From: Pseudobacter ginsenosidimutans
GTDB lineage: Bacteria; Bacteroidota; Bacteroidia; Chitinophagales; Chitinophagaceae
Assembly (NCBI RefSeq): GCF_007970185.1
Contig: NZ_CP042431.1
Location: 6,429,342 to 6,493,341, forward strand
Direction: 5' to 3'
Length of the DNA stretch: 64,000 nucleotides
The notes below the pieces were generated by a model, which had not been told where the DNA came from, made no database searches, and saw nothing but the letters and a program-made list of their open reading frames with translations. The position numbers and the translations under genes are program-made. Below are positions 1-64,000 of this stretch, in pieces. How positions within the stretch are numbered: the stretch's first letter is position 1; each line of letters starts with the position of its first letter.

Positions 1-30
1 GCCGGCGATTCCTCTTCCCGCATCCTGCCT

Positions 31-843
31 GTGGAAGAGCGGGCGAACAGGGAATACCTGATCCGGTTTGCGGCCCCCTTTTCTTTTTTGCCGGATACAT
101 TGTTGGCAACTGTTCGCCGGGTAATAGCGGCCAACGGCCTGCCCTCCAGTTACCGCGTGGAAGTGATCCAATGTGATCCACCGGCTGAAGTGATCTACGG
201 ATTCCAGATATATAAAGACAGTGCACGGAATGTAATCCCTTGCCTGGGTCGCATACAGGAAAAAGCTTGCTACAATATACTGATCAGGTTTACTGAAACC
301 GAAACCGCCGGTATCGACCCATTTTCCAGTGGCCTGTTGTCGGGCAGCCTGGTGGCTATTCTGGCAGCCTTATTACTCAGCACACTGTATTTGAAAAGAA
401 GAAGAGCTGCTGACAAGGCAGGCAATATGCCAGCCCCTGGTTCCTCAACCGGGAAAACAATGGATGGTCAGGAGACACAGAACATTCAACCAGATCTGCC
501 GCAGGAAGAACTCAAAGAGGAATTGCCTGAGTCATCCGGTATTACTATTGGTAACCTGCTTTTTTTGCCGGATAGTCAACAACTGGTAGCTGGTTCTTCC
601 GTCATCACCCTCACAGCCAAAGAAGCCAAACTGTTGCATGTTTTTGCCCAAGCCCAACAGGAAGTGATAGACCGGGATCAGTTGATGAAAGAAGTGTGGG
701 AAGATGAAGGTGTCATCGTTGGCCGCAGCCTGGATATGTTCGTATCGAAATTGCGGAAAAAGTTGCAGGCAGATAGGCGCATTAGCATCCTGAATGTACA
801 TGGAAAAGGGTATAAACTGGTGATTGGTCAAGAGGCCTGCTGA
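31..843 (+). CDS. Membrane-anchored winged-helix transcriptional regulator with an OmpR/PhoB-type C-terminal DNA-binding domain (ToxR/CadC-like topology). Probably 5'-partial, because the frame is open to base 1.
   Basis: The C-terminal segment KEAKLLHVFAQ...GRSLDMFVSKLRKKL...GKGYKL matches the trans_reg_C winged helix. The predicted TM helix is LLSGSLVAILAALLLSTLYL. The ORF is given with a GTG start, and there is no upstream stop inside the window. Confidence 0.55.
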   Translation: MEERANREYLIRFAAPFSFLPDTLLATVRRVIAANGLPSSYRVEVIQCDPPAEVIYGFQIYKDSARNVIPCLGRIQEKACYNILIRFTETETAGIDPFSSGLLSGSLVAILAALLLSTLYLKRRRAADKAGNMPAPGSSTGKTMDGQETQNIQPDLPQEELKEELPESSGITIGNLLFLPDSQQLVAGSSVITLTAKEAKLLHVFAQAQQEVIDRDQLMKEVWEDEGVIVGRSLDMFVSKLRKKLQADRRISILNVHGKGYKLVIGQEAC

Positions 844-1127
844 ACTGTTTTCATAATTACCTTGTCGGAAAAACGAACAAGTGAAAGAAAATAGAACATA
901 ACAAGAACTGCTATGATAATGATCGACATTCTAAAAACAGGACATTCATGCGCCGGTATTTTCATAATAAAATTTCTGCGCCCCACCAGAGGAAGGAATT
1001 GATCTAAGTATTAAGAAAATAATTCTTTCTAAATGGGATTATTAAGTACCAGCAATGCTTTACAACTGCGCGAAAAATAGAATTTTGTGGATCAAGAACA
1101 GCCGATATGAATCGGGCTAAAACACAA

Positions 1128-1146
1128 AACCTGCGACTAGCGCGGG
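1128..1146 (-). terminator. Rho-independent terminator for the DEAD-box helicase gene.
   Basis: Hairpin cctgcgactagcgcggg. It is followed by a T-run when read on the minus strand. Confidence 0.45.
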
Positions 1147-1159
1147 CTAAAATGCTGAG

Positions 1160-1185
1160 CGAACCGGATTGGAAGTTTTTCGAAC
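1160..1185. repeat. att-like direct repeat R1, an imperfect copy of the tRNA-Arg 3' end.
   Basis: gaaccggattggaagtttttcgaacc. About 80 bp of the flanking sequence is also shared with R3. Confidence 0.5.
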
Positions 1186-1262
1186 CTTTTACAGGAAGAC
1201 TTGAGAAATCTTCCTGGCTTCAGTAAGGCCAATATTGAGGCTGATGTCCGCCAGCGTAATTT

Positions 1263-2405
1263 TTAAAAGCCCTGCAGATTAAGATCGTCACTTTCCCGAA
1301 TTTCTACTTTTTTTCCCATCTTTTTCTGGATAATGTCAAAATGATGCTGGTCATCAGGGCATATCAGCGAAACAGCCTTGCCCGAAATCCCCGCCCTGCC
1401 GGTACGGCCGATTCGATGAATATAATCTTTGGGAGAACGTGGCAGCTCGTAGTTAATGACTATAGGCAATTGCTGAATATCAATACCTCGCGAAGCAAGA
1501 TCAGACGCTACCAGTACCCGCAGCTTGCCTGCTTTAAAACGTTGCAGCGTTTCAAGGCGAGCAGTTTGACTCAAGTGGCCGTGCAAAGAAGCTGCCTGTA
1601 TTTTATTTTTGATAAGCTTGCCGGTAAGGTTATCTGCCGTTCTTACGGCAGAGGTAAATACCAGCACCTGCTGCATGCCTTCATTCTTGATCAGGTAACG
1701 TAAAAGCGGCCCTTTACGTGCTTCGGTTACATGATAGGCAAGCTGTTCAATCAGTTCTATACTCTGCTCTTCATCTACCACTTCAATCGTTACTGGCTGG
1801 CGTAACAGGTGACGCTGCATATCTTCAATATCTTCACTGGCAGTGGCAGAGAACAACAGGTTCTGGCGTTTGGCCGGTAGCAACTGAAACACATTATCCA
1901 TCTCCTCTTTAAAGCCCAGGTTCAGCATTTTATCGGCTTCATCCAGCACCAGTATATCTACTTGTGACAAGTGCACAGTTTTATGGTGTATCAGATCAAT
2001 CAATCGGCCCGGAGTAGCTATTAATATTTCAATGCCATGCAAGGCCATCATTTGTGGGTTGATGGAAACACCACCATACACCGCCATTGTTTTTATATCA
2101 TTTGGCAGGTAAGCGCAGAAGGTTTTACAAACATCATTTACTTGTATAGCCAGTTCCCGTGTGGGCACTATTACCAGTACCCGCACGTGTCTGTCTTTCT
2201 TTTCTACCCGGCGCCGGCACAATTCCAATATAGGCAATACGTAACCGGCAGTTTTGCCAGAGCCGGTTTTAGATATGCCGAGTATATCCTTTCCCTGTAA
2301 GATAGCAGGAATAGACTGCTGCTGCACAGGCGTAGGTTGTGTAAATGACTGCTCGCCTATTGCCTTTAATAACGGTGCGGATAAACCCAATTCGGAAAAT
2401 GCCAT
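1263..2405 (-). CDS. DEAD-box ATP-dependent RNA helicase (RhlE/DeaD-like).
   Basis: All the DEAD-box motifs are present: Q-motif, motif I GSGKTAGY, PTRELA, DEAD in LVLDEADKML, SAT, and HRIGRTGRAG. Confidence 0.9.
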   Translation of the reverse strand: MAFSELGLSAPLLKAIGEQSFTQPTPVQQQSIPAILQGKDILGISKTGSGKTAGYVLPILELCRRRVEKKDRHVRVLVIVPTRELAIQVNDVCKTFCAYLPNDIKTMAVYGGVSINPQMMALHGIEILIATPGRLIDLIHHKTVHLSQVDILVLDEADKMLNLGFKEEMDNVFQLLPAKRQNLLFSATASEDIEDMQRHLLRQPVTIEVVDEEQSIELIEQLAYHVTEARKGPLLRYLIKNEGMQQVLVFTSAVRTADNLTGKLIKNKIQAASLHGHLSQTARLETLQRFKAGKLRVLVASDLASRGIDIQQLPIVINYELPRSPKDYIHRIGRTGRAGISGKAVSLICPDDQHHFDIIQKKMGKKVEIRESDDLNLQGF

Positions 2406-2589
2406 CTTCTTTTTTGCGCAAAGCTATTGTAAATACTGCGTTTTATGGCTTGTAAAGTAAGTGGAGCAAAATCGGCTAATCGAACGGCGGACAATGACGG
2501 CCCCCAACTTCAGCTTCATCAATCCTGGTTGTTATCCCCGATCTTTAGGTTCGAAACCTGATTTTGAAGGTATATTTTAGAACACAAAA

Positions 2590-2626
2590 AAGCCTTCAAA
2601 TTCAATCGAATTTGAAGGCTTAATAT
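2590..2626 (-). terminator. Rho-independent terminator for the SWIM-domain gene.
   Basis: Perfect inverted repeat gccttcaaattc/gaatttgaaggc. It is followed by a T-run on the minus strand. Confidence 0.5.
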
Positions 2627-2632
2627 TTTTGA

Positions 2633-2660
2633 GTGAACCGGATTGGAAGTTTTTCGAACC
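2633..2660. repeat. att-like direct repeat R2, an imperfect copy of the tRNA-Arg 3' end.
   Basis: gtgaaccggattggaagtttttcgaacc. The first 15 nt are identical to the tRNA-Arg 3' end at 21249-21263. Confidence 0.5.
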
Positions 2661-2695
2661 GGCTCAGACAGGAACTAACAACATTATCTGGCGCT

Positions 2696-4444
2696 TCAAG
2701 CAGGTAATTTACACAGCTCCTCAATAAGTGCCTTACGTGCTTTGAATTGAGTAGAAAGACTGGACGAAATTTTCTTAACCTTTTCTTTTCCTTCCTTCCA
2801 CTGAAGTATTTTTTCCAAAATCCCTCTAACAAAGACATAGTGATTCCGGCCGGTATTTTCTTTCAAATATTGGGTAATAGCTTTATAATAAGCATCCACC
2901 AATTCAGATAGATAATTATTTGGCAGATATTGTGAAAAAGATTCCAGTAAATGTAACTGTGGATTCCTCTGAAGCAAGTTTACGAGCTGAGGCCAATATG
3001 ATTCTTCAATGAAAATAGCCGCAATGTTTTCTGCATTAAGTGATCTGTCCAGATGAGCAAAGTTCTTGTTTGATGTTTCAAGATCATCTATTAATTTGAA
3101 AACAATCGCCGGCCATTCATCCGGAAGGTAAGTGCCTTTTAGCACACGATAGTATTTCATATCATGGCCCTCATACAGATCCAGGGAAATTGCCCGAACC
3201 TGATCAACATCTCCCTGGAGTTGAGCTATTTTCAATTGAAGTTCTTTGAATTGGTCTATTGTTCCGGCCAGCTTCTTTTTCTTTGCTATAGATATCCCGT
3301 CAACACAGAGCTTTTTAGCCTGATCAAAATCCTTTAAAGTGATGCATTCTTCAATAAGGCTAATTCTTAATTCTGTGTATTCAAGATGATGAAGTCTCAG
3401 TTTGGTAGCATCTTCGTGCGCACCCAAATTTTGCAGTAATCTGATCTTGTGTTTAAGTAACCGAACCATATCAAATTCGACGGACCATTCTTTTGAAATT
3501 ATATTCAACCCAGATAAAAGTTTATCGACAAGAGCAAGTGCCTTATCCTGCTTGTATTTGTCATATGCAGCTTTTATCGCCAGCCCAAGCCACTCATCAT
3601 CAAAACCTGCAAAGTCGTATTTCTTTTCCTGGGCCGCTTTCAATGCTCCCTCAAATATGCGGTTTCTAAGATCGCCGGGAATGGGCAGATCAAGTAATCT
3701 ATTGAGTAAAGAAAAGCTTTCGCTAATACAGGTGCCAGCATATCCACTACTGTCGTCCATATTTTCAACCATGTCATGAACTTCTTCAATAACAGCAAAT
3801 GCGATGTCCGTGCTGATGGAAAAATGCCTCTGATTCAATGCCTCCTCTGCGTTTTGGACAAGTTGCATGGCGGGCTCCAAAGCTTCCCTGGCGTGGTAAT
3901 AATCAATAAAGCCACTCCGGTCTGCCGCAGCTCTTGCAGCATTTTTAAGTAACCTGGAATATGATTTTCCATTTTCCTCTCCAAAATATCCTGCGAAATG
4001 AGCGGAAAATAGATCTCTGAAGCCCTTATTTTTTTTTGCATATTTCTTTACAAAATCCTGAAGTTCCTTTATTGGGATTTGGTTTAATGCTTCATCAACA
4101 GAGGGTTTCTTTTTTTTCTTTATTTTGTCTTCTGTTGTCGCAGCTACTGGTCCGATATCCAGAAGCAAAATTACCTCCCTGATGTAAAACAATGCAGCGA
4201 TCAAATGTTTGCAAAATTCTACATCATGCGGGCAGTCACAGGAACAATCCACAATTTTCTTTTTTACCAATGACACAAAAACGTTGTAATCATCAGACCC
4301 GGCCACAATTCCTTCCCATTTTCCAGGATCAATTTCTTCCATTTCGATAATACAGCCATCCTCGTAATAGGCTTTGCCTTTCAGAATAAGCCTGCCATCT
4401 ATCTGTTTTTCAAAAGTTTCAATATTCATCTGGCTGAATTTCAT
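2696..4444 (-). CDS. SWIM zinc-finger domain protein of unknown function.
   Basis: The N-terminus carries a CxCxnCxH signature, DCSCDCPHDVEFCKH. No other motif was recognised. The gene is low-GC. Confidence 0.55.
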   Translation of the reverse strand: MKFSQMNIETFEKQIDGRLILKGKAYYEDGCIIEMEEIDPGKWEGIVAGSDDYNVFVSLVKKKIVDCSCDCPHDVEFCKHLIAALFYIREVILLLDIGPVAATTEDKIKKKKKPSVDEALNQIPIKELQDFVKKYAKKNKGFRDLFSAHFAGYFGEENGKSYSRLLKNAARAAADRSGFIDYYHAREALEPAMQLVQNAEEALNQRHFSISTDIAFAVIEEVHDMVENMDDSSGYAGTCISESFSLLNRLLDLPIPGDLRNRIFEGALKAAQEKKYDFAGFDDEWLGLAIKAAYDKYKQDKALALVDKLLSGLNIISKEWSVEFDMVRLLKHKIRLLQNLGAHEDATKLRLHHLEYTELRISLIEECITLKDFDQAKKLCVDGISIAKKKKLAGTIDQFKELQLKIAQLQGDVDQVRAISLDLYEGHDMKYYRVLKGTYLPDEWPAIVFKLIDDLETSNKNFAHLDRSLNAENIAAIFIEESYWPQLVNLLQRNPQLHLLESFSQYLPNNYLSELVDAYYKAITQYLKENTGRNHYVFVRGILEKILQWKEGKEKVKKISSSLSTQFKARKALIEELCKLPA

Positions 4445-4554
4445 AAATTATTTGAAGTGTCTCACAAGCACCGTTAGCTATTTTGTAGCAAAAAAACGTA
4501 ATTTTAGCTAAATTAGATACCTCGCTACCTGAATTAAAGCAAATCTTACTTATT

Positions 4555-6051
4555 ATGGCAGTTACTTCTTTAGGATTTCAATGGTTAAAAGAGCATTATT
4601 ATTTGGATCATCACATCCTGACTCATTGCTCTTATTTAGGTAGCCGTGGATCCATAGAAATGACTTCCAAAGGAAATATTGAACAAATATATGGCAGTGG
4701 ATACGCTACCAAAAACAACACTCCATTAGAACATCTTGAATTCGGAATCAAATACGATGATCTGAACCTTGATTTTCTGCAATCTGTTTTCCGCAAGATG
4801 CGAAAGGGGGAAGTGGAAGCATTTATCCGGCAATCTCCTTCCGGCAAGTACCACCGGAAGATTGGTTTTTTGTATGAACTGCTTACCGGAACTGATCTAA
4901 TGACTGAGCTACAGGTAAATGCCAATTACATAGACCTACTTGATGAGGAAAAATACATTACAGGGACTATGGTTAAGAATAGTAAATGGAGAATCAATAA
5001 CAATTTGTTAGGTGATCATCAGTTCTGTCCGATTGTTAGAAGAACACACCGATTGTCTGGTCTTTTGGAAATAAATATAGAGGATAGCATCGGAAAGATT
5101 CGCCGCGAATATCCGGAAGATATCTTCAGCCGAGTGATCAGGTACCTCTATAATAAAGAGACTAAGTCTTCCTATGAAATTGAAAAGGAGCAGCCGTCGC
5201 CAGACAGAATGGATAAATTCATCGCTTTATTGATGAAGGCTGGCAGCGAAGATCCGGCAACAATGTTGAGTAAGCAAGAGCTGATCGCCCTACAAAATGC
5301 AATTGTTGATCCTCGATACGCAGCAAAGGATTTCAGGGATTTTCAAAATTATGTCGGAGAGCTTTTGCCCAATTACCAGGAACTGATCCATTATATCTGC
5401 CCACCACCAACTTTAGTGAATTCCTTAATGGATGGGCTTCAGGAATGCTGGTTCAAAGCGAATACGGTTCCTGCCAGCCTCAAGGCAGCCATAATATCAT
5501 TCGGCTTTGTATTTATTCATCCGTTTGAAGACGGAAACGGCAGGCTTCACCGGTTTCTTATTCATGATATCCTTGTACAAGGAGGAATGGTTCCTAAAGG
5601 CCAGATAGTGCCCGTTTCTGCGCATATGCTCAGTAATCTCAAAGACTATGACTATGTACTGGAAAAATACTCAGATCCGTTAATGCTTCGTGCTAAATAT
5701 GAGAAAAACCAGGTTGGAGAAATCAGTATATCCAATCTTGAAAATGTTGAAGGATATTATCGCTACCCTGATTTGACAGATCAATGCGTTTACCTTCTGG
5801 AAACGATACATGCTACGATCAAGGAAGATATGCCTGCAGAATTTGCCTTTCTGCAACGGTATGACGAAGCCAAAAAGGCTTTGCAGAATATTGTTGATAT
5901 GCCTGACAAGGATATTAATCTGATGCTTATTTTTTTACATCAGAATAAAGGAGAATTTCCGAAGCGCAGAAGACTACAGTTTTCAAAATTAACTGATGAG
6001 GAAATTTTCCAGATGGCTAAGGTGTATAAGGAAATTTATGAACTGCCGTAA
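4555..6051 (+). CDS. Fic/Fido family protein (AMPylation-type motif).
   Basis: Canonical Fic motif HPFEDGNGRLHR inside FVFIHPFEDGNGRLHRFLIHDIL. Confidence 0.8.
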   Translation: MAVTSLGFQWLKEHYYLDHHILTHCSYLGSRGSIEMTSKGNIEQIYGSGYATKNNTPLEHLEFGIKYDDLNLDFLQSVFRKMRKGEVEAFIRQSPSGKYHRKIGFLYELLTGTDLMTELQVNANYIDLLDEEKYITGTMVKNSKWRINNNLLGDHQFCPIVRRTHRLSGLLEINIEDSIGKIRREYPEDIFSRVIRYLYNKETKSSYEIEKEQPSPDRMDKFIALLMKAGSEDPATMLSKQELIALQNAIVDPRYAAKDFRDFQNYVGELLPNYQELIHYICPPPTLVNSLMDGLQECWFKANTVPASLKAAIISFGFVFIHPFEDGNGRLHRFLIHDILVQGGMVPKGQIVPVSAHMLSNLKDYDYVLEKYSDPLMLRAKYEKNQVGEISISNLENVEGYYRYPDLTDQCVYLLETIHATIKEDMPAEFAFLQRYDEAKKALQNIVDMPDKDINLMLIFLHQNKGEFPKRRRLQFSKLTDEEIFQMAKVYKEIYELP

Positions 6052-6152
6052 TGATGCAAGCAACGGGATAGGATTCGAACCGCAATGCAATTGGAAGATA
6101 GGTAGATTCGGAAAGGAACGGTCTATATGACTGAAGCAGAAATACAAAACCC

Positions 6153-6170
6153 GCGACTAGCGCGGGTTTG
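6153..6170 (+). terminator. Rho-independent terminator for the Fic gene.
   Basis: Hairpin cccgcgactagcgcggg followed by tttg. Confidence 0.45.
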
Positions 6171-6179
6171 AAATCTTAA

Positions 6180-6207
6180 GTGAACCGGATTGGAAGTTTT
6201 TCGAACC
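6180..6207. repeat. att-like direct repeat R3. This is probably the distal junction of the integrase-bearing element.
   Basis: gtgaaccggattggaagtttttcgaacc. A second partial T-arm-like fragment, ggattcgaacc, lies at about 6069-6080. Confidence 0.55.
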
Positions 6208-6477
6208 TTTTAAGGAAGGAGTTATCTCAAATAAAACCATTAATCAGCTAACAATCAATAGTTTATGGGTTTTGGTAGTTATTAAGTAGAGGTGATTTTA
6301 AGTCGGTTTAGAAGCGACGCTCATAAACTTTAACTATAGTTGCCGCATTCAATTGTTACTAAGCTCTGGGTAATTATTCTTCACTAATATATTTAGGAAC
6401 GCTTTCCTAAAATTCTTATCTTCGGTATAGTCATAAGCAAGTCTTTGTGCATCATTGCATTTCGCTTGCTCTAGGCT

Positions 6478-7917
6478 TTGCAGCTAATCAAACATTTTAT
6501 TATGTCAAAGATTGTAAGTGACTCCCATGTTACGGGAATGAAAGGCACTAACCTGTTTGAGCGGTACTGTTTACATCATCAACCTGTGATTATTTTTAAA
6601 GAAACTCTAAAAAGTGACTTCGGAATTGACGCTGATTTGGAGATGATGGAGAAAAATGAAAACGGTAAAACTACACCTACAGGTGAGATTATTAAAGTAC
6701 AGGTTAAAACAGACGGGACAGGTGGTGTGGGCAAGTCCTATATCCGAAACTCCACACAAAATGGCTTCGACTTTTATGCTTCAAAGGAAGATCTTGACTA
6801 CTGGATAAAATATAAAACTCACGGGTATGAAGTGCTACTGGTTGTTGTCGATGCTGTCAATGAAAAAATATACTGCCGTAAAGTAATTGAAACCGATATT
6901 GGTACAGTTACTTTAGCTATTAAGAAGAAGAAAAGCTATCCAATTCAATTTGACAAGGAGGCTCATTTACTCGAGACGGGTAAAAGTGATTTCCGAGAAA
7001 GATTCTCGAATACCTTTCGCTCCAGGGTGAATTATAATGTTACTGAAACTATTGTTAGTAATCTGATGAAGTTTCAAAAACATCCGCGTTATATGTATGC
7101 TTACAAAAGCAAATACAAGGACAACAGGGCTGTCAGAAATCTAGTAACAAGCGAAGAATCGGAGCTAAGTTTTGGGGACTGTCCGTTTTACATTGCGTAT
7201 GGGAGTATTGTTTATACTTTCCATAGATTAGGCAAAGAATACGCCTTATTCAAATCAAAGGTGCTGATTGACGACAATCCTATCACCTACAACTATTCAG
7301 CAATCTTAGAAAGTGTAGTATTGCGAAGACACTATGTAGAGCTTTTGAATGAATATTTTAGGGACGATTTACGCAAAAAACGCTTGTTTTATAGCCGACA
7401 ATATAAACGCTTTTATTTTAGCTTTAATCCGGAAAAGGATGAAGCCCCACTCACTGTTAAAGCCAAAACAAAAATACGGGAAGCAGAAGTGGATAGAAAG
7501 GTGGTTACTTGGCATGAATACGGGCAGAGTTATAAATTTTATCGCCATCTGGCCTTTAGTCTACATTTCTTATTTATCGAAGATACTCTCTACGCTACCT
7601 TAGGCCACAAATATTTCTTCACAGAAGATGGTCGAAAGGCATTGCCGCCGTTGGAAATTACAAAGTTTACCAATTTTCTTACCGCTAGAGTGTACAATGA
7701 TGCGTATTATGGTTGGCTTCGTTTTTGGTGGATTTATCTATCAAAAGATAGTGAACAATGGGACGTTTTTGACTATAACGGTGTTACAATAAAACTTCAG
7801 TCCTTTTATGCGGAAGATGTACCATTCGGCATTCCCATGGAAAATAAAGTAGAAAAAGTTAAAGTAAAAAGCCGCAAGAAATCTACTTCATATTCAAATG
7901 AAAACACACTATTTTAA
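6478..7917 (+). CDS. Partner protein of a short-pAgo system. The proposed architecture is an N-terminal PD-(D/E)xK (DUF4365/DREN-like) nuclease plus a C-terminal APAZ domain. The start may instead be at 6502.
   Basis: It sits immediately upstream of a MID-PIWI gene with a 2-nt spacer, and its size (479 aa) is typical of effector-APAZ proteins. The N-terminus has D/E...K-type residues (GIDADLE, KVQVK). The domain assignment is an inference, not a demonstrated match. Confidence 0.5.
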   Translation: MQLIKHFIMSKIVSDSHVTGMKGTNLFERYCLHHQPVIIFKETLKSDFGIDADLEMMEKNENGKTTPTGEIIKVQVKTDGTGGVGKSYIRNSTQNGFDFYASKEDLDYWIKYKTHGYEVLLVVVDAVNEKIYCRKVIETDIGTVTLAIKKKKSYPIQFDKEAHLLETGKSDFRERFSNTFRSRVNYNVTETIVSNLMKFQKHPRYMYAYKSKYKDNRAVRNLVTSEESELSFGDCPFYIAYGSIVYTFHRLGKEYALFKSKVLIDDNPITYNYSAILESVVLRRHYVELLNEYFRDDLRKKRLFYSRQYKRFYFSFNPEKDEAPLTVKAKTKIREAEVDRKVVTWHEYGQSYKFYRHLAFSLHFLFIEDTLYATLGHKYFFTEDGRKALPPLEITKFTNFLTARVYNDAYYGWLRFWWIYLSKDSEQWDVFDYNGVTIKLQSFYAEDVPFGIPMENKVEKVKVKSRKKSTSYSNENTLF

Positions 7918-7919
7918 TT

Positions 7920-9521
7920 ATGAAAATAGAGCTGTTAAAAGAACCTCAACTGGAATTCGGTAATGACTTTATTTGCGATGATCCTAAAGTAGGTATCTCC
8001 TTAGGTGGTTTTTTCTCTCTGACAAATAATACTCATCGATCAGAAATCCACTATGGAATAATAGGTACGGAAGCTAACATTGCAGAGGCAATTGACTGGA
8101 TCGGTGCATTTGATGAATACATTGAGGCTAAGGGTAAGGAAGAAAAGGTCGATCAAATAGACGATGCTGTAATTGAGGATGGTGAAATCGTCGATATCAA
8201 TGATGACCAGTTGTCGTTATCCAGCCTCCTTTTTTTAAAGACCGAAGATGAAATTCAGGAAGGTGAAACTCAAAGGCTTAACAACACAAAGAAAGTTAAC
8301 AAAAAAAACAACCCTGATTTTATCGGCTTCAATCCTCATAGTAAGATCAGTTCATCCTTTATCAATGATGAATCTAACAATCGAGACATACCATTATCTA
8401 AGTTAATGAATATCCTGAGAGATAAGACGATTAATGCTTTCGATAAAGCAATCAGGGTATGCGACCTATACATACAAGCATATGATTTCATCCTTACCAA
8501 AAGTATATCAAAACCAGCTGTTTGTTTTATCGTAATTCCTTCTGAGGTATTTAAAAAACTTTCTTCTATCAGCTTTGGTGGAAAAGGTTATTTTAACCTT
8601 CGCCGACATTTGAAGGCACAACTGATTACGAGACCCCAGGCCATCCCGGTACAGATCATTTTGGAAGATACTATTACCCAGAAAAAAGGCTCGTTGCAAG
8701 ATTTATCCATGCAAGCCTGGAATTTTTGTGTCGCTACCTATTATAAAAGTGGATCTATACCATGGACGCTTTCGATGAATGATAAACATACCTGTTTTAT
8801 AGGTATTAGCTTTCATAAAGTACTAAATGGGGAGCAGAACGCGATTCGATCTAGCGTCGCCCAAGCCTTCAACTATGAAGGTAAAGGATTAATTTTTGTA
8901 GGAGAACATTTTGAATGGAATGAACACGAGATGGATACTCCTGCACCGCATCTTACCCATGACTATGCGTATAACCTTATCAAAAAAGTGATTAATGAGT
9001 ATAAAGTATTCAATAAGAACATGCCGCCTCTACGTGTCGTGATTCATAAGACAACTTCATATTGGGATGCAGCCGTTAACGCAGATTATGCGGAGGTGGA
9101 AGGGTTAAAAAGTGGCATTCGAAGTGAATTGGGGGAAGATGTAAAAATTGACTTAGTCACCATTCGTTCTACTGACATAAAGCTGCTTCGAGAAACCGGC
9201 CAGTACCCTGTCATGAGAGGCACACTACTGCATGTTGACGACGCCACCGGAATATTATATACGACCGGCTACATACCTTACTTTGAAACTTTTCCGAGTA
9301 TGGCAATACCAAGGCCACTTGAAATAAGTGTATATGAGCAAGAATCATCACTTAAGAAAATCTGCGAAGAGATACTAGCATTAACAAAATTAAACTTCAA
9401 TAATTGCAACTACTACGACAGTTTGCCGATTACTATTCGGTTTGCACAGAAGGTTGGGGAGATAACACAATACATTGAAAAAGATATTACCCCTCCCGAT
9501 AAATATTTTTTTTACATGTAG
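7920..9521 (+). CDS. Short prokaryotic Argonaute (MID-PIWI). The RNase-H catalytic tetrad is degenerate.
   Basis: PIWI-like C-terminal half: RVVIHK, LLHVDDATGILYTTGY, and the terminal LPITIRFAQKVGE (compare PxPxYYA..A.R). The first catalytic position is substituted (FIGISFHKV). The 533 aa length fits a short pAgo. Confidence 0.7.
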   Translation: MKIELLKEPQLEFGNDFICDDPKVGISLGGFFSLTNNTHRSEIHYGIIGTEANIAEAIDWIGAFDEYIEAKGKEEKVDQIDDAVIEDGEIVDINDDQLSLSSLLFLKTEDEIQEGETQRLNNTKKVNKKNNPDFIGFNPHSKISSSFINDESNNRDIPLSKLMNILRDKTINAFDKAIRVCDLYIQAYDFILTKSISKPAVCFIVIPSEVFKKLSSISFGGKGYFNLRRHLKAQLITRPQAIPVQIILEDTITQKKGSLQDLSMQAWNFCVATYYKSGSIPWTLSMNDKHTCFIGISFHKVLNGEQNAIRSSVAQAFNYEGKGLIFVGEHFEWNEHEMDTPAPHLTHDYAYNLIKKVINEYKVFNKNMPPLRVVIHKTTSYWDAAVNADYAEVEGLKSGIRSELGEDVKIDLVTIRSTDIKLLRETGQYPVMRGTLLHVDDATGILYTTGYIPYFETFPSMAIPRPLEISVYEQESSLKKICEEILALTKLNFNNCNYYDSLPITIRFAQKVGEITQYIEKDITPPDKYFFYM

Positions 9522-9534
9522 TAATTTCTTTGAA

Positions 9535-10743
9535 TTATCTCTTTCTTTTTTTATAAATTTTCCAATAAATATTATTAAAATAACTATCGGCCTCAAGCAT
9601 ATTTTGCAGTCCTAATTCTTGACTAATTTCTTCTACCAAATCGCAATACTCCTCATAGTCATTTCCATTAAAAGATTCTGGACTTGCTTTGATAAATACA
9701 TCCCCCTCATATCTCAAAACGGTAATGGGATTCTTATTTAGGTTTGCAAAACGACGAGGTTCATATGTCATCATTATTTCAGTAATATAATTGATGCTAG
9801 CGCCTTTTATCCCTGATACTATTTGTTTAGCCTGTGTAAACAATTGTGAAGGCGATAAATGGATATTGGTTCTAATAAATCGAACAAGTCGTTGAAATTC
9901 CTGAAAATACGGGTAAACATCTCTCCTTAATCGAAGCATACTTCCACTATGCCACCAGCCGTGCTCGCCAGCTTCCCCAACTAAGTCATCCAAGAGGATT
10001 GCGAATTCAACTTGTGTTAATTTCTTAGCATCTGCAATTGCATTTAAGACTTTCATCGCTTCTTCATAATGCCATTGCTTTTCCTTGAATTCTTGCTTTC
10101 GTCTTGTTGTATCAAATTTTTCAAAATGCGCTTTTAGATTCAGATAGTTGAATTCTTTTTGGCTTTTACTCCTGTCGGGGGTGGCTTTAGTTTTCTTATT
10201 GTGAGTTTTTTGTGCCTCATAAAATGTCTCATATCTTCTTATAGCCAATAACGTTGCGACCTCTGACATTTCAGCAGAAAGTAGATGATCAAAATATCCT
10301 TTTGCATCTCTCCAAATTAAATCACTTGTAGATCCGTGTAATAACAAAGAGCATTCAATATTAGATGTAAGCCCACCTTCCGTAATATTTGCAGAACCAG
10401 ACAGTATCGAAAAATGTTCCCCTTTTCTAAATAAAAACAATTTTGGATGAAAAACTAGTGAACGTTTATGTGCGTGAGCTAAATGTAACTTGCAATTCTT
10501 TTTAGCAAGAAATAATTGCCTTAGTGAACGTAAAGCTTTAGGCTCTGTTAATGCAAAATGTTGCCCTGCTATGATGTGTACAATTTTATTGCTATGAGCA
10601 CACTTTTTAAGAATAGGAAATATTTCTTTCAAACCAGATGACTTCAAAAAGGCCGTGGCTATATACGCTTCGTCTGATTGTTCAACTAGTGAGGCTATAG
10701 TCATATTATGTGACTGTGCCTGGTGGTTACAAATAAATTGCAT
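9535..10743 (-). CDS. Phospholipase-D-family protein (Nuc-like) with a single HKD motif and an uncharacterised C-terminal half.
   Basis: HxK...GSxN motif: FHPKLFLFRKGEHFSILSGSANIT. Confidence 0.65.
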   Translation of the reverse strand: MQFICNHQAQSHNMTIASLVEQSDEAYIATAFLKSSGLKEIFPILKKCAHSNKIVHIIAGQHFALTEPKALRSLRQLFLAKKNCKLHLAHAHKRSLVFHPKLFLFRKGEHFSILSGSANITEGGLTSNIECSLLLHGSTSDLIWRDAKGYFDHLLSAEMSEVATLLAIRRYETFYEAQKTHNKKTKATPDRSKSQKEFNYLNLKAHFEKFDTTRRKQEFKEKQWHYEEAMKVLNAIADAKKLTQVEFAILLDDLVGEAGEHGWWHSGSMLRLRRDVYPYFQEFQRLVRFIRTNIHLSPSQLFTQAKQIVSGIKGASINYITEIMMTYEPRRFANLNKNPITVLRYEGDVFIKASPESFNGNDYEEYCDLVEEISQELGLQNMLEADSYFNNIYWKIYKKRKR

Positions 10744-10937
10744 ATAGTTTTTATGAAGTAAGAGTGATTTTTCCCTAATTACGGATTACTTGGTGTAAGT
10801 ATGAATGTTTATTTGGAGGGATTTCTACGCTGCAAGGAAACACCTTATTATGTTTTTGGTTGAAGTGCGATTGATTTTTTTAACCTAACTCATGCTCTCT
10901 CATCGTTAGAGTAAGTAATTTTGAAACTACTAATTGA

Positions 10938-13337
10938 TCATTCTAATGTAGTGTCTTCTTCAACTCTAACTTTTGGAAGGTCTTCAAATTCTTTTTGAAC
11001 ATTTTTTTTGTTTAGAACTCTATTCTGAATAAACGAAACAATACCCATTAACACAGATTCATCTTTTTTGTATATCGGATGCTCCTCAAGAAGTTCAAGG
11101 CAGTCAATTAAGTCTTTCTCTATTAACCGCAGTTTTTTAATGGCAATTGCATAAAAAAATTCAACTATGGCTTCTGAATGTTCGTCATCCAAATGCAGTA
11201 TCATATCCCCCAGAATCGATTTCATTTGTAGACTCAATTCTTCAGAAAGGTGATATTTCAATTCATCGTCCTTGGCAGCTCTTAATATACAGGCTTGAAT
11301 GATACCGTCGTTATAACGAACAAAGTTACCAGGATCTATTAGATGCCGAACGTATTCTGTCTGCAGGAGCTCCCCTTTATTCCTAATATCGTTAAGGATG
11401 CTTGCAATAATGAAGTATACCTCAGATTGAGAGGCAGTTACTGCAAAATCTTTAGTTGGCGCAAATGCAAACCCATTATTAATTCTTAATGGTTTGTCAT
11501 GGAAAGATGGATGGAAAAGTTCATTATCAAGCCCCTTTTGTGATCCTGAGTCATTTAGAACTCTGCTTCTTACTTGGCAATACATTAGTGTCTTGCCAAA
11601 CCTTTGTCCTGCATCTTCATCACAAAAATCATAAAGAACTTTCATGAACTCTGTCTCTATATGCCAAGGTGTTGCTATCGATTCTTGTGTGCAATGAATT
11701 CTTTCTACATTGGTAATTTTATATGTGCCTGGTCCATTTTCACCTAAACCTAGATTGGATTCGAGAAACTCAAATGAATCTTGCTTAGTGGTTCTGTTCA
11801 TAAATGTAAAAAACATACGTTGATAGTCGTTCTCAAATTGCCTCAATGCTCTACTTAGAAAAAGTAGGTTTCTTCCAGTAACCACAGATGCGCTCACTAC
11901 CGCAATTACGCCTTTTTGACCTGCCTTGACTGACTGGACTAATTTGTCATCTGCAATTATGCATGACCTATCAATGGTGGCTCCGTTTTTAGAAAGTATA
12001 TCAACAATTAATTCTGCTAACTTTTTAGAGGCTATATCAGATAATGTTACAATATACTTTAATGAAGAAGGAAAACTTTGAATGACTCTTTTTTCAAACT
12101 TCGTATACATGCTTCTATAAGCATCTTTAACGCTTGGATCGCCCGTCCAACTATCAATCAAAGCTTCTAAGTCAATAAAGAGCTCGTATTTTCGATTTTG
12201 ATTTGAGTTTTCTTTATAAAATACTCTAAAAATAGCTGGCACATTAATATTGGGTCGATAGTATCCTGATAGGTTACGTATGTGAGTTGGAAGATCAGAT
12301 TTTTTAATAAGGTAAGGGGAAACAGCAGGTTTTTCGAGAAGAAAGACATCACCTTCCACAGGAATTGGTACAGATTTATCTTCACAAAACTTGCAAATTT
12401 CTCCATTATTCCTGTTATAAGACTTAAATGAAGCCAAACCCTCTGGATTTGAATTAGGATCTTTTTTTAAGTCGCAAATCACTTGAGGAATAAAAGTGGA
12501 CTCTACACCTAATCCATAAATTACTGCAATGTCATTTAATTCAATAGAATGTGCGTTTTCTCTAGTCATCCGCCTCAAAATACTACCAGAAGTGGAAGAT
12601 GAAATCAAAAAAATACTATTACGAGGTGCTTTAAAAGCGCTTTTTTCAAAAAGGCTATATGAGCCAAAACTTTCGACATGTATAGAAGTATTGGAAGGAT
12701 CACCCAGTTCCTTCCGAAGATTAATATAGGCATATGCCAATGAATTGATGGAAGAAGTATCACAGTAAATATGGTGCAAATCTCTCTGCTTAAAGCGTGT
12801 CAACAAGGCGGAAGCAATGAATGTTATTTGGGCTCCATGTAATAGTACATTGCCAGGTCGCAGGAACCGGTCGCTGTGTTTGCCCGATGGGAAAACAAAG
12901 TGGTGTGCTGATCTTGAAATAATGAGCCCGTTGTTCTCAACAAAAATATTCGTTAGACCTCGATTATAAATTTCCTTGATTTCCGCTTCTGTGATAGCGC
13001 CTAATGCCGTATGAAAAATCCCTGACAACCCGATTGAGATTATCACGATATTGTTTTCGCTTGGATTTTGTTGAAATTTTGGAATATACTCGTATATGTC
13101 TGAGGTAGCTTGAAATAGGTTAAGAACATCGTTCTTATTGAAGTCTAAACAAATAATAATCAGTTTATCAGGTAGTGTATTCGAGAAAAAATAACTTCTG
13201 AATTGAAATTGAATATTAGATTTATTCAATAAGACATCTTTATAAGCAAAGAACACCACAAGATGATTTTGCCTCTGTAAGCCTTTTTGAGGAACGTCGA
13301 CTATTTTGTAATAGTCATACATAAAGCAAGTCTTCAT
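10938..13337 (-). CDS. Large hypothetical protein (799 aa) with no secure domain call.
   Basis: Long ORF translationally coupled to the upstream HATPase gene (stop and start 1-2 nt apart). Two loops, IFLISSSTSGS and VIAVVSASVVTGRN, weakly resemble a degenerate PRTase-type phosphate-binding loop. This is a very tentative reading. Confidence 0.4.
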   Translation of the reverse strand: MKTCFMYDYYKIVDVPQKGLQRQNHLVVFFAYKDVLLNKSNIQFQFRSYFFSNTLPDKLIIICLDFNKNDVLNLFQATSDIYEYIPKFQQNPSENNIVIISIGLSGIFHTALGAITEAEIKEIYNRGLTNIFVENNGLIISRSAHHFVFPSGKHSDRFLRPGNVLLHGAQITFIASALLTRFKQRDLHHIYCDTSSINSLAYAYINLRKELGDPSNTSIHVESFGSYSLFEKSAFKAPRNSIFLISSSTSGSILRRMTRENAHSIELNDIAVIYGLGVESTFIPQVICDLKKDPNSNPEGLASFKSYNRNNGEICKFCEDKSVPIPVEGDVFLLEKPAVSPYLIKKSDLPTHIRNLSGYYRPNINVPAIFRVFYKENSNQNRKYELFIDLEALIDSWTGDPSVKDAYRSMYTKFEKRVIQSFPSSLKYIVTLSDIASKKLAELIVDILSKNGATIDRSCIIADDKLVQSVKAGQKGVIAVVSASVVTGRNLLFLSRALRQFENDYQRMFFTFMNRTTKQDSFEFLESNLGLGENGPGTYKITNVERIHCTQESIATPWHIETEFMKVLYDFCDEDAGQRFGKTLMYCQVRSRVLNDSGSQKGLDNELFHPSFHDKPLRINNGFAFAPTKDFAVTASQSEVYFIIASILNDIRNKGELLQTEYVRHLIDPGNFVRYNDGIIQACILRAAKDDELKYHLSEELSLQMKSILGDMILHLDDEHSEAIVEFFYAIAIKKLRLIEKDLIDCLELLEEHPIYKKDESVLMGIVSFIQNRVLNKKNVQKEFEDLPKVRVEEDTTLE

Positions 13338-13338
13338 A

Positions 13339-14550
13339 TCATTTTGTTATGGGATAAGCCATCGTTATTTGAGTCCCTTCAAACCAGCATAAGTCTTGAA
13401 AGTCTTCACTACTAAGTGTATTACAATCATACAGCTTAATATCCTTTGTGTTTTGGCTTTCAACATATGGTGTTGCTGTCAGGTCTCTAAATAGGCTAAC
13501 CCTGCCCGTTCGTATTTTTAGAAACCCTCTTTTTTGATCTAATAACTTCAATACATCATCGAGCCCATAACCTTTATTCATTCTTGCCGGACCTTTTACC
13601 GAACTTTCCCCACGGACTAGGCAAGTTTTGATGATATTGACATCTTCATAAACTTCTGCATCTTCCGCCCAGTCAGATCCTTTATAGCGTTTCACCATAC
13701 CTGGACCACTATCAAATACAGATATTTCTAACACTAAATTATCCCCATCTATTAGGCTCTTGGCATAATATTCTAATAATGCAGGATCCTCCTTTGCATT
13801 TTTTTCAAAATTGGCTTTGCTACTTTGATGTAACTTTATGTATAATCCTCTGGTATTAGGAGACAGTGTTTTTTGATCCAAATGATCTTTTATCGCATGT
13901 TCATTGGTATTACCCATTAGCTCCCAGATAATTCGAGTGGTTGTATCTAAAAGATCTGAGACAGCATTTGTAATTCGTGAACGGTAAATTGAACTAATCT
14001 TTTCAAATATGCGATAAGTCGTATTATCCAATTCCGAAGGGACACTTGCAAAGGAGTAATTGTTGATGTAGAACCAATGAGAAAGTCCTTTATCGACTGG
14101 GTAGTGATCGAAGTTTGGAATTACTATTTCAAAATTGGGTAAGTCTTGGAGGAAATCAATTCGTTTCCGCATATTATTAGTATGCTCTCGAAGCAAAGGT
14201 TTGAGATCAGTACCATCTTTAGCAACAATCTTAGTGTCTTTCCATACAGTAATAACGATTACGTATCCATAGTTACTTTCTATAAAATCTGCAAGCCCTT
14301 GTTTGTTATTCGGATCAATGTCAATTATGAGTGTACCGCGACAAGTACGAATCCATGTAAAAACGAACAAGAACAATGAAGGTATAACACCAAACCCTCT
14401 GTAAAAAACCTCACTAGGTATCTGCAAATCTACAACACCTTCAAGGGCGGCTGTCATGCTGCTACCAAGTTTGTCTATAAGCCCTGCAGTTACCTCTTTA
14501 GGGATGGAAAGTCTAGTTTTATTGAGACCATTATTTCCACTTATACTCAT
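13339..14550 (-). CDS. HATPase_c (GHKL-type) ATPase-domain protein with an unknown N-terminal domain.
   Basis: N-box IWELMGNTNEHA, G1 box VFDSGPGM, G2 box GYGLDD. Confidence 0.55.
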   Translation of the reverse strand: MSISGNNGLNKTRLSIPKEVTAGLIDKLGSSMTAALEGVVDLQIPSEVFYRGFGVIPSLFLFVFTWIRTCRGTLIIDIDPNNKQGLADFIESNYGYVIVITVWKDTKIVAKDGTDLKPLLREHTNNMRKRIDFLQDLPNFEIVIPNFDHYPVDKGLSHWFYINNYSFASVPSELDNTTYRIFEKISSIYRSRITNAVSDLLDTTTRIIWELMGNTNEHAIKDHLDQKTLSPNTRGLYIKLHQSSKANFEKNAKEDPALLEYYAKSLIDGDNLVLEISVFDSGPGMVKRYKGSDWAEDAEVYEDVNIIKTCLVRGESSVKGPARMNKGYGLDDVLKLLDQKRGFLKIRTGRVSLFRDLTATPYVESQNTKDIKLYDCNTLSSEDFQDLCWFEGTQITMAYPITK

Positions 14551-14664
14551 CGGCGTGTCTACTCTTTAAGTCAATGAAATACTGTTTTACTAAGAAACCC
14601 AAAGGATTTTAATCTTATTAATCAAAATCAAGCTTAACTAAAATATACTTTCACTAATTGTAAT

Positions 14665-16572
14665 TTATTGGGCAAACAAGTTATTTTGTTCTTCCAGATT
14701 TGAAATTGATTTATGAGCCCACTCTATTTTTGAAAGTAGATTAAAAGTTCTGGCGTGCGCTTGCTTAAGTACAGAGCTGTATCTTCTAGGAATAATTGAG
14801 GTATGACCCTCATACCCTGGGTCAGCAACATCCCCCTCGCTATCAATACTAGACCCCAACACATAACAAATGATTTTTGTACTCTTGTCTACATGTCCGG
14901 CTTTCCTTATTTCCCTTGCATAATTTTTTGCCTGGTCTTTTTCCTGATAACCCAACTTAAATCCTCCTCTTTTCAGCTCAACAATTACAACGCAATCAAT
15001 TCCGGATACATTATGTTCATCATCATAGCCGTCTCTTGAATAGACTCCAATTGAACTATCTGGGACTACCACAAAATCTGGCCGTCTTCCAGGTGACTCT
15101 AAGGCAGCATTTCCGAAATATTTCTTTACGATTGTAGCTAAAGTCCTATTAGAAGTAAAGCTTAGTGATTCAAACTCGGGTCCAAATATCCAAAGGCCCC
15201 TTTCAAATAATGGTTGTAAGTCATGCAACTCATCTGCGTTACTATTATTTACCAAAGGCTCTAGCTTATTAATCAGGTCAAGTCTCCATTGTAGCTCGTT
15301 CATTATTTTCTTAATGTCACTTATGCTCCATTCGTCTAGAATTGCATTTAGGCTATCCAAATCATTAGCCTTAAGTTGTGCCAATTTTTCTAATAATGAA
15401 TAACCAGATCTTGATTTTTCCATATTTGCCAAAACTTTGACAGTACTTTCAAGCTCATTAACTCCAAAAGTGGGGCAATCTTTTTGGAACTCATCAATTA
15501 TTTCAGATATATCTTGTCTAATGTGAGCTGGCAAAGTTTTTATCAAGTCTTTGTTTGCTGAAAACGCATCGTTTTTCCTTTCTGTTCTACTTGCTGTTAA
15601 AAGAGTAATCAAATCTTCGTTTATATGATCGTATACTTTTTTTAAGACATTGTTTAGCTCAGGCGAAGCATGAAAACCAGACCAGTCAGCTTTTACAAAT
15701 GGCTTTAGAATATCAGCTTCTACGATATATACATAACGTTTCGCAATTGCATTTCTTCCATCAATTAATCTCCCACTAACATTTTCCCAACTTGGAGTAC
15801 CTACTAAACGCCTATTTACCCACCATGCCACACCTTGATGCTGAGTTGTCCTATTATTCTCACCTTCAAATCTTTTCACTTTTACAATCCCGACATTTTC
15901 AATGTTAATCTCAGTTATGTCACTTTCTTGCTCTAACTCCTCAAAATCTACTTTTATGCTATTAATAGATAAAACAAATTCAGGATCTGCAATAAATTTT
16001 GAACCAACTACCTTTAGTATTGTATTTTGTGATAGGCTTATGTTTTTATTAGCAACACCACTAATGGTAGTTCCATGCATAGTGGATGTTTTTGAAGTTT
16101 GATTTTCGAGTATTTCAACTGAATAAGGGAAATCTCCCTTGGGAGTTTTAATCACTCTTGCTCTGGTTTTTTGCCCATCCTTGTGCGTTTCGACAATATA
16201 TTCATTGCAGAAGCAAAACATTGCATGTCTTCCAATCCCATTTTTTCCAAATGCAGTTCTTTGTCTACCGCTTCGTCCTTTTGGAAATTCTACATTCCTC
16301 CCTTGCAATGCGATTCGATTGTAGTTAAGTTTTCCCCATCGGAAGCTGAACTCTTCTTTTGTCATTCCTAATCCATCATCGTGGATAAGAATTGTATCTC
16401 CAATTTTATCAGGCCACTTTATTTCAACATTACCTGCTCCCGCATCCCAAGCATTTGCTACCAATTCAACAATAGCATAGCGAGGATCATCAATGATTTG
16501 TCCAGCATGATGTTCAAGAAAATTTTCACCGAATGATAAAGACAGTTGTTCAGAAGGCGTTGGTGTAGCCAT
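14665..16572 (-). CDS. GHKL ATPase (MutL/MORC/Hsp90-like Bergerat fold) fused to a C-terminal PD-(D/E)xK-like nuclease module.
   Basis: N-terminal motifs IVELVANAWDAGA, IHDDGLGM and GKNGIGR. The C-terminus has DFVVVPD ... CVVIVELKRGG, a D...ExK pattern. Confidence 0.6.
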   Translation of the reverse strand: MATPTPSEQLSLSFGENFLEHHAGQIIDDPRYAIVELVANAWDAGAGNVEIKWPDKIGDTILIHDDGLGMTKEEFSFRWGKLNYNRIALQGRNVEFPKGRSGRQRTAFGKNGIGRHAMFCFCNEYIVETHKDGQKTRARVIKTPKGDFPYSVEILENQTSKTSTMHGTTISGVANKNISLSQNTILKVVGSKFIADPEFVLSINSIKVDFEELEQESDITEINIENVGIVKVKRFEGENNRTTQHQGVAWWVNRRLVGTPSWENVSGRLIDGRNAIAKRYVYIVEADILKPFVKADWSGFHASPELNNVLKKVYDHINEDLITLLTASRTERKNDAFSANKDLIKTLPAHIRQDISEIIDEFQKDCPTFGVNELESTVKVLANMEKSRSGYSLLEKLAQLKANDLDSLNAILDEWSISDIKKIMNELQWRLDLINKLEPLVNNSNADELHDLQPLFERGLWIFGPEFESLSFTSNRTLATIVKKYFGNAALESPGRRPDFVVVPDSSIGVYSRDGYDDEHNVSGIDCVVIVELKRGGFKLGYQEKDQAKNYAREIRKAGHVDKSTKIICYVLGSSIDSEGDVADPGYEGHTSIIPRRYSSVLKQAHARTFNLLSKIEWAHKSISNLEEQNNLFAQ

Positions 16573-16706
16573 TGCTAAAACGGTTAAAATGATTTTATTC
16601 GAAGTGTATTCGAATTATGATCAAAAGACATTAATGTAAGAAATAGAGAAACAGTAAAGACCATAAGAGTGAATGAAAGAAGACTTAGATCTAATAGAAC
16701 TTTCTT

Positions 16707-16976
16707 CTACTTTCTCTTACTTTTTTTCTCCATCTTGTCAAAAATCAAGTTCGTCACAATTCTCGGATCTACTCCAATCAGATCAGCTAACCTTTTAATA
16801 TGCTTGATGGCAAAGTCTTCAGGTTTTTTTACCCGTTTCAGGAATGTATCATAGTGGATACCGACAGTCGTTTTGAGCTTGGTTTTACCCACGATACTAA
16901 CGATTTCGTCCATATCCTCGATACTACCGGATTCCAGTAGTCGCTTGAGAGTCTTATATGCGTCCTGGTCTGCCAT
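16707..16976 (-). CDS. Small (89 aa) basic hypothetical protein. It may be the regulator or first gene of the minus-strand cluster.
   Basis: ORF at the head of the co-oriented cluster, with a lysine-rich C-terminus. No motif was recognised. Confidence 0.3.
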   Translation of the reverse strand: MADQDAYKTLKRLLESGSIEDMDEIVSIVGKTKLKTTVGIHYDTFLKRVKKPEDFAIKHIKRLADLIGVDPRIVTNLIFDKMEKKSKRK

Positions 16977-17339
16977 TAAATAATGAAGTTTGGCAAAATA
17001 TCAATAACCTCCTGAAATACAATGGAATATTTCGATACTGATACTATTGATTCATATTTGAAATAAATATTTCGATTTTGAAATTTTATTATAACTTTGA
17101 TCACATCAAACGTTAACCTAAAAACGAATCTGTCATGAATTCATCATAGTATCGCTTATCTTGCGAACACATAACTTATTTCAAGCGTGTTTGCTTTATT
17201 CCTGGTTCTGAAAACTACGACCTTTCAAATGATCCCAGAGTAATAAGGTAAATCGCTCACGTCTTGGCGTGGGCGTTCTTATATGGGATCAGGGTGTCGT
17301 AGCCCTTCAGACCGATAGGAACTAACCCACGTCATTTTT

Positions 17340-18503
17340 TTGTCCCTTCGCATTCCCGTTTCATTCAAATCTCTCAACATGAATTTACCTACCAGCTTAC
17401 GGCAGGAACTATTCCGTTCCACCTTATCTGATGATGAGATTACAGATCCCTTCCTTGTCATCAAATCCTTCTTTGATTCAGGTTCCCTTCAAGACAACCG
17501 CGACCAGTTCAATACTCTTTTGGAAGTAGTATACACTGAAAGCTTCGGCGAACTGGAAAGCGGCGATAAATGGTTATTGACAACGCACCTTAAAGGCATG
17601 GAAAGACTGATCGATGCCAGTTACCTGATCCATAAAAGCCGCGATAAAGAGCGCAGGCTTTTCCATATGCAGGATGTTGAAATAACCGCAGTTCGTGCAG
17701 ATACCACTAAGACCATTTTCCAGAAAATAGTAGACCTCATCAGAATCATTAGTGATGCAGGCAAAATCTACACTATCAAGTCGTCTGAAGATTCAGCCAA
17801 CCCACACAATTCCCGATATGATTTCCTTGTATTACTGGATCATCCTCAGTTTGGATTCTTAGAAATGGAAAAGAAGATAGAGCAGGCATGCCAGGAATTT
17901 GGCTCAGTGGTTCCAACTTTTCACCGTATTGGAGATCTGAGAAACGAACCGGAGGTTGGTTTAATCCTGCATTACACAACTTGCACTAAAGAGAATCTTG
18001 TATTTGAACGTAACGATCAAAAGCTATCGTTTCCTGACAAATCAATTTGCCTTGCTATCGCAGCCAAAGCGAGAAAGCGGTTTGGACTAGAAATGAAGAA
18101 GGCGTTAGGCTTTCTTTCTGGAGCTCAATTCTGTATCTCCCACACGTTAGATATGAATCTTGGTACTTATTTGCTCCATCAGGCAACTGAGCTTTCTTGC
18201 CGGGCCATCCTGGCCAGCTACCTGGATTATCAGATTCATGGCCATAATCTTCACTTACTTCTCAGGCATATTCATAGAATTTCCGAAGACCTGACTAATA
18301 TCCTTTCCAAAGGCACGCCTGCGGAGAATGAATTGCTCAATTTATTGAACCAATCATACTCCTCAGCCAGGTATACCAATAGTTTCAGCATAACTACCAA
18401 GCAAACTAATGAACTATTGAAGCGAGTTACTGCATTTATGAACACGGTTGATCAGACATTTGAACAAAAGATGAAAGAATTTGAAGCGAAATTCAATAGG
18501 TAA
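17340..18503 (+). CDS. Hypothetical protein (387 aa).
   Basis: Long ORF in AT-rich island DNA. It is followed by iteron-like repeats. No confident motif. Confidence 0.35.
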   Translation: MSLRIPVSFKSLNMNLPTSLRQELFRSTLSDDEITDPFLVIKSFFDSGSLQDNRDQFNTLLEVVYTESFGELESGDKWLLTTHLKGMERLIDASYLIHKSRDKERRLFHMQDVEITAVRADTTKTIFQKIVDLIRIISDAGKIYTIKSSEDSANPHNSRYDFLVLLDHPQFGFLEMEKKIEQACQEFGSVVPTFHRIGDLRNEPEVGLILHYTTCTKENLVFERNDQKLSFPDKSICLAIAAKARKRFGLEMKKALGFLSGAQFCISHTLDMNLGTYLLHQATELSCRAILASYLDYQIHGHNLHLLLRHIHRISEDLTNILSKGTPAENELLNLLNQSYSSARYTNSFSITTKQTNELLKRVTAFMNTVDQTFEQKMKEFEAKFNR

Positions 18504-18512
18504 ATGAATTGA

Positions 18513-18576
18513 GCCTCAATTGTCCTTATTGATCCTTAATTATTCTCAATGATTCTTAATCAATCCTCAATTGTGA
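18513..18576. repeat. Six degenerate tandem copies of a 10-11 bp unit (cctyaattrt). These are iteron-like or recombination-directionality binding-site candidates.
   Basis: cctcaattgt ccttattgat ccttaattatt ctcaatgatt cttaatcaat cctcaattgtg. Confidence 0.5.
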
Positions 18577-18864
18577 TGGTGCAGTAATTGATGAATTTCC
18601 AATAAGAATTCTATTGTTTCAGGAGGTAAAAGCGATTACCGATAAATTGAACTATCGTTTAGCGTTTGGAAGCATCAATGCTTAATAAGAACGAGCATGT
18701 TTTTACGAAAAAGGAAATTCTGTGCATTTCTGTGCCTTTCAGCGCCCGAACAATACATTTCGTGCTTTTCAGGAACAAAAAGGTCCCAAACGCGACGAAT
18801 CCGGAAAGTGCCTCTTTGAGTGGTTGTAACTTTGTATGATAATTAATCATCCAAATCTTATTCC

Positions 18865-19149
18865 ATGAAACCAGAGTCTTCGCAGATCCTCGAAAAGCTG
18901 GAAGAAATCATCGTTCTTCTCAAGCAAATATCGCATGAGTCACAGCCCAGTTTGATTCAAGACAAAGAACCACCTATTTCAATTCATGATGCTGCTGAAT
19001 ATCTCCAGCTATCCAGATCCCACATTTATTCGCTGGTACATTCAGGAAAACTAAAACCATTGCAGAACCGGAAGCAAGGCAGGATGCTGTTTTCGGTTCT
19101 TGATCTGAGGACTTATCTCGATACCAGACACAGATCAAATAAGCAATAA
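18865..19149 (+). CDS. Excisionase / AlpA-like HTH DNA-binding protein.
   Basis: IHDAAEYLQLSRSHIYSLVHSGKLKP ... LDLRTYL is a typical MerR-superfamily Xis HTH (HTH_17). It lies 5' of the recombinase gene. Confidence 0.6.
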   Translation: MKPESSQILEKLEEIIVLLKQISHESQPSLIQDKEPPISIHDAAEYLQLSRSHIYSLVHSGKLKPLQNRKQGRMLFSVLDLRTYLDTRHRSNKQ

Positions 19150-19185
19150 TCATTTGCAAAATATTCAATCACACAAATCAATTTT

Positions 19186-19443
19186 ATGTCCAAGACAATC
19201 ATTGAGAAAAAAGAGCTTGCCGTTCCGGTTGACATTATTCTGGAAGTATCAAACCTCCTTCTGGAGCATGATATCACGAACGATATCGTGGGTACCGATC
19301 TCAATAACGACGAACTATTGATAGATGTCCAGTACGAACGCGATGAGCGGGATGTGATCAACCAGATCGAATGCAAGATTTCAGACTACTATGTTCAGGA
19401 AGCATTGGATGCCGAGGATGATAATAACGATGATGATGAGTAA
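19186..19443 (+). CDS. Small acidic hypothetical protein.
   Basis: ORF with a D/E-rich C-terminus and no motif. Confidence 0.25.
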   Translation: MSKTIIEKKELAVPVDIILEVSNLLLEHDITNDIVGTDLNNDELLIDVQYERDERDVINQIECKISDYYVQEALDAEDDNNDDDE

Positions 19444-19733
19444 CTAACTGCGATTAGTGGGAACAATCGCATAAATCCGTATTTCTATGAAACCTATCCA
19501 CAGGCTTGAAAGCCTTCCTGTACGTGAGGGAGAGTCCGGTCAATCTTCGGCAACAACATTGCCGGTAGAGGAAGCCAGGAAGATTCTGAACGCAAATGGG
19601 ATTGAGTACACAGAGGAAGAGCTGTCCATTATCCGGGGATTCATTCACAAGATGGCAGAGATTGCTGTAACTCAGTACCACCGCAGGAAGGCTGGACAAG
19701 CCTTCCTTATTCCTATTACTCAAATAGAGCATA

Positions 19734-21329
19734 ATGAGACAAAGAGCATATCTATATGTCCGGGTGAGTACCGACGAACAGGCTGATAAAGGCTACAGCC
19801 AAAAACATCAGGACGAACAACTGCGCAAACATTGTGAAGCGCACCAGATCGATATTGCAGGCGTTTATTGGGAAGACTACTCAGGCAAAACCTTTAACCG
19901 GCCTGAATTCAATAAATTCCTGAATTATATCAAGCAACATAAACGATCAGCCAACCTGTTGTTGTTTTTGAAGTGGGATCGGTTTTCACGGAATGTTGCT
20001 GAATCATATTCCATGATCCATCAGTTAGGCAAACTAGGAATTGAACCGCAGGCCATCGAGCAGCCATTGGATATGAGTATCCCTGAAAGCAAGATCATGT
20101 TGGCCATCTACCTGGCTGCTCCTGAAGTTGAAAATGATCGGAGGGCATTGAACGTGATCGCAGGAATGCGCAAAGCCATGAAAGAGGGCAGGCATGTGAA
20201 CATGGCACCGCGTGGATATCGTAATGTCCGGGATGAGCAGAACCGCCCAACCATTGAACCCAACAAAGATGCACCGATAATCCGGTGGGTATTTGAAGAG
20301 GCATCCAAAGGGCTTTGCCCAATCATTGAACTCTGGAGAATGGCCCGCAGAAAAGGATTGAAAATTGGGAAAAGCCAATTATGGAACTTGTTGCGAAATC
20401 CGTTTTATTATGGAGTACTGCTAGTGCCAGCATACAAGAAAGAACCTGCTATGTATGTGAAAGCAGTCCACGAGCCTTTGATCTCTGAAACCTTGTTCAA
20501 AGACGTTCAGGATGTATTGAATGGCCGAAAAAGAAAAATACGGTCACACACGCATGGCATGAAAGAGCAGTTTCCATTACGTGGCTTCGTGATCTGTTCA
20601 TTGTGCGGAAAGATTCTTACTGCAAGTACATCGAAGGGAAATGGCGGGCATTACCACTATTATCATTGCACGAAAGGATGCCCGTCCAGGATCAAAGCAG
20701 ATGACATAAACGATAAATTCATTCAGGAACTACAAAAAATCAAAACAAACCAGAATTCGCAGGAGTATCACGCGGCAGTTATCAGGAAGGCTCTGAGCAT
20801 CGATGAGAAGGACCACTCAAAAAGGGTTACTGAACTTCAGGCGGAAATTGAAAAGCGAAAAGAAGCAATCAATAAAGCCCGTAAGAAAGTATTAGAAGGC
20901 ATTTGGGAAGATGAAGATTTTATCGAAACGAAGAAACAATACCAGCCAGAGATTGAAAGAATGGAAAGGGAACTAGCCAATATAGGCGATACAGATTCCT
21001 CCTTAGAAGATGAGATTGCCTTCTGTACACAATTCATCGCCAATCTCCCTGAGTACTACCTGCAATCAGACCTCATTGCGCATCGCCAGATCATTGGTTC
21101 GATTTACCCCGAAAATTTCACTTTTTCAAAAAATGGAATTCGAACCAATCGCCTTCACGCAGCCATTGAGCTGATATACAGATCCGGCGCGGATTCTCAT
21201 GACCCAGAAAATAAAAAAGCCTCCGAAAATGGAGGCTTTTCCAATGTGGTGAACCGGATTGGATTCGAACCAATGACCTGCTGCTTAGAAGGCAGCTGCT
21301 CTATCCAGCTGAGCTACCGGTCCTGCTGA
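19734..21329 (+). CDS. Large serine recombinase (integrase). The annotated ORF has no stop before the tRNA and runs antisense through tRNA-Arg.
   Basis: N-terminal resolvase catalytic motif AYLYVRVSTDEQ. A recombinase domain and a zinc-ribbon (CSLCGK...HYHYYHC) follow, with a coiled-coil C-terminus. Confidence 0.8.
   Translation: MRQRAYLYVRVSTDEQADKGYSQKHQDEQLRKHCEAHQIDIAGVYWEDYSGKTFNRPEFNKFLNYIKQHKRSANLLLFLKWDRFSRNVAESYSMIHQLGKLGIEPQAIEQPLDMSIPESKIMLAIYLAAPEVENDRRALNVIAGMRKAMKEGRHVNMAPRGYRNVRDEQNRPTIEPNKDAPIIRWVFEEASKGLCPIIELWRMARRKGLKIGKSQLWNLLRNPFYYGVLLVPAYKKEPAMYVKAVHEPLISETLFKDVQDVLNGRKRKIRSHTHGMKEQFPLRGFVICSLCGKILTASTSKGNGGHYHYYHCTKGCPSRIKADDINDKFIQELQKIKTNQNSQEYHAAVIRKALSIDEKDHSKRVTELQAEIEKRKEAINKARKKVLEGIWEDEDFIETKKQYQPEIERMERELANIGDTDSSLEDEIAFCTQFIANLPEYYLQSDLIAHRQIIGSIYPENFTFSKNGIRTNRLHAAIELIYRSGADSHDPENKKASENGGFSNVVNRIGFEPMTCCLEGSCSIQLSYRSC
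21247..21323 (-). tRNA. tRNA-Arg (anticodon TCT), 77 nt, with CCA encoded.
   Basis: Manual cloverleaf: acceptor GGACCGG/CCGGTTC, D-arm GCTC-AGCTGGATA-GAGC, anticodon stem GCTGC/GCAGC, loop CTTCTAA, T-arm ATTGG-TTCGAAT-CCAAT, discriminator A. Confidence 0.85.
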
Positions 21330-21420
21330 GGGCTGCAAAAGTAATGAATCCTCAACAAGTTAACAACTCAAATTGAAAATTCCTGCCTAAATTTTAGGTG
21401 GTACTATTTTTGCAGTTCAT

Positions 21421-21831
21421 TTGGTTAAATTCCTGGAAATGAAAGAAAACCTGAATTTCTTATTCGAGATCCCAGTGAAAATGATGGAAAGAGCTATAAA
21501 GTTCTATGAATCGGTTTTCAATATCAAATTATCCAGAAAAATGCTGGATTTCCCCACCGGATCTGTAGATATGGCCAGTTTCCCGGAGTCTGACGAGCAA
21601 CCCGGCCTCAATGGAGCCCTGATCCACCAGCCAAAAACGATGGTCACTCCCGGAGATGCGATGGTTTATCTCAATTCCCGGCTAAATAATATTGACCAGG
21701 AACTTGCACGTGTAGTAAAGGAAGGTGGGGTGATTCTTACCCCAAAAACATTTGTTTCAAAAGTGATTGGTTATATGGCCACTTTTATCGACTCTGAGGG
21801 AAATAAAGTATCACTCCTATCTAAAAAATAA
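21421..21831 (+). CDS. VOC / glyoxalase-bleomycin-resistance family protein. The start is likely at 21439.
   Basis: The size and the pattern of small beta-alpha-beta repeats fit the VOC family. Weak motif support. Confidence 0.4.
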   Translation: MVKFLEMKENLNFLFEIPVKMMERAIKFYESVFNIKLSRKMLDFPTGSVDMASFPESDEQPGLNGALIHQPKTMVTPGDAMVYLNSRLNNIDQELARVVKEGGVILTPKTFVSKVIGYMATFIDSEGNKVSLLSKK

Positions 21832-21852
21832 GTTATAACAAATATGTCAATA

Positions 21853-21886
21853 AAAAATCCCTGATTAAGTTCAGGGATTTTTTATT
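21853..21886. terminator. Bidirectional rho-independent terminator.
   Basis: aaaaaatccctgattaagttcagggatttttt. Confidence 0.6.
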
Positions 21887-21910
21887 GCTCTTATCTCCCC
21901 TTTTATAATT

Positions 21911-22540
21911 TCACATCAACAACAAACTGATCATCGCCTCCTGTCCTCCCCGTTCCACTTTCACCTCATGAAGCTCTTTACAATCCGGCAATAATCTCTC
22001 AATAAATGGTTTCGCCATTAATCGCTGAGGAGTGGTTAACAATATTGTTGTACCCTGCTGAAAAAATTTCTGTAATACCTGGTAAAGCCGGTCAAACTGC
22101 CCGGGATCGTAATTGATATCGCTCAGCAACAAAACATCCGTTGAAAGCCCCTCCGGCAGCTGATTCCAATCAAGTAATCTGCAGGTAACATTAGATAACT
22201 GTAAATGCTTTGCCGATCTATCCATTGTGATCACCGCTTCTTCCAGATAATCTGAGCAACAAACGGATTTTGCATATGGTGCAGATACAAAACCTGGCAA
22301 TCCCAATCCGGCTGCCAGTTCCAGCACATGCTTGTTTTCTACTATTGCAGAATGCTGATGAATGAAATCCGCCATCGCGAGTGATGAGGGCCATAACCTG
22401 GTCCAATGCGGGAAAGGGATATTATCCTGCGTTTTCTTTTGCTGAAAATAACTTTCCTGTACTTCCTGTGCATCGGGTACAAACAATTCAACCGAATAAC
22501 CCGGTCTCACAATATGCTTTAATTGCAACGTAACTGACAT
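21911..22540 (-). CDS. Class I SAM-dependent methyltransferase (Methyltransf_16-like).
   Basis: Motif I VLELAAGLGLPG, followed by an acidic residue. Confidence 0.55.
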   Translation of the reverse strand: MSVTLQLKHIVRPGYSVELFVPDAQEVQESYFQQKKTQDNIPFPHWTRLWPSSLAMADFIHQHSAIVENKHVLELAAGLGLPGFVSAPYAKSVCCSDYLEEAVITMDRSAKHLQLSNVTCRLLDWNQLPEGLSTDVLLLSDINYDPGQFDRLYQVLQKFFQQGTTILLTTPQRLMAKPFIERLLPDCKELHEVKVERGGQEAMISLLLM

Positions 22541-22655
22541 GAAGGCTCAAAGTAAATAATTTTTGCCTTTTGAATACCTGGCAGAAATGTAATTATGGAA
22601 TTCGATATCACCTGATGACTGTTTTCATTATTTTAGTATTGCTTATTCATAAAAT

Positions 22656-24464
22656 ATGAAACTGATCATAACCACTCTCCTGCTTTCATTGCTTTTGACT
22701 TCAAACATGATATCCGCTCAGCCCGGAAGTACAAGGGAAGAACGCGTGAAATGGTTTACAGACGCGCGCTTCGGGATGTTCATCCATTGGGGCCTGTACA
22801 GCGGGGCCGAAGGCATCTGGAAAGGAGAACGCCTGAGGAACGGTAATAACTATGCGGAATGGATCCGTTACCGCAACCGTATATCCAGGGAAGAATATGG
22901 AACGCTGACCAGCCGGTTCAACTGGAACAAAATCAACCCCGAAGAATGGGTCTTACTGGCAAAGAAGGCTGGCATGAAATACATCATCATCACTGCCAAA
23001 CACCACGACGGCGTTGCCATCTGGAATTCAAAAATCAGTGATTACAATCTCAGCAAACTATGCAATACCGATCGGGATGTTATTAAAGAACTGTCAAGTG
23101 CCTGCAGGAAACATGGCATCAAACTGGCATTCTATTATTCGCATTGGCTGGACTGGGAACACCCCTATGGTTGGGATCATAACCAGGAAATCACAGGTAA
23201 AGTAACAGATGAACAATACAACCGGTACTGGCAGGAAAAAGTATTACCTCAGCTACGTGAACTACTGACCAATTACGGCGATATCGCCATGCTCTGGTTC
23301 GATATGTGGGTTGATCACAAAACCACCATCGTAAAAAAGGAACAACTGGAACAGGTGATCAAACTGATAAGAGAATTGCAGCCCAATTGCCTAATCAATT
23401 CCCGGCTGGGCCTCACAGTGAGTAATACCGATATCGATTTTGAAACGATGGGCGACAACCAGTTTGGCGCCTACTATCAAAACTACGCCTGGGAAACATC
23501 AGGCACTATCGCCCACAGCTGGGGTTACAATGCACTGGAAAACCAATGGAAATCCACCAGCCAATTATTACAATCCCTGATCGATAATGTAAGCCTCAAC
23601 GGAGGATTCACACTGAATATCGGCCCGCGTGCTGACGGTTCTGTGCCCTATGAAGGGATCAGAAGGCTGAATGATATGGGGACCTGGCTTTCGAAACAGG
23701 GAGAATCGATCTATGGGAGTTCAGGATTACCATTACGTCCTGGTCAAAACGACTGGGGACGGATCACTACCAAAAAGATCGATGCCAGCAGGCAAAGCGT
23801 TTTCCTGCAGGTGTACAACTGGCCGCTCGATCATGTGTTGAGACTCACCGGCATTCTCTCCGCACCACAGCGCATTGAACTGATCACGCAAGCAGGAAAA
23901 CTGCCGTTGAAGTTTAGCCAAAACGGCCCACTGACACATATTCAATTGCCGGATAATCCTGGCAATCCTTTTGTTTCAACTATCGTTGTTCACTATGCGC
24001 AGCCTCTTAATTTGGATGCACAGGTTGTGGCAGAATCCAGTTTCGGAGGCTTCTCATTAAATGGAAGAAACAACAGCGATAGCTCTTCAAAATATGAGCT
24101 CAAACCTTATGATGGCGTGCGCCCGGCGCATTTCGTGATCGATAAACCAGGACAACTAACCTGGAAGTTCTATGCTCCCGAAGCCGGAAAATACAAGTTT
24201 GATCTTTCCTTTCATAACGCAGCAAGGAACGATATTGAATGCACTGTAACCGTACTGGACCAAACCCTTCACCAGCAATTGAAACCCAGCGGCCAGGTTG
24301 TGGTAGAACCGCATGATTACAATACTGATGAGTTTGTGAATACAAGGATGGGCAATATCGATATTCCGAAAAAAGGATATTATGAGTTGACTATAAGATT
24401 CAATCCAAAAGCCCGCGAAACCTTGTTTTTTAATAGTATCTGGATCAACAAAGCAGAAAAGTGA
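22656..24464 (+). CDS. Alpha-L-fucosidase (GH29) with a C-terminal carbohydrate-binding-like domain. Secreted.
   Basis: Signal peptide. GH29 signatures FGMFIHWGLYS, KYIIITAKHHDGVAIWNS and WFDMW. Confidence 0.85.
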   Translation: MKLIITTLLLSLLLTSNMISAQPGSTREERVKWFTDARFGMFIHWGLYSGAEGIWKGERLRNGNNYAEWIRYRNRISREEYGTLTSRFNWNKINPEEWVLLAKKAGMKYIIITAKHHDGVAIWNSKISDYNLSKLCNTDRDVIKELSSACRKHGIKLAFYYSHWLDWEHPYGWDHNQEITGKVTDEQYNRYWQEKVLPQLRELLTNYGDIAMLWFDMWVDHKTTIVKKEQLEQVIKLIRELQPNCLINSRLGLTVSNTDIDFETMGDNQFGAYYQNYAWETSGTIAHSWGYNALENQWKSTSQLLQSLIDNVSLNGGFTLNIGPRADGSVPYEGIRRLNDMGTWLSKQGESIYGSSGLPLRPGQNDWGRITTKKIDASRQSVFLQVYNWPLDHVLRLTGILSAPQRIELITQAGKLPLKFSQNGPLTHIQLPDNPGNPFVSTIVVHYAQPLNLDAQVVAESSFGGFSLNGRNNSDSSSKYELKPYDGVRPAHFVIDKPGQLTWKFYAPEAGKYKFDLSFHNAARNDIECTVTVLDQTLHQQLKPSGQVVVEPHDYNTDEFVNTRMGNIDIPKKGYYELTIRFNPKARETLFFNSIWINKAEK

Positions 24465-24498
24465 TTAAACCCATCGCTGATTATGGTAAATCCGGCGA

Positions 24499-25251
24499 TC
24501 AGAACTTGATCTGCAATTTGTGTGAAACAAGCTTACTGTCTTTGTAGTATTCGTATAACCACTCTTCATTTTTCCTGAACACAACACCGCTGGTGGGTCC
24601 ATCTACAGCAATGTAAAAATCCTGTACTGAAGTTTTGAAAAGCGATAATACTTTTTTGGGAGTAGTATCAATCAACTGATATCCATTGGGAGTAGCCTGC
24701 GCGTACAACACGCCGGTGGCTTCAGTTACAGAAGGCGTTGTTGGAACCGGAGCAGGCGCCTGCGCCGGAGCTGCAGGTGTGGTGGCAGGAATAACAGTCT
24801 GCTGTGGTTGAGCAAAAGTAGTTCCATCATATTTGTACTGAACATCATTGAACGATGTAAAAGCATCTCTCAAAGCCATTTCATAAGCAGGTTGAAATTC
24901 CTTTTCCCGGCTGTTCCCCTCTTTACTTTTGAAAAGGACATTTCCCTGGCAGTCTTTCAACGTGATGGTAAGCCTGGTTGCGAACAAACCTTTTCTTTCA
25001 GTCACTTCCGCATTGAGCGCGCTGCACTTGTTGGCAGCTACCTCTGCCGGCATGTTTTCATTTGCCACGAAAGCAGAAAAACCTTTCTCCTCCAATAACA
25101 ATTTCGCCAGTGTATTTAAACCGTATTGGTTCTCTTCTTTGGAGAAACTGAACTTTGAAGGCACAATCACATATTTGTAATTGTTGAGGGAGTTCTGCGC
25201 GTAAGTAGTAACGGTAAAGAAAACTAAAATGAGTAGTGCGGATGCTTTCAT
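24499..25251 (-). CDS. Secreted hypothetical protein with a Pro/Ala/Thr-rich linker.
   Basis: Signal peptide MKASALLILVFFTVTTYAQ. The start was chosen at the internal Met. Confidence 0.4.
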   Translation of the reverse strand: MKASALLILVFFTVTTYAQNSLNNYKYVIVPSKFSFSKEENQYGLNTLAKLLLEEKGFSAFVANENMPAEVAANKCSALNAEVTERKGLFATRLTITLKDCQGNVLFKSKEGNSREKEFQPAYEMALRDAFTSFNDVQYKYDGTTFAQPQQTVIPATTPAAPAQAPAPVPTTPSVTEATGVLYAQATPNGYQLIDTTPKKVLSLFKTSVQDFYIAVDGPTSGVVFRKNEEWLYEYYKDSKLVSHKLQIKF

Positions 25252-25331
25252 AAAATTTCTTGCTTCAGGATTACAATTTATACCCGAGAAAGTTACGAAA
25301 ATAAATGAATCCATTTTTCTATATTTAATAA

Positions 25332-26816
25332 ATGGAAAAGATCACACCCGCTGACATTCGATATCCAGACCTTGCTTCTAAAAGATTCAATAAAAGATTC
25401 AGCGGAAAACCAGACCACATCTACCTTCCATCTTCAGTGGATGATGTATTGGAAGCCGTTCAGGATGCAGTGGACAACAAGCTGAGGCTGGTGGTTCGCA
25501 GTGGTGGCCATTGCCTGGAAGGGTTTGTATCGGATCCTGCAGTGCAGGTGATCATGGACATGTGTCTTATGACGAATATCTATTACGATGCAACAAAATC
25601 GGCCATTGCCGTGGAAGCCGGTGCAACCGTTGGCGAGATGTACCGCAGGCTGTTCCTTAAATGGGGGCTTTTTCTGCCAGCAGGAGAATATCCAGGTATC
25701 GGTATGGGTGGACATATCCCCGGCGGCGCATTCGGCTTTTTTTGCCGTGAATATGGTTTGGCAGCAGATCATCTGTATGGAATAGAACTGGTCACCGTTG
25801 ATACATCAGGGAAAGCCAACTGCATTACTGCTACCAGGGAGGTAAACGATCCCAACCGCGAACTTTGGTGGGCGCATACCGGAGGCGGCGCAGGAAACTT
25901 TGGTGTAGTAACGAAGTTTTGGTTCAGATCCCCTGAAGCGGTGGGCGCTGACCCCGCTTCAGTTTTGCCAAAGGCTCCGGCTTCGGTTACCACCTTCCGC
26001 TTAGGCTGGGACTGGAAGCAGTTTGATGAAAAATCATTCTCATCGCTGGTGAAGAATTTCGGCAACTGGTGCCAGCAAAACAGTGATGTCAATTCGCCTT
26101 TTGCGAAATTGTTCAGTTTATTATTCCTGAATCACCGTCAACTGGGAAGGATAGAAATAAAAGGTGTCTGTACCGGCCCCAATGCGAAGGTGCTCATCAA
26201 CCAACACCTGGCGGATATTGCCACTCCCCTTGACCTTGAGCATTCGATTAAAATCGATGAATGCTCCTGGCTTCAATTTGCGCTCAACCCTTTTCCTGAA
26301 TTGTTCCAACCTGGATTCGAAAATGTAAAAGCAAAAGCTAAGGACGCTTTCCTTCGTCAGGCCTTTTCTGATGATCAGATCGCAACGGCCTGGAAATTTC
26401 TGACCACAGAAACATTTATCGGAGGCATGCTCGGCATGGCCACTTATGGTGGAAAAGTGAACACAATTGCGCCTGATGCCACAGCATCTTTTCAGCGGAA
26501 CTGCATTCTCGACATTGCCTGTAATGCAGGCTGGGTCGATGCTGCAGGTGAAGCCGCTACCCTGCCCTGGGTTCGCGGTTTCTACCAGGAACTTTTTGCC
26601 GCTTCAGGTGGCGTTCCTGCTCCCAACGAAAAAAATGGCGGCTGTATGATCAATCATCCGGACACAGACCTGGCGGATCCTGAATTGAACAAGTCCGGCG
26701 TGCCCTGGCATACACTTTATTACCAGGACAATTATCCGCGATTACAAAATGTAAAAATGAAATGGGACCCGTTAAATATTTTCCATCATGCATTATCCAT
26801 AGAGGCGAAAAAATAA
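25332..26816 (+). CDS. FAD-linked oxidoreductase (FAD_binding_4 with a C-terminal berberine-bridge-like domain).
   Basis: RSGGHCLEGF. The C-terminal BBE-like segment is YQDNYPRLQNVKMKWDPLNIFHHALSI. Confidence 0.75.
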   Translation: MEKITPADIRYPDLASKRFNKRFSGKPDHIYLPSSVDDVLEAVQDAVDNKLRLVVRSGGHCLEGFVSDPAVQVIMDMCLMTNIYYDATKSAIAVEAGATVGEMYRRLFLKWGLFLPAGEYPGIGMGGHIPGGAFGFFCREYGLAADHLYGIELVTVDTSGKANCITATREVNDPNRELWWAHTGGGAGNFGVVTKFWFRSPEAVGADPASVLPKAPASVTTFRLGWDWKQFDEKSFSSLVKNFGNWCQQNSDVNSPFAKLFSLLFLNHRQLGRIEIKGVCTGPNAKVLINQHLADIATPLDLEHSIKIDECSWLQFALNPFPELFQPGFENVKAKAKDAFLRQAFSDDQIATAWKFLTTETFIGGMLGMATYGGKVNTIAPDATASFQRNCILDIACNAGWVDAAGEAATLPWVRGFYQELFAASGGVPAPNEKNGGCMINHPDTDLADPELNKSGVPWHTLYYQDNYPRLQNVKMKWDPLNIFHHALSIEAKK

Positions 26817-26819
26817 CAG

Positions 26820-27644
26820 CTATCCTTTATTCAAAGTTCTCAACGCTTTCCTGATTATCTTTTCTGTATTCTTGTCTGCAGATTCACTCTGCCATCTTTC
26901 GCAGAGATGTTCAACAAAATCAGGACTTGTTTTACTGGCATCATTCAACCAGTTTCCAACACTGCCCTGAACATATTTTGAGGGATCAGCTTTTAGCTTT
27001 TCCAATACCGGCAGGGCCAGTTCAGGTTCTGTTTTCAATCTTTCGATGTGTTTGCACCAAACTCCCCTTGGGCGTATGGACTCGGTTGTGAACCGCCTGA
27101 TATTTTCATCCTTACTGGAAGTCCATCCACTCAGGATTTCAATAGCCTGTTCCAGGTTCAGGTCTATTTCAGGGCGCAATGCCATCCATACGATTTCGCG
27201 AACGCCAAAATGTTTATCTGCCACCAAAGCCTGCGCCTGATGGAGTTTCTGGCTTATCGAAAGCTGCTGGTCAAGCCCGGTCAGAAAAGGCGCATAACAA
27301 CGTATACTGTCCGATGTATGATGGGTCAATATTTCCCTGGCGGTATCTAATTCTTTCTTCCCCTGCAGATAATCATACAGTGATGCGCCTACCAGTCTGA
27401 TCGTGTTCATGGTGGTAGGTGCTTTTTGCTTTTTTATCTTTTCTATGAGTTGTGAAGAGACATTTTCTGGTATAACGATATGGGTCAGATTGTTGTTGAT
27501 CAATTCCACATGATCAACCGCCAGCCACTCAGTCAGGTTCACTGTTTCGATCTTTCCATGGTTCAGCAGGTCCAGTACCTCGTCGGGAATATCCATCACT
27601 TTTCTTGCGCCTTTTCTGTTCAGAATTTCCTGTTTCATAATCAT
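26820..27644 (-). CDS. HEAT-repeat DNA alkylation repair-like protein (AlkD/AlkC family). The start was trimmed to avoid the tRNA.
   Basis: Helical-repeat composition and a family-like length. The longest ORF overlaps the tRNA, so the internal Met MIMKQEIL was chosen. Confidence 0.4.
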   Translation of the reverse strand: MIMKQEILNRKGARKVMDIPDEVLDLLNHGKIETVNLTEWLAVDHVELINNNLTHIVIPENVSSQLIEKIKKQKAPTTMNTIRLVGASLYDYLQGKKELDTAREILTHHTSDSIRCYAPFLTGLDQQLSISQKLHQAQALVADKHFGVREIVWMALRPEIDLNLEQAIEILSGWTSSKDENIRRFTTESIRPRGVWCKHIERLKTEPELALPVLEKLKADPSKYVQGSVGNWLNDASKTSPDFVEHLCERWQSESADKNTEKIIRKALRTLNKG

Positions 27645-27664
27645 AAAGTTAAGGAATGCAACTG

Positions 27665-27738
27665 TTGATGCTATCGGATTTGAACCGATGACCTTGTGCG
27701 TATAAGGCACCTGCTCTAACCCACTGAGCTAAGCATCA
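27665..27738 (-). tRNA. tRNA with an apparent anticodon TAT (Ile, reading AUA). 74 nt, CCA not encoded.
   Basis: Manual fold: acceptor TGATGCT/AGCATCA (U1-A72), D-arm GCTC/GAGC, anticodon stem GGTGC/GCACA with one mismatch, loop CTTATAC, T-arm ATCGG-TTCAAAT-CCGAT. Confidence 0.6.
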
Positions 27739-27794
27739 ATGGAGAGATCAACCTGTGGAAACGAAAGCAGCAATGAGAGCTAAAAAAGCAAAGC

Positions 27795-27822
27795 CCCCGT
27801 GCTGTTTTTGCTCCGGGGGCTA
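27795..27822 (-). terminator. Hairpin terminator downstream of the MFS gene.
   Basis: gcccccgtgctgtttttgctccgggggc. Confidence 0.4.
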
Positions 27823-27963
27823 ATCTCTTGTATAAACCATATGTTCATAGCAACTATGATCAATCACCCGAAAGCCGCAGGCTTCCTATGACATGAACAA
27901 TTGCTATGTAGTTAAATAAATTCATTGTTGTTTGTGCAGCGAAGATACTAAGTTTTTGAGATA

Positions 27964-29282
27964 TTATTCTTCATTGATCCTGGAAGTCTTCTTCGTATCC
28001 TTCATCCATAAATAAACCGTCAGCGAAATTGCAATACAACCGGTAATATACCAGTAGAAATAATTCTCATGTCCGGCTTTCTTCAACCAGAGTGCAATGT
28101 ACTCTGCACTGCCACCAAAGATCGCTACGGTCAGTCCATAAGGCAGTCCCACTCCCAGGGCACGAACTTCAGCGGGAAAGAGCTCTGCCTTTACAATGGC
28201 GTTGATACTCGTATATCCACTAACAATCACCAGCGCAACCATGATCAGTAGAAAGGCCACTACACTGGAGTCCGTTCTGCTAAGCGCTTCCAGCAAGGGC
28301 ACGGTGAAAAGTACGCCCAGTACGCCAAACCCGATCAGCAGCGGCTTACGGCCGATCCTGTCAGACAATCCTCCCAGAACCGGTTGCAATAATGCAAACA
28401 GTAAAAGTGTAATAAAAGAAATATTGGTGGATTGCTCCTTGGAAAGCTGCACCGTATTCACCAGGAATTTCTGCATATAGGTGGTATAAGTATAGAAGGC
28501 CAGTGTACCCCCAGCGTTAGTCCAACAACAGTTAGCACAGCGCGTGGATGCCTGAGCAGTTCACGGATGGATCCTTTCTTTGCAGTGCTGGTTTGTTTTT
28601 GCGATTCGAAGCTGGGTGTTTCATGGAGATTGGAACGCAGGTAGAGCGCCACTACAGACAGCACGGCGCCGATGGCGAAAGGGATCCTCCAGCCCCATTC
28701 ATGAAGTTGCTTATCCGTGAGCAGGAATTTCTGTAAGATGATCTGAATACCCAGGGCTATCAGCTGTCCGCCAATCAGCGTCACATATTGAAAACTGGAA
28801 TAAAAACCACGCCTGTTCCTGCTGGCCATCTCACTCAGATAGGTAGCCGAAACACCGTATTCACCGCCAACGCTCAATCCCTGGAGCAGCCTGGCCAGCA
28901 GCAGGATCACCGGTGCCATAATGCCGATCTGCGCATACGTTGGCGTAAAAGTGATCAGCAATGATCCGAATGACATTAATAGTACAGACCATGTCATTGA
29001 AACTTTACGGCCTTTTTTGTCTGCCAGCATACCGAATAGCCAACCACCGATCGGGCGCATCAGGAACCCCAATGCAAATACGCCGGCAGTGTTCAGCAAT
29101 TGGGCCGTTGCATTGCCCGTAGGGAAAAAAGAAGATGAAAAATATAATGCAAAAGCGGAATAAGCATACCAGTCGTACCACTCCACCAGGTTGCCGATAG
29201 TGCCCCCGATGATGGCTTTCAACCTTGAGCCTGAAATTTTTTCCTGATGGGACATAATGTTTTCTTGATTGCGGGAAATCAT
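27964..29282 (-). pseudogene. MFS transporter (KgtP/ProP-like metabolite:H+ symporter) interrupted by a -1 frameshift in a C5/G5 homopolymer at 28508-28512.
   Basis: Two overlapping ORFs (28458-29282 and 27964-28476) encode the N- and C-halves of one MFS protein. A shift of one base in the ggggg run restores ...[21 protein letters not shown]. Motifs GWLFG..DKKGRK and WRIPF are present. Confidence 0.7.
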
Positions 29283-29782
29283 TGTCTGCAGAGTCTTCTG
29301 ATCAATGCTGCATGAGCAGGATATTTGCTGAGCAGTTCCTCCGCTTTTGCCAGCTCGAAATCTTCAAAATCGAATCCCGGCGAAACAGTACAACCCGTGA
29401 ATGCAAATTCGCTACCCTCAGCCGGTTCACTGGCAAACCAGCAATTGGCGGGCACTACAAACTGGAACAATTCTCCTTCAGCAGCATTACTTCCCAGGGA
29501 AACGGTCTGTAATTCACCATTCAAATGCAGGATATGCACCAGCAGGGTTTGTCCTGCATAAAAATGCCAGCATTCATCACTCTTTATTTTGTGAAAGGCA
29601 GAAAAATTGCCACTCTCCAGCAGGAAATAAATAGCCGTGGAGAAAAACCTGTTACCGCCAAATCTTTCAGGCAATGCAGATGCAGGCGCTATTTCGCTGC
29701 TTCGATAGGTTTCCTTGTAGTAGCCTCCTTCCGGATGCGGAAGCAGCTGATACTGGCTGATCAATTGTGCTGCAGTGTTCAT
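29279..29782 (-). CDS. Cupin-superfamily protein (DUF985-like).
   Basis: HPEGGYY motif and the size fit. Confidence 0.5.
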
Positions 29783-29845
29783 ATTCTATTTGTTCAGTTT
29801 TCCACTATTCGGCTTCAATATAGCCAAATCCTGTATCTTACCATC

Positions 29846-30268
29846 ATGAAACTGTTCCAGCAAACCATTTCACTGCCGCCGAAAAGAAGAGGTTTTCATC
29901 TCATCACGGCAGAGATCAGCAGGGCTATTCCGGAATTGTCAGAACTGAAGGCAGGCATGTGCCAGGTGTTCATTCAGCACACATCCGCTTCGCTCACCAT
30001 CAACGAAAATGCAGATCCTACGGTGCGGGCAGATTTTGAAACCTTTTTCAACAAAGCTGTCCCGGAAAACGATCCGGATTTCCTTCACAACGATGAAGGC
30101 TCCGATGATATGCCTGCACACCTGAAAGCGGCGCTGCTGGGCAATCAGGTATTGATACCCGTACGTCATGGAAGACTGGCGCTCGGCATCTGGCAGGGAA
30201 TCTATCTTTGCGAACACCGCAATCACGGCGGCAGCAGAACAGTAGTGATCACCGCCTGGGGACAGTAG
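29846..30268 (+). CDS. YjbQ/UPF0047 family protein.
   Basis: Size of about 140 aa. The pattern HTSASLTINENADP ... RHGRLALGIWQGIYLCEHR is typical of the family. Confidence 0.55.
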   Translation: MKLFQQTISLPPKRRGFHLITAEISRAIPELSELKAGMCQVFIQHTSASLTINENADPTVRADFETFFNKAVPENDPDFLHNDEGSDDMPAHLKAALLGNQVLIPVRHGRLALGIWQGIYLCEHRNHGGSRTVVITAWGQ

Positions 30269-30360
30269 GCAATGTTACAATTCCTTAACAATACTAATAT
30301 CTCCTGCTACGGTTGTCTGGAACTGGTACCTTATTTTTGCTTTTCAAATCAGTCACACCC

Positions 30361-31170
30361 ATGAAGAAACACGTTATGCAATTAAGCGGGGTATTGCTGT
30401 TGATGGCCGCCCCGGTTATGATGAAAGCTCAATCTGTTGAGCAGGTAGGAAATGCAGTGGAAAAGGTTGGCAATATTTTCAAAAAGAAGAAAAAAGAAAA
30501 CCCGGAAGCTACAGCTACCAGCACCCCTCCCTCTGCTGCCAAAGAAAACAACCGGATCATCATTCACTCGAAGTATGATTTCGTGGCAGGCGACTCCCTC
30601 CTGTTTGCAGATAATTTCGAATCCACCGAAACCGGTAAATTCCCCACCCAATGGAAAACGGATGGCAGCGGCGAAGTGGTAACCCTGGAGGATTTCCCCG
30701 GCAAATGGCTTTCAATCGCCTCCAAAGGCATGTATATCCCTAAGATCAAAGGCGGGATTACCAAAGACTTCACAGTGGAATTCGATCTTATTATTGCGAA
30801 TAACAGCAATAGTCATACGCTTTTTATCGATTTTGAGGATGCGCTCAACGGCAATTTCGATCTCTATCCCAGTAATCCTTTTCTCCAACTGAGGATCTAT
30901 GAAGGCGGCTCTGCATGGGTAGACAGTAAAGCGAAAAATATATCCACCAATGTAAACAGCAGCACCTATAATGAAGGCGGAAAAAAGAACCATATCGCCA
31001 TCCGTAAACAAGGTGAGCGCCTGCAGGTTTTCATCAACGAAGAAAAGACTTTCGATATCACCAACGCATTTGAATCAAAACGTACCTACAGCACTTTCAA
31101 GCTGGGAGCGCAGTTCAACAATCCTGCCGCTTTCCTGATCTCCAATGTGAAGGTCAACGGCTACAAGTGA
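30361..31170 (+). CDS. Secreted hypothetical protein.
   Basis: Signal peptide MKKHVMQLSGVLLLMAAPVMMKAQS. Confidence 0.4.
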   Translation: MKKHVMQLSGVLLLMAAPVMMKAQSVEQVGNAVEKVGNIFKKKKKENPEATATSTPPSAAKENNRIIIHSKYDFVAGDSLLFADNFESTETGKFPTQWKTDGSGEVVTLEDFPGKWLSIASKGMYIPKIKGGITKDFTVEFDLIIANNSNSHTLFIDFEDALNGNFDLYPSNPFLQLRIYEGGSAWVDSKAKNISTNVNSSTYNEGGKKNHIAIRKQGERLQVFINEEKTFDITNAFESKRTYSTFKLGAQFNNPAAFLISNVKVNGYK

Positions 31171-31240
31171 TCAAACATAGCACAATGAAAAACGGCTGCA
31201 TGTTACTTCATGCAGCCGTTTCCATTTTTGCTGATTTCTA

Positions 31241-32761
31241 TTATTCTTTTATTATCGGAAGGTCGATCTTATTGTCGCCGTTCGACTGTGGATCATTCCC
31301 TTTCAGATAGTCCGGAAGGTTCAGTCCGGCCATGTTGAACAGATCGTTCAGTGGTGGAACTGTCTTCATCATATTGGAAACGAAATTGGAGGTAGACGTT
31401 CCATTTGTTCCGTTTCCATTTGCAGAATCCCATACAGTGATCTTGTCGATCTTGATATTCTTCACGGCTTCCACCTGTGTGGCTACCAGCTCAGGCAGCT
31501 TCTCGATGAGCAGCAACTGGAAGGCCTTGTTGGCATCGCCGCCAGCCGCAGCAACAACCTGCTTGTAACCTTCCGCCTGTTTGGTGAGGATCTCATACAA
31601 ACCATTCGCTTCAGCCTGCATTTTAGCGAAGATGGCATCCGCTTCACCTTTCGCATTTTCGCGGATAGTTTCTGCGGCGGCCTGCGCTTCAATGATGGCG
31701 CGCTGTTTGGCGATCTCGGCTGGTATCACGATATTGGCAACCTGAGTGGCGCGTTCTCTTTCTGAACGTGCATTTTCCGCTTTCTGTTCAGCTACATAAG
31801 ATGCTTCGAGTGCTCTTGCCTGTTGTACTTTTTCAGCTGAAATGGCTACACGCAATGCTTCCGCTTCTTTCTCCCTTCTGGCCGCTTCGGAGTTCGCAAT
31901 GGCGATCTTTGCTTCGTTCTCACCCTGGATAGCGATAGCATTGGCTTCGGCGGTTTTCACACGCGTATCCCTTGCAGCTTCGGCTTTACCGATGGTTTCA
32001 TCCTTTACGGCAGTGGCAATGCTGATCTCTTTGTCTTTCTGCGTGATGGCGATCTTTACATCACGGTCCCTGTGGGTTTCAGCGATCTGTGTATCTTTTT
32101 CCCGGTCCGCGAGCGCCTTTCCGGTTTCACCGATCTTCTCCTGCTCAGCCACGCTGATCTTGGCCTCGTTGATGGCTTTGGCAGCAGCTTCCTTACCTAA
32201 CGCTGCGATATAACCGCTTTCATCCTTGATATCGGTTACGTTCACGTTGATCAGTTTCAGGCCGATCTTCTTCAACTCACTGTCCACGTTCTTGGAGATA
32301 TTTTCCAGGAATTTGTCGCGATCAGAGTTGATCTCCTCGATGGTCATCGTAGCGATCACCAGGCGGAGTTGCCCGAAGAGGATATCCTTTGCGAGTTCCT
32401 GGATCTGCTCTGCGCTGAGGCCCAGCAGCCTTTCAGCCGCAGTGTTCATATTGTCCGCTTCCGTGGAAATGGCGATGGTGAACCTACAGGGCACATCCAC
32501 ACGGATATTCTGCCGGCTCAGTGCATTGGTCAGATTGGCTTCGATGCTCAATGGTTTCAGGTCAAGAAAAGCATAGTCCTGGATCACCGGCCAGATGAAG
32601 GCGCCACCGCCGTGTATACATTTGGCTGATGTGCCGCCGGTGCGGCCATAGATCACCAAGATCTTATCACTCGGACATCGCTTGTACCTGGATACCAGTG
32701 CGAGAATGGTCACGAACAGCACTACTGCCCCGACCACAATAGTCATAATAGGAGATAACAT
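31241..32761 (-). CDS. Flotillin / SPFH (band-7) domain protein, YqiK-like.
   Basis: N-terminal TM segment followed by an SPFH domain. A long Ala/Glu/Lys-rich coiled-coil follows it. Confidence 0.75.
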   Translation of the reverse strand: MLSPIMTIVVGAVVLFVTILALVSRYKRCPSDKILVIYGRTGGTSAKCIHGGGAFIWPVIQDYAFLDLKPLSIEANLTNALSRQNIRVDVPCRFTIAISTEADNMNTAAERLLGLSAEQIQELAKDILFGQLRLVIATMTIEEINSDRDKFLENISKNVDSELKKIGLKLINVNVTDIKDESGYIAALGKEAAAKAINEAKISVAEQEKIGETGKALADREKDTQIAETHRDRDVKIAITQKDKEISIATAVKDETIGKAEAARDTRVKTAEANAIAIQGENEAKIAIANSEAARREKEAEALRVAISAEKVQQARALEASYVAEQKAENARSERERATQVANIVIPAEIAKQRAIIEAQAAAETIRENAKGEADAIFAKMQAEANGLYEILTKQAEGYKQVVAAAGGDANKAFQLLLIEKLPELVATQVEAVKNIKIDKITVWDSANGNGTNGTSTSNFVSNMMKTVPPLNDLFNMAGLNLPDYLKGNDPQSNGDNKIDLPIIKE

Positions 32762-32770
32762 ATGGGGTTC

Positions 32771-33337
32771 TTAAATTTTTTCTACGATAAGGATATGTCC
32801 ATTTTCCACTTTTACAATTTTCACAGTGGCTCCGGTAGGAATTCGTTCCTGTGTTGTCATGGCTTCAAGCTCGCGCATGGAACCACCAACACTGATCAGG
32901 ATCTTCCCCCTTCCTTCCATGCCGCCGGGAATGGCGAGATATACTTCTGCAGTTTTATTGATCGTATCGTTGATGCGGAAAGAATTGTCTTCACCCAGTT
33001 TTACAATCTGTCGGATAATAAGAAAAAAGAGAAAAAGGAAACTTATGCCGATAATCAGCGCTACAATCACAAGCAGCGTTGGATTGGAAATAGTTCCGTA
33101 AAATGAGATACCTCCCCAACTGAAACCAAGCAGGAAATTGATGAGGTTGCGGAATGAAAAAAGCTGGAACGGGGTATCACCTCCGTGCAGGTTACTGTCG
33201 AAATCTGCATCCAGTCCATCGGTTGCATCTGCACCAACAAAGGTCATCACAGTTTGAATGAGAAAGATAACGCTGACGGGAATGGCGATGAACCAAAACA
33301 TTTTCAGCAACGGTGTAAGGTTGTCGAGTAATTCCAT
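32771..33337 (-). CDS. NfeD/YqiJ-like membrane protein, the flotillin partner.
   Basis: Multiple TM helices. The C-terminal OB-fold-like tail is KIVKVENGHILIVEKI. The gene is adjacent to the flotillin gene. Confidence 0.6.
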   Translation of the reverse strand: MELLDNLTPLLKMFWFIAIPVSVIFLIQTVMTFVGADATDGLDADFDSNLHGGDTPFQLFSFRNLINFLLGFSWGGISFYGTISNPTLLVIVALIIGISFLFLFFLIIRQIVKLGEDNSFRINDTINKTAEVYLAIPGGMEGRGKILISVGGSMRELEAMTTQERIPTGATVKIVKVENGHILIVEKI

Positions 33338-33445
33338 ACGCGATTGAGTTGGGGTTTACAAATCCTGGGCTGGTGAATGAAAGATAAGGATTTTTACCGT
33401 TAGTGCAGGAAATGGACCATTTGTTACAGATTATATAGCATTTTT

Positions 33446-35251
33446 TTAATCCATCAGTCCCAATCTTTTCAATCTCACGATGATAGCTCCTTTTGTTCTG
33501 CCGAAATGATCGGCCATATCGGCAATGGAATTGAAGTTCTCGTAAAGTATCGTCAGTTCTTCATCCTGGAAGGCGGACCAGGGCTTGCCTGATTCATTGG
33601 TAGTATCCTTTCTGCGGGAATTTTCGAATGCGCGGTTAACCGGCGCCGTTCGTAAGGGTTTCTGCGGATCTCCCGGTTTCTTTTTTGCTTTTTCTTCTTT
33701 TGTATCGGTACGGAAGATCACAGGGGAATTTCTGAATCCTTCTGGCATCAGCATATCGGGAATATGTAAATGATGTTTGGCGCGGGTGAGCGCAACATAC
33801 AAAAGATTGATCTCTTCATTCAACCTGACCAGGTCAGGCTTCTCATTTTTGGAAGCAGCTTCTCCTTTCGCTTTTTTCAGTTTATTCTCGGAAATGAAAT
33901 CGTTCACCAGATGTACGGTATCGTATTCCATTCCTTTGGCACGGTGTACGGTGGAAAAGATCATGTCTGCTTTTTCCCTGTCCTCATCCCCTATATGCAG
34001 TTTTTTCAGGGAACGCATGATATCATAGATCTCATCTCCGTATTCTTTCACTACTTCAACCATCATGGCAAGCTGCGGGTCTTCTGTTTTTTCGATATAC
34101 TCTTCCAGCTCTTCCAGGTTACGCATGGAGCTGATAAGTTTGTCGCGGATCTTATCGGGCTTATTATTGGCGAGGTTCAGCACATCGTAGAGGGATGCGC
34201 CTTCATCGGCATAGGTGTAGCTGTTGAAATTACCTTCGAAATAGATGCCTTTGATCTTCCGGTTATTGGTTATATACTCGATGGCATTGAGCAGGAGTCC
34301 CAGGTTGGTGCGCGCAATGGTGGCATTGGTCTTCACTTTTACAGGCGCGCCTTTGCCGGTGATGGGCACAGGTTGATGATCCCCCAAATGTTCTTTCCAG
34401 TACAGCACTTCTGTTGCCAGATCGGCGATATCCTGCGGAAAGCGGAAGCTGGTACTGAGTTGCAAAGTTTTGAAGCCTGTCTTCTCCAGTGAATTAACGG
34501 CATGGCGCCAGCCATAGATCTGCTGATGGGTATCGCCCACGATCACTTTGATGGCTTTCTGTTTTACAAAAACATCCAGCATGGCGGCGGAAGCATCCTG
34601 CGCTTCATCGAAAAGGATATAATCGTAAGGAAGTTTCGGACAGAGCAGCTGGAATTTCTTCAGGTAGAAATCGTGCGGGATATCGATTTCTCTTTTTTCC
34701 ATTTTTGCCAGTAGTTGACGGGTGCCCAGTTCAATCTCGGGATAATGTTTGCGTACGAATGTTTTTGCTGTTGGGTCGGTGATCAGGTCCAGATAATTCA
34801 GTTCCTGTACTTTCTTTTTGTTGCTATTGCAGAAAAAGGAAATGAATTTGCTGATATGGTTGGCGAGAATATACTCATTGTGCTTTTCTCCGCTGCTGCG
34901 CAGGCCGAGCAGTTCCACTATTTCGTGTGTGTTGAGATCTTTCTGCCTGATCTTGTAGCCAGATCCTCTTACCACATAATCGAAGGCAAGAGAGTGTGCC
35001 GTTTCCACTCTTACATTTTTCAGGCCGCGTGCTTCAAACTTTTTGGCAGCTTCCATTTTCACGGAGCGATTGAATGCGAGATAGAGGATAGAGCTGGAAG
35101 ATGGCCTGCTCACTGCATATTCGATGATGGTAGTGGTTTTGCCGGAGCCAGCAACAGCATTGATAGCCACATCTCCCTTGCTACGGATCACGGCCAGTTG
35201 TTCTTCGGTCAGTTCCTTCTTTTTGTTCACACTGTTTTTGCTCGTACTCAT
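33446..35251 (-). CDS. UvrD/Rep-family SF1 DNA helicase.
   Basis: Walker A AGSGKTTT. The later helicase motifs FDEAQD, VGDTHQQIY and VHRAKGMEYD are also present. Confidence 0.75.
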   Translation of the reverse strand: MSTSKNSVNKKKELTEEQLAVIRSKGDVAINAVAGSGKTTTIIEYAVSRPSSSSILYLAFNRSVKMEAAKKFEARGLKNVRVETAHSLAFDYVVRGSGYKIRQKDLNTHEIVELLGLRSSGEKHNEYILANHISKFISFFCNSNKKKVQELNYLDLITDPTAKTFVRKHYPEIELGTRQLLAKMEKREIDIPHDFYLKKFQLLCPKLPYDYILFDEAQDASAAMLDVFVKQKAIKVIVGDTHQQIYGWRHAVNSLEKTGFKTLQLSTSFRFPQDIADLATEVLYWKEHLGDHQPVPITGKGAPVKVKTNATIARTNLGLLLNAIEYITNNRKIKGIYFEGNFNSYTYADEGASLYDVLNLANNKPDKIRDKLISSMRNLEELEEYIEKTEDPQLAMMVEVVKEYGDEIYDIMRSLKKLHIGDEDREKADMIFSTVHRAKGMEYDTVHLVNDFISENKLKKAKGEAASKNEKPDLVRLNEEINLLYVALTRAKHHLHIPDMLMPEGFRNSPVIFRTDTKEEKAKKKPGDPQKPLRTAPVNRAFENSRRKDTTNESGKPWSAFQDEELTILYENFNSIADMADHFGRTKGAIIVRLKRLGLMD

Positions 35252-35295
35252 AATTTACCTGCGGGCGGCAAATGTAAATCATTTTGACGGAGTGA

Positions 35296-36005
35296 TCAGA
35301 GACCGAGCTCTTTCAGAAATGAATCTTTGTAATTACTGCCGATAGGTATCTCGATCCGATGGATGAATACGCGGTTGCCTTCGATATGCGAGATGGCGGA
35401 TTTGTTGATGATGAAGGAGCGGTGCACCCGGATGAATTGCGCAGCGGGTAATTGTTGCTCAAATCCGGAGAAAGTGATGGCGGGCATATGCGTGTGTTGC
35501 GGTGTAACGATCCTGGTGTAATTGCCGCTGGCTTCTGCATACAGGATGTCTTTGAATGGCACACGAAAGATCTTGTTATCGGTGCGGATGAAGAGAGCGT
35601 CCTCTCCTTTTTCCGATTCCTGTTGTCCATTTACAGGATTCCTTTTTGCATATTTTCTATGGCTTTGTCAACGGCCATGATAAAACGCTCAAGGGAAAAA
35701 GGTTTGAGCAGGTAATCGCAGGCTGCGAGATCGAATGCATTTACGGCATATTCCTTGTAAGCCGTGGTGAAGATCACCTGTGGCGGCTCTTTCACAGTTT
35801 TCAGGAAGGCGATGCCATCCAGCACCGGCATATTGATATCGAGGAAAAGGATATCCACGGAATGTTCCTGCAATGCGGCTTTGGCTTCCAATGCATTGGA
35901 GCAGCTGGCTACTACCTGTAAAGCTGGAAGATGCCTGCAATAACCTTCGATGATCTCGCGGGCAATAGGCTCATCATCTGCGATCACACAATTGTACCTG
36001 GCCAT
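35296..36005 (-). CDS. LytTR-family response regulator (REC plus LytTR), as annotated split by a frameshift at the T5/A5 run 35643-35647.
   Basis: The REC ORF 35631-36005 ends ...AIENMQKGIL*. The LytTR frame is open upstream (ESEKGEDALFIRTDNKIFRVPFKDILYAEASGNYTRI). A one-base shift in aaaaa joins them. Confidence 0.65.
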
Positions 36006-37045
36006 TATTTTGCTTTTAGTTGTAACATCACGGAATAGGAATTGTCCTTGTCTTCGATACTGAGATCGTATTCTCCCGGATACAGCAGCGCCAGCCTTTT
36101 TCGTACACTTTCCAGGCCAAAGCCGCTATGAGAGTTCAGCATTGTACTTCCCTGATTGTTGCTGTTGGAATTCCAGACGGCAAACAAAATGGTGTCTTTC
36201 CAGGTTTTGAGTTGCATGCTGATCTGTATCTCCTGGTTGGTTGTATTTTTCGCATGTTTGAATGCGTTCTCGATGAACACGATCAGCAGCAGCGGTGCAA
36301 TCCTAATCTCAGGATTGATATTCGGTTCGATCTCCACATACAGCAACAGTTTCTCTCCTACCCTGATCTTTTCAAATTCGATATAGTTCTGGATATAGTC
36401 CAGCTCATGTTTGAGTAGTACGAATTGTTCCTTTGCATCATACACGGAATAACGGAGCAGGTCTGAAAGTTTCAGCAAGAGCGGCGGCACTTTATCATGT
36501 CGTGTAAGACTGATGCCATAAATATTATTGAGGGTATTGAAAAGGAAATGCGGGCTGAGCTGGCTTTGCAGTAATTGTAATTCGCTCTGGCTTTGGGCAG
36601 CTGAGACTTTGGCTTCATTGAGCTGTCCTTTCACGGTAACACGGATCAGTTTGATCAGTATACCGGAGGTGATGCTCAGGATCAGCAGTGGCACTCCCAT
36701 GAAGAGAAAGGCCATGAAATCCGAGCTCATCCGCAAAGTAGCGCCAGCCATGATGAATACGAGGATAATAGTAAAGAAAATGATCACACCCAGCCAGAAG
36801 AAGATCCGCCTGGGAATTTTATATTCCTTGCTGGCCCAGAGCAGAGACACATACCTGCCCATAAAAATGCCGAGAATGAAAAACACGGTGATCAGGAAGG
36901 CCGTTACTTCCTCATTGTTGTTCATCCGCTCTTTCGTATAGAAAAGAGCAGCCATGAAAATGGGGATTCCGGCTCCGATGGCCAGCCAGAGATAACCTGG
37001 ATTGGTGGGCGCTTTTGGGTTGGCTGTATTTCCTTTGAGCTTCAT
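36005..37045 (-). CDS. LytS/YehU-type sensor histidine kinase.
   Basis: TM region, then the His_kinase motif ISPHFLFNTLNNI, then an HATPase_c C-terminus. It is adjacent to the LytTR regulator. Confidence 0.75.
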   Translation of the reverse strand: MKLKGNTANPKAPTNPGYLWLAIGAGIPIFMAALFYTKERMNNNEEVTAFLITVFFILGIFMGRYVSLLWASKEYKIPRRIFFWLGVIIFFTIILVFIMAGATLRMSSDFMAFLFMGVPLLILSITSGILIKLIRVTVKGQLNEAKVSAAQSQSELQLLQSQLSPHFLFNTLNNIYGISLTRHDKVPPLLLKLSDLLRYSVYDAKEQFVLLKHELDYIQNYIEFEKIRVGEKLLLYVEIEPNINPEIRIAPLLLIVFIENAFKHAKNTTNQEIQISMQLKTWKDTILFAVWNSNSNNQGSTMLNSHSGFGLESVRKRLALLYPGEYDLSIEDKDNSYSVMLQLKAK

Positions 37046-37280
37046 AATGTTTTTTTCAGTGGTGGTAACACAAAACTGGACAGGCAAATCCAGACCACGA
37101 AAAGTTCCTGACGAATACTGACCGCACACTGATGGAACACCGTTATGGATGGACGAAAACCTTTGTCATGCCCGGCCGGGCTTCCGTCATGCCACAAGCC
37201 TTGTTCAACATGATTATTTCCTGACGCTGCAACCCTTCGCCAAATTTGCAGAAACCTTCATCTCTTTAACCGCTAACATC

Positions 37281-39731
37281 ATGAGAACAATCTTACTATT
37301 CCTCTTTTTCATTATTACTGTTTCAGATCTGATGGCCCAGGGCAGGTTCCGGGCAACGGTCAGTGGTCAGATCAAAGATATACAAAACGAACCCGTTTCC
37401 GGAGCAACGGTAAACTTATTGATGGCCGGGGATTCCACTGTAGTGATACGCCTTACGTCGGGGAACAATGGCAGTTTCGAGTTAAAAGTCGGCAGCCCTG
37501 GTATCTACCTTCTGGCTGTATCAGCAATCAGTATGGAGCCTTTTATCAGTCTTCCATTCACTATCGACAGTGCAGGCAAAAAGCTGCAGTGGCCGGCCAT
37601 CATTCTTCGTCCTCAGAAAAAGACCGCCCTGAAAGAAGTGGTGGTCACTGCCAAAAAACCTTTGCTTGAATATGATCTTGACAAAACCATCGTGAATGTG
37701 GAATCGATGATCGGCGCTGCTGCAGGCAGCTCCCTGGAAGTGCTGGAAAAAACACCGGGAGTAACGGTAGATAATAATGGGGAGATCACAATGAATGGTA
37801 TGCAGAGCGTTACTGTACTGATAGACGGAAGACCAACCTATATGAGCGGCCGTGATCTTGCAGCCTACCTGCGCTCCCTGCCCGGAAGCCTGCTTGAAAA
37901 GATAGAGCTCATCACCAATCCTCCTGCAAAATATGATGCCAATGGCGGAGCCCTCATCAATATAAAACTGAAGAAGAAAAGAACGCAGGGCTATGCAGGC
38001 AGCGCCACCCACAATTCAAATATTGGAAAACGATACAGAACATACAATTCCATCAACCTTAATTACCTCAACAGGAAGATCAACTATTTCGGCAACTTCA
38101 GTTACAGCCGCTATACTGAGCGCAATCAAAGTACGGATGACAGGGCATTCTTTACGACCGGCGGACAACGAACTACCGCCACGAAAGTGGAAAACGATAA
38201 CGATGCCCGCAGTGACGAGCTCTCTGCCAGACTGGGAATGGACTATAATCTCAACAAAAAAACAACCCTGGGCATTATCCTGAATGGCACAACCCGGAAA
38301 AGGAACGATGGATCGGAATACATCACGCAAATGTTCAGCACCAACGATTATCCGGATTCCACCGGCAGGGGCAACAACTCCACCCATGGCAGATGGGAAC
38401 AACTGGGAGCCAATGCCAATATGCAGCACCGGTTCACAGAAAAAGGCGAAGAAATAACAGCAGACCTCAATTATATCCGATACAATAACAGAAGTACGCA
38501 GGACCTGAGCAATTACGTTGAAGACCAGTCAGGCCAGTTGGGCAATATCAGCAATTTCCTTTACCGGCTTCCCTACAGTACCGATGTATTCACTGCAAGA
38601 ATGGATTATTCATTACCATTGAAAAACAAGGCAAGCTTCAGCACCGGCCTCAAATCAGGGCTGGTAAAGAACAATCACCAATCCGACTATTATTCCATTC
38701 CTGACAACAAGCCTGTTCCGGATTACAGTAAATCCAACCACTTCATCTATCGTGAATATATACACGCTTTGTATGTGAACGGGCGGAAAGACTGGAAACG
38801 ATTCGGTCTGCAACTCGGCCTGAGATGGGAGTACACGCAAACCAAAGGCAACCAGCTGGGAAACGAGGCAGTGGCCCCATCGATGTTCAGACGTAACTAC
38901 CATTCCTTTTTTCCATCTTTCTTCACTTCTTACAAACTGGACAGTGCGGGAAAAAACTCACTGGCATTCAGTTATGCCAGAAGGATCAACCGGCCGGGCT
39001 ATCACCAGCTCAACCCATTCCTGTTCTTTATCGATCAGTACAGCTATACCACCGGTAACCCCATGCTGAATCCCACAATCGCCAATCGCATTGAACTGAA
39101 CTGGCGATACAAACAATTACTGACCACCCGTCTCATGTACGAAAGGCAGGATGATGGCATTGCCAATGCTACGCAGATCGATAAGAACACGCAGATCAAC
39201 AGGCCGGAAAATTTCGCAGCCCGCGATCTCCTTGCATTGATGGTGAACCTGAGTTTCAAACCCGCCAAATGGTGGAACATGAACTTTCATATTGCCGGCG
39301 CCAGATTCTCTACAAATGGAAAGCTGTACAACCAGTCGATCGACCTTCAACTCTATACCTGGAGAACGCAAATACAGAATCAATTCAGCATAAGCAAAAC
39401 CTGGAGCGCAGAGCTGTATGCCACTTATCACGCGCCGAACATCAACTTCCAGACCTACGTGAAATCCAGGTATTGGATAAATACGGCCGTCCAAAAGAAA
39501 GTATTGAAGAACAAAGGCTCCATCAAGCTCAACCTGGAAGATATTTTCCATTCCATGGGAACCAGGGAGGAGAACAGGGGCCTGGTGAATGCATATTCTT
39601 TCCGCACCAATGATCCCGATACGCGACGTATAGCCATTTCCTTCAGCTACAATTTTGGTAAGGAAACATTCAGCCGTAAACGAAAATACAATGACGATGC
39701 TGCCGATGAATTAAAAGAGCGGGCACAGTAA
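37281..39731 (+). CDS. TonB-dependent outer-membrane receptor with an N-terminal CarboxypepD_reg-like domain.
   Basis: Signal peptide MRTILLFLFFIITVSDLMAQ. The plug region and beta-barrel repeat pattern are present, and the protein ends with an aromatic-rich strand. Confidence 0.7.
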   Translation: MRTILLFLFFIITVSDLMAQGRFRATVSGQIKDIQNEPVSGATVNLLMAGDSTVVIRLTSGNNGSFELKVGSPGIYLLAVSAISMEPFISLPFTIDSAGKKLQWPAIILRPQKKTALKEVVVTAKKPLLEYDLDKTIVNVESMIGAAAGSSLEVLEKTPGVTVDNNGEITMNGMQSVTVLIDGRPTYMSGRDLAAYLRSLPGSLLEKIELITNPPAKYDANGGALINIKLKKKRTQGYAGSATHNSNIGKRYRTYNSINLNYLNRKINYFGNFSYSRYTERNQSTDDRAFFTTGGQRTTATKVENDNDARSDELSARLGMDYNLNKKTTLGIILNGTTRKRNDGSEYITQMFSTNDYPDSTGRGNNSTHGRWEQLGANANMQHRFTEKGEEITADLNYIRYNNRSTQDLSNYVEDQSGQLGNISNFLYRLPYSTDVFTARMDYSLPLKNKASFSTGLKSGLVKNNHQSDYYSIPDNKPVPDYSKSNHFIYREYIHALYVNGRKDWKRFGLQLGLRWEYTQTKGNQLGNEAVAPSMFRRNYHSFFPSFFTSYKLDSAGKNSLAFSYARRINRPGYHQLNPFLFFIDQYSYTTGNPMLNPTIANRIELNWRYKQLLTTRLMYERQDDGIANATQIDKNTQINRPENFAARDLLALMVNLSFKPAKWWNMNFHIAGARFSTNGKLYNQSIDLQLYTWRTQIQNQFSISKTWSAELYATYHAPNINFQTYVKSRYWINTAVQKKVLKNKGSIKLNLEDIFHSMGTREENRGLVNAYSFRTNDPDTRRIAISFSYNFGKETFSRKRKYNDDAADELKERAQ

Positions 39732-39821
39732 AGGATTTTCCCGATCACAATCTTTTTGCTCCCGATCCCGAAAACAGGATGTACTCAGCATTGATGTAAA
39801 ATTCTAATCAACCAGCATAAA

Positions 39822-39862
39822 CGAAGCCGCTTGCTGCGATTTTGCAGCAGGCGGCTTTCTAA
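39822..39862 (+). terminator. Rho-independent terminator.
   Basis: gaagccgcttgctgcgattttgcagcaggcggcttt followed by T-residues. Confidence 0.55.
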
Positions 39863-39884
39863 TATAAAATATCATTACCTTCGC

Positions 39885-40105
39885 CCCCGCATTTGGTTCT
39901 TCAACCACTCCGGTGGAAGAGGATTAAAATGGGAACCCGGTGTAAATCCGGGACTATCCCCGTAGCTGTAAATTCCAGTAATGGTTTGTCTAACAAAGCC
40001 ACTGTTCTCGCTCCCCGCAGAATGGGAAGGCAGGCAAACCGGAATAAGTCAGAAGACCTGCCAGATGCTCTAGTCGTAGCTTTCGGGTGAAAGGTTTCAG
40101 GACAA
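39885..40105 (+). promoter_or_regulatory. Cobalamin (B12) riboswitch.
   Basis: B12-box AGTCAGAAGACCTGCC. Conserved GGGAA...GGTGTAAATCC and GCCACTG elements are present. It lies 5' of a lipoprotein/btuB/btuG-like operon. Confidence 0.75.
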
Positions 40106-40207
40106 CAGTGCGGACCCCGCATGTATTCCATCTATTCCTGCAAGGCTATTACTGATCTGAGAATGTTTTTTCATCAATTCAAAATTGATCTGTAATACCA
40201 TCAGCTC

Positions 40208-41400
40208 ATGAAAAATGTAATCAAAGTATCCGCACTCTGCATTGTAACCACTATGGCAGGGCTCACCGGATGTAAAAAAGATTCCGACGAGAAAATACCG
40301 GATGCCGTAACTATCAAAACACCTGCCGGAGGTTTCACAGCCGACAGGTTGAAAACACTGAAGCTTTCCACAGAAACCAATATTACCAACGGAACCCGGG
40401 AATGGAAAGTAGACGATCAGCTGGTGAGCACAGACAGTGTTTACTATTTCATCAGCGACAAGGAAGGTACTTACCAGGTATCCATCACAGTTAGTAACGG
40501 CAACAGGATTGCCACCAGCACAGCAACCATCCAGGTGAAGAATGAAACGGTTGCGTACAAACGTAATGCCATGAAAGTATTCGATTTTCAGCCGGCGCCA
40601 GGTCAATTCCTGAATGAACTGCCCATGTGGGAATCAGGCATTACCGAAGCACAGATGATCGCCAGGGCACAGGATGAGATCCTGGCCAACCGCATGGTGT
40701 CTCTCGGTACTTTTGGCGGCTATATCGTAATGGGCTTCGACCACGCCGTTATGAACGTTCCCGGACAGGCCAATTTCAGGGTGCTGGGCAATGGATTCGC
40801 TACCTGGTCTGAAGCCGGTATCATCGAAGTAGCCGTAGATGCCAATGGCAACGGATTGCCCGATGATGAATGGTTCGAGATCGCAGGATCGGAATACAAC
40901 AAAGCCTCCACCATCAAAGATTATGAGATCACCTATTACAAGCCCAATGAAGAAAAAGAACCCGTGACCCACCCCAATTTCCCTTACGCATCGGATATGG
41001 AATATATCAAATGGACAGATAACAAAGGGGCACCGGATATGTGTATAAGAACTCTTTCCATAGTCAATCCTATTATCCCCAGTGGAAAGGGAATACCCTC
41101 ACCTTCAAAGGCACTAAGATCGCGAATGATAAGATCGAGAACAGTTCAGAAGATCCGGAATTCCCGTATTGGACCAGTGGTGAATTCGATTTCGGTTATG
41201 CAGATAACTGGCCGAATAGCGATGAAAGATCCGCTATAAAGCTGGATTGGGCCGTGAGTAAAAAAACCGGACAACCCGTAAAACTTTCCGGCATTCACTT
41301 CGTGCGTGTATACACCGGCCTGCTCGCCGATATCGGCTGGCTCGGAGAGCTCTCTACTGAAGTTGGAGGAGCAGAAGACCTTAATATTCCAAAAAAATAA
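40208..41400 (+). CDS. B12-locus surface lipoprotein (possibly BtuH-like or another accessory B12-binding lipoprotein). The frame breaks near 41023-41045.
   Basis: Lipoprotein signal ...AGLTGCKKDSDE. The protein continues in a second frame (ORF 41041-41400). It is under the B12 riboswitch. Confidence 0.45.
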
Positions 41401-41486
41401 TCGGACGATCAGGGCTTGCAAAGCCTTGCCATAACTAACTTTTATGGTCATGCGCTTTGCAGTCTGCTGGTTGAATTTTCCTGTTA

Positions 41487-43502
41487 ATGAAGCATCCCTT
41501 TTCATACCTTCTCCTCTCCCTTCTTTGCTCAACCGCGGCGGTTCAAGGCTTCGCGCAGCAGCAGCACAGTTCCGGCGTTCGTCACCTGGATTCCGTTGTA
41601 GTAACTGGTGAAAGATCCCGCAGGGAGATCATTCCTGTGCAGGTACTTTCCGGAGCAGCGCTGAAAAAACTCAGCGTGTATTCCGTGGCAGATGCCATCC
41701 GCTATTTCTCCGGTGTACAGGTGAAAGATTATGGCGGTATCGGCGGACTGAAAACGGTGGATGTGCGCAGCCTGGGCAGCCATCATGTAAAAGTATTCTA
41801 CGATGATATTGAATTCAGCAATGCCCAGAACGGCGTAGTGGACCTGGGCAGGTTTTCGCTTGACAATATGGAAGCCATCAGTCTCCACAATGGTCAGAAA
41901 AGCGCCATCCTGCAATCAGCCAAAGATTATGCATCTGCCAGTTCCGTTTACCTCACTGCCCGTATGCCGCAGGTAACAAAAGAGAAAAAAGATCTCTTCA
42001 AAGCCACCATCAAAGCAGGTTCCTTTGGCACCATCAACCCTTCAGGATTCTGGGAACACAGATGGTCAGACAAGATCAGTTCTGCGTTCAGTGCAGAATT
42101 CCTGAACACTAGCGGAGAATACAAATTCCGCTACGCGAAAAAAGACGGATACGATACAACAGAAAAAAGGAAAAATGGAAATGTGCAATTGTTCCGCCTG
42201 GAAGGAACAGTATTTGGCAAAGTATTGAATGGTGAATGGAAAGCCAGGCTGTACTGGTACAAATCAGAAAGAGGTTATCCCGGCGCAGCCGTTCGCGAAC
42301 TGCCGGGATTGTTCCCGAACCAGGACAGGCAGTGGGACAATAACTTTTTTGCACAGGCATCTTTCCGGAAGAATATCAGCAAGTGGTATACCCTGCAGTT
42401 GAAAACAAAATTAGCACATGATTACCTGCATTATATTTCCGATCCACGGAAAGATGTCAGCACCATGTACATCAACAATACCTACAAACAGCAGGAAGTG
42501 TATGTATCCGCTGCCAATCTTTTCAATATCACTAACTGGTGGAGCCTGAATGCCGCTGCTGATCTCAGTTTCAATAAGCTGGATGCCAACCTGGTGAATT
42601 TCGCATATCCAAGGCGGTTAAGTACCCTGGCAGCCCTGTCTTCTTCCTTCACTTTCAATCGCGTGAAATTGCAGGGATCCCTCCTGGGCAGTTTTGTGAA
42701 TGAAGAAGCGAGACTTGCCAACAGCTCCGCAGGTAACAAGCAGGAATATACGCCCAGTCTGATTTTCAACTGGCAGCCTTTTTACGCGAGGGAGCTTCAT
42801 TTCCGTGCTTTCTACAAACGCATTTTCAGGATGCCAAGCCTGAATGATCTCTATTATACACAGATCGGCAACAAAGACCTGGCGCCTGAATACACCACAC
42901 AGTATAATGCCGGTTTCACTTATACATTCTCCGGGAAAACAGGAATCCTGCGCAGACTGGAACCGCAGGTGGACCTATATTTCAACAAAGTGACCGATAA
43001 GATAGTGGCGATGCCCACTTCCAACCAGTTCCGCTGGACCATGATGAACCTCGGTCAGGTACAGATCAAAGGCATGGATATTTCAATACCTGCTTCCTGG
43101 CAACTCTTCGGGCAATTGCTACTGGATACAAGATTCAGTTACACCTACCAGAAAGCGCAATATTTTGTTGACAAAACTGATCCGTTTTACGGAGGCCAGA
43201 TCCCTTACGCGCCCTGGCATAGCGGTTCCGCCATCATCAGCCCCGGGTGGAAAACATGGAGCCTCAATTACAGTTTCGTGTATACAGGCGAGCGATACAG
43301 TTCCGTGGCGAATATCCCCGAGAACTATGTGAAGCCCTGGTACACTCATGATCTCGGTTTGACCAAACTGATCAAAAAAGAGAAAAAAGAATGGCGGTTC
43401 TCAGCCGAAGTGAACAATATTTTCAACCAGCAATACGAAGTGGTGCAATGGTACCCAATGCCCGGCATCAACTACCGGCTCACTGCCAGCACACAACTGT
43501 GA
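41487..43502 (+). CDS. btuB: TonB-dependent receptor, BtuB-like vitamin B12 transporter.
   Basis: Signal peptide. TonB-box-like DSVVVTG. The plug and barrel pattern are present. It is downstream of the B12 riboswitch and followed by a beta-propeller lipoprotein. Confidence 0.65.
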   Translation: MKHPFSYLLLSLLCSTAAVQGFAQQQHSSGVRHLDSVVVTGERSRREIIPVQVLSGAALKKLSVYSVADAIRYFSGVQVKDYGGIGGLKTVDVRSLGSHHVKVFYDDIEFSNAQNGVVDLGRFSLDNMEAISLHNGQKSAILQSAKDYASASSVYLTARMPQVTKEKKDLFKATIKAGSFGTINPSGFWEHRWSDKISSAFSAEFLNTSGEYKFRYAKKDGYDTTEKRKNGNVQLFRLEGTVFGKVLNGEWKARLYWYKSERGYPGAAVRELPGLFPNQDRQWDNNFFAQASFRKNISKWYTLQLKTKLAHDYLHYISDPRKDVSTMYINNTYKQQEVYVSAANLFNITNWWSLNAAADLSFNKLDANLVNFAYPRRLSTLAALSSSFTFNRVKLQGSLLGSFVNEEARLANSSAGNKQEYTPSLIFNWQPFYARELHFRAFYKRIFRMPSLNDLYYTQIGNKDLAPEYTTQYNAGFTYTFSGKTGILRRLEPQVDLYFNKVTDKIVAMPTSNQFRWTMMNLGQVQIKGMDISIPASWQLFGQLLLDTRFSYTYQKAQYFVDKTDPFYGGQIPYAPWHSGSAIISPGWKTWSLNYSFVYTGERYSSVANIPENYVKPWYTHDLGLTKLIKKEKKEWRFSAEVNNIFNQQYEVVQWYPMPGINYRLTASTQL

Positions 43503-43527
43503 TCACTAATCGAAAAAATGTATAGCC

Positions 43528-44667
43528 ATGAAAACCCTGTTGCCCATCTTACTGCTTGTTGTGCTGCTGAATGCCTGCCGTAAGGAAGATGCCATCATCC
43601 CTCCTACTCTCAACAAGGTAACAGAAGGCACCAATGGTATTGTGAAAGGCTTCTTCCTGCTGAATGAAGCCAATATGGGCAGCAATAAATCATCCCTGGA
43701 TTATTTCGATTATGAAACAGGAGTGTACTGGAAGAATATCTTCGCCACCCGCAATCCCACTGTTACAAAGGAACTCGGTGATGTAGGAAACGATATCCAG
43801 ATCTATGGCAACAAAATATATGCTGTGATCAATGTGAGTAACCTGGTGGAAGTGTTGGACCTGGGCACAGCCACACATATCGGTACTATTTCGGTTCCCA
43901 ATTGCCGATATATTACTTTCCACGAAGGATACGCCTATGTGAGCTCTTATGCCGGCCCTGTCAAGATCGATCCCAATGCACGCCTGGGTTATGTGGCACG
44001 CATAGATACAGCCACACTCCAGGTGAAAGACACCTGTGTAGTGGGCTACCAGCCGGAAGAAATGGTGGTCCGCAACAACAAACTCTACGTGGCCAATTCA
44101 GGCGGTTACCGCGTTCCGAAATATGACAGCACTGTTTCCGTGATCGATCTAAATACTTTCAAAGAAATATCGAAGATCGAGGTGGCCATCAATCTCCACC
44201 GCATGAAAAAAGATAATCATGGAAATATCTATGTGACCAGCCGCGGTAACTATTTCAAAATACCTTCCCGTACCTTCATCATCAACGCATCCGATGAAGT
44301 TTCCGAACTACCGGAACTCCCTGCCAGCAATCTGACCATCCTCGGGGACACTGCCTATGTATACAGCACTGAATGGAATTATACCACCGGCAAGAATACT
44401 ATCAGCTATGCTCAAGTGAATACTACCACCCATGAGATCGTATCCCGTAATTTCATCAAAGACGGTACTGAATCAAAGATCAAAATTCCCTACGGCATTG
44501 CCGTTAACCCGGAGACACGCGAGATCTATGTAACCGATGCAGGCAATTATGTTACCCCCGGCCGCATTTATTGCTTCTCGCCAGAGGGCATACGAAAATG
44601 GGATACCCAAACAGGCGATATCCCAGCCCACTTCGTGTTCACTTACAAACGTTTGAGCGGACTGTAG
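43528..44667 (+). CDS. Beta-propeller surface lipoprotein, BtuG-like.
   Basis: Lipobox LLNACRK. Repeated blade motifs are NKIYAVIN, NKLYVANSGG, GNIYVTSRG and REIYVTDAGN. It is immediately 3' of the btuB-like gene. Confidence 0.5.
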   Translation: MKTLLPILLLVVLLNACRKEDAIIPPTLNKVTEGTNGIVKGFFLLNEANMGSNKSSLDYFDYETGVYWKNIFATRNPTVTKELGDVGNDIQIYGNKIYAVINVSNLVEVLDLGTATHIGTISVPNCRYITFHEGYAYVSSYAGPVKIDPNARLGYVARIDTATLQVKDTCVVGYQPEEMVVRNNKLYVANSGGYRVPKYDSTVSVIDLNTFKEISKIEVAINLHRMKKDNHGNIYVTSRGNYFKIPSRTFIINASDEVSELPELPASNLTILGDTAYVYSTEWNYTTGKNTISYAQVNTTTHEIVSRNFIKDGTESKIKIPYGIAVNPETREIYVTDAGNYVTPGRIYCFSPEGIRKWDTQTGDIPAHFVFTYKRLSGL

Positions 44668-44752
44668 CACTATTAAGTTTGAGCAATTAGTCATTACTTT
44701 GTAACTGTGAAGCAGGTATTGCGACCAATGGTTTACCTAATGATGATATTAC

Positions 44753-46699
44753 ATGAGCTCAACATCAACGGTTTTATTTCATAAGCGCGTAACGGCAGCC
44801 GGCGTATTGATTGCTGCCGGCATTGTTTTTGGCGACATCGGCACATCGCCGCTTTATACACTGAATGCCGTCTTTCACGGCAGGGTGATCACGGAAGAAG
44901 TAGCGCTGGGCGCACTCTCCGCCATTTTCTGGACCCTCTTCTTTCAAACCACGCTCAAGTATGTGATCATCACCCTGCAGGCCGATAACAAGGGTGAAGG
45001 TGGTATCTTCTCGCTCTATGCATTGATCCGTCGTTACTGGGGCCACTGGCTGCTGATCCCTGCAATGGCAGGCGGCGCCTTTCTCATTGCAGACGGCATC
45101 ATCACTCCTCCCATCTCTGTTGCTTCCGCAATAGAGGGTTTGCAGAAATTCAACCCGCATCTCAATACTGTTCCTATCATCATCGCCATACTGGTTGGGC
45201 TATTCCTGTTCCAGCAATTCGGAACAGAAAGGATCGGTAAGATCTTTGGTCCGGTGATGTCTGTCTGGTTCACATTTATCGGAGTGCTCGGCATCATGGC
45301 CATGACGCAATACCCCAGTGTTCTGAAAGCACTCAATCCTTATTATGCCTATGTAATGTTGCGTGAAGTGCCCGGCGGTTTCTGGCTGCTCGGCAGCATC
45401 TTCCTTTGTACAACCGGAGCCGAAGCGCTGTACAGCGATATGGGCCATGTAGGCCGCAACAATATCCGCATCAGCTGGATCTATATCAAGGTAATGCTGA
45501 TCCTCGCTTATGCCGGACAAACAGCCTGGCTGCTGAACCATGTAGGTGAAACCACCGGAGAGGTCAGTCCATTTTTCCATATTGTTCCCGACTCCATTTA
45601 CATACCAGCCGTGATCATCGCCACCATGGCTACCATTATTGCCAGCCAGGCGTTGATCAGTGGTTGCTTCACGTTGATCAATGAAGCCATACGCCTCGAT
45701 ATCTGGCCGCGGCATCGTGTATTGTTCCCCGGTAATATGAAAGGACAATTGTATATTCCTTTTATCAACTGGTTCCTCATGGCCGGTTGTATCGGCATGG
45801 TGCTGTACTTCAAGGAATCCACCAAAATGGAAGCTGCATTTGGGCTTAGCGTTACGCTCACCATGCTGATGAGTACCGTGCTGATCAATTTCTACCTGCA
45901 CGCCAAACGAGTACCCTTTATCTGGGTGGTGCTGATCACCGGTATTTTCCTGGCCATCGAAACTGCCTTCCTCGTTGCCAATATGCAGAAGATCCACGAA
46001 GGCGGCTGGATCACCCTGATCATCGGCGCGGGACTATTCCTCATCATGTTCATCTGGCATCGCGGCCGCGCCATCAAACGCAAGCTGGTGAAACTGGTGC
46101 CCGTGGATGATTATGTAGACCTGCTCAAACGGCTTAGCACAGACGAACATATTCCCAAATACGCCACCAACCTGGTTTACCTTACTGCCAGCGGCAGTTC
46201 GAGAAAAATAGAAAAAACGGCCATCGACTCCATTCTGAGAAGAGCGCCCAAGCGGGCAGACGTTTACTGGTTCGTGCACATCAATGTGCTGGACGAACCC
46301 TATGCCATGCGCTATCATGTGCATACCATCGTGAAGAATGATGTTTACTTCGTGGAATTCAACCTCGGCTTCCGCATCGATCCCCGTATCGATTTCTATT
46401 TCAGGCAGGTGGTGGAAGACCTCGCAAAGAACAATGAGGTAGATGTATCAGAACGGTATGAAAAGAATTACCAGGACAGCCAGATCGGTGATTTCCGTTT
46501 CCTGGTGCTGGATTCCTTCCTGAGTTTCGAGAACGATATGCCTTTCTTCAAATCCTTTGTGATGAAGAGTTATTTTAACCTGAAACTGCTGAGCGTGAAA
46601 GAAGCCGTGAACTTCGGACTTGACCCAAGCAATGTAACAGTGGAGAAATATCCGGTGGTGGTTACACCGGTGCAGATGCCGAGACTGATCAGGGAGTAA
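44753..46699 (+). CDS. kup: KUP/HAK/KT potassium uptake transporter.
   Basis: GDIGTSPLYT signature. 12 TM segments plus a cytosolic C-terminus. Confidence 0.85.
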   Translation: MSSTSTVLFHKRVTAAGVLIAAGIVFGDIGTSPLYTLNAVFHGRVITEEVALGALSAIFWTLFFQTTLKYVIITLQADNKGEGGIFSLYALIRRYWGHWLLIPAMAGGAFLIADGIITPPISVASAIEGLQKFNPHLNTVPIIIAILVGLFLFQQFGTERIGKIFGPVMSVWFTFIGVLGIMAMTQYPSVLKALNPYYAYVMLREVPGGFWLLGSIFLCTTGAEALYSDMGHVGRNNIRISWIYIKVMLILAYAGQTAWLLNHVGETTGEVSPFFHIVPDSIYIPAVIIATMATIIASQALISGCFTLINEAIRLDIWPRHRVLFPGNMKGQLYIPFINWFLMAGCIGMVLYFKESTKMEAAFGLSVTLTMLMSTVLINFYLHAKRVPFIWVVLITGIFLAIETAFLVANMQKIHEGGWITLIIGAGLFLIMFIWHRGRAIKRKLVKLVPVDDYVDLLKRLSTDEHIPKYATNLVYLTASGSSRKIEKTAIDSILRRAPKRADVYWFVHINVLDEPYAMRYHVHTIVKNDVYFVEFNLGFRIDPRIDFYFRQVVEDLAKNNEVDVSERYEKNYQDSQIGDFRFLVLDSFLSFENDMPFFKSFVMKSYFNLKLLSVKEAVNFGLDPSNVTVEKYPVVVTPVQMPRLIRE

Positions 46700-46735
46700 A
46701 TATTATTTTCTATTTTTACCCAAACTTACTTTCGC

Positions 46736-47410
46736 ATGGATGTAAAAATCGATGAAAGCTGGAAGGTTGCACTGAAGAACGAGTTCACCAAGACCTATTT
46801 CCTGGAGATCGCTACTTTTCTGCGAACGGAAAAGATGACGGGTAAGACCATCTATCCTCCGGGCGGCCAGATCTTCAATGCTTTCAATCTGACTCATTTC
46901 GATAATGTGAAAGTGGTGATCCTGGGGCAGGACCCTTATCACGGTGCAGGACAAGCGCACGGACTTTGCTTTTCCGTTGCGCCGGGTATCAAGCCTCCTC
47001 CTTCCCTCGTGAATATTTTCAAGGAAATGCATTCAGACCTGGGTCTGCCCATTCCCAATCATGGCACGCTCACCAAATGGGCGGAGCAGGGCGTATTGCT
47101 GCTCAATGCCAGTCTCACAGTACGTGCAGGCGAACCGATGAGTCATGCCAAGATCGGCTGGGCGCAGTTCACCAATTCCGTGATCAAGAAAATATCGGAT
47201 GAAAAAAAGAATGTCGTCTTCCTTCTCTGGGGTAAGTTTGCGCAGGAGAAGCAGGAATTGATTGATGTAACGCGTCATCATCTGATATTGAAAGCTGCGC
47301 ATCCGTCGCCGTTTTCAGCAGATTCCGGTTTTTTCGGTTGTAAGCATTTTTCCAAAACCAACCAGTTCCTGGTGCAAAACGGTATCGACCCAATCGATTG
47401 GGCGCTTTGA
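46736..47410 (+). CDS. ung: Uracil-DNA glycosylase, family 1.
   Basis: [22 protein letters not shown] and HPSPFSA motifs. Confidence 0.85.
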
Positions 47411-47431
47411 TCTATCTTTGCCCTTTTACTT

Positions 47432-48181
47432 ATGCGTATTCTCAAAGCCATCATAGGAAGGATCATGGCCACCTGGGCCGCTTTGTTATTTGTAGCAACA
47501 CTGCTGATCTTTATGGTCCCCTTTCTTTTATTCTGTTATTACCTTCCGGACCCAAAGAAAACCTATCGTTTTCTGCAGATGGCTCGTGTATGGATGCAGG
47601 TATTCCTTAACGGTATTGGTTGTCCGCTTCGCGTGACCGGCCGGCAGCATTTCAAAAAAGGCGAGAATTACGTAGTGGTCTGCAATCACAATTCTTTCAT
47701 GGATGTGCCTATCAGTTCACCATTCATTCCCGGCGGCAATAAGACTATTGCGAAGGTCGAAATGAAGAAGATCCCTGTATTCGGTCTCATTTACCGGACC
47801 GGCAGTGTACTGGTAGACCGCAAGAGTGAGCAAAGCCGCAAGGGCAGCTATACAAAAATGAAGAATGTTTTAGCGATGGGGCTCCACATGTGTCTTTATC
47901 CCGAAGGCACCCGTAACAAAACTGAACAACCCATCAAAGCCTTCCACGACGGCGCTTTCAGGCTCAGCATTGAGACCGGCAAGGCTATCATCCCCGCTCT
48001 CATCTTCAATACCCGCAAAGTATTGCCCAGCTCTCCCACATTCTACCTGATGCCTCATCGTCTCTATTTCGATTTCCTGGCCCCCATGTCCCCTCTTCCC
48101 AATGAAACCACCGCCGAGTTCCGCGACCGCGTCCACAAAGTAATGGAAGCCCATTATGTGCAACACTACAAGAACAGATAA
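47432..48181 (+). CDS. plsC: 1-acyl-sn-glycerol-3-phosphate acyltransferase (PlsC family).
   Basis: HX4D motif CNHNSFMDVP. YPEGTRN motif. Confidence 0.75.
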   Translation: MRILKAIIGRIMATWAALLFVATLLIFMVPFLLFCYYLPDPKKTYRFLQMARVWMQVFLNGIGCPLRVTGRQHFKKGENYVVVCNHNSFMDVPISSPFIPGGNKTIAKVEMKKIPVFGLIYRTGSVLVDRKSEQSRKGSYTKMKNVLAMGLHMCLYPEGTRNKTEQPIKAFHDGAFRLSIETGKAIIPALIFNTRKVLPSSPTFYLMPHRLYFDFLAPMSPLPNETTAEFRDRVHKVMEAHYVQHYKNR

Positions 48182-48342
48182 TAAAATAGTGGAACTGTAA
48201 ACAAATAAACCGCAGAAGCAAAAGCATTATCAGAAGCATTAGCACTTACAAACAATCCCCTACATAACAGCCTGCTGCAACATCCTGCACCCACTGTCCC
48301 CATTCACAAACACTGACGCACTCTCACCCCCTCTCCCCTCTC

Positions 48343-48540
48343 AGTGTGCTGTAGCAAAGGGATAGGTCATTGCCGGGCCTTCGAAACGTAAGCTCCACAG
48401 CCCATCCCTGTACCAAAGCCCCATCCAGGCAACAAAAAGTCCATCGAACTACAACCTGCGCGGTTCGTTTCACAGCCCGCAAAGACCTATCCCTTTGCTA
48501 CTCCCAAAAAATATCGTAAAGTAATTTGCTACAGCACACC
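48343..48540. repeat. Long imperfect inverted repeat between convergent genes, flanked by C-rich tracts.
   Basis: Left arm gtgtgctgtagcaaagggataggtc. Right arm gacctatccctttgctac...tgctacagcacac. An 8-bp direct duplication tttgctac brackets a 23-nt insert in the right arm. Confidence 0.5.
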
Positions 48541-48550
48541 CCCTCCCCAT

Positions 48551-51235
48551 TTATTGTCCGTAGAAAAAGCGGGTCCTGTTGATCTTCAAATCCCTCAGCA
48601 ATCCGCTCTTCGGATTGATGGTGATATTGAAGGTCCTGTACAACCCCACCGGTGTAACGTTGATGGACATTTGCCAACAGTGCATTTCACGGCTAAGCGA
48701 GAGCGTTAGCGACTGAATGGAAGACGACTTGAAATCATAGTAACTGCTTGCGCCCATTTTCCATCGGGGCGTTAGGTTGAAGTCTCCGTTCACGTTGATA
48801 CTGGCATTGGAAACCGTTTCCCAGCCTTTGTAATCCGGACGGAACTGTCGTGAGAAATTATAGGAGAATGAAAGATTGACTGACCAGGGAATATTGAAAT
48901 CGGCAAACTCGGAAGGGTTGCGTCTTGCGTATTCGAGTTGTGCCTGTTGTTCTTCCAGGGTGAGTGGTGGCAGGCCCAGGTCTTTTTCCGCATCTTCCTG
49001 TTCCTTGGCTTTTTTCTCGTCTTTCGGCTTGCTCTGGAAAGTGGTGGAGATGGAGACGCTGCCACTGGTGATACGGCCGGGTTTGAAACCACCGCCACCG
49101 GACCACATATATTTGTCCATACGATAACCCGAGCTGTCTACCTGGTAAGGGTCAAGCACGGCGCCCGCTGTGATATTGATCTTCTCGAAAAGAGTGCTGC
49201 GCGCATAAAGACTGAATGGCGCCAGTTTGAAAGAATCGGCTACCAGGTTATAACTACTGTTGAAACCGAAACCATCAATCAGCCTGATCTTTTTGATACC
49301 GCCGTTGGCCGTATCTTTCTTACTGCGGATCTTGGCTTCGATATTATTATCGATACCGAAACCGATACCACCGAATACGCCTTCGGAGAAAGGCCCGTAG
49401 ATGCTTCCTTCGTAATGGGATGCCCGAATGGTCCTTCCGGTACTGTCAACCACGAAATCATACCAATCCTTTGCAGCCAGGTCTGGCTTATAGCTCAGTG
49501 AAATGTTGGGACGCACCACGTGACGGATCGCTTCGAACTTGCTGTTCTTTCCGAACCTGTCGAATTTGCCAAACAAAGCGGTATTCATGCCTACGCTGAA
49601 AGAGATATCGCGGGCCTGGAAGAAACCATTCTGGGCCGTGAGCGTGTCCACCTTGTTCTTTCCTGGATTGAATGCTTTTACGATCTTTCTGGAATACCAT
49701 TTTTCGGAATAGCTGATGCCCGGCGCGATCTGAATGGGTCCCAGCGGGGGTAATGACAATTGAATGGGAATATTATGCTGTGCGCCCCATTGCATCGTAT
49801 CCAGGATCTTGCTCACATTGAAATCCCTTTCATACACACTGATCTGGTTGGCGAAGTTGGTATTGAGACCGATCCCCAGTTTCTGGTACCATTTAGGTGA
49901 GCCTATCATTTCTTTAGGCTGGAAAGGATAAAAAGTGTTTACCGTGAACGCAGCCGTGGGCAGGCTCATATTGATGAGCGTGGATACGTTGTTCTGACTA
50001 TGGTTGGCGCTCAGGGTCAGGTTGAATTTATTGTCCCAGTTCTTCTGATAAGAAATAGATGAGCTCAGCTGGTTCTGAAAATTGAGTGTTGGGTTATTGG
50101 CCACATACTGGTTGTACTTGGTAGAACCTGCATTCACATTGGCGGAGAATGATGTTCCCGGTCTGGCCCTGCTGTCTACCGAATGGCTCCAGTTGATATT
50201 GAAGGTTTGTGAAGTGGTATACTCCTGCTTGGCCGTATTGCTGAGAATTCGTGTATTCTGGAACGATAGGTTCATGCTTCCGTTATAACGGTAACGCTTA
50301 CGGTAAGTAGGAGATAAATACACATTGTATCCTCCGTAGGAATAGATATTGGTGCGGAGGGTAACGTCGAAATTATCATTGAGTACCTTATAATAACCCA
50401 GACCTTCGAGACCGATACCGAACTGTTCACTGGCCGCGAATTGTGGCGGGAGCAATCCGGAATGCCGGCCCTGTGAGATGGGAAAGAAACCGAATGGCAG
50501 GTAAATGGGCACAGGCACCCCTTCGAATTCCGGGTGAATGGGCCCGGACACTGCCAGTTTCTTGTTCACGAGTTTCATCTTCTTCGTTCGAAAGGCGAAG
50601 TGAGGTGTGTCCAGATTACAGGTTGTCATTTGTCCACGGAGTGCATAGTAATCCGTTTCATTGATCTTCTTGATGGTTTCTCCGTGCACGAACATTTCGC
50701 CCTGGGCGGTGGTGGTTGATTTGGTAAGGCCGCGCTGGGTCTTGAAATTGTAACGGATCAGATCAGACTCCATCTTGGTATCTGCCTGCACCATTTTTGG
50801 TCTGCCGATCATTTTACCGGTGGAATCCCTGCGGAATACGGCAATCACCATATTGCTGGGCTGGTCCAGCTCGATGCTGTCTGCCGTCAGTTCCATATCC
50901 TTTTGCTTCACCGAAGCCTTGCTGTAGAGGATGATCTTTTTAGTTTTCACCTCCATTACCATGGAATCGGATGCAGCATAATTCACGGGAGCATCCAGGG
51001 AATCCTTAGACATCCTGATACTGAAAGTATCCGTCTTTGTTATGAGCGAGTCCTTACGTTGGGGGATGGTATCGCTCTTCGGAACTTTGGATGTGTCCTG
51101 AAAAGCAGTTAATGAATTGTAAAAATAATAATCTGAATTGTAATTCGCGCGTAGATTGGACGTTATTAGCAAAAGTGATACGAATAAAATCCATGCTGAA
51201 CTCTGTTTTAAGCTATTTTTGCGTCCGTTAGTCAT
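48551..51235 (-). CDS. LptD-like outer-membrane LPS-assembly protein (Bacteroidota long form).
   Basis: About 890 aa outer-membrane-type protein with a signal/TM N-terminus. It sits in a neighbourhood with Amidase_3, MlaD and OstA-like genes, as is typical for Bacteroidota lptD. Confidence 0.4.
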   Translation of the reverse strand: MTNGRKNSLKQSSAWILFVSLLLITSNLRANYNSDYYFYNSLTAFQDTSKVPKSDTIPQRKDSLITKTDTFSIRMSKDSLDAPVNYAASDSMVMEVKTKKIILYSKASVKQKDMELTADSIELDQPSNMVIAVFRRDSTGKMIGRPKMVQADTKMESDLIRYNFKTQRGLTKSTTTAQGEMFVHGETIKKINETDYYALRGQMTTCNLDTPHFAFRTKKMKLVNKKLAVSGPIHPEFEGVPVPIYLPFGFFPISQGRHSGLLPPQFAASEQFGIGLEGLGYYKVLNDNFDVTLRTNIYSYGGYNVYLSPTYRKRYRYNGSMNLSFQNTRILSNTAKQEYTTSQTFNINWSHSVDSRARPGTSFSANVNAGSTKYNQYVANNPTLNFQNQLSSSISYQKNWDNKFNLTLSANHSQNNVSTLINMSLPTAAFTVNTFYPFQPKEMIGSPKWYQKLGIGLNTNFANQISVYERDFNVSKILDTMQWGAQHNIPIQLSLPPLGPIQIAPGISYSEKWYSRKIVKAFNPGKNKVDTLTAQNGFFQARDISFSVGMNTALFGKFDRFGKNSKFEAIRHVVRPNISLSYKPDLAAKDWYDFVVDSTGRTIRASHYEGSIYGPFSEGVFGGIGFGIDNNIEAKIRSKKDTANGGIKKIRLIDGFGFNSSYNLVADSFKLAPFSLYARSTLFEKINITAGAVLDPYQVDSSGYRMDKYMWSGGGGFKPGRITSGSVSISTTFQSKPKDEKKAKEQEDAEKDLGLPPLTLEEQQAQLEYARRNPSEFADFNIPWSVNLSFSYNFSRQFRPDYKGWETVSNASINVNGDFNLTPRWKMGASSYYDFKSSSIQSLTLSLSREMHCWQMSINVTPVGLYRTFNITINPKSGLLRDLKINRTRFFYGQ

Positions 51236-51313
51236 AATGCAGTGGGAGCAAAAATAAACAGAAAAGCATTAAGATGTTGTGAAGGTTTCGTTTCCTGATA
51301 AATTGAACATGTA

Positions 51314-52345
51314 ATGATTAAGAGAGTTTATTATGTATCGTTACTTCTCGTTTCGCTGATTGCCCTGGCCGCATTCACGGTTAATGACCCCGTTACACCG
51401 CAGCAGCAGAAGCCTGCGCTGAGTACTATTATTATCGATGCGGGTCATGGCGGCGTGGATCCCGGCGCATTGGGGCAGCATTCCACCGAAGCGGAAATCG
51501 CATTGAGTATTTCCCTCAAACTGGGAAAAGCCATCGAAAAAGAGATGCCCGGCGTGAAGGTGATCTACACCCGCACCACAGATGTGCTGGCTGGTGGCGG
51601 CACCAATATTCAGCAGAGCCTCCGTTACAGGGCCAATATGGCCAATGAAGCAAAGGGTGATCTTTTTGTGAGCATCCACTGTAATGCTGCCGGTGTAAAA
51701 GCCGGAGGCTGGTATGCAAAACGTGTGGTAGGTCATAAGACCCGGACTGTTTGGGTAGGAAAAGGAAAAAAGAGAAAAAAGAAAACAGTTCGTGATCCTA
51801 TATATGAAAGTTACTATGTGAAGAACTGGCAGCATGGTACCGAGACCTATATATGGGCCGCCGACCGTGGCGGCTTCAAGGGCGAGGCTATCAACCAAAG
51901 TCAGGAAGAAGGCGGTGAGAATGTGGAGGACAGCACCAATATCCTGGACCTGAATTCACCCGAGGCCCGCATCCGTGCACAGTTGTATGAGAAGAAATAT
52001 TTCGCCAAGAGTCTCACGCTGGCCACATTCGTGGAAGAGGAATTTGTGAAGGGCGGACGTGTAAGCCGCGGCGTGAAACAGAGAAATGAAAAAGGTATCT
52101 GGGTGCTGCAGGCTACGGGCATGCCCAGTGTGCTGATCGAAACGGGATTTGTAACACATACAGAAGAAGAACAATATATCATCAGCGAAAAAGGCCAGGA
52201 GGAGATTGTGAACAATATTCTCGCCTCGCTGGTACGATACAAGGCTTCCCTGGAAAGCAAACAACATCAGTCCACCGAGCAGAATGCTCCGGCTGAAGCT
52301 GAAAGCCAGGCACAGCAGCTGCCAACCAGGGACAGTCTGAAATAA
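51314..52345 (+). CDS. N-acetylmuramoyl-L-alanine amidase (Amidase_3), paralog 1.
   Basis: IIIDAGHGGVDPGA motif. Lys-rich insert GKGKKRKKKT. Confidence 0.75.
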   Translation: MIKRVYYVSLLLVSLIALAAFTVNDPVTPQQQKPALSTIIIDAGHGGVDPGALGQHSTEAEIALSISLKLGKAIEKEMPGVKVIYTRTTDVLAGGGTNIQQSLRYRANMANEAKGDLFVSIHCNAAGVKAGGWYAKRVVGHKTRTVWVGKGKKRKKKTVRDPIYESYYVKNWQHGTETYIWAADRGGFKGEAINQSQEEGGENVEDSTNILDLNSPEARIRAQLYEKKYFAKSLTLATFVEEEFVKGGRVSRGVKQRNEKGIWVLQATGMPSVLIETGFVTHTEEEQYIISEKGQEEIVNNILASLVRYKASLESKQHQSTEQNAPAEAESQAQQLPTRDSLK

Positions 52346-52376
52346 TTTTCCCCGTCTGTAAACCGATGAGTATAGC

Positions 52377-53261
52377 ATGTTGAAAACAATCCTTCAAGGC
52401 CTTACCATTTGTGTTGTATTTACGGCACTTACATCATTCCGGCAGGCTCCTGAAAAAGATCAGAAGCCCTCTTTCAAAACCATTATCGTTGATCCCGGTC
52501 ATGGAGGAAAGGCCATCGGTGCGCGTGGAAAAACTTCAACAGAAAAAGCAATTTGTCTTTCCATTGCCCTCAAACTGGGGAAACTCCTGAGCCAAATCCC
52601 GGGTGTGAAAGTGGTATATACCAGAACTACAGATGTGTATGTGGATAACCGTTACAGGGCGGAACTGGCCAATAAGCATAAAGGTGATCTTTATATTTCC
52701 ATCCATGCCAATTCAGCCCCGCCCAAAGTGACCAAAAAGAAAGTGGGTACTCAAAAAGTAACTTACTACACCGGCAAAGGGAAGAACAGGAAGAAGCGGA
52801 CGAAGATCGTTCCCAAATACAGGACCTACTCCACTCCCAACCCTGCACACGGAACGGAAACCTATATCTGGGCCGCGGACCGTACAGATGCAAAAGGAGA
52901 ATTCGTAGGCGAACGGATCTCTTCCGATGAAGAATATACGCCGGATATCGACAGTCCCGAATTCAGGGTGAAATCGATGTTATGGACGAAAAAATACTTC
53001 GATAAAAGCCTTACACTGGCTACGATGGTGGAACAGGAATTCGTAAAAGGCGGCCGGAGCAGTCGCGGAGTGAAACAACGGAACAATGAAGGCATCTGGA
53101 TCCTGCAGGCCACCGCAATGCCCAGTATCCTTGTTGAGACCGGTTTCATCTCCAACAGAAATGAGGAGATCTACCTGACAAGCGCCAAAGGTCAGGAAGC
53201 CATTGCCAAAAATATTTACCAGGCTGTAAAGCGTTACAAATCCTCGATGGATGCCAAATAG
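52377..53261 (+). CDS. N-acetylmuramoyl-L-alanine amidase (Amidase_3), paralog 2.
   Basis: IIVDPGHGGKAIGARG motif. Lys-rich insert GKGKNRKKRTK. It is a tandem duplicate of the preceding gene. Confidence 0.75.
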   Translation: MLKTILQGLTICVVFTALTSFRQAPEKDQKPSFKTIIVDPGHGGKAIGARGKTSTEKAICLSIALKLGKLLSQIPGVKVVYTRTTDVYVDNRYRAELANKHKGDLYISIHANSAPPKVTKKKVGTQKVTYYTGKGKNRKKRTKIVPKYRTYSTPNPAHGTETYIWAADRTDAKGEFVGERISSDEEYTPDIDSPEFRVKSMLWTKKYFDKSLTLATMVEQEFVKGGRSSRGVKQRNNEGIWILQATAMPSILVETGFISNRNEEIYLTSAKGQEAIAKNIYQAVKRYKSSMDAK

Positions 53262-53361
53262 GCTCCGGCAGTTGTTCCAATTGTTTTATTTTTGCTGCGG
53301 CCATCAAAAAAACGCATCTTGCTGCCTGATTTGAAAGGATATAGCGCTAAAATTCACTAGC

Positions 53362-54354
53362 ATGAAAATTTCTAATGAGACTAAGGTTGGATCGTTGACT
53401 GCAATCGCCATTGCTGTGCTGATCCTTGGATTTAACTTCCTGAAAGGAAAAGATTTCAATACCACCAAGCATAAATTATTCGCTGTATTCCCTGCTGTTG
53501 AAGGACTGATGGTGTCCAACCCTGTTACAGTAAATGGATTGCAGGTAGGAAAGGTTTCCACTATCGAGGCCAAAGACAAGAACATGACCGGCATCATCGT
53601 GGGCATTACCCTCACCCAGGAAGTGAATATCCCCAACAATTCTGTTGCTTCATTAAGCACAGACCTGCTGGGATCTTCCACCACCATGAAAATATTCCTC
53701 GGTAACTCCACTACCCTCATCAACGATGGAGATACACTGAGCACAAGGCCAATCAAAGGACTGACCGATAAGCTCCAGGCCAGCCTGGATCCCGCACTCG
53801 CCAGCGCCACACAAACGCTGCAATCGCTCGATACACTGGTCAACAACCTGAACAGCCTGCTCGATCCCAATACAAAAAACAACCTGGCTTCTATCATCGC
53901 CAATCTCACCCGCTCCACGCAAAACCTCAACAAACTGCTGGACGCGCAAACAGGTATGCTGGCAAAAAGCCTCTCCAATGTTGAATCTGTAACCGGTAAT
54001 CTCGCCAAAAGCAATGAGAAGATCACGGCTACCGTAGACAACCTGGAAAAGACTTCTAACAGTCTCGCCAATGCGAAGATCAAAGAGACCATCGATAACC
54101 TGGAATCTGTTACCAGCAAACTCAGCTCTGCAGTGAGCAAAACCACTCAGAAAGATAATACGATGGGGCTGCTGTTAAATGATCGCAAATTGTACGACGA
54201 GCTTCGCGAGACCAACAGAAGTTTGACTACTTTGCTCGATGATTTCCGCCTTCACCCCAAACGCTATGTGAACATTTCCGTGTTTGGACGTAAAGACAAA
54301 AGCGGACCGATAAAGGCTCCTATCTATGACTCTGTTCCCAATAAAGGCAACTAA
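53362..54354 (+). CDS. MlaD/MCE-family protein.
   Basis: N-terminal TM segment, an MCE domain, and a long Asn/Leu-rich coiled-coil C-terminus. Confidence 0.7.
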   Translation: MKISNETKVGSLTAIAIAVLILGFNFLKGKDFNTTKHKLFAVFPAVEGLMVSNPVTVNGLQVGKVSTIEAKDKNMTGIIVGITLTQEVNIPNNSVASLSTDLLGSSTTMKIFLGNSTTLINDGDTLSTRPIKGLTDKLQASLDPALASATQTLQSLDTLVNNLNSLLDPNTKNNLASIIANLTRSTQNLNKLLDAQTGMLAKSLSNVESVTGNLAKSNEKITATVDNLEKTSNSLANAKIKETIDNLESVTSKLSSAVSKTTQKDNTMGLLLNDRKLYDELRETNRSLTTLLDDFRLHPKRYVNISVFGRKDKSGPIKAPIYDSVPNKGN

Positions 54355-54358
54355 ACAC

Positions 54359-55687
54359 ATGAAGCAATATTCAGCCCTGCTGGTATTGACGCTGCTTTTT
54401 TGCTTCAAAGGTTTGGCACAGTCCACCGATACTACCGGTAAAATGGTGGAATGGCTGAATTCCGAAAAATTCCGCTTTGAAAAGAAAGACTCCGTTACTG
54501 AACTCAATATCTGGGTAGGCAATGTTATCGTAAAACAGAACAACACTACTTTTTACTGTGACTCCGCCATCTTCAATAAAAGGACCAGAACACTGGAAGC
54601 CTTCGGCAATGTACATATCAATGATGCAGACAGTGTACATACCTATAGCCAATACCTGCTTTACTACATCGACACACGAATTGCCAACCTGAAGAAAAAA
54701 GTAAAGCTCACAGACGGAAAGATCACACTCCATACAGAAGAGCTTCGTTATGACGCCAATGAAAAGATCGGCGACTACTATAATGGTGGCCGCGTAGAAA
54801 ATGGCAAGACCGTGCTCACCAGCAAGGAAGGCACTTACTACGGGGAAATGAAGGATGTGTATTTCAAGAAGGATGTAGTACTGAAAGATCCCGGCTCCAC
54901 GCTCAGGTCTGACTCGCTCCTGTACAATACGGAAACAGAGATCGCCACCTTTATTACAAAGACCACCATCACTGATACTACAGATAAGAACATCGTCACA
55001 CGGGAAGGCACATACGATGTAAAGAACAGGAAGGCATATTTTTCGGGTCGTCCCATCATCACAGACGCGAGGGCGCGCACCCGCATTGTAGCGAACCAGA
55101 TCGACCGTAACGATGAAACCGGTATCAGCACCCTTACGGGTAATGCCGTGTATATCGATTCGGCGCAGGGCGTTTCCGTGCTGGCCAACTATATACGGGC
55201 AAACGGAAAAGAAGGAACATTCTTTGCCACCCGGCAACCACTCATGATCTTAAAGCAGGAATCCGACTCCATATATATTGCAGCAGATACTTTGTTCTCG
55301 GGAAGACTCAGTAAACTACAGCATGATCTGGACTCGATCGCGGCCGTGAATGCGCGGAGAGACAGTCTTCTCAAGCTGGAAGCTGCCCGTAAAAAAGCTG
55401 TGAGGGATTCCACTGCACTAACGCAGATCAATGTTCGAAAAGATACAGAAAAGGATTCTGTACTGGTACCTGCTCCCAATCTGATGGACAGTGCCGTGGC
55501 AGCTGTGACCGACAGTGCAACAAAAAGGATCCCGCTGAAAGATACTTCGGCAAATCAGGATACACATGTGCAGCGATTACGGGCCATGGCAGATTCCACC
55601 CTGGCTGCTGCAACAGCAGATACCGGAGTGAAGGCACCGCCTGACACAGCGCTGGCAGCACAAGCCACCAAGCCCCTCCTTCCGTAA
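54359..55687 (+). CDS. OstA-like (LptA/LptC-type beta-jellyroll repeat) protein. It is probably continuous with 55747-56349 if a C4 run near 55665-55668 is one base short.
   Basis: Signal peptide MKQYSALLVLTLLFCFKGLAQ. Repeated OstA_N-like segments. A +1 C in cccc gives ...KPPPSVTAPTKEVAVTKPPTKKPANPVVIND..., fusing it to the next ORF. Confidence 0.5.
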   Translation: MKQYSALLVLTLLFCFKGLAQSTDTTGKMVEWLNSEKFRFEKKDSVTELNIWVGNVIVKQNNTTFYCDSAIFNKRTRTLEAFGNVHINDADSVHTYSQYLLYYIDTRIANLKKKVKLTDGKITLHTEELRYDANEKIGDYYNGGRVENGKTVLTSKEGTYYGEMKDVYFKKDVVLKDPGSTLRSDSLLYNTETEIATFITKTTITDTTDKNIVTREGTYDVKNRKAYFSGRPIITDARARTRIVANQIDRNDETGISTLTGNAVYIDSAQGVSVLANYIRANGKEGTFFATRQPLMILKQESDSIYIAADTLFSGRLSKLQHDLDSIAAVNARRDSLLKLEAARKKAVRDSTALTQINVRKDTEKDSVLVPAPNLMDSAVAAVTDSATKRIPLKDTSANQDTHVQRLRAMADSTLAAATADTGVKAPPDTALAAQATKPLLP

Positions 55688-55746
55688 CAGCACCGACAAA
55701 AGAAGTTGCCGTTACCAAACCGCCAACAAAGAAACCAGCAAACCCC

Positions 55747-56349
55747 GTGGTGATCAACGATACCACCAATGCCAACGACAGCACCGACCGCTATTTCCAG
55801 GCATACCATAATGTGCGGATCTTCTCCGATTCACTGCAGGCTGTTTCAGATAGTCTTTTCTATTCCGGCAAGGATTCCATATTCCGTCTCTTTACAGATC
55901 CCATCGTTTGGTCCGGAGACAACCAATTGACCGGCGACACTATTTTCCTGTACACGAAAAACAAGAAAGCCGACAAACTTTTTGTGTGGGAAAATGCACT
56001 GGCCGTGAACAAGACCGGTATCGATATGTACAACCAGCTAAAGGGCAACCGCCTCACCGGTATGTTCATCGATGGAACCCTCGATTACATGCGCGCCAAA
56101 GGCAATGCAGAGAGTGTGTATTGGGTGAAGGATGAAGACAGTGCGCTGGTGGGCGTTAACAATGTGAACGGGGATATCATCGATCTGCGTTTCCTGAACA
56201 AGGAGCTTGACAAAGTGGTAGTGATCAGTGAACCGAAAGGTGTGATGCTGCCTGTTAGCCAGGCTTCCGAGCAGGAAAAATTCCTGCGTAATTTCAAATG
56301 GCGCGAAGCACGCAGGCCCAAAACAAAATTTGAGCTCTTCGGTAACTAA
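55747..56349 (+). CDS. OstA-like domain protein, likely the C-terminal part of the preceding gene.
   Basis: Given with a GTG start. The upstream frame is open into a Pro/Thr/Lys linker. OstA-like motifs are present. Confidence 0.45.
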   Translation: MVINDTTNANDSTDRYFQAYHNVRIFSDSLQAVSDSLFYSGKDSIFRLFTDPIVWSGDNQLTGDTIFLYTKNKKADKLFVWENALAVNKTGIDMYNQLKGNRLTGMFIDGTLDYMRAKGNAESVYWVKDEDSALVGVNNVNGDIIDLRFLNKELDKVVVISEPKGVMLPVSQASEQEKFLRNFKWREARRPKTKFELFGN

Positions 56350-56447
56350 GCGCTTCACATTTTTTTCACTTTCCTTTGCATCAACTTTAACAGGGTGTAT
56401 ATCTGCACACTGGCATCATTTTCGTTTTTCCCATATAAACTGAAAAT

Positions 56448-56906
56448 ATGCAAAGGATCATTGTAACCCTGCTCCTGGCGGGAGCTTTTGTGATCAGCAG
56501 CCAGCATGCAAAAGCACAGGACTACCGGTTTGGGATCGGTCTTCGCCTGAGCAACTCCACTCCCACACTCAATAACTCTATCTCCGGCAAGTACAATGTA
56601 ACAAACAAGAGCGCGGTAGAAGGAATGGTTTCCTTCGGATCACGTTTCGGACTGGGTGCATTGCTTGAACTGCATCAGAATTTCTCAACACCCGGATTGC
56701 GATGGTTCTATGGCGCCGGTTTCTTTGCAGGATGGCAGGACAAAGAAACCTATCTTGGTCCAACCGGTATTCTCGGTATCGAGTATACATTCCCGAAAGC
56801 TCCGATCAATATTTCCGCAGACTGGAAACCCGAGCTCGATCTCATCCCCGATATCAACTTTGTTCCCGATGCTTTTGCCATCACTGTGCGGTTTACCTTA
56901 AAATAA
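56448..56906 (+). CDS. Small outer-membrane beta-barrel protein (OmpW/OmpA-like porin family).
   Basis: Signal peptide MQRIIVTLLLAGAFVISSQHAKAQ. Alternating beta-strand pattern, with a C-terminal aromatic. Confidence 0.5.
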   Translation: MQRIIVTLLLAGAFVISSQHAKAQDYRFGIGLRLSNSTPTLNNSISGKYNVTNKSAVEGMVSFGSRFGLGALLELHQNFSTPGLRWFYGAGFFAGWQDKETYLGPTGILGIEYTFPKAPINISADWKPELDLIPDINFVPDAFAITVRFTLK

Positions 56907-57084
56907 GTACCTTCAATCTGCAACAAACTGCAATCGTACCGGCAAAAAGACGGCCCATTCCCGAAAATACCTGCAATTACTTGCGGATGCAAAAAAAATA
57001 ATGCCGATTTTGCCAATAATTTTAACATTTGATGCGGTTTTATGCAGGAATTTACTTTATTTTACTTGGTAACCATCTAACGCT

Positions 57085-57834
57085 ATGCTCAAGAAAGAAA
57101 GACAGGCGTACATTTTACATCAGGTTAATCTCCATAACAAGGTGCTCTCATCGTCATTGAGCCAGGAGATCAGTGTATCTGAAGATACAATCCGCAGAGA
57201 CTTGCAGGAACTGGCGGACGAAGGCAAGATCATAAAAGTACATGGCGGAGCGCTTTCCCATAGCTTCAGCCAGGTTTACTATCCTTCCAACAACGTTTAT
57301 TCTCTCGATAACAAGAAGATCATTGCCCAGAAAGCGGCATCGCTGATCGAGGATGGCATGTTTGTGTTGACTACCGGTGGCACCACCATTATTGAACTGG
57401 CCAGAGCGCTGCCTCCACAGCTGAAAGCCACTTTCATTTCCGGTAGTATTCCCGTAGTGCTGGAATATATGCATCATCCTTCCATCGAAGTGATCCTGAT
57501 TGGAGATAAAGTGAACAAGAACTCCAAGATCACGGTAGGCGCAGAAGCGATAGCCCAGATCAAAAGGATCCGTGCTGACCTCTGTTTCCTCGGCATCAAT
57601 GCAATCGACATTAAGAACGGAATTACAGATAACGACTGGGATGTGGTCACTTTGAAGAAGGCGATGATTGAATCGGCACAGAAGGTAGTTTGCCTAACCA
57701 TTGCCGAGAAGATCAATTCTCTGCAGCCGATTCATATTGACGACATCAGCAGGATCCACACGCTGATCACTGAGTTACCACCCGACGATCCTCTGCTTAA
57801 ACCATACAAAGACGCAGGCATAGAAGTACTTTAG
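57085..57834 (+). CDS. DeoR-family transcriptional regulator.
   Basis: N-terminal HTH VLSSSLSQEISVSEDTIRRDLQELADEGKIIKVHGGA. C-terminal DeoRC sugar-phosphate-binding domain. Confidence 0.75.
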   Translation: MLKKERQAYILHQVNLHNKVLSSSLSQEISVSEDTIRRDLQELADEGKIIKVHGGALSHSFSQVYYPSNNVYSLDNKKIIAQKAASLIEDGMFVLTTGGTTIIELARALPPQLKATFISGSIPVVLEYMHHPSIEVILIGDKVNKNSKITVGAEAIAQIKRIRADLCFLGINAIDIKNGITDNDWDVVTLKKAMIESAQKVVCLTIAEKINSLQPIHIDDISRIHTLITELPPDDPLLKPYKDAGIEVL

Positions 57835-57878
57835 GTTCCATACATATTGCTGATACATTAACGACAAACTAACTCGCT

Positions 57879-60800
57879 ATGAGAAAAAAACTCCGGCTGG
57901 TGGTAATGCTACTCGTATTGCCATTCAGTTCCCTTTTTGCCCAGGAAGGTACCATCAAGGGTACCGTAACTGACGCAAATAACGCTCCACTACCGGGTGT
58001 TACGGTTACAAACCAAACCACTCAGAAATCAACACTCACCAACCCCAATGGTAATTATCAGATAGCTGCACGCTCCGGGCAGGTTTTGTTATTTACCTAT
58101 GTTGGCTTCACTCCACAAAAAGTAACTGTGGGGAGCAGTGGTGTGGTAAATGTAAATCTGGTTTCTTCAGACAAACACATGGGAGAAGTGATCGTAACAG
58201 CACACGGTATCTCCCGTCAGAAGAAAAGTCTCGGCTACTCCACTCCGGTAGTATCAGGTGATGAAGTAACGCAAACGCAGCGTGAAAGCTTTATCAACGG
58301 TCTCGCAGGCAGGGTGCCCGGATTGATGGTAAACCAGACCTCAGGTAACCCCGGCGCCTCTTCGCAGATCGTGCTGCGAGGTATCGTTTCGCTGGATGGA
58401 GACAACTCTCCATTGATCGTGATAGATGGTTTACCCATCGACAACTCGATCATGTCCGGCGCCAATCTCGTGGGCAACCGTAATAACCGCGACCAGGATT
58501 ATTCCAATCGTGCGATCGATATCAACCCTGCTGATATTGAAACCTATACGATCCTCAAAGGCCCTGAAGCCACTGCATTGTATGGAAATCTCGGCGCATC
58601 GGGCGCTATCGTGATCACTACCAAAAAAGCAAAGGCAGGATTCGGTTCCATCACTTATAACAATGCTTTCAGGCTGGAAAAACAAATGAACTTTCCTGAA
58701 GTACAGAATGTATACAGCCAGGGAGTCAGCAACGGCATATATAGTGGAAGCACCCGCAGCTACTGGGGCCCCAAATATGCAGACAATGTGAAACGCTTCG
58801 ATAATGTGGATCAATTCTTCCAGACCAGTTTCAGTCAGAAACACAACCTGGCGCTGGAAGGCGGCAGTGCTGGTTTGAGCTATCGCTGGGCTAATGAATA
58901 TTCAGATAATACAGGTACCATTCCCAATACTTTGTACAGGAGATTTTCCTCCCGTTTGTCTGCAACTGCCACTATCAGCCCCCTCCTTTCTGTAACAACT
59001 TCTTTCAATTATATCAATTCATATAATAAGAAAGCGAACAAAGGAGACAGAGGTTACCTGATGGGCCTGCTTACATTCCCTTCCATCTATGACATCAACA
59101 ATTGGGTAGATAATTTTGGTAACAGGGTGCTCAACACCAGCACTATTTTCGGCGAAACCGATAACCCGTTCTGGGATGTATACAAGAACCCGCAGGATGA
59201 AAGAGTGAATCGTTTGCTGGCAAATTCCACTGTTACTTTGAAGCCGGTAAAATGGCTGACCATTAACGGTACTTTCGGCGCAGACGTATCTACCACCAGC
59301 GGTATGATGGTGTATCACGGACAATCATACAAAGGCTCCGGTAGCGCCGGAACCCCAACAGGTGGCCGCATTGAGGCTTACCAGATCCAGGGAAGGATCC
59401 TGAACGGAGCCCTGACTGCCACTGCCACTCATAATTTCGGCAAATTCAACAACTCATATATCGTTGGTGCCAATTTCAACGATTACAATACTACCACTAC
59501 AGCACAGTTCGGTGAAAAAATGTATGATCCGAACTTTTACAGTATGAACAATACTACGCCCACAACCCAGCGTACCAAAACAACACTGATGCGATACAGG
59601 GGTTTGGGAGTGTTTGCACAAGCGGTATTGGGATATGAGTCCTTATTGTATCTGACGCTTACGGGTCGCATGGATGCATCTTCCAGGTTAATGCCTAATA
59701 CACCTTATTTCTACTATCCCGCCGCGAGCTTCGCCTTCAACTTCAGTGAGCTGTCGGCCGTCAAAGACCTGGGATGGCTTTCCTTCGGTAAGCTGAGAGC
59801 TTCTTATGCCTACACCGGTAAGGAGCCGAGGACCGCCTATATCACCAAGACTGCGCTGCTTCCTTCTTCCGGAACGAATGGCGGCTTTGCGCTGGATCCG
59901 GCCAAAGGCGGAAACGACAAGCTTAAAGTAGAGTTCTCAAAGAATTTCGAAACCGGATTTGAACTGCAATTCCTCAAAAACCGTCTGGGTATTGATTTCA
60001 CCTGGTACAATATGCTCTCCGAGAACCAGATCATTTCCCCAAGGTTGAGCTATGGAACAGGTTTCATCATCAAGGCCCTGAATGGAGGTGAAGTAAGGAA
60101 CAGAGGCATCGAAGTTCAACTCACAGGTACTCCATTGAAAAGGAAAGATCTGTCGTGGGATGTCACTGTGAACTTTACACGCAACAGGGGCAAAGTGATT
60201 GCAGTAGCAGAAGAGTTGCCTGAATACTATAACTCCGATACCTGGTTGCAGGACGGTGTACGTGGTTCAGTGTATCCCGGCGCCAGTACTGGTGCTATCG
60301 GAGGCTGGGTGAATCAGCGCAATGAAAGAGGTGATCTGCTGATCAGTCCTACCAATGGCCTGCCTCTGCTGACCAATGATGGCGTGTTCTATCCTATTGG
60401 CGACAGATCTCCTGATTTCCTGGTAGGGCTGGTGAATAAATTCACTTACAAATCCTGGTCATTGTCATTCCTCTTCGATCTGAGAAAAGGTGGCGATGTA
60501 TATAACGCTACCCAATATACGCTTTATACAACCGGCCTGAGTATGAAAACCCTCGACAGGGAAACACCCCGTATCATCAAAGGTGTACTGAAAGATGGGC
60601 TCGAGAACTCTAAAACGCCAACGCAGAATACGATCGTAGTAACGCCATACAACAATACCGGCTTCTATACTTCCACAACCAATGGCATTTCACCGGAGAA
60701 TTTTGTAGAAAAAGATATCGATGCGTTCCGTGTAAGGGATATTACCCTGAGTTATTATTTCCCGCAAAAATCACTTACAAAAGTTAAGTGGGTAAAAGAT

Positions 60801-60974
60801 CTCAGCCTGTTTGTGACCGCAACGGATGTATTACTGATCACCAACTATTCCGGAATGGACCCTGACAGCAATGGTACAAACCCATCTACGGGTGGCCTTG
60901 GAGGTTATGGTATTGACTTTGGCAATATGGGCAGACCGCTGGGCGTGAATTTCGGAATGCGCGTAAAACTCTAA
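57879..60974 (+). CDS. susC: SusC/RagA-family TonB-linked outer-membrane transporter.
   Basis: Signal peptide, CarboxypepD_reg-like N-terminus, plug and 22-strand barrel pattern, C-terminal ...NFGMRVKL. Confidence 0.85.
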   Translation: MRKKLRLVVMLLVLPFSSLFAQEGTIKGTVTDANNAPLPGVTVTNQTTQKSTLTNPNGNYQIAARSGQVLLFTYVGFTPQKVTVGSSGVVNVNLVSSDKHMGEVIVTAHGISRQKKSLGYSTPVVSGDEVTQTQRESFINGLAGRVPGLMVNQTSGNPGASSQIVLRGIVSLDGDNSPLIVIDGLPIDNSIMSGANLVGNRNNRDQDYSNRAIDINPADIETYTILKGPEATALYGNLGASGAIVITTKKAKAGFGSITYNNAFRLEKQMNFPEVQNVYSQGVSNGIYSGSTRSYWGPKYADNVKRFDNVDQFFQTSFSQKHNLALEGGSAGLSYRWANEYSDNTGTIPNTLYRRFSSRLSATATISPLLSVTTSFNYINSYNKKANKGDRGYLMGLLTFPSIYDINNWVDNFGNRVLNTSTIFGETDNPFWDVYKNPQDERVNRLLANSTVTLKPVKWLTINGTFGADVSTTSGMMVYHGQSYKGSGSAGTPTGGRIEAYQIQGRILNGALTATATHNFGKFNNSYIVGANFNDYNTTTTAQFGEKMYDPNFYSMNNTTPTTQRTKTTLMRYRGLGVFAQAVLGYESLLYLTLTGRMDASSRLMPNTPYFYYPAASFAFNFSELSAVKDLGWLSFGKLRASYAYTGKEPRTAYITKTALLPSSGTNGGFALDPAKGGNDKLKVEFSKNFETGFELQFLKNRLGIDFTWYNMLSENQIISPRLSYGTGFIIKALNGGEVRNRGIEVQLTGTPLKRKDLSWDVTVNFTRNRGKVIAVAEELPEYYNSDTWLQDGVRGSVYPGASTGAIGGWVNQRNERGDLLISPTNGLPLLTNDGVFYPIGDRSPDFLVGLVNKFTYKSWSLSFLFDLRKGGDVYNATQYTLYTTGLSMKTLDRETPRIIKGVLKDGLENSKTPTQNTIVVTPYNNTGFYTSTTNGISPENFVEKDIDAFRVRDITLSYYFPQKSLTKVKWVKDLSLFVTATDVLLITNYSGMDPDSNGTNPSTGGLGGYGIDFGNMGRPLGVNFGMRVKL

Positions 60975-60999
60975 TTCCTCAGTTTTAAAGTACTTTGTT

Positions 61000-62604
61000 A
61001 TGAAAAGAATACATCTCATCATACTATCTGCAGCCGTTCTGCTTACAGCAGGCAGTTGTAAGAAATGGCTCGATATCAATACCGATCCGTCGAACCCGCA
61101 AATTGCAAAGGCAGAAATGTTGCTTTCTCCCATTCAGTGGCAGATATCGGCTACTACCGCCAATGATTACCGCTTCCTGTTCAAGACTATTCAGAATTGG
61201 AGCAGTGCAAATGCAGACAATAACTGGGAGGCTCACGGTTACGAACCCACGCTCGACAACGGTGGCGCTATCTGGAGGATGCTGTACATTACCAGCGGCC
61301 CCAATCTTGAACTCCTCATTAAGGAAGCAAGAGAAAATGGAAAGTGGACCTTTGCAGGTATCGGCTATGCGCTCAAGGCTTATGGTTTCCAACTTACCAC
61401 AGACCTGCATGGTCCTATCATTCTGGATCAGGCTTTCGACACTACCCGTCTTTTCTTCAATTACCAGGATCAACCGGATGTGTATGCGCGTGTTCGTGAA
61501 TGGACGGACTCTTCCCTGGCTTGCTTCTCCAGAACTGACTGGATGGATTACTCCAATGCATTGTCTACCGCAGATATCATTTACAAGGGTGACCGCGATA
61601 AATGGAAAAAGTTCGTGTATGCCATACTGGCTCAGCAATACAGCCACCTCGTAAAGAAAGCCAACTTCGCATCCCAGTATGCCGACAGTGTGATAAAATA
61701 TGTAGACCTCTCATTCATCGGAGCGCAGGAGGATGCTACTATCCTGGCTGGCAATACCAATTCGAATGACGCCAATGTTTTTTCACCCAGCGCAGCCACC
61801 AACCTGGTGAACATCACTTCTACCGCTACCCAAACCTATACAGGAAGGATCAGTCAACCGATCCTCAGCATGCTTACCGGAGGAGTGAGGGGAACCCCCA
61901 CTCCCAACCCCACAGGATCTACTGATCCAAGATTAAGAAGGATGATCGCTGCAGATCCGCTTGACGGCATCTACAAAGCGATTGTGCCCACCATGGGAGA
62001 CGTAACGGCGAATAAAAGAGTGCCACTTGTTTGGGGTTATATTCCGTCAGGACAATCTACCTATACCGGCAAATATCTCTACTACGCCGCCAGCCGCTAC
62101 CCGATCCTTTCTTATTCACAACTCCAGTTTGCAAAAGCCGAAGCCCTGTTCATCAAGAACGAACCCGGCCTCGCACACGATGCTTACAAAAATGGCATCA
62201 ATGGTCACATGCAGTTCGTAAATCTTTACGGTTCACCTGTGGATCCAAAGATCAGCCAGACTGAGATCGATGCTTATATGAACAGTACTGAAGTGGCGCA
62301 GAACGGCGGAGAACTGAAACTCTCCGATATCATGACCCAGAAATACATTTCACAATGGGGCTGGGCCGGCATGGAAACATTCAACGACCTCCGCAAATAC
62401 GATTACGATACAGCCGTATTCAAGAATCTTTATTTCTATCAGCCTGAAGACCTGTATGCCAGCAACCTGGGTAAACTCTGCTACCGCTACAGGCCACGCT
62501 ACAATTCCGAATATGTATGGAACAAAACTGAACTGGCCAAATGGAAAGGAACAGATCCTAACTACAATACCCTTCCAACATGGGCAATGACACCCGACCA
62601 GTAA
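61000..62604 (+). CDS. susD: SusD/RagB-family nutrient-binding lipoprotein.
   Basis: Lipobox LTAGSCKKW. TPR-like helical SusD pattern. It is immediately 3' of susC. Confidence 0.85.
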   Translation: MKRIHLIILSAAVLLTAGSCKKWLDINTDPSNPQIAKAEMLLSPIQWQISATTANDYRFLFKTIQNWSSANADNNWEAHGYEPTLDNGGAIWRMLYITSGPNLELLIKEARENGKWTFAGIGYALKAYGFQLTTDLHGPIILDQAFDTTRLFFNYQDQPDVYARVREWTDSSLACFSRTDWMDYSNALSTADIIYKGDRDKWKKFVYAILAQQYSHLVKKANFASQYADSVIKYVDLSFIGAQEDATILAGNTNSNDANVFSPSAATNLVNITSTATQTYTGRISQPILSMLTGGVRGTPTPNPTGSTDPRLRRMIAADPLDGIYKAIVPTMGDVTANKRVPLVWGYIPSGQSTYTGKYLYYAASRYPILSYSQLQFAKAEALFIKNEPGLAHDAYKNGINGHMQFVNLYGSPVDPKISQTEIDAYMNSTEVAQNGGELKLSDIMTQKYISQWGWAGMETFNDLRKYDYDTAVFKNLYFYQPEDLYASNLGKLCYRYRPRYNSEYVWNKTELAKWKGTDPNYNTLPTWAMTPDQ

Positions 62605-62621
62605 CCCAAACTAACATTATC

Positions 62622-63413
62622 ATGAAACATATCATCAAAATATCTTTCAGCGTGCTGGCCGGCGTTATGTTATTCAGCAGCTGCAAAAAGAACGAGATCA
62701 AATACGGTGAATTTGATTTGGTGGGCGCCAATCAGGCATTGTTCAAAGTGAACTTCCTGTCGCAATACAAATCCGCGCCCTCAGTTGTATTCATCATCGA
62801 TGGCAAACGGGTGAACAACCCGATCACGGCGCGCACACCATTTCCTGGTGGCGGCCTGAATACCGGTGGTGGCTCCACTGCCAACTACATGGTGTTCAAT
62901 TCAGGCAGCCATGAATTCAAAGTAGTGGTCCCATCCAAACTCACCAACCTGGATTCAATGGAATTGTACAAAACAAATATCTCCCTGGAGGCTGGCAAAT
63001 ATCAAACGCTGCATATCACCGATACTGCTGAGAACACTTACAGCACATTGGTGGTGGATGATCTTACAAGACCCGACTCCGGAAAAGTGCGTTATCGTTT
63101 CATTAACCTGATGCCCAATTCACCTGAATTGAATCTTTATTACGATTCCACGCTGATGGCTGAAAAGATTGCCTATAAAGGTTCTGCGGAGTTTTTCAAG
63201 CCTGCCGGTCTCACTGCAGCAACAAGAGGTTGGTGGGTACGTGACGCAAGCCTTGGTTCAGCCGCACCTGCACTGGTATCTTACACCACTGCTTCCGGCG
63301 TGAACAGTTCACAGCTCAACCAGCGCGTGTTTACGGTATTCACTTCAGGTTTTGCCGGCCTTCCATCATCAGACGGCAGAAGGTCATTCCTATCATTCGT
63401 ATTCAATTTATAA
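62622..63413 (+). CDS. SusE/SusF-like accessory lipoprotein of the PUL.
   Basis: Lipobox MLFSSCKKNE. Ig-like beta-rich composition. It is 3' of susD. Confidence 0.45.
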   Translation: MKHIIKISFSVLAGVMLFSSCKKNEIKYGEFDLVGANQALFKVNFLSQYKSAPSVVFIIDGKRVNNPITARTPFPGGGLNTGGGSTANYMVFNSGSHEFKVVVPSKLTNLDSMELYKTNISLEAGKYQTLHITDTAENTYSTLVVDDLTRPDSGKVRYRFINLMPNSPELNLYYDSTLMAEKIAYKGSAEFFKPAGLTAATRGWWVRDASLGSAAPALVSYTTASGVNSSQLNQRVFTVFTSGFAGLPSSDGRRSFLSFVFNL

Positions 63414-63461
63414 TGATACAGGTTCCTGGTTAGACACACTACATTCATCGGTAACATGAGA

Positions 63462-63492
63462 AAACGGGCCGCCTCCACTGAGGCGGCCTTCT
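63462..63492 (+). terminator. Rho-independent terminator of the PUL operon.
   Basis: gggccgcctccactgaggcggcc followed by a T-rich tract. Confidence 0.5.
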
Positions 63493-63548
63493 ACTTTCGA
63501 AGCGATCGACCCTTCAACTAACAGACAGCAATCCACGAAAACGCAATA

Positions 63549-63585
63549 AAAAAATCCCGGCTTTGCAGAAGCCGGGATGTATATG
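63549..63585 (-). terminator. Rho-independent terminator for the minus-strand membrane-protein gene.
   Basis: cccggctttgcagaagccggg, followed by a T-run on the minus strand. Confidence 0.5.
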
Positions 63586-63605
63586 ATCAATCGTGTAATT
63601 CAAAT

Positions 63606-63992
63606 TTAACTCCAGGGCCAGTTATACGCCAGGAATATTGCCGTAATGATCCCTGCCAGATCCGCAATCAGCGAAGCCGGGATCGCATACCTCGTTTTCT
63701 TGATACCCACTGAACCGAAATACAAAGCAACAATATAGAATGTAGTATCGGCAGAGCCCTGGAATAAGCAGCTCAGTCTTCCGATGAATGAATCAGCGCC
63801 ATGCACTGCCATCGCATCGATCATCATCGCCCTGGAGCCGCTGCCGCTGAATGGCCTCATCAATGCAGTTGGCATCGCTTCCACCCATTTTGAATCAAAG
63901 CCCATCGACTCCACAATGTACCTCAGCCCATCCACCATATAAGTGAACACACCGCAATTGCGCAGCACGCTGATAGCAACCAGCATACCCAC
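63606..63992 (-). CDS. Nucleoside-recognition (Gate) domain membrane protein. Partial: the N-terminus lies beyond the window.
   Basis: Hydrophobic TM segments with a SpmA/SpmB-like composition. The ORF runs off the end of the window. Confidence 0.35.
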   Translation of the reverse strand: MGMLVAISVLRNCGVFTYMVDGLRYIVESMGFDSKWVEAMPTALMRPFSGSGSRAMMIDAMAVHGADSFIGRLSCLFQGSADTTFYIVALYFGSVGIKKTRYAIPASLIADLAGIITAIFLAYNWPWS

Positions 63993-64000
63993 CAGGTAAG

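Follow-up and report, generated by a model that had tools for sequence, protein, structure and literature searches.

The question raised by this locus is whether two adjacent genes of Pseudobacter ginsenosidimutans encode a short-pAgo defense system and, if so, of which type and under what control. All coordinates refer to the window, the whole stretch of 64,000 nucleotides that was analyzed. The original prediction had proposed a short-pAgo operon consisting of a nuclease-APAZ partner and an inactive MID-PIWI protein, and that identity is supported by Pfam, PADLOC, family profiles, predicted folds, and synteny. We consider it probable, at roughly 0.8, that the operon is a SPARDA-type short-pAgo defense system acting by the abortive infection mechanism outlined below.

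Operon layout and start of the effector gene

The two open reading frames lie on the forward strand where they had been placed, at 6478..7917 (+; 479 amino acids [aa] when read from a TTG) and at 7920..9521 (+; 533 aa from an ATG). The gap between them is exactly 2 nt, as had been claimed, with the junction reading ...TTT TAA tt ATG AAA.... The downstream gene, 7920..9521 (+), encodes the short pAgo (MID-PIWI), 533 aa plus stop from its ATG start, as indicated by the open reading frame list, PADLOC, PDB matches, and Foldseek; RefSeq WP_130540608.1 is its exact sequence. The upstream frame is indeed open from TTG 6478, but a length of 479 aa is not the better supported one. The most likely start is ATG 6502, giving a protein of 471 aa that begins MSKIVSD. 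RefSeq WP_130540607.1 is 471 aa long and 100% identical to the effector read from this ATG, and 29/29 aligned effector homologs begin at an equivalent Met or Val. We accordingly place the DREN(DUF4365)-APAZ effector gene at 6502..7917 (+; 471 aa plus stop), an assignment drawn from the open reading frame list, RefSeq identity, PADLOC, profile, and fold. The RefSeq names of the pair are "DUF4365 domain-containing protein" and "argonaute/piwi family protein." In each of the 48 related genome loci with a scorable upstream partner open reading frame, a co-oriented DREN-APAZ homolog lies directly upstream of the pAgo gene (full length in 45, cut by a contig end in 3).

The effector joins a DREN nuclease domain to APAZ

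PD-(D/E)xK-like residues had been read at the N terminus of the partner. The nuclease fold was recovered; the literal PD-(D/E)xK was not, the signature being a D...QxK variant (D43, Q67, K69). The DREN nuclease domain, of PD-(D/E)xK fold, covers aa 1 to about 165 (6502..6996, +), as judged from Pfam, model topology, and profile alignment. Pfam DUF4365 matches aa 28 to 162 (E 2.8e-13, above the cut-off), and the full-length PADLOC match is Aga_REase-PNTD1-PNTD2 (E 7e-47). In the AF2 model (pLDDT 84), the N-terminal topology is H7-24, E31-37, E41-51, E57-70, H95-106, and E111-117, and the top Foldseek matches are the DREN-APAZ chains of EaeSPARDA, XauSPARDA, and NbaSPARDA (445 to 480 columns, E 1e-23 to 1e-15). 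The effector family profile matches the same three DREN-APAZ chains at E 4e-30 to 1e-21; the NbaSPARDA chain, 9jsb_D, scores E 3.8e-30, and the DUF4365 proteins of Xau (9qbq_A) and Eae (9qbp_A) are matched over their full length. The profile alignment places GiDg and KvQlK opposite G39-I-D41-G and V-Q60-I-K62 of NbaDREN, so that D43 (6628-6630), Q67 (6700-6702), and K69 (6706-6708; all +) correspond to NbaSPARDA D41, Q60, and K62, catalytic residues required by mutation (PMC12205087; bioRxiv 10.1101/2023.06.08.544223). D43 and Q67 are invariant among 46 genome-derived effector homologs, and K69 is kept in 45/46.

The expectation of a nuclease rather than a TIR or SIR2 effector was correct. Besides the DUF4365 match, no Pfam match to TIR or SIR2 was found in the effector, and the PADLOC SIR2-APAZ models align with aa 181 to 426 only, that is, with the APAZ part. 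An HNH domain was likewise found by neither Pfam nor PADLOC, DUF4365 being the N-terminal domain.

An APAZ domain, the part expected to pair with the pAgo, is present at aa about 175 to 444 (7024..7833, +), as had been proposed. The PADLOC match covers PNTD1-PNTD2 at full length, and aa 174 to 417 align with the APAZ of the SPARHA effector 9om4_A at 37 bits by phmmer and 98 bits by profile, against 36 bits for the Xau APAZ alone; profile matches extend to 9jsb_D and 9qbl_A. Foldseek matches covering APAZ only had TM scores of 0.70 to 0.78, with TMt values of 0.70 to 0.76 for 9qbp_A, 9om4_A, and 9qbl_A. The protein ends in a disordered C-tail, aa 445 to 471 (7834..7914, +; PMENKVEKVKVKSRKKSTSYSNENTLF), with pLDDT <50 over aa 454 to 471 and a conserved terminal (L/M/I)F motif. 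An acidic tail such as that of XauSPARDA is absent here, where aa 445 to 471 carry a net charge of +4; the family means of +0.3 to +1.7 are likewise basic or neutral. The XauSPARDA tail is negatively charged and occupies the nucleic acid groove (10.1101/2025.04.08.647717), a feature that does not define the class.

The downstream protein is a short pAgo without catalytic acidic residues

PADLOC pAgo_I matches the downstream protein over its full length (E 8e-129), and matches of this strength in the two proteins are far beyond what chance would give. The outcomes set to refute the original prediction, namely a partner without APAZ, a first protein without a nuclease fold, and a PIWI-like protein grouping outside the pAgos, were each looked for, and none was seen. 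The protein aligns end to end with the 455-aa PADLOC pAgo_I models and with solved short pAgos of 465 to 485 aa; N and PAZ domains are absent, and the extra length relative to the solved proteins is one disordered insertion. Pfam Piwi aligns with aa 241 to 515 at E 1.4e-5 and 25 bits, under the gathering score of 28.9, so a Pfam-only check would leave the protein equivocal. Its place within the pAgos, where the prediction had put it, is shown by the best ten PDB matches by sequence, all short-pAgo chains (including 9om4_B, 9qbp_B, 9jsb_A, and 9qbl_B), and by the best folds: the AF2 model (pLDDT 75, pTM 0.75) matches SPARDA, SPARHA, and SPARTA pAgos in Foldseek at TMt 0.83 to 0.89, SPARDA being best at 0.86 to 0.89.

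The PIWI domain (aa about 251 to 533; 8670..9518, +) lacks catalytic acidic residues, and the claim of a substituted catalytic position holds: its motifs are G-I-S297-F, H376-K-T-T379, and R-F508-A, and none of the residues S297, H376-K-T-T379, and F508 at the three motif positions is acidic. We take these to be the positions of the DEDX tetrad of Ago PIWI domains. S297, K377, and F508 are invariant among 49 pAgo sequences, and an alignment to an approximate hAgo2 PIWI sequence gave no significant match. All three PIWI motifs quoted in the prediction occur, PPLRVVIHKTT at aa 369 to 379, LLHVDDATGILYTTGY at aa 436 to 451, and LPITIRFAQKVGE at aa 502 to 514; the last, called terminal in the prediction, is close to the C terminus but not at it, since 19 residues come after it. 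The PIWI motifs match GISFH, RVVIHKTT, and LPITLRF of AcaAgo exactly or almost exactly, and AcaAgo is described as nuclease-inactive (PMC12738770).

The guide 5'-phosphate pocket of the MID domain, aligned to AcaAgo and NbaAgo, is of the "RK" type and comprises R228 (8601-8603), K232 (8613-8615), and K276 (8745-8747; all +). The three residues correspond to NbaAgo R183, K187, and K240, which mutation shows to be required (PMC12205087; 10.1101/2023.06.08.544223), and the first two also to AcaAgo R180 and K184 (PMC12738770). K232 and K276 are found in 49/49 pAgo sequences and R228 in 48/49, the exception having K.

Relationship to known systems

The pair belongs to a Bacteroidota SPARDA family that occurs in >50 genomes and forms one cluster at 50% identity; the catalytic and guide-binding residues are kept across its roughly 50 Bacteroidota homologs (45 to 49 sequences, depending on the residue). 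With the solved SPARDA systems (NbaSPARDA, PDB 9jsb/9jsz/9jt2/9vx6; XauSPARDA, 9qbq/9qcc; EaeSPARDA, 9qbp) it shares the two-gene architecture and order, a DUF4365/DREN plus APAZ effector, the D/Q/K catalytic residues, an RK-type 5'-phosphate pocket, and an inactive PIWI, and both proteins find their best whole-chain fold matches in these systems. However, identity in structural alignments is only about 24 to 26% for the pAgo and 15 to 18% for the partner (24 to 27% and 15 to 19% for characterized systems overall), and the host is a member of the Bacteroidota, whereas the solved SPARDAs come from Alphaproteobacteria. The ~55-aa acidic disordered MID insertion has no counterpart in solved structures, and the effector tail is basic and ends in LF, in contrast to the negatively charged tail of XauSPARDA.

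By sequence, the nearest solved relative of both the pAgo and the APAZ is AcaSPARHA, a short pAgo with an HNH-APAZ protein (PDB 9om4). Its pAgo scores 213 bits by phmmer and 276 bits by profile, compared with profile scores of 212 to 222 bits for SPARDA pAgos, which come no closer than a SPARTA pAgo (220 bits). AcaAgo has the same PIWI motifs, GISFH and RVVIHKTT, and the same R/K residues for the 5'-phosphate, but no MID insertion; its partner carries an HNH nuclease in place of the DREN/DUF4365 found here. TmuRE-Ago from Thermocrispum municipale, compared by description only, has the DUF4365-APAZ plus short-pAgo architecture in common with the operon and is reported to have RNA-guided, DNA-activated nonspecific DNase activity (PMC10810196).

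Outside the family, the next-nearest pAgos belong to SMEK(Mrr-like)-APAZ and DUF4062-APAZ systems of clade S2B (e.g., KjAgo; plasmid matches H2-H6; locus L059). SMEK-partnered plasmid pAgos are 30 to 32% identical to the pAgo here, and P0166, whose partner carries DUF4062, is 42% identical. In these systems the APAZ partner bears other effector domains, and the pAgos are shorter (470 aa versus 533 aa), the acidic insertion being absent. The nearest relatives, in a comparison of scores rather than a tree, are all of S2B type, namely SPARHA, SPARDA, and the SMEK- and DUF4062-partnered pAgos.

No new principle is involved, as the system type is already named and has solved structures and both proteins stand in RefSeq under correct generic names; SPARDA biochemistry and structures have been known since 2023. 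The analysis delimits a coherent Bacteroidota SPARDA lineage, with an acidic MID insertion and a charge-reversed effector tail as family traits that could alter regulation. Its pAgo/APAZ module, nearer to SPARHA than to the solved SPARDAs, bears on effector exchange within clade S2B. SPARDA enzymes are under development for nucleic acid detection, which lends divergent orthologs some applied interest.

Proposed mechanism

RNA-guided, target-DNA-activated collateral nuclease activity, filaments, and defense are known only for the Nba, Xau, and Tmu systems (PMC12205087, PMC12774872, 10.1101/2025.04.08.647717, PMC10810196), and characterized relatives defend against plasmids and phages (PMC12205087, PMC12738770). 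Our literature search found no experiments on this pair or its Bacteroidota family. On the model of NbaSPARDA, XauSPARDA, and AcaSPARHA, the short pAgo would pair with the APAZ of the DREN-APAZ protein in a heterodimer, and the pocket formed by R228, K232, and K276 would bind a small guide by its 5'-phosphate. This guide would most likely be an RNA originating from an invader or from highly transcribed sequences. Its pairing, within the MID-PIWI/APAZ channel, with invader DNA of complementary sequence would rearrange the PIWI loops and lead to oligomerization into filaments, gathering the DREN domains into an active oligomer. The DREN domain, through D43, Q67, and K69 and with Mg2+ or Mn2+, would then indiscriminately degrade DNA and possibly RNA, and the infected or plasmid-bearing cell would die or stop growing. 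Since the acidic MID insertion and the basic effector tail are unlike those of the solved SPARDAs, regulation may differ.

The acidic MID insertion

The family-specific insertion is acidic and disordered, about 55 aa long (aa 71 to 127; 8130..8300, +), with a net charge of -9. Within it are an LF motif and a mini-hairpin, I-x-D-G-E-V (I85, G88), that is conserved. Alignment of the pAgo profile with each of the solved short pAgos falls into two blocks, 1 to 74 and about 126 to 533, leaving positions 75 to 125 unmatched, and pLDDT is <50 across aa 73 to 129 of the AF2 model. Insertions of 35 to 68 aa, with charges of -4 to -19, occur in 49/49 full-length family sequences, at a point equivalent to NbaAgo residues 73 to 75.

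A tentative alternative keeps the architecture and output proposed above and alters the control. In it, the insertion would be a nucleic-acid-mimicking autoinhibitor or a DREN-docking element, replacing the role of the acidic C-tail of DREN-APAZ (XauSPARDA) and TIR-APAZ (SPARTA) proteins. Consistent with this are the universal occurrence, acidity, and predicted disorder of the insertion in the family, its site, its conserved IxDGEV and LF motifs, and the basic or neutral partner tail (+4 here) where that of XauSPARDA is negative (10.1101/2025.04.08.647717). Tail charge and insertion charge also show a weak inverse trend over 44 pairs (Spearman -0.29, p 0.059), but it falls short of significance and comes from related sequences, with phylogeny uncorrected. 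Moreover, the low pLDDT makes AF2 placement of the loop unreliable, and acidic MID stretches, mostly at a different site, occur in 14/116 other short-pAgo representatives, so the feature may be generic, neutral, or solubility related. We regard it as doubtful, by about the same measure, that the Bacteroidota SPARDA family has relocated a regulatory element, the acidic MID insertion standing in for the effector tail and the basic, LF-ending tail gaining another role. If true, this would be a separate control logic among short-pAgo systems and also an example of effector swapping, with a DREN joined to a SPARHA-like pAgo/APAZ chassis.

Guide preference

Less likely still is a guide chemistry unlike that of NbaSPARDA and XauSPARDA, such as 5'-OH RNA with another 5' nucleotide, or DNA guides, with the nuclease output unchanged. 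TmuRE-Ago, likewise with a DUF4365-APAZ protein, is reported to favor 5'-OH guides with a 5' U (PMC10810196), which indicates that guide rules vary within the class and differs from the 5'-phosphate predicted here from the R/K/K pocket. The AcaAgo A1 contacts are also not kept, R164 standing opposite S216 and D178 opposite N226. On the other hand, the near-invariance of the R/K/K triad argues for 5'-phosphorylated guides, and N226 and Q260-D261 are the same residues as NbaAgo N181 and Q224-D225.

Genomic context

A low-GC defense island integrated at tRNA-Arg (GC 0.35 to 0.41 versus 0.45 to 0.49) carries the operon at its distal end; a serine recombinase adjoins the tRNA gene, and att-like tRNA-fragment repeats are present. 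The operon's co-residents are Fic/PDC-S24, a PLD nuclease, PDC-M65A/B, HATPase_c_3, and HEPN. This setting, a plasmid-borne relative, and decay at some homologous loci could suggest that the pair serves its mobile island (through addiction, stabilization, or inter-element competition) or is an inactive relic, but either is very improbable, as both open reading frames are intact with all functional residues kept, the neighbors are other defense genes, the usual setting for host-protective systems, characterized relatives protect against plasmids and phages, and island carriage is compatible with defense. The plasmid-borne family member is found in Hymenobacter (L033/H1). Decay is seen in L041 (interrupted by an IS3 element), L033 (frameshifted), and L050 (present as fragments).

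A two-gene short Argonaute operon

The operon is an uncharacterised member of the already known SPARDA type, in which a short Argonaute (pAgo) is paired with a DREN-APAZ effector. Its two open reading frames, for the effector (6478 to 7917, +) and the pAgo (7920 to 9521, +), meet at the junction TTT TAA tt ATG, with 2 nt between the genes. A convergent gene ends 13 nt beyond the pAgo stop codon (TAG, 9519 to 9521), and this arrangement, together with the 2-nt gap, defines a two-gene operon. The original prediction had placed a 479-aa frame and a 533-aa frame here, 2 nt apart; the ORF list (479 aa from TTG and 533 aa from ATG) and the junction bear out its coordinates, lengths and spacing, and every motif that it quoted was found in the translations. 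TTG 6478 was dropped as the effector start in favor of ATG 6502. All homologues start at a methionine equivalent to this ATG in the alignment, and the resulting 471-aa protein is identical to RefSeq WP_130540607.1 ("DUF4365 domain-containing protein") of Pseudobacter ginsenosidimutans, a member of the Chitinophagaceae (Bacteroidota), so that ATG 6502 is almost certainly the true start. The 533-aa pAgo is likewise an exact match to RefSeq WP_130540608.1 ("argonaute/piwi family protein"). The convergent gene, for a PLD-like nuclease (9535 to 10743, -), was considered as a third component and set aside because of its opposite strand.

Scans for promoters and terminators near the operon did no better than on shuffled sequence, and the Bacteroidetes -7 consensus TAnnTTTG was absent from the + strand upstream of 6502 and was not enriched in the window; the operon is thus left without an assigned promoter. 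An Rfam scan of 900 to 6600 gave no match near gathering scores, RNA folding of 6100 to 6260 was unremarkable (z = -1.36), and a search for small ORFs in the 450-nt spacer upstream of the operon returned none of interest.

Identity of the effector and the Argonaute

Both proteins were matched at full length by PADLOC models, the effector by Aga_REase-PNTD1-PNTD2 (E = 7e-47) and the 533-aa protein by pAgo_I (E = 8e-129), and these models are decisive for the identity of the pair. Pfam DUF4365 was found at aa 28 to 162 of the effector (E = 2.8e-13). A single-sequence phmmer search of the PDB with the effector found only the APAZ region of the effector of SPARHA, the HNH-APAZ version of these systems, without a DREN-APAZ chain even at an E value of 10. 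The non-SPARDA effector that this result might suggest was ruled out, since a family profile and a fold search recovered SPARDA DREN-APAZ chains. The profile, built from 30 homologues, matched the DREN-APAZ protein of NbaSPARDA (9jsb_D, E = 3.8e-30) and also the Xau and Eae DUF4365 proteins, essentially over their full length. Foldseek with the AF2 model of the effector (mean pLDDT, 84) ranked the EaeSPARDA, XauSPARDA, and NbaSPARDA DREN-APAZ chains highest, with alignments of 445 to 480 columns. In the profile alignment with NbaDREN, GID43 corresponds to GID41 and VQ67xK69 corresponds to VQ60xK62. D41, Q60, and K62 of NbaSPARDA are catalytic, and mutants at these positions lose collateral nuclease activity and defense, wholly or in part (PMC12205087; 10.1101/2023.06.08.544223). 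Among sequences from the genome loci, D43 and Q67 of the Pseudobacter effector are kept in 46/46 and K69 in 45/46.

The pAgo scored 25 bits with Pfam Piwi, under the cut-off of 28.9. Against PDB sequences, short-pAgo chains made up the whole of its top ten, with AcaSPARHA (9om4_B, 213 bits) first, then the SPARDA pAgos 9qbp_B, 9jsb_A, and 9qbl_B (151 to 163 bits), and after them pAgos of SPARTA, the TIR-APAZ version. The AF2 model (mean pLDDT, 75; pTM, 0.75) matched SPARDA, SPARHA, and SPARTA pAgos with target-normalized TM scores of 0.83 to 0.89. Thus, the reading of a short-pAgo operon put forward in the original prediction is supported for both proteins by PADLOC, by the PDB profile, and by fold matches.

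In active Argonautes, the catalytic acids are carried by three PIWI motifs, which in hAgo2 are GADV, YRDG, and YAH. The Pseudobacter pAgo has GIS297F, H376-K-T-T, and RF508A, which we take, going by known Argonaute motifs, to lie at the DEDX positions; none contains an acidic residue, all are invariant across the family of Bacteroidota homologues, and they are identical to the motifs of AcaAgo. When the family profile was compared with an approximate hAgo2 PIWI sequence, hmmsearch gave a nonsignificant match of 20 residues and the hhalign alignments were spurious. Direct alignment to an active Argonaute having failed, the claim of DEDX loss draws in part on known Argonaute motifs and on the fact that AcaAgo has identical ones. 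For the guide end, R228 and K232 align to R180 and K184 of AcaAgo, which are 5'-phosphate anchors (PMC12738770), and R228, K232, and K276 align to R183, K187, and K240 of NbaAgo (PMC12205087). Conservation was re-derived on 48 pAgo and 45 effector sequences translated from the genome loci; R228 is kept in 48/49, and K232 and K276 are each kept in 49/49. N226 and Q260-D261 are the same as N181 and Q224-D225 of NbaAgo, whereas the A1-contact R164 of the SPARHA protein AcaAgo is S216 in Pseudobacter.

Distribution and nearest relatives

Scanning genomes at one per species yielded 58 loci, almost all from Bacteroidota (Chitinophagales, Cytophagales, Sphingobacteriales, and Flavobacteriales), plus Fodinibius. 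A DREN-APAZ homologue abuts the pAgo gene directly upstream on the same strand in all 48 loci with scorable upstream DNA. When 1.84 billion cluster representatives were searched exhaustively, the family amounted to essentially one cluster at 50% identity, and more distant short pAgos aligned in two blocks that skipped aa 75 to 125, approximately. Some loci hold decayed copies of the system. In a Cyclobacteriaceae metagenome-assembled genome (L041, 4791 to 5995), an IS3-family element, consisting of an 88-aa HTH orfA and a 278-aa DDE orfB, splits the pAgo gene at profile position 62/63, bordering the region of the acidic insertion. On the 107-kb Hymenobacter qilianensis plasmid NZ_CP060786.1 (L033), the pAgo of the family member is frameshifted into two ORFs covering profile positions 2 to 96 and 109 to 533, and in L050 both genes are fragmented.

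By score, SPARHA is nearer to the family pAgo and APAZ than the alphaproteobacterial SPARDAs are, and the nearest pAgos outside the family are paired with DUF4062 or SMEK effectors. On this ranking by score, both observations would fit effector exchange within clade S2B. The nearest nonfamily pAgo, P0166 (L059, 1635 to 4413), is 470 aa long, shows 42% identity, and is without the acidic insertion. Upstream of it is a 458-aa partner with DUF4062 instead of DUF4365, and a HicAB toxin-antitoxin pair adjoins; the locus suggests effector swapping on a closely related pAgo chassis.

Function by analogy with characterized systems

Every defining SPARDA feature that can be tested computationally was found in this system, and its function is most likely that of SPARDA. 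By homology to NbaSPARDA, XauSPARDA, TmuRE-Ago, and AcaSPARHA (PMC12205087, PMC12774872, PMC10810196, PMC12738770), the pAgo and the DREN-APAZ protein would form a heterodimer that binds 5'-phosphorylated small RNA guides, and guide pairing with invader DNA would rearrange the PIWI loop and lead to oligomerization into filaments. The DREN domains would then come together and degrade DNA (and RNA) without specificity, resulting in abortive infection.

An acidic insertion in the MID domain

The only leads toward something new are an acidic insertion in the MID domain and a reversed charge of the effector tail. When the family profile was aligned with all solved short pAgos, residues 1 to 74 and about 126 to 533 aligned, with nothing opposite 75 to 125. 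The insertion is 35 to 68 aa long in the family, is predicted to be disordered (AF2 pLDDT below 50), and is always acidic (net -9 in Pseudobacter; family means, -12.6 to -13.8), and it holds a conserved IxDGEV element and an LF motif. Its insertion point corresponds to NbaAgo residues 73 to 75, close to N86, which is among the MID residues that keep the tetramer of DREN domains in place on the active filament (PMC12205087). The C-terminal tail of the XauSPARDA effector has been described as negatively charged, occupying the groove, and displaced by the target (10.1101/2025.04.08.647717), whereas that of the family is basic or neutral (+4 in Pseudobacter), with a conserved (L/M/I)F at its end. 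It is conceivable, though we consider it rather unlikely, that the insertion has taken over the autoinhibitory or regulatory role of the acidic effector tail. Insertion charge and tail charge gave a nonsignificant Spearman rho of -0.29 (P = 0.059) across related sequences without phylogenetic correction.

Of the other short-pAgo cluster representatives, 14/116 carry, within the MID half, a window of 50 aa that is strongly acidic (net charge, -10 or lower); an acidic insertion is therefore not unique as a phenomenon, and only its site and motifs are family specific. It may be that short-pAgo MID domains repeatedly carry acidic disordered loops, a feature not yet described. The windows of the other proteins, including P0168, P0190, and P0223, lie mostly at a second site, at about aa 130 to 200, immediately ahead of the RK motif, and D(L/F)F- or FHD-like motifs often close them.

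A low-GC defense island with tRNA-derived repeats

The operon lies within a low-GC stretch (about 2500 to 20000; GC, 0.35 to 0.41, versus 0.45 to 0.49 in the rest of the 64 kb) that is dense in defense-type genes. Before the operon are genes for a SWIM zinc-finger protein (2696 to 4444, -) and a Fic/PDC-S24 protein (4555 to 6051). Beyond it are PDC-M65B (10938 to 13337, -; PADLOC E = 2.6e-238) and PDC-M65A (13339 to 14550, -; E = 5.9e-109), in which no Pfam domain was found. These two genes (10938 to 14550) are an uncharacterized candidate defense pair adjoining the SPARDA operon, and the co-oriented PLD-like gene may belong with them. An HATPase_c_3 protein (14665 to 16572, -) and a HEPN-domain protein (17340 to 18503) follow.

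A large serine recombinase (19734 to 21329, +), with Resolvase, Recombinase, and Zn_ribbon_recom domains, overlaps at the 3' end of its ORF a tRNA-Arg(TCT) gene on the opposite strand (21247 to 21323, -). A serine instead of a tyrosine recombinase adjoining a tRNA-associated island is unusual. A 22-nt partial duplicate of the T-arm region of this tRNA is found at 21133 to 21154, 125 nt away. The 26-nt sequence GAACCGGATTGGAAGTTTTTCGAACC occurs in three exact copies (1161 to 1186, 2635 to 2660, and 6182 to 6207, + strand as written), with none expected by chance and none in the 58 related loci. The copies represent the 3' end of the tRNA (GGTTCGAA / TCCAATCCGGTTCAC) with a 5-nt insert, share its orientation (tRNA sense on the - strand), and each adjoin a terminator-like hairpin. 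The copies resemble att scars from successive integrations at the tRNA gene. Between the copies and the tRNA are segments at 1187 to 2634, 2661 to 6181, and 6208 to 21246, and the SPARDA operon, starting 295 nt from the third copy, is therefore at the distal end of the last of these.
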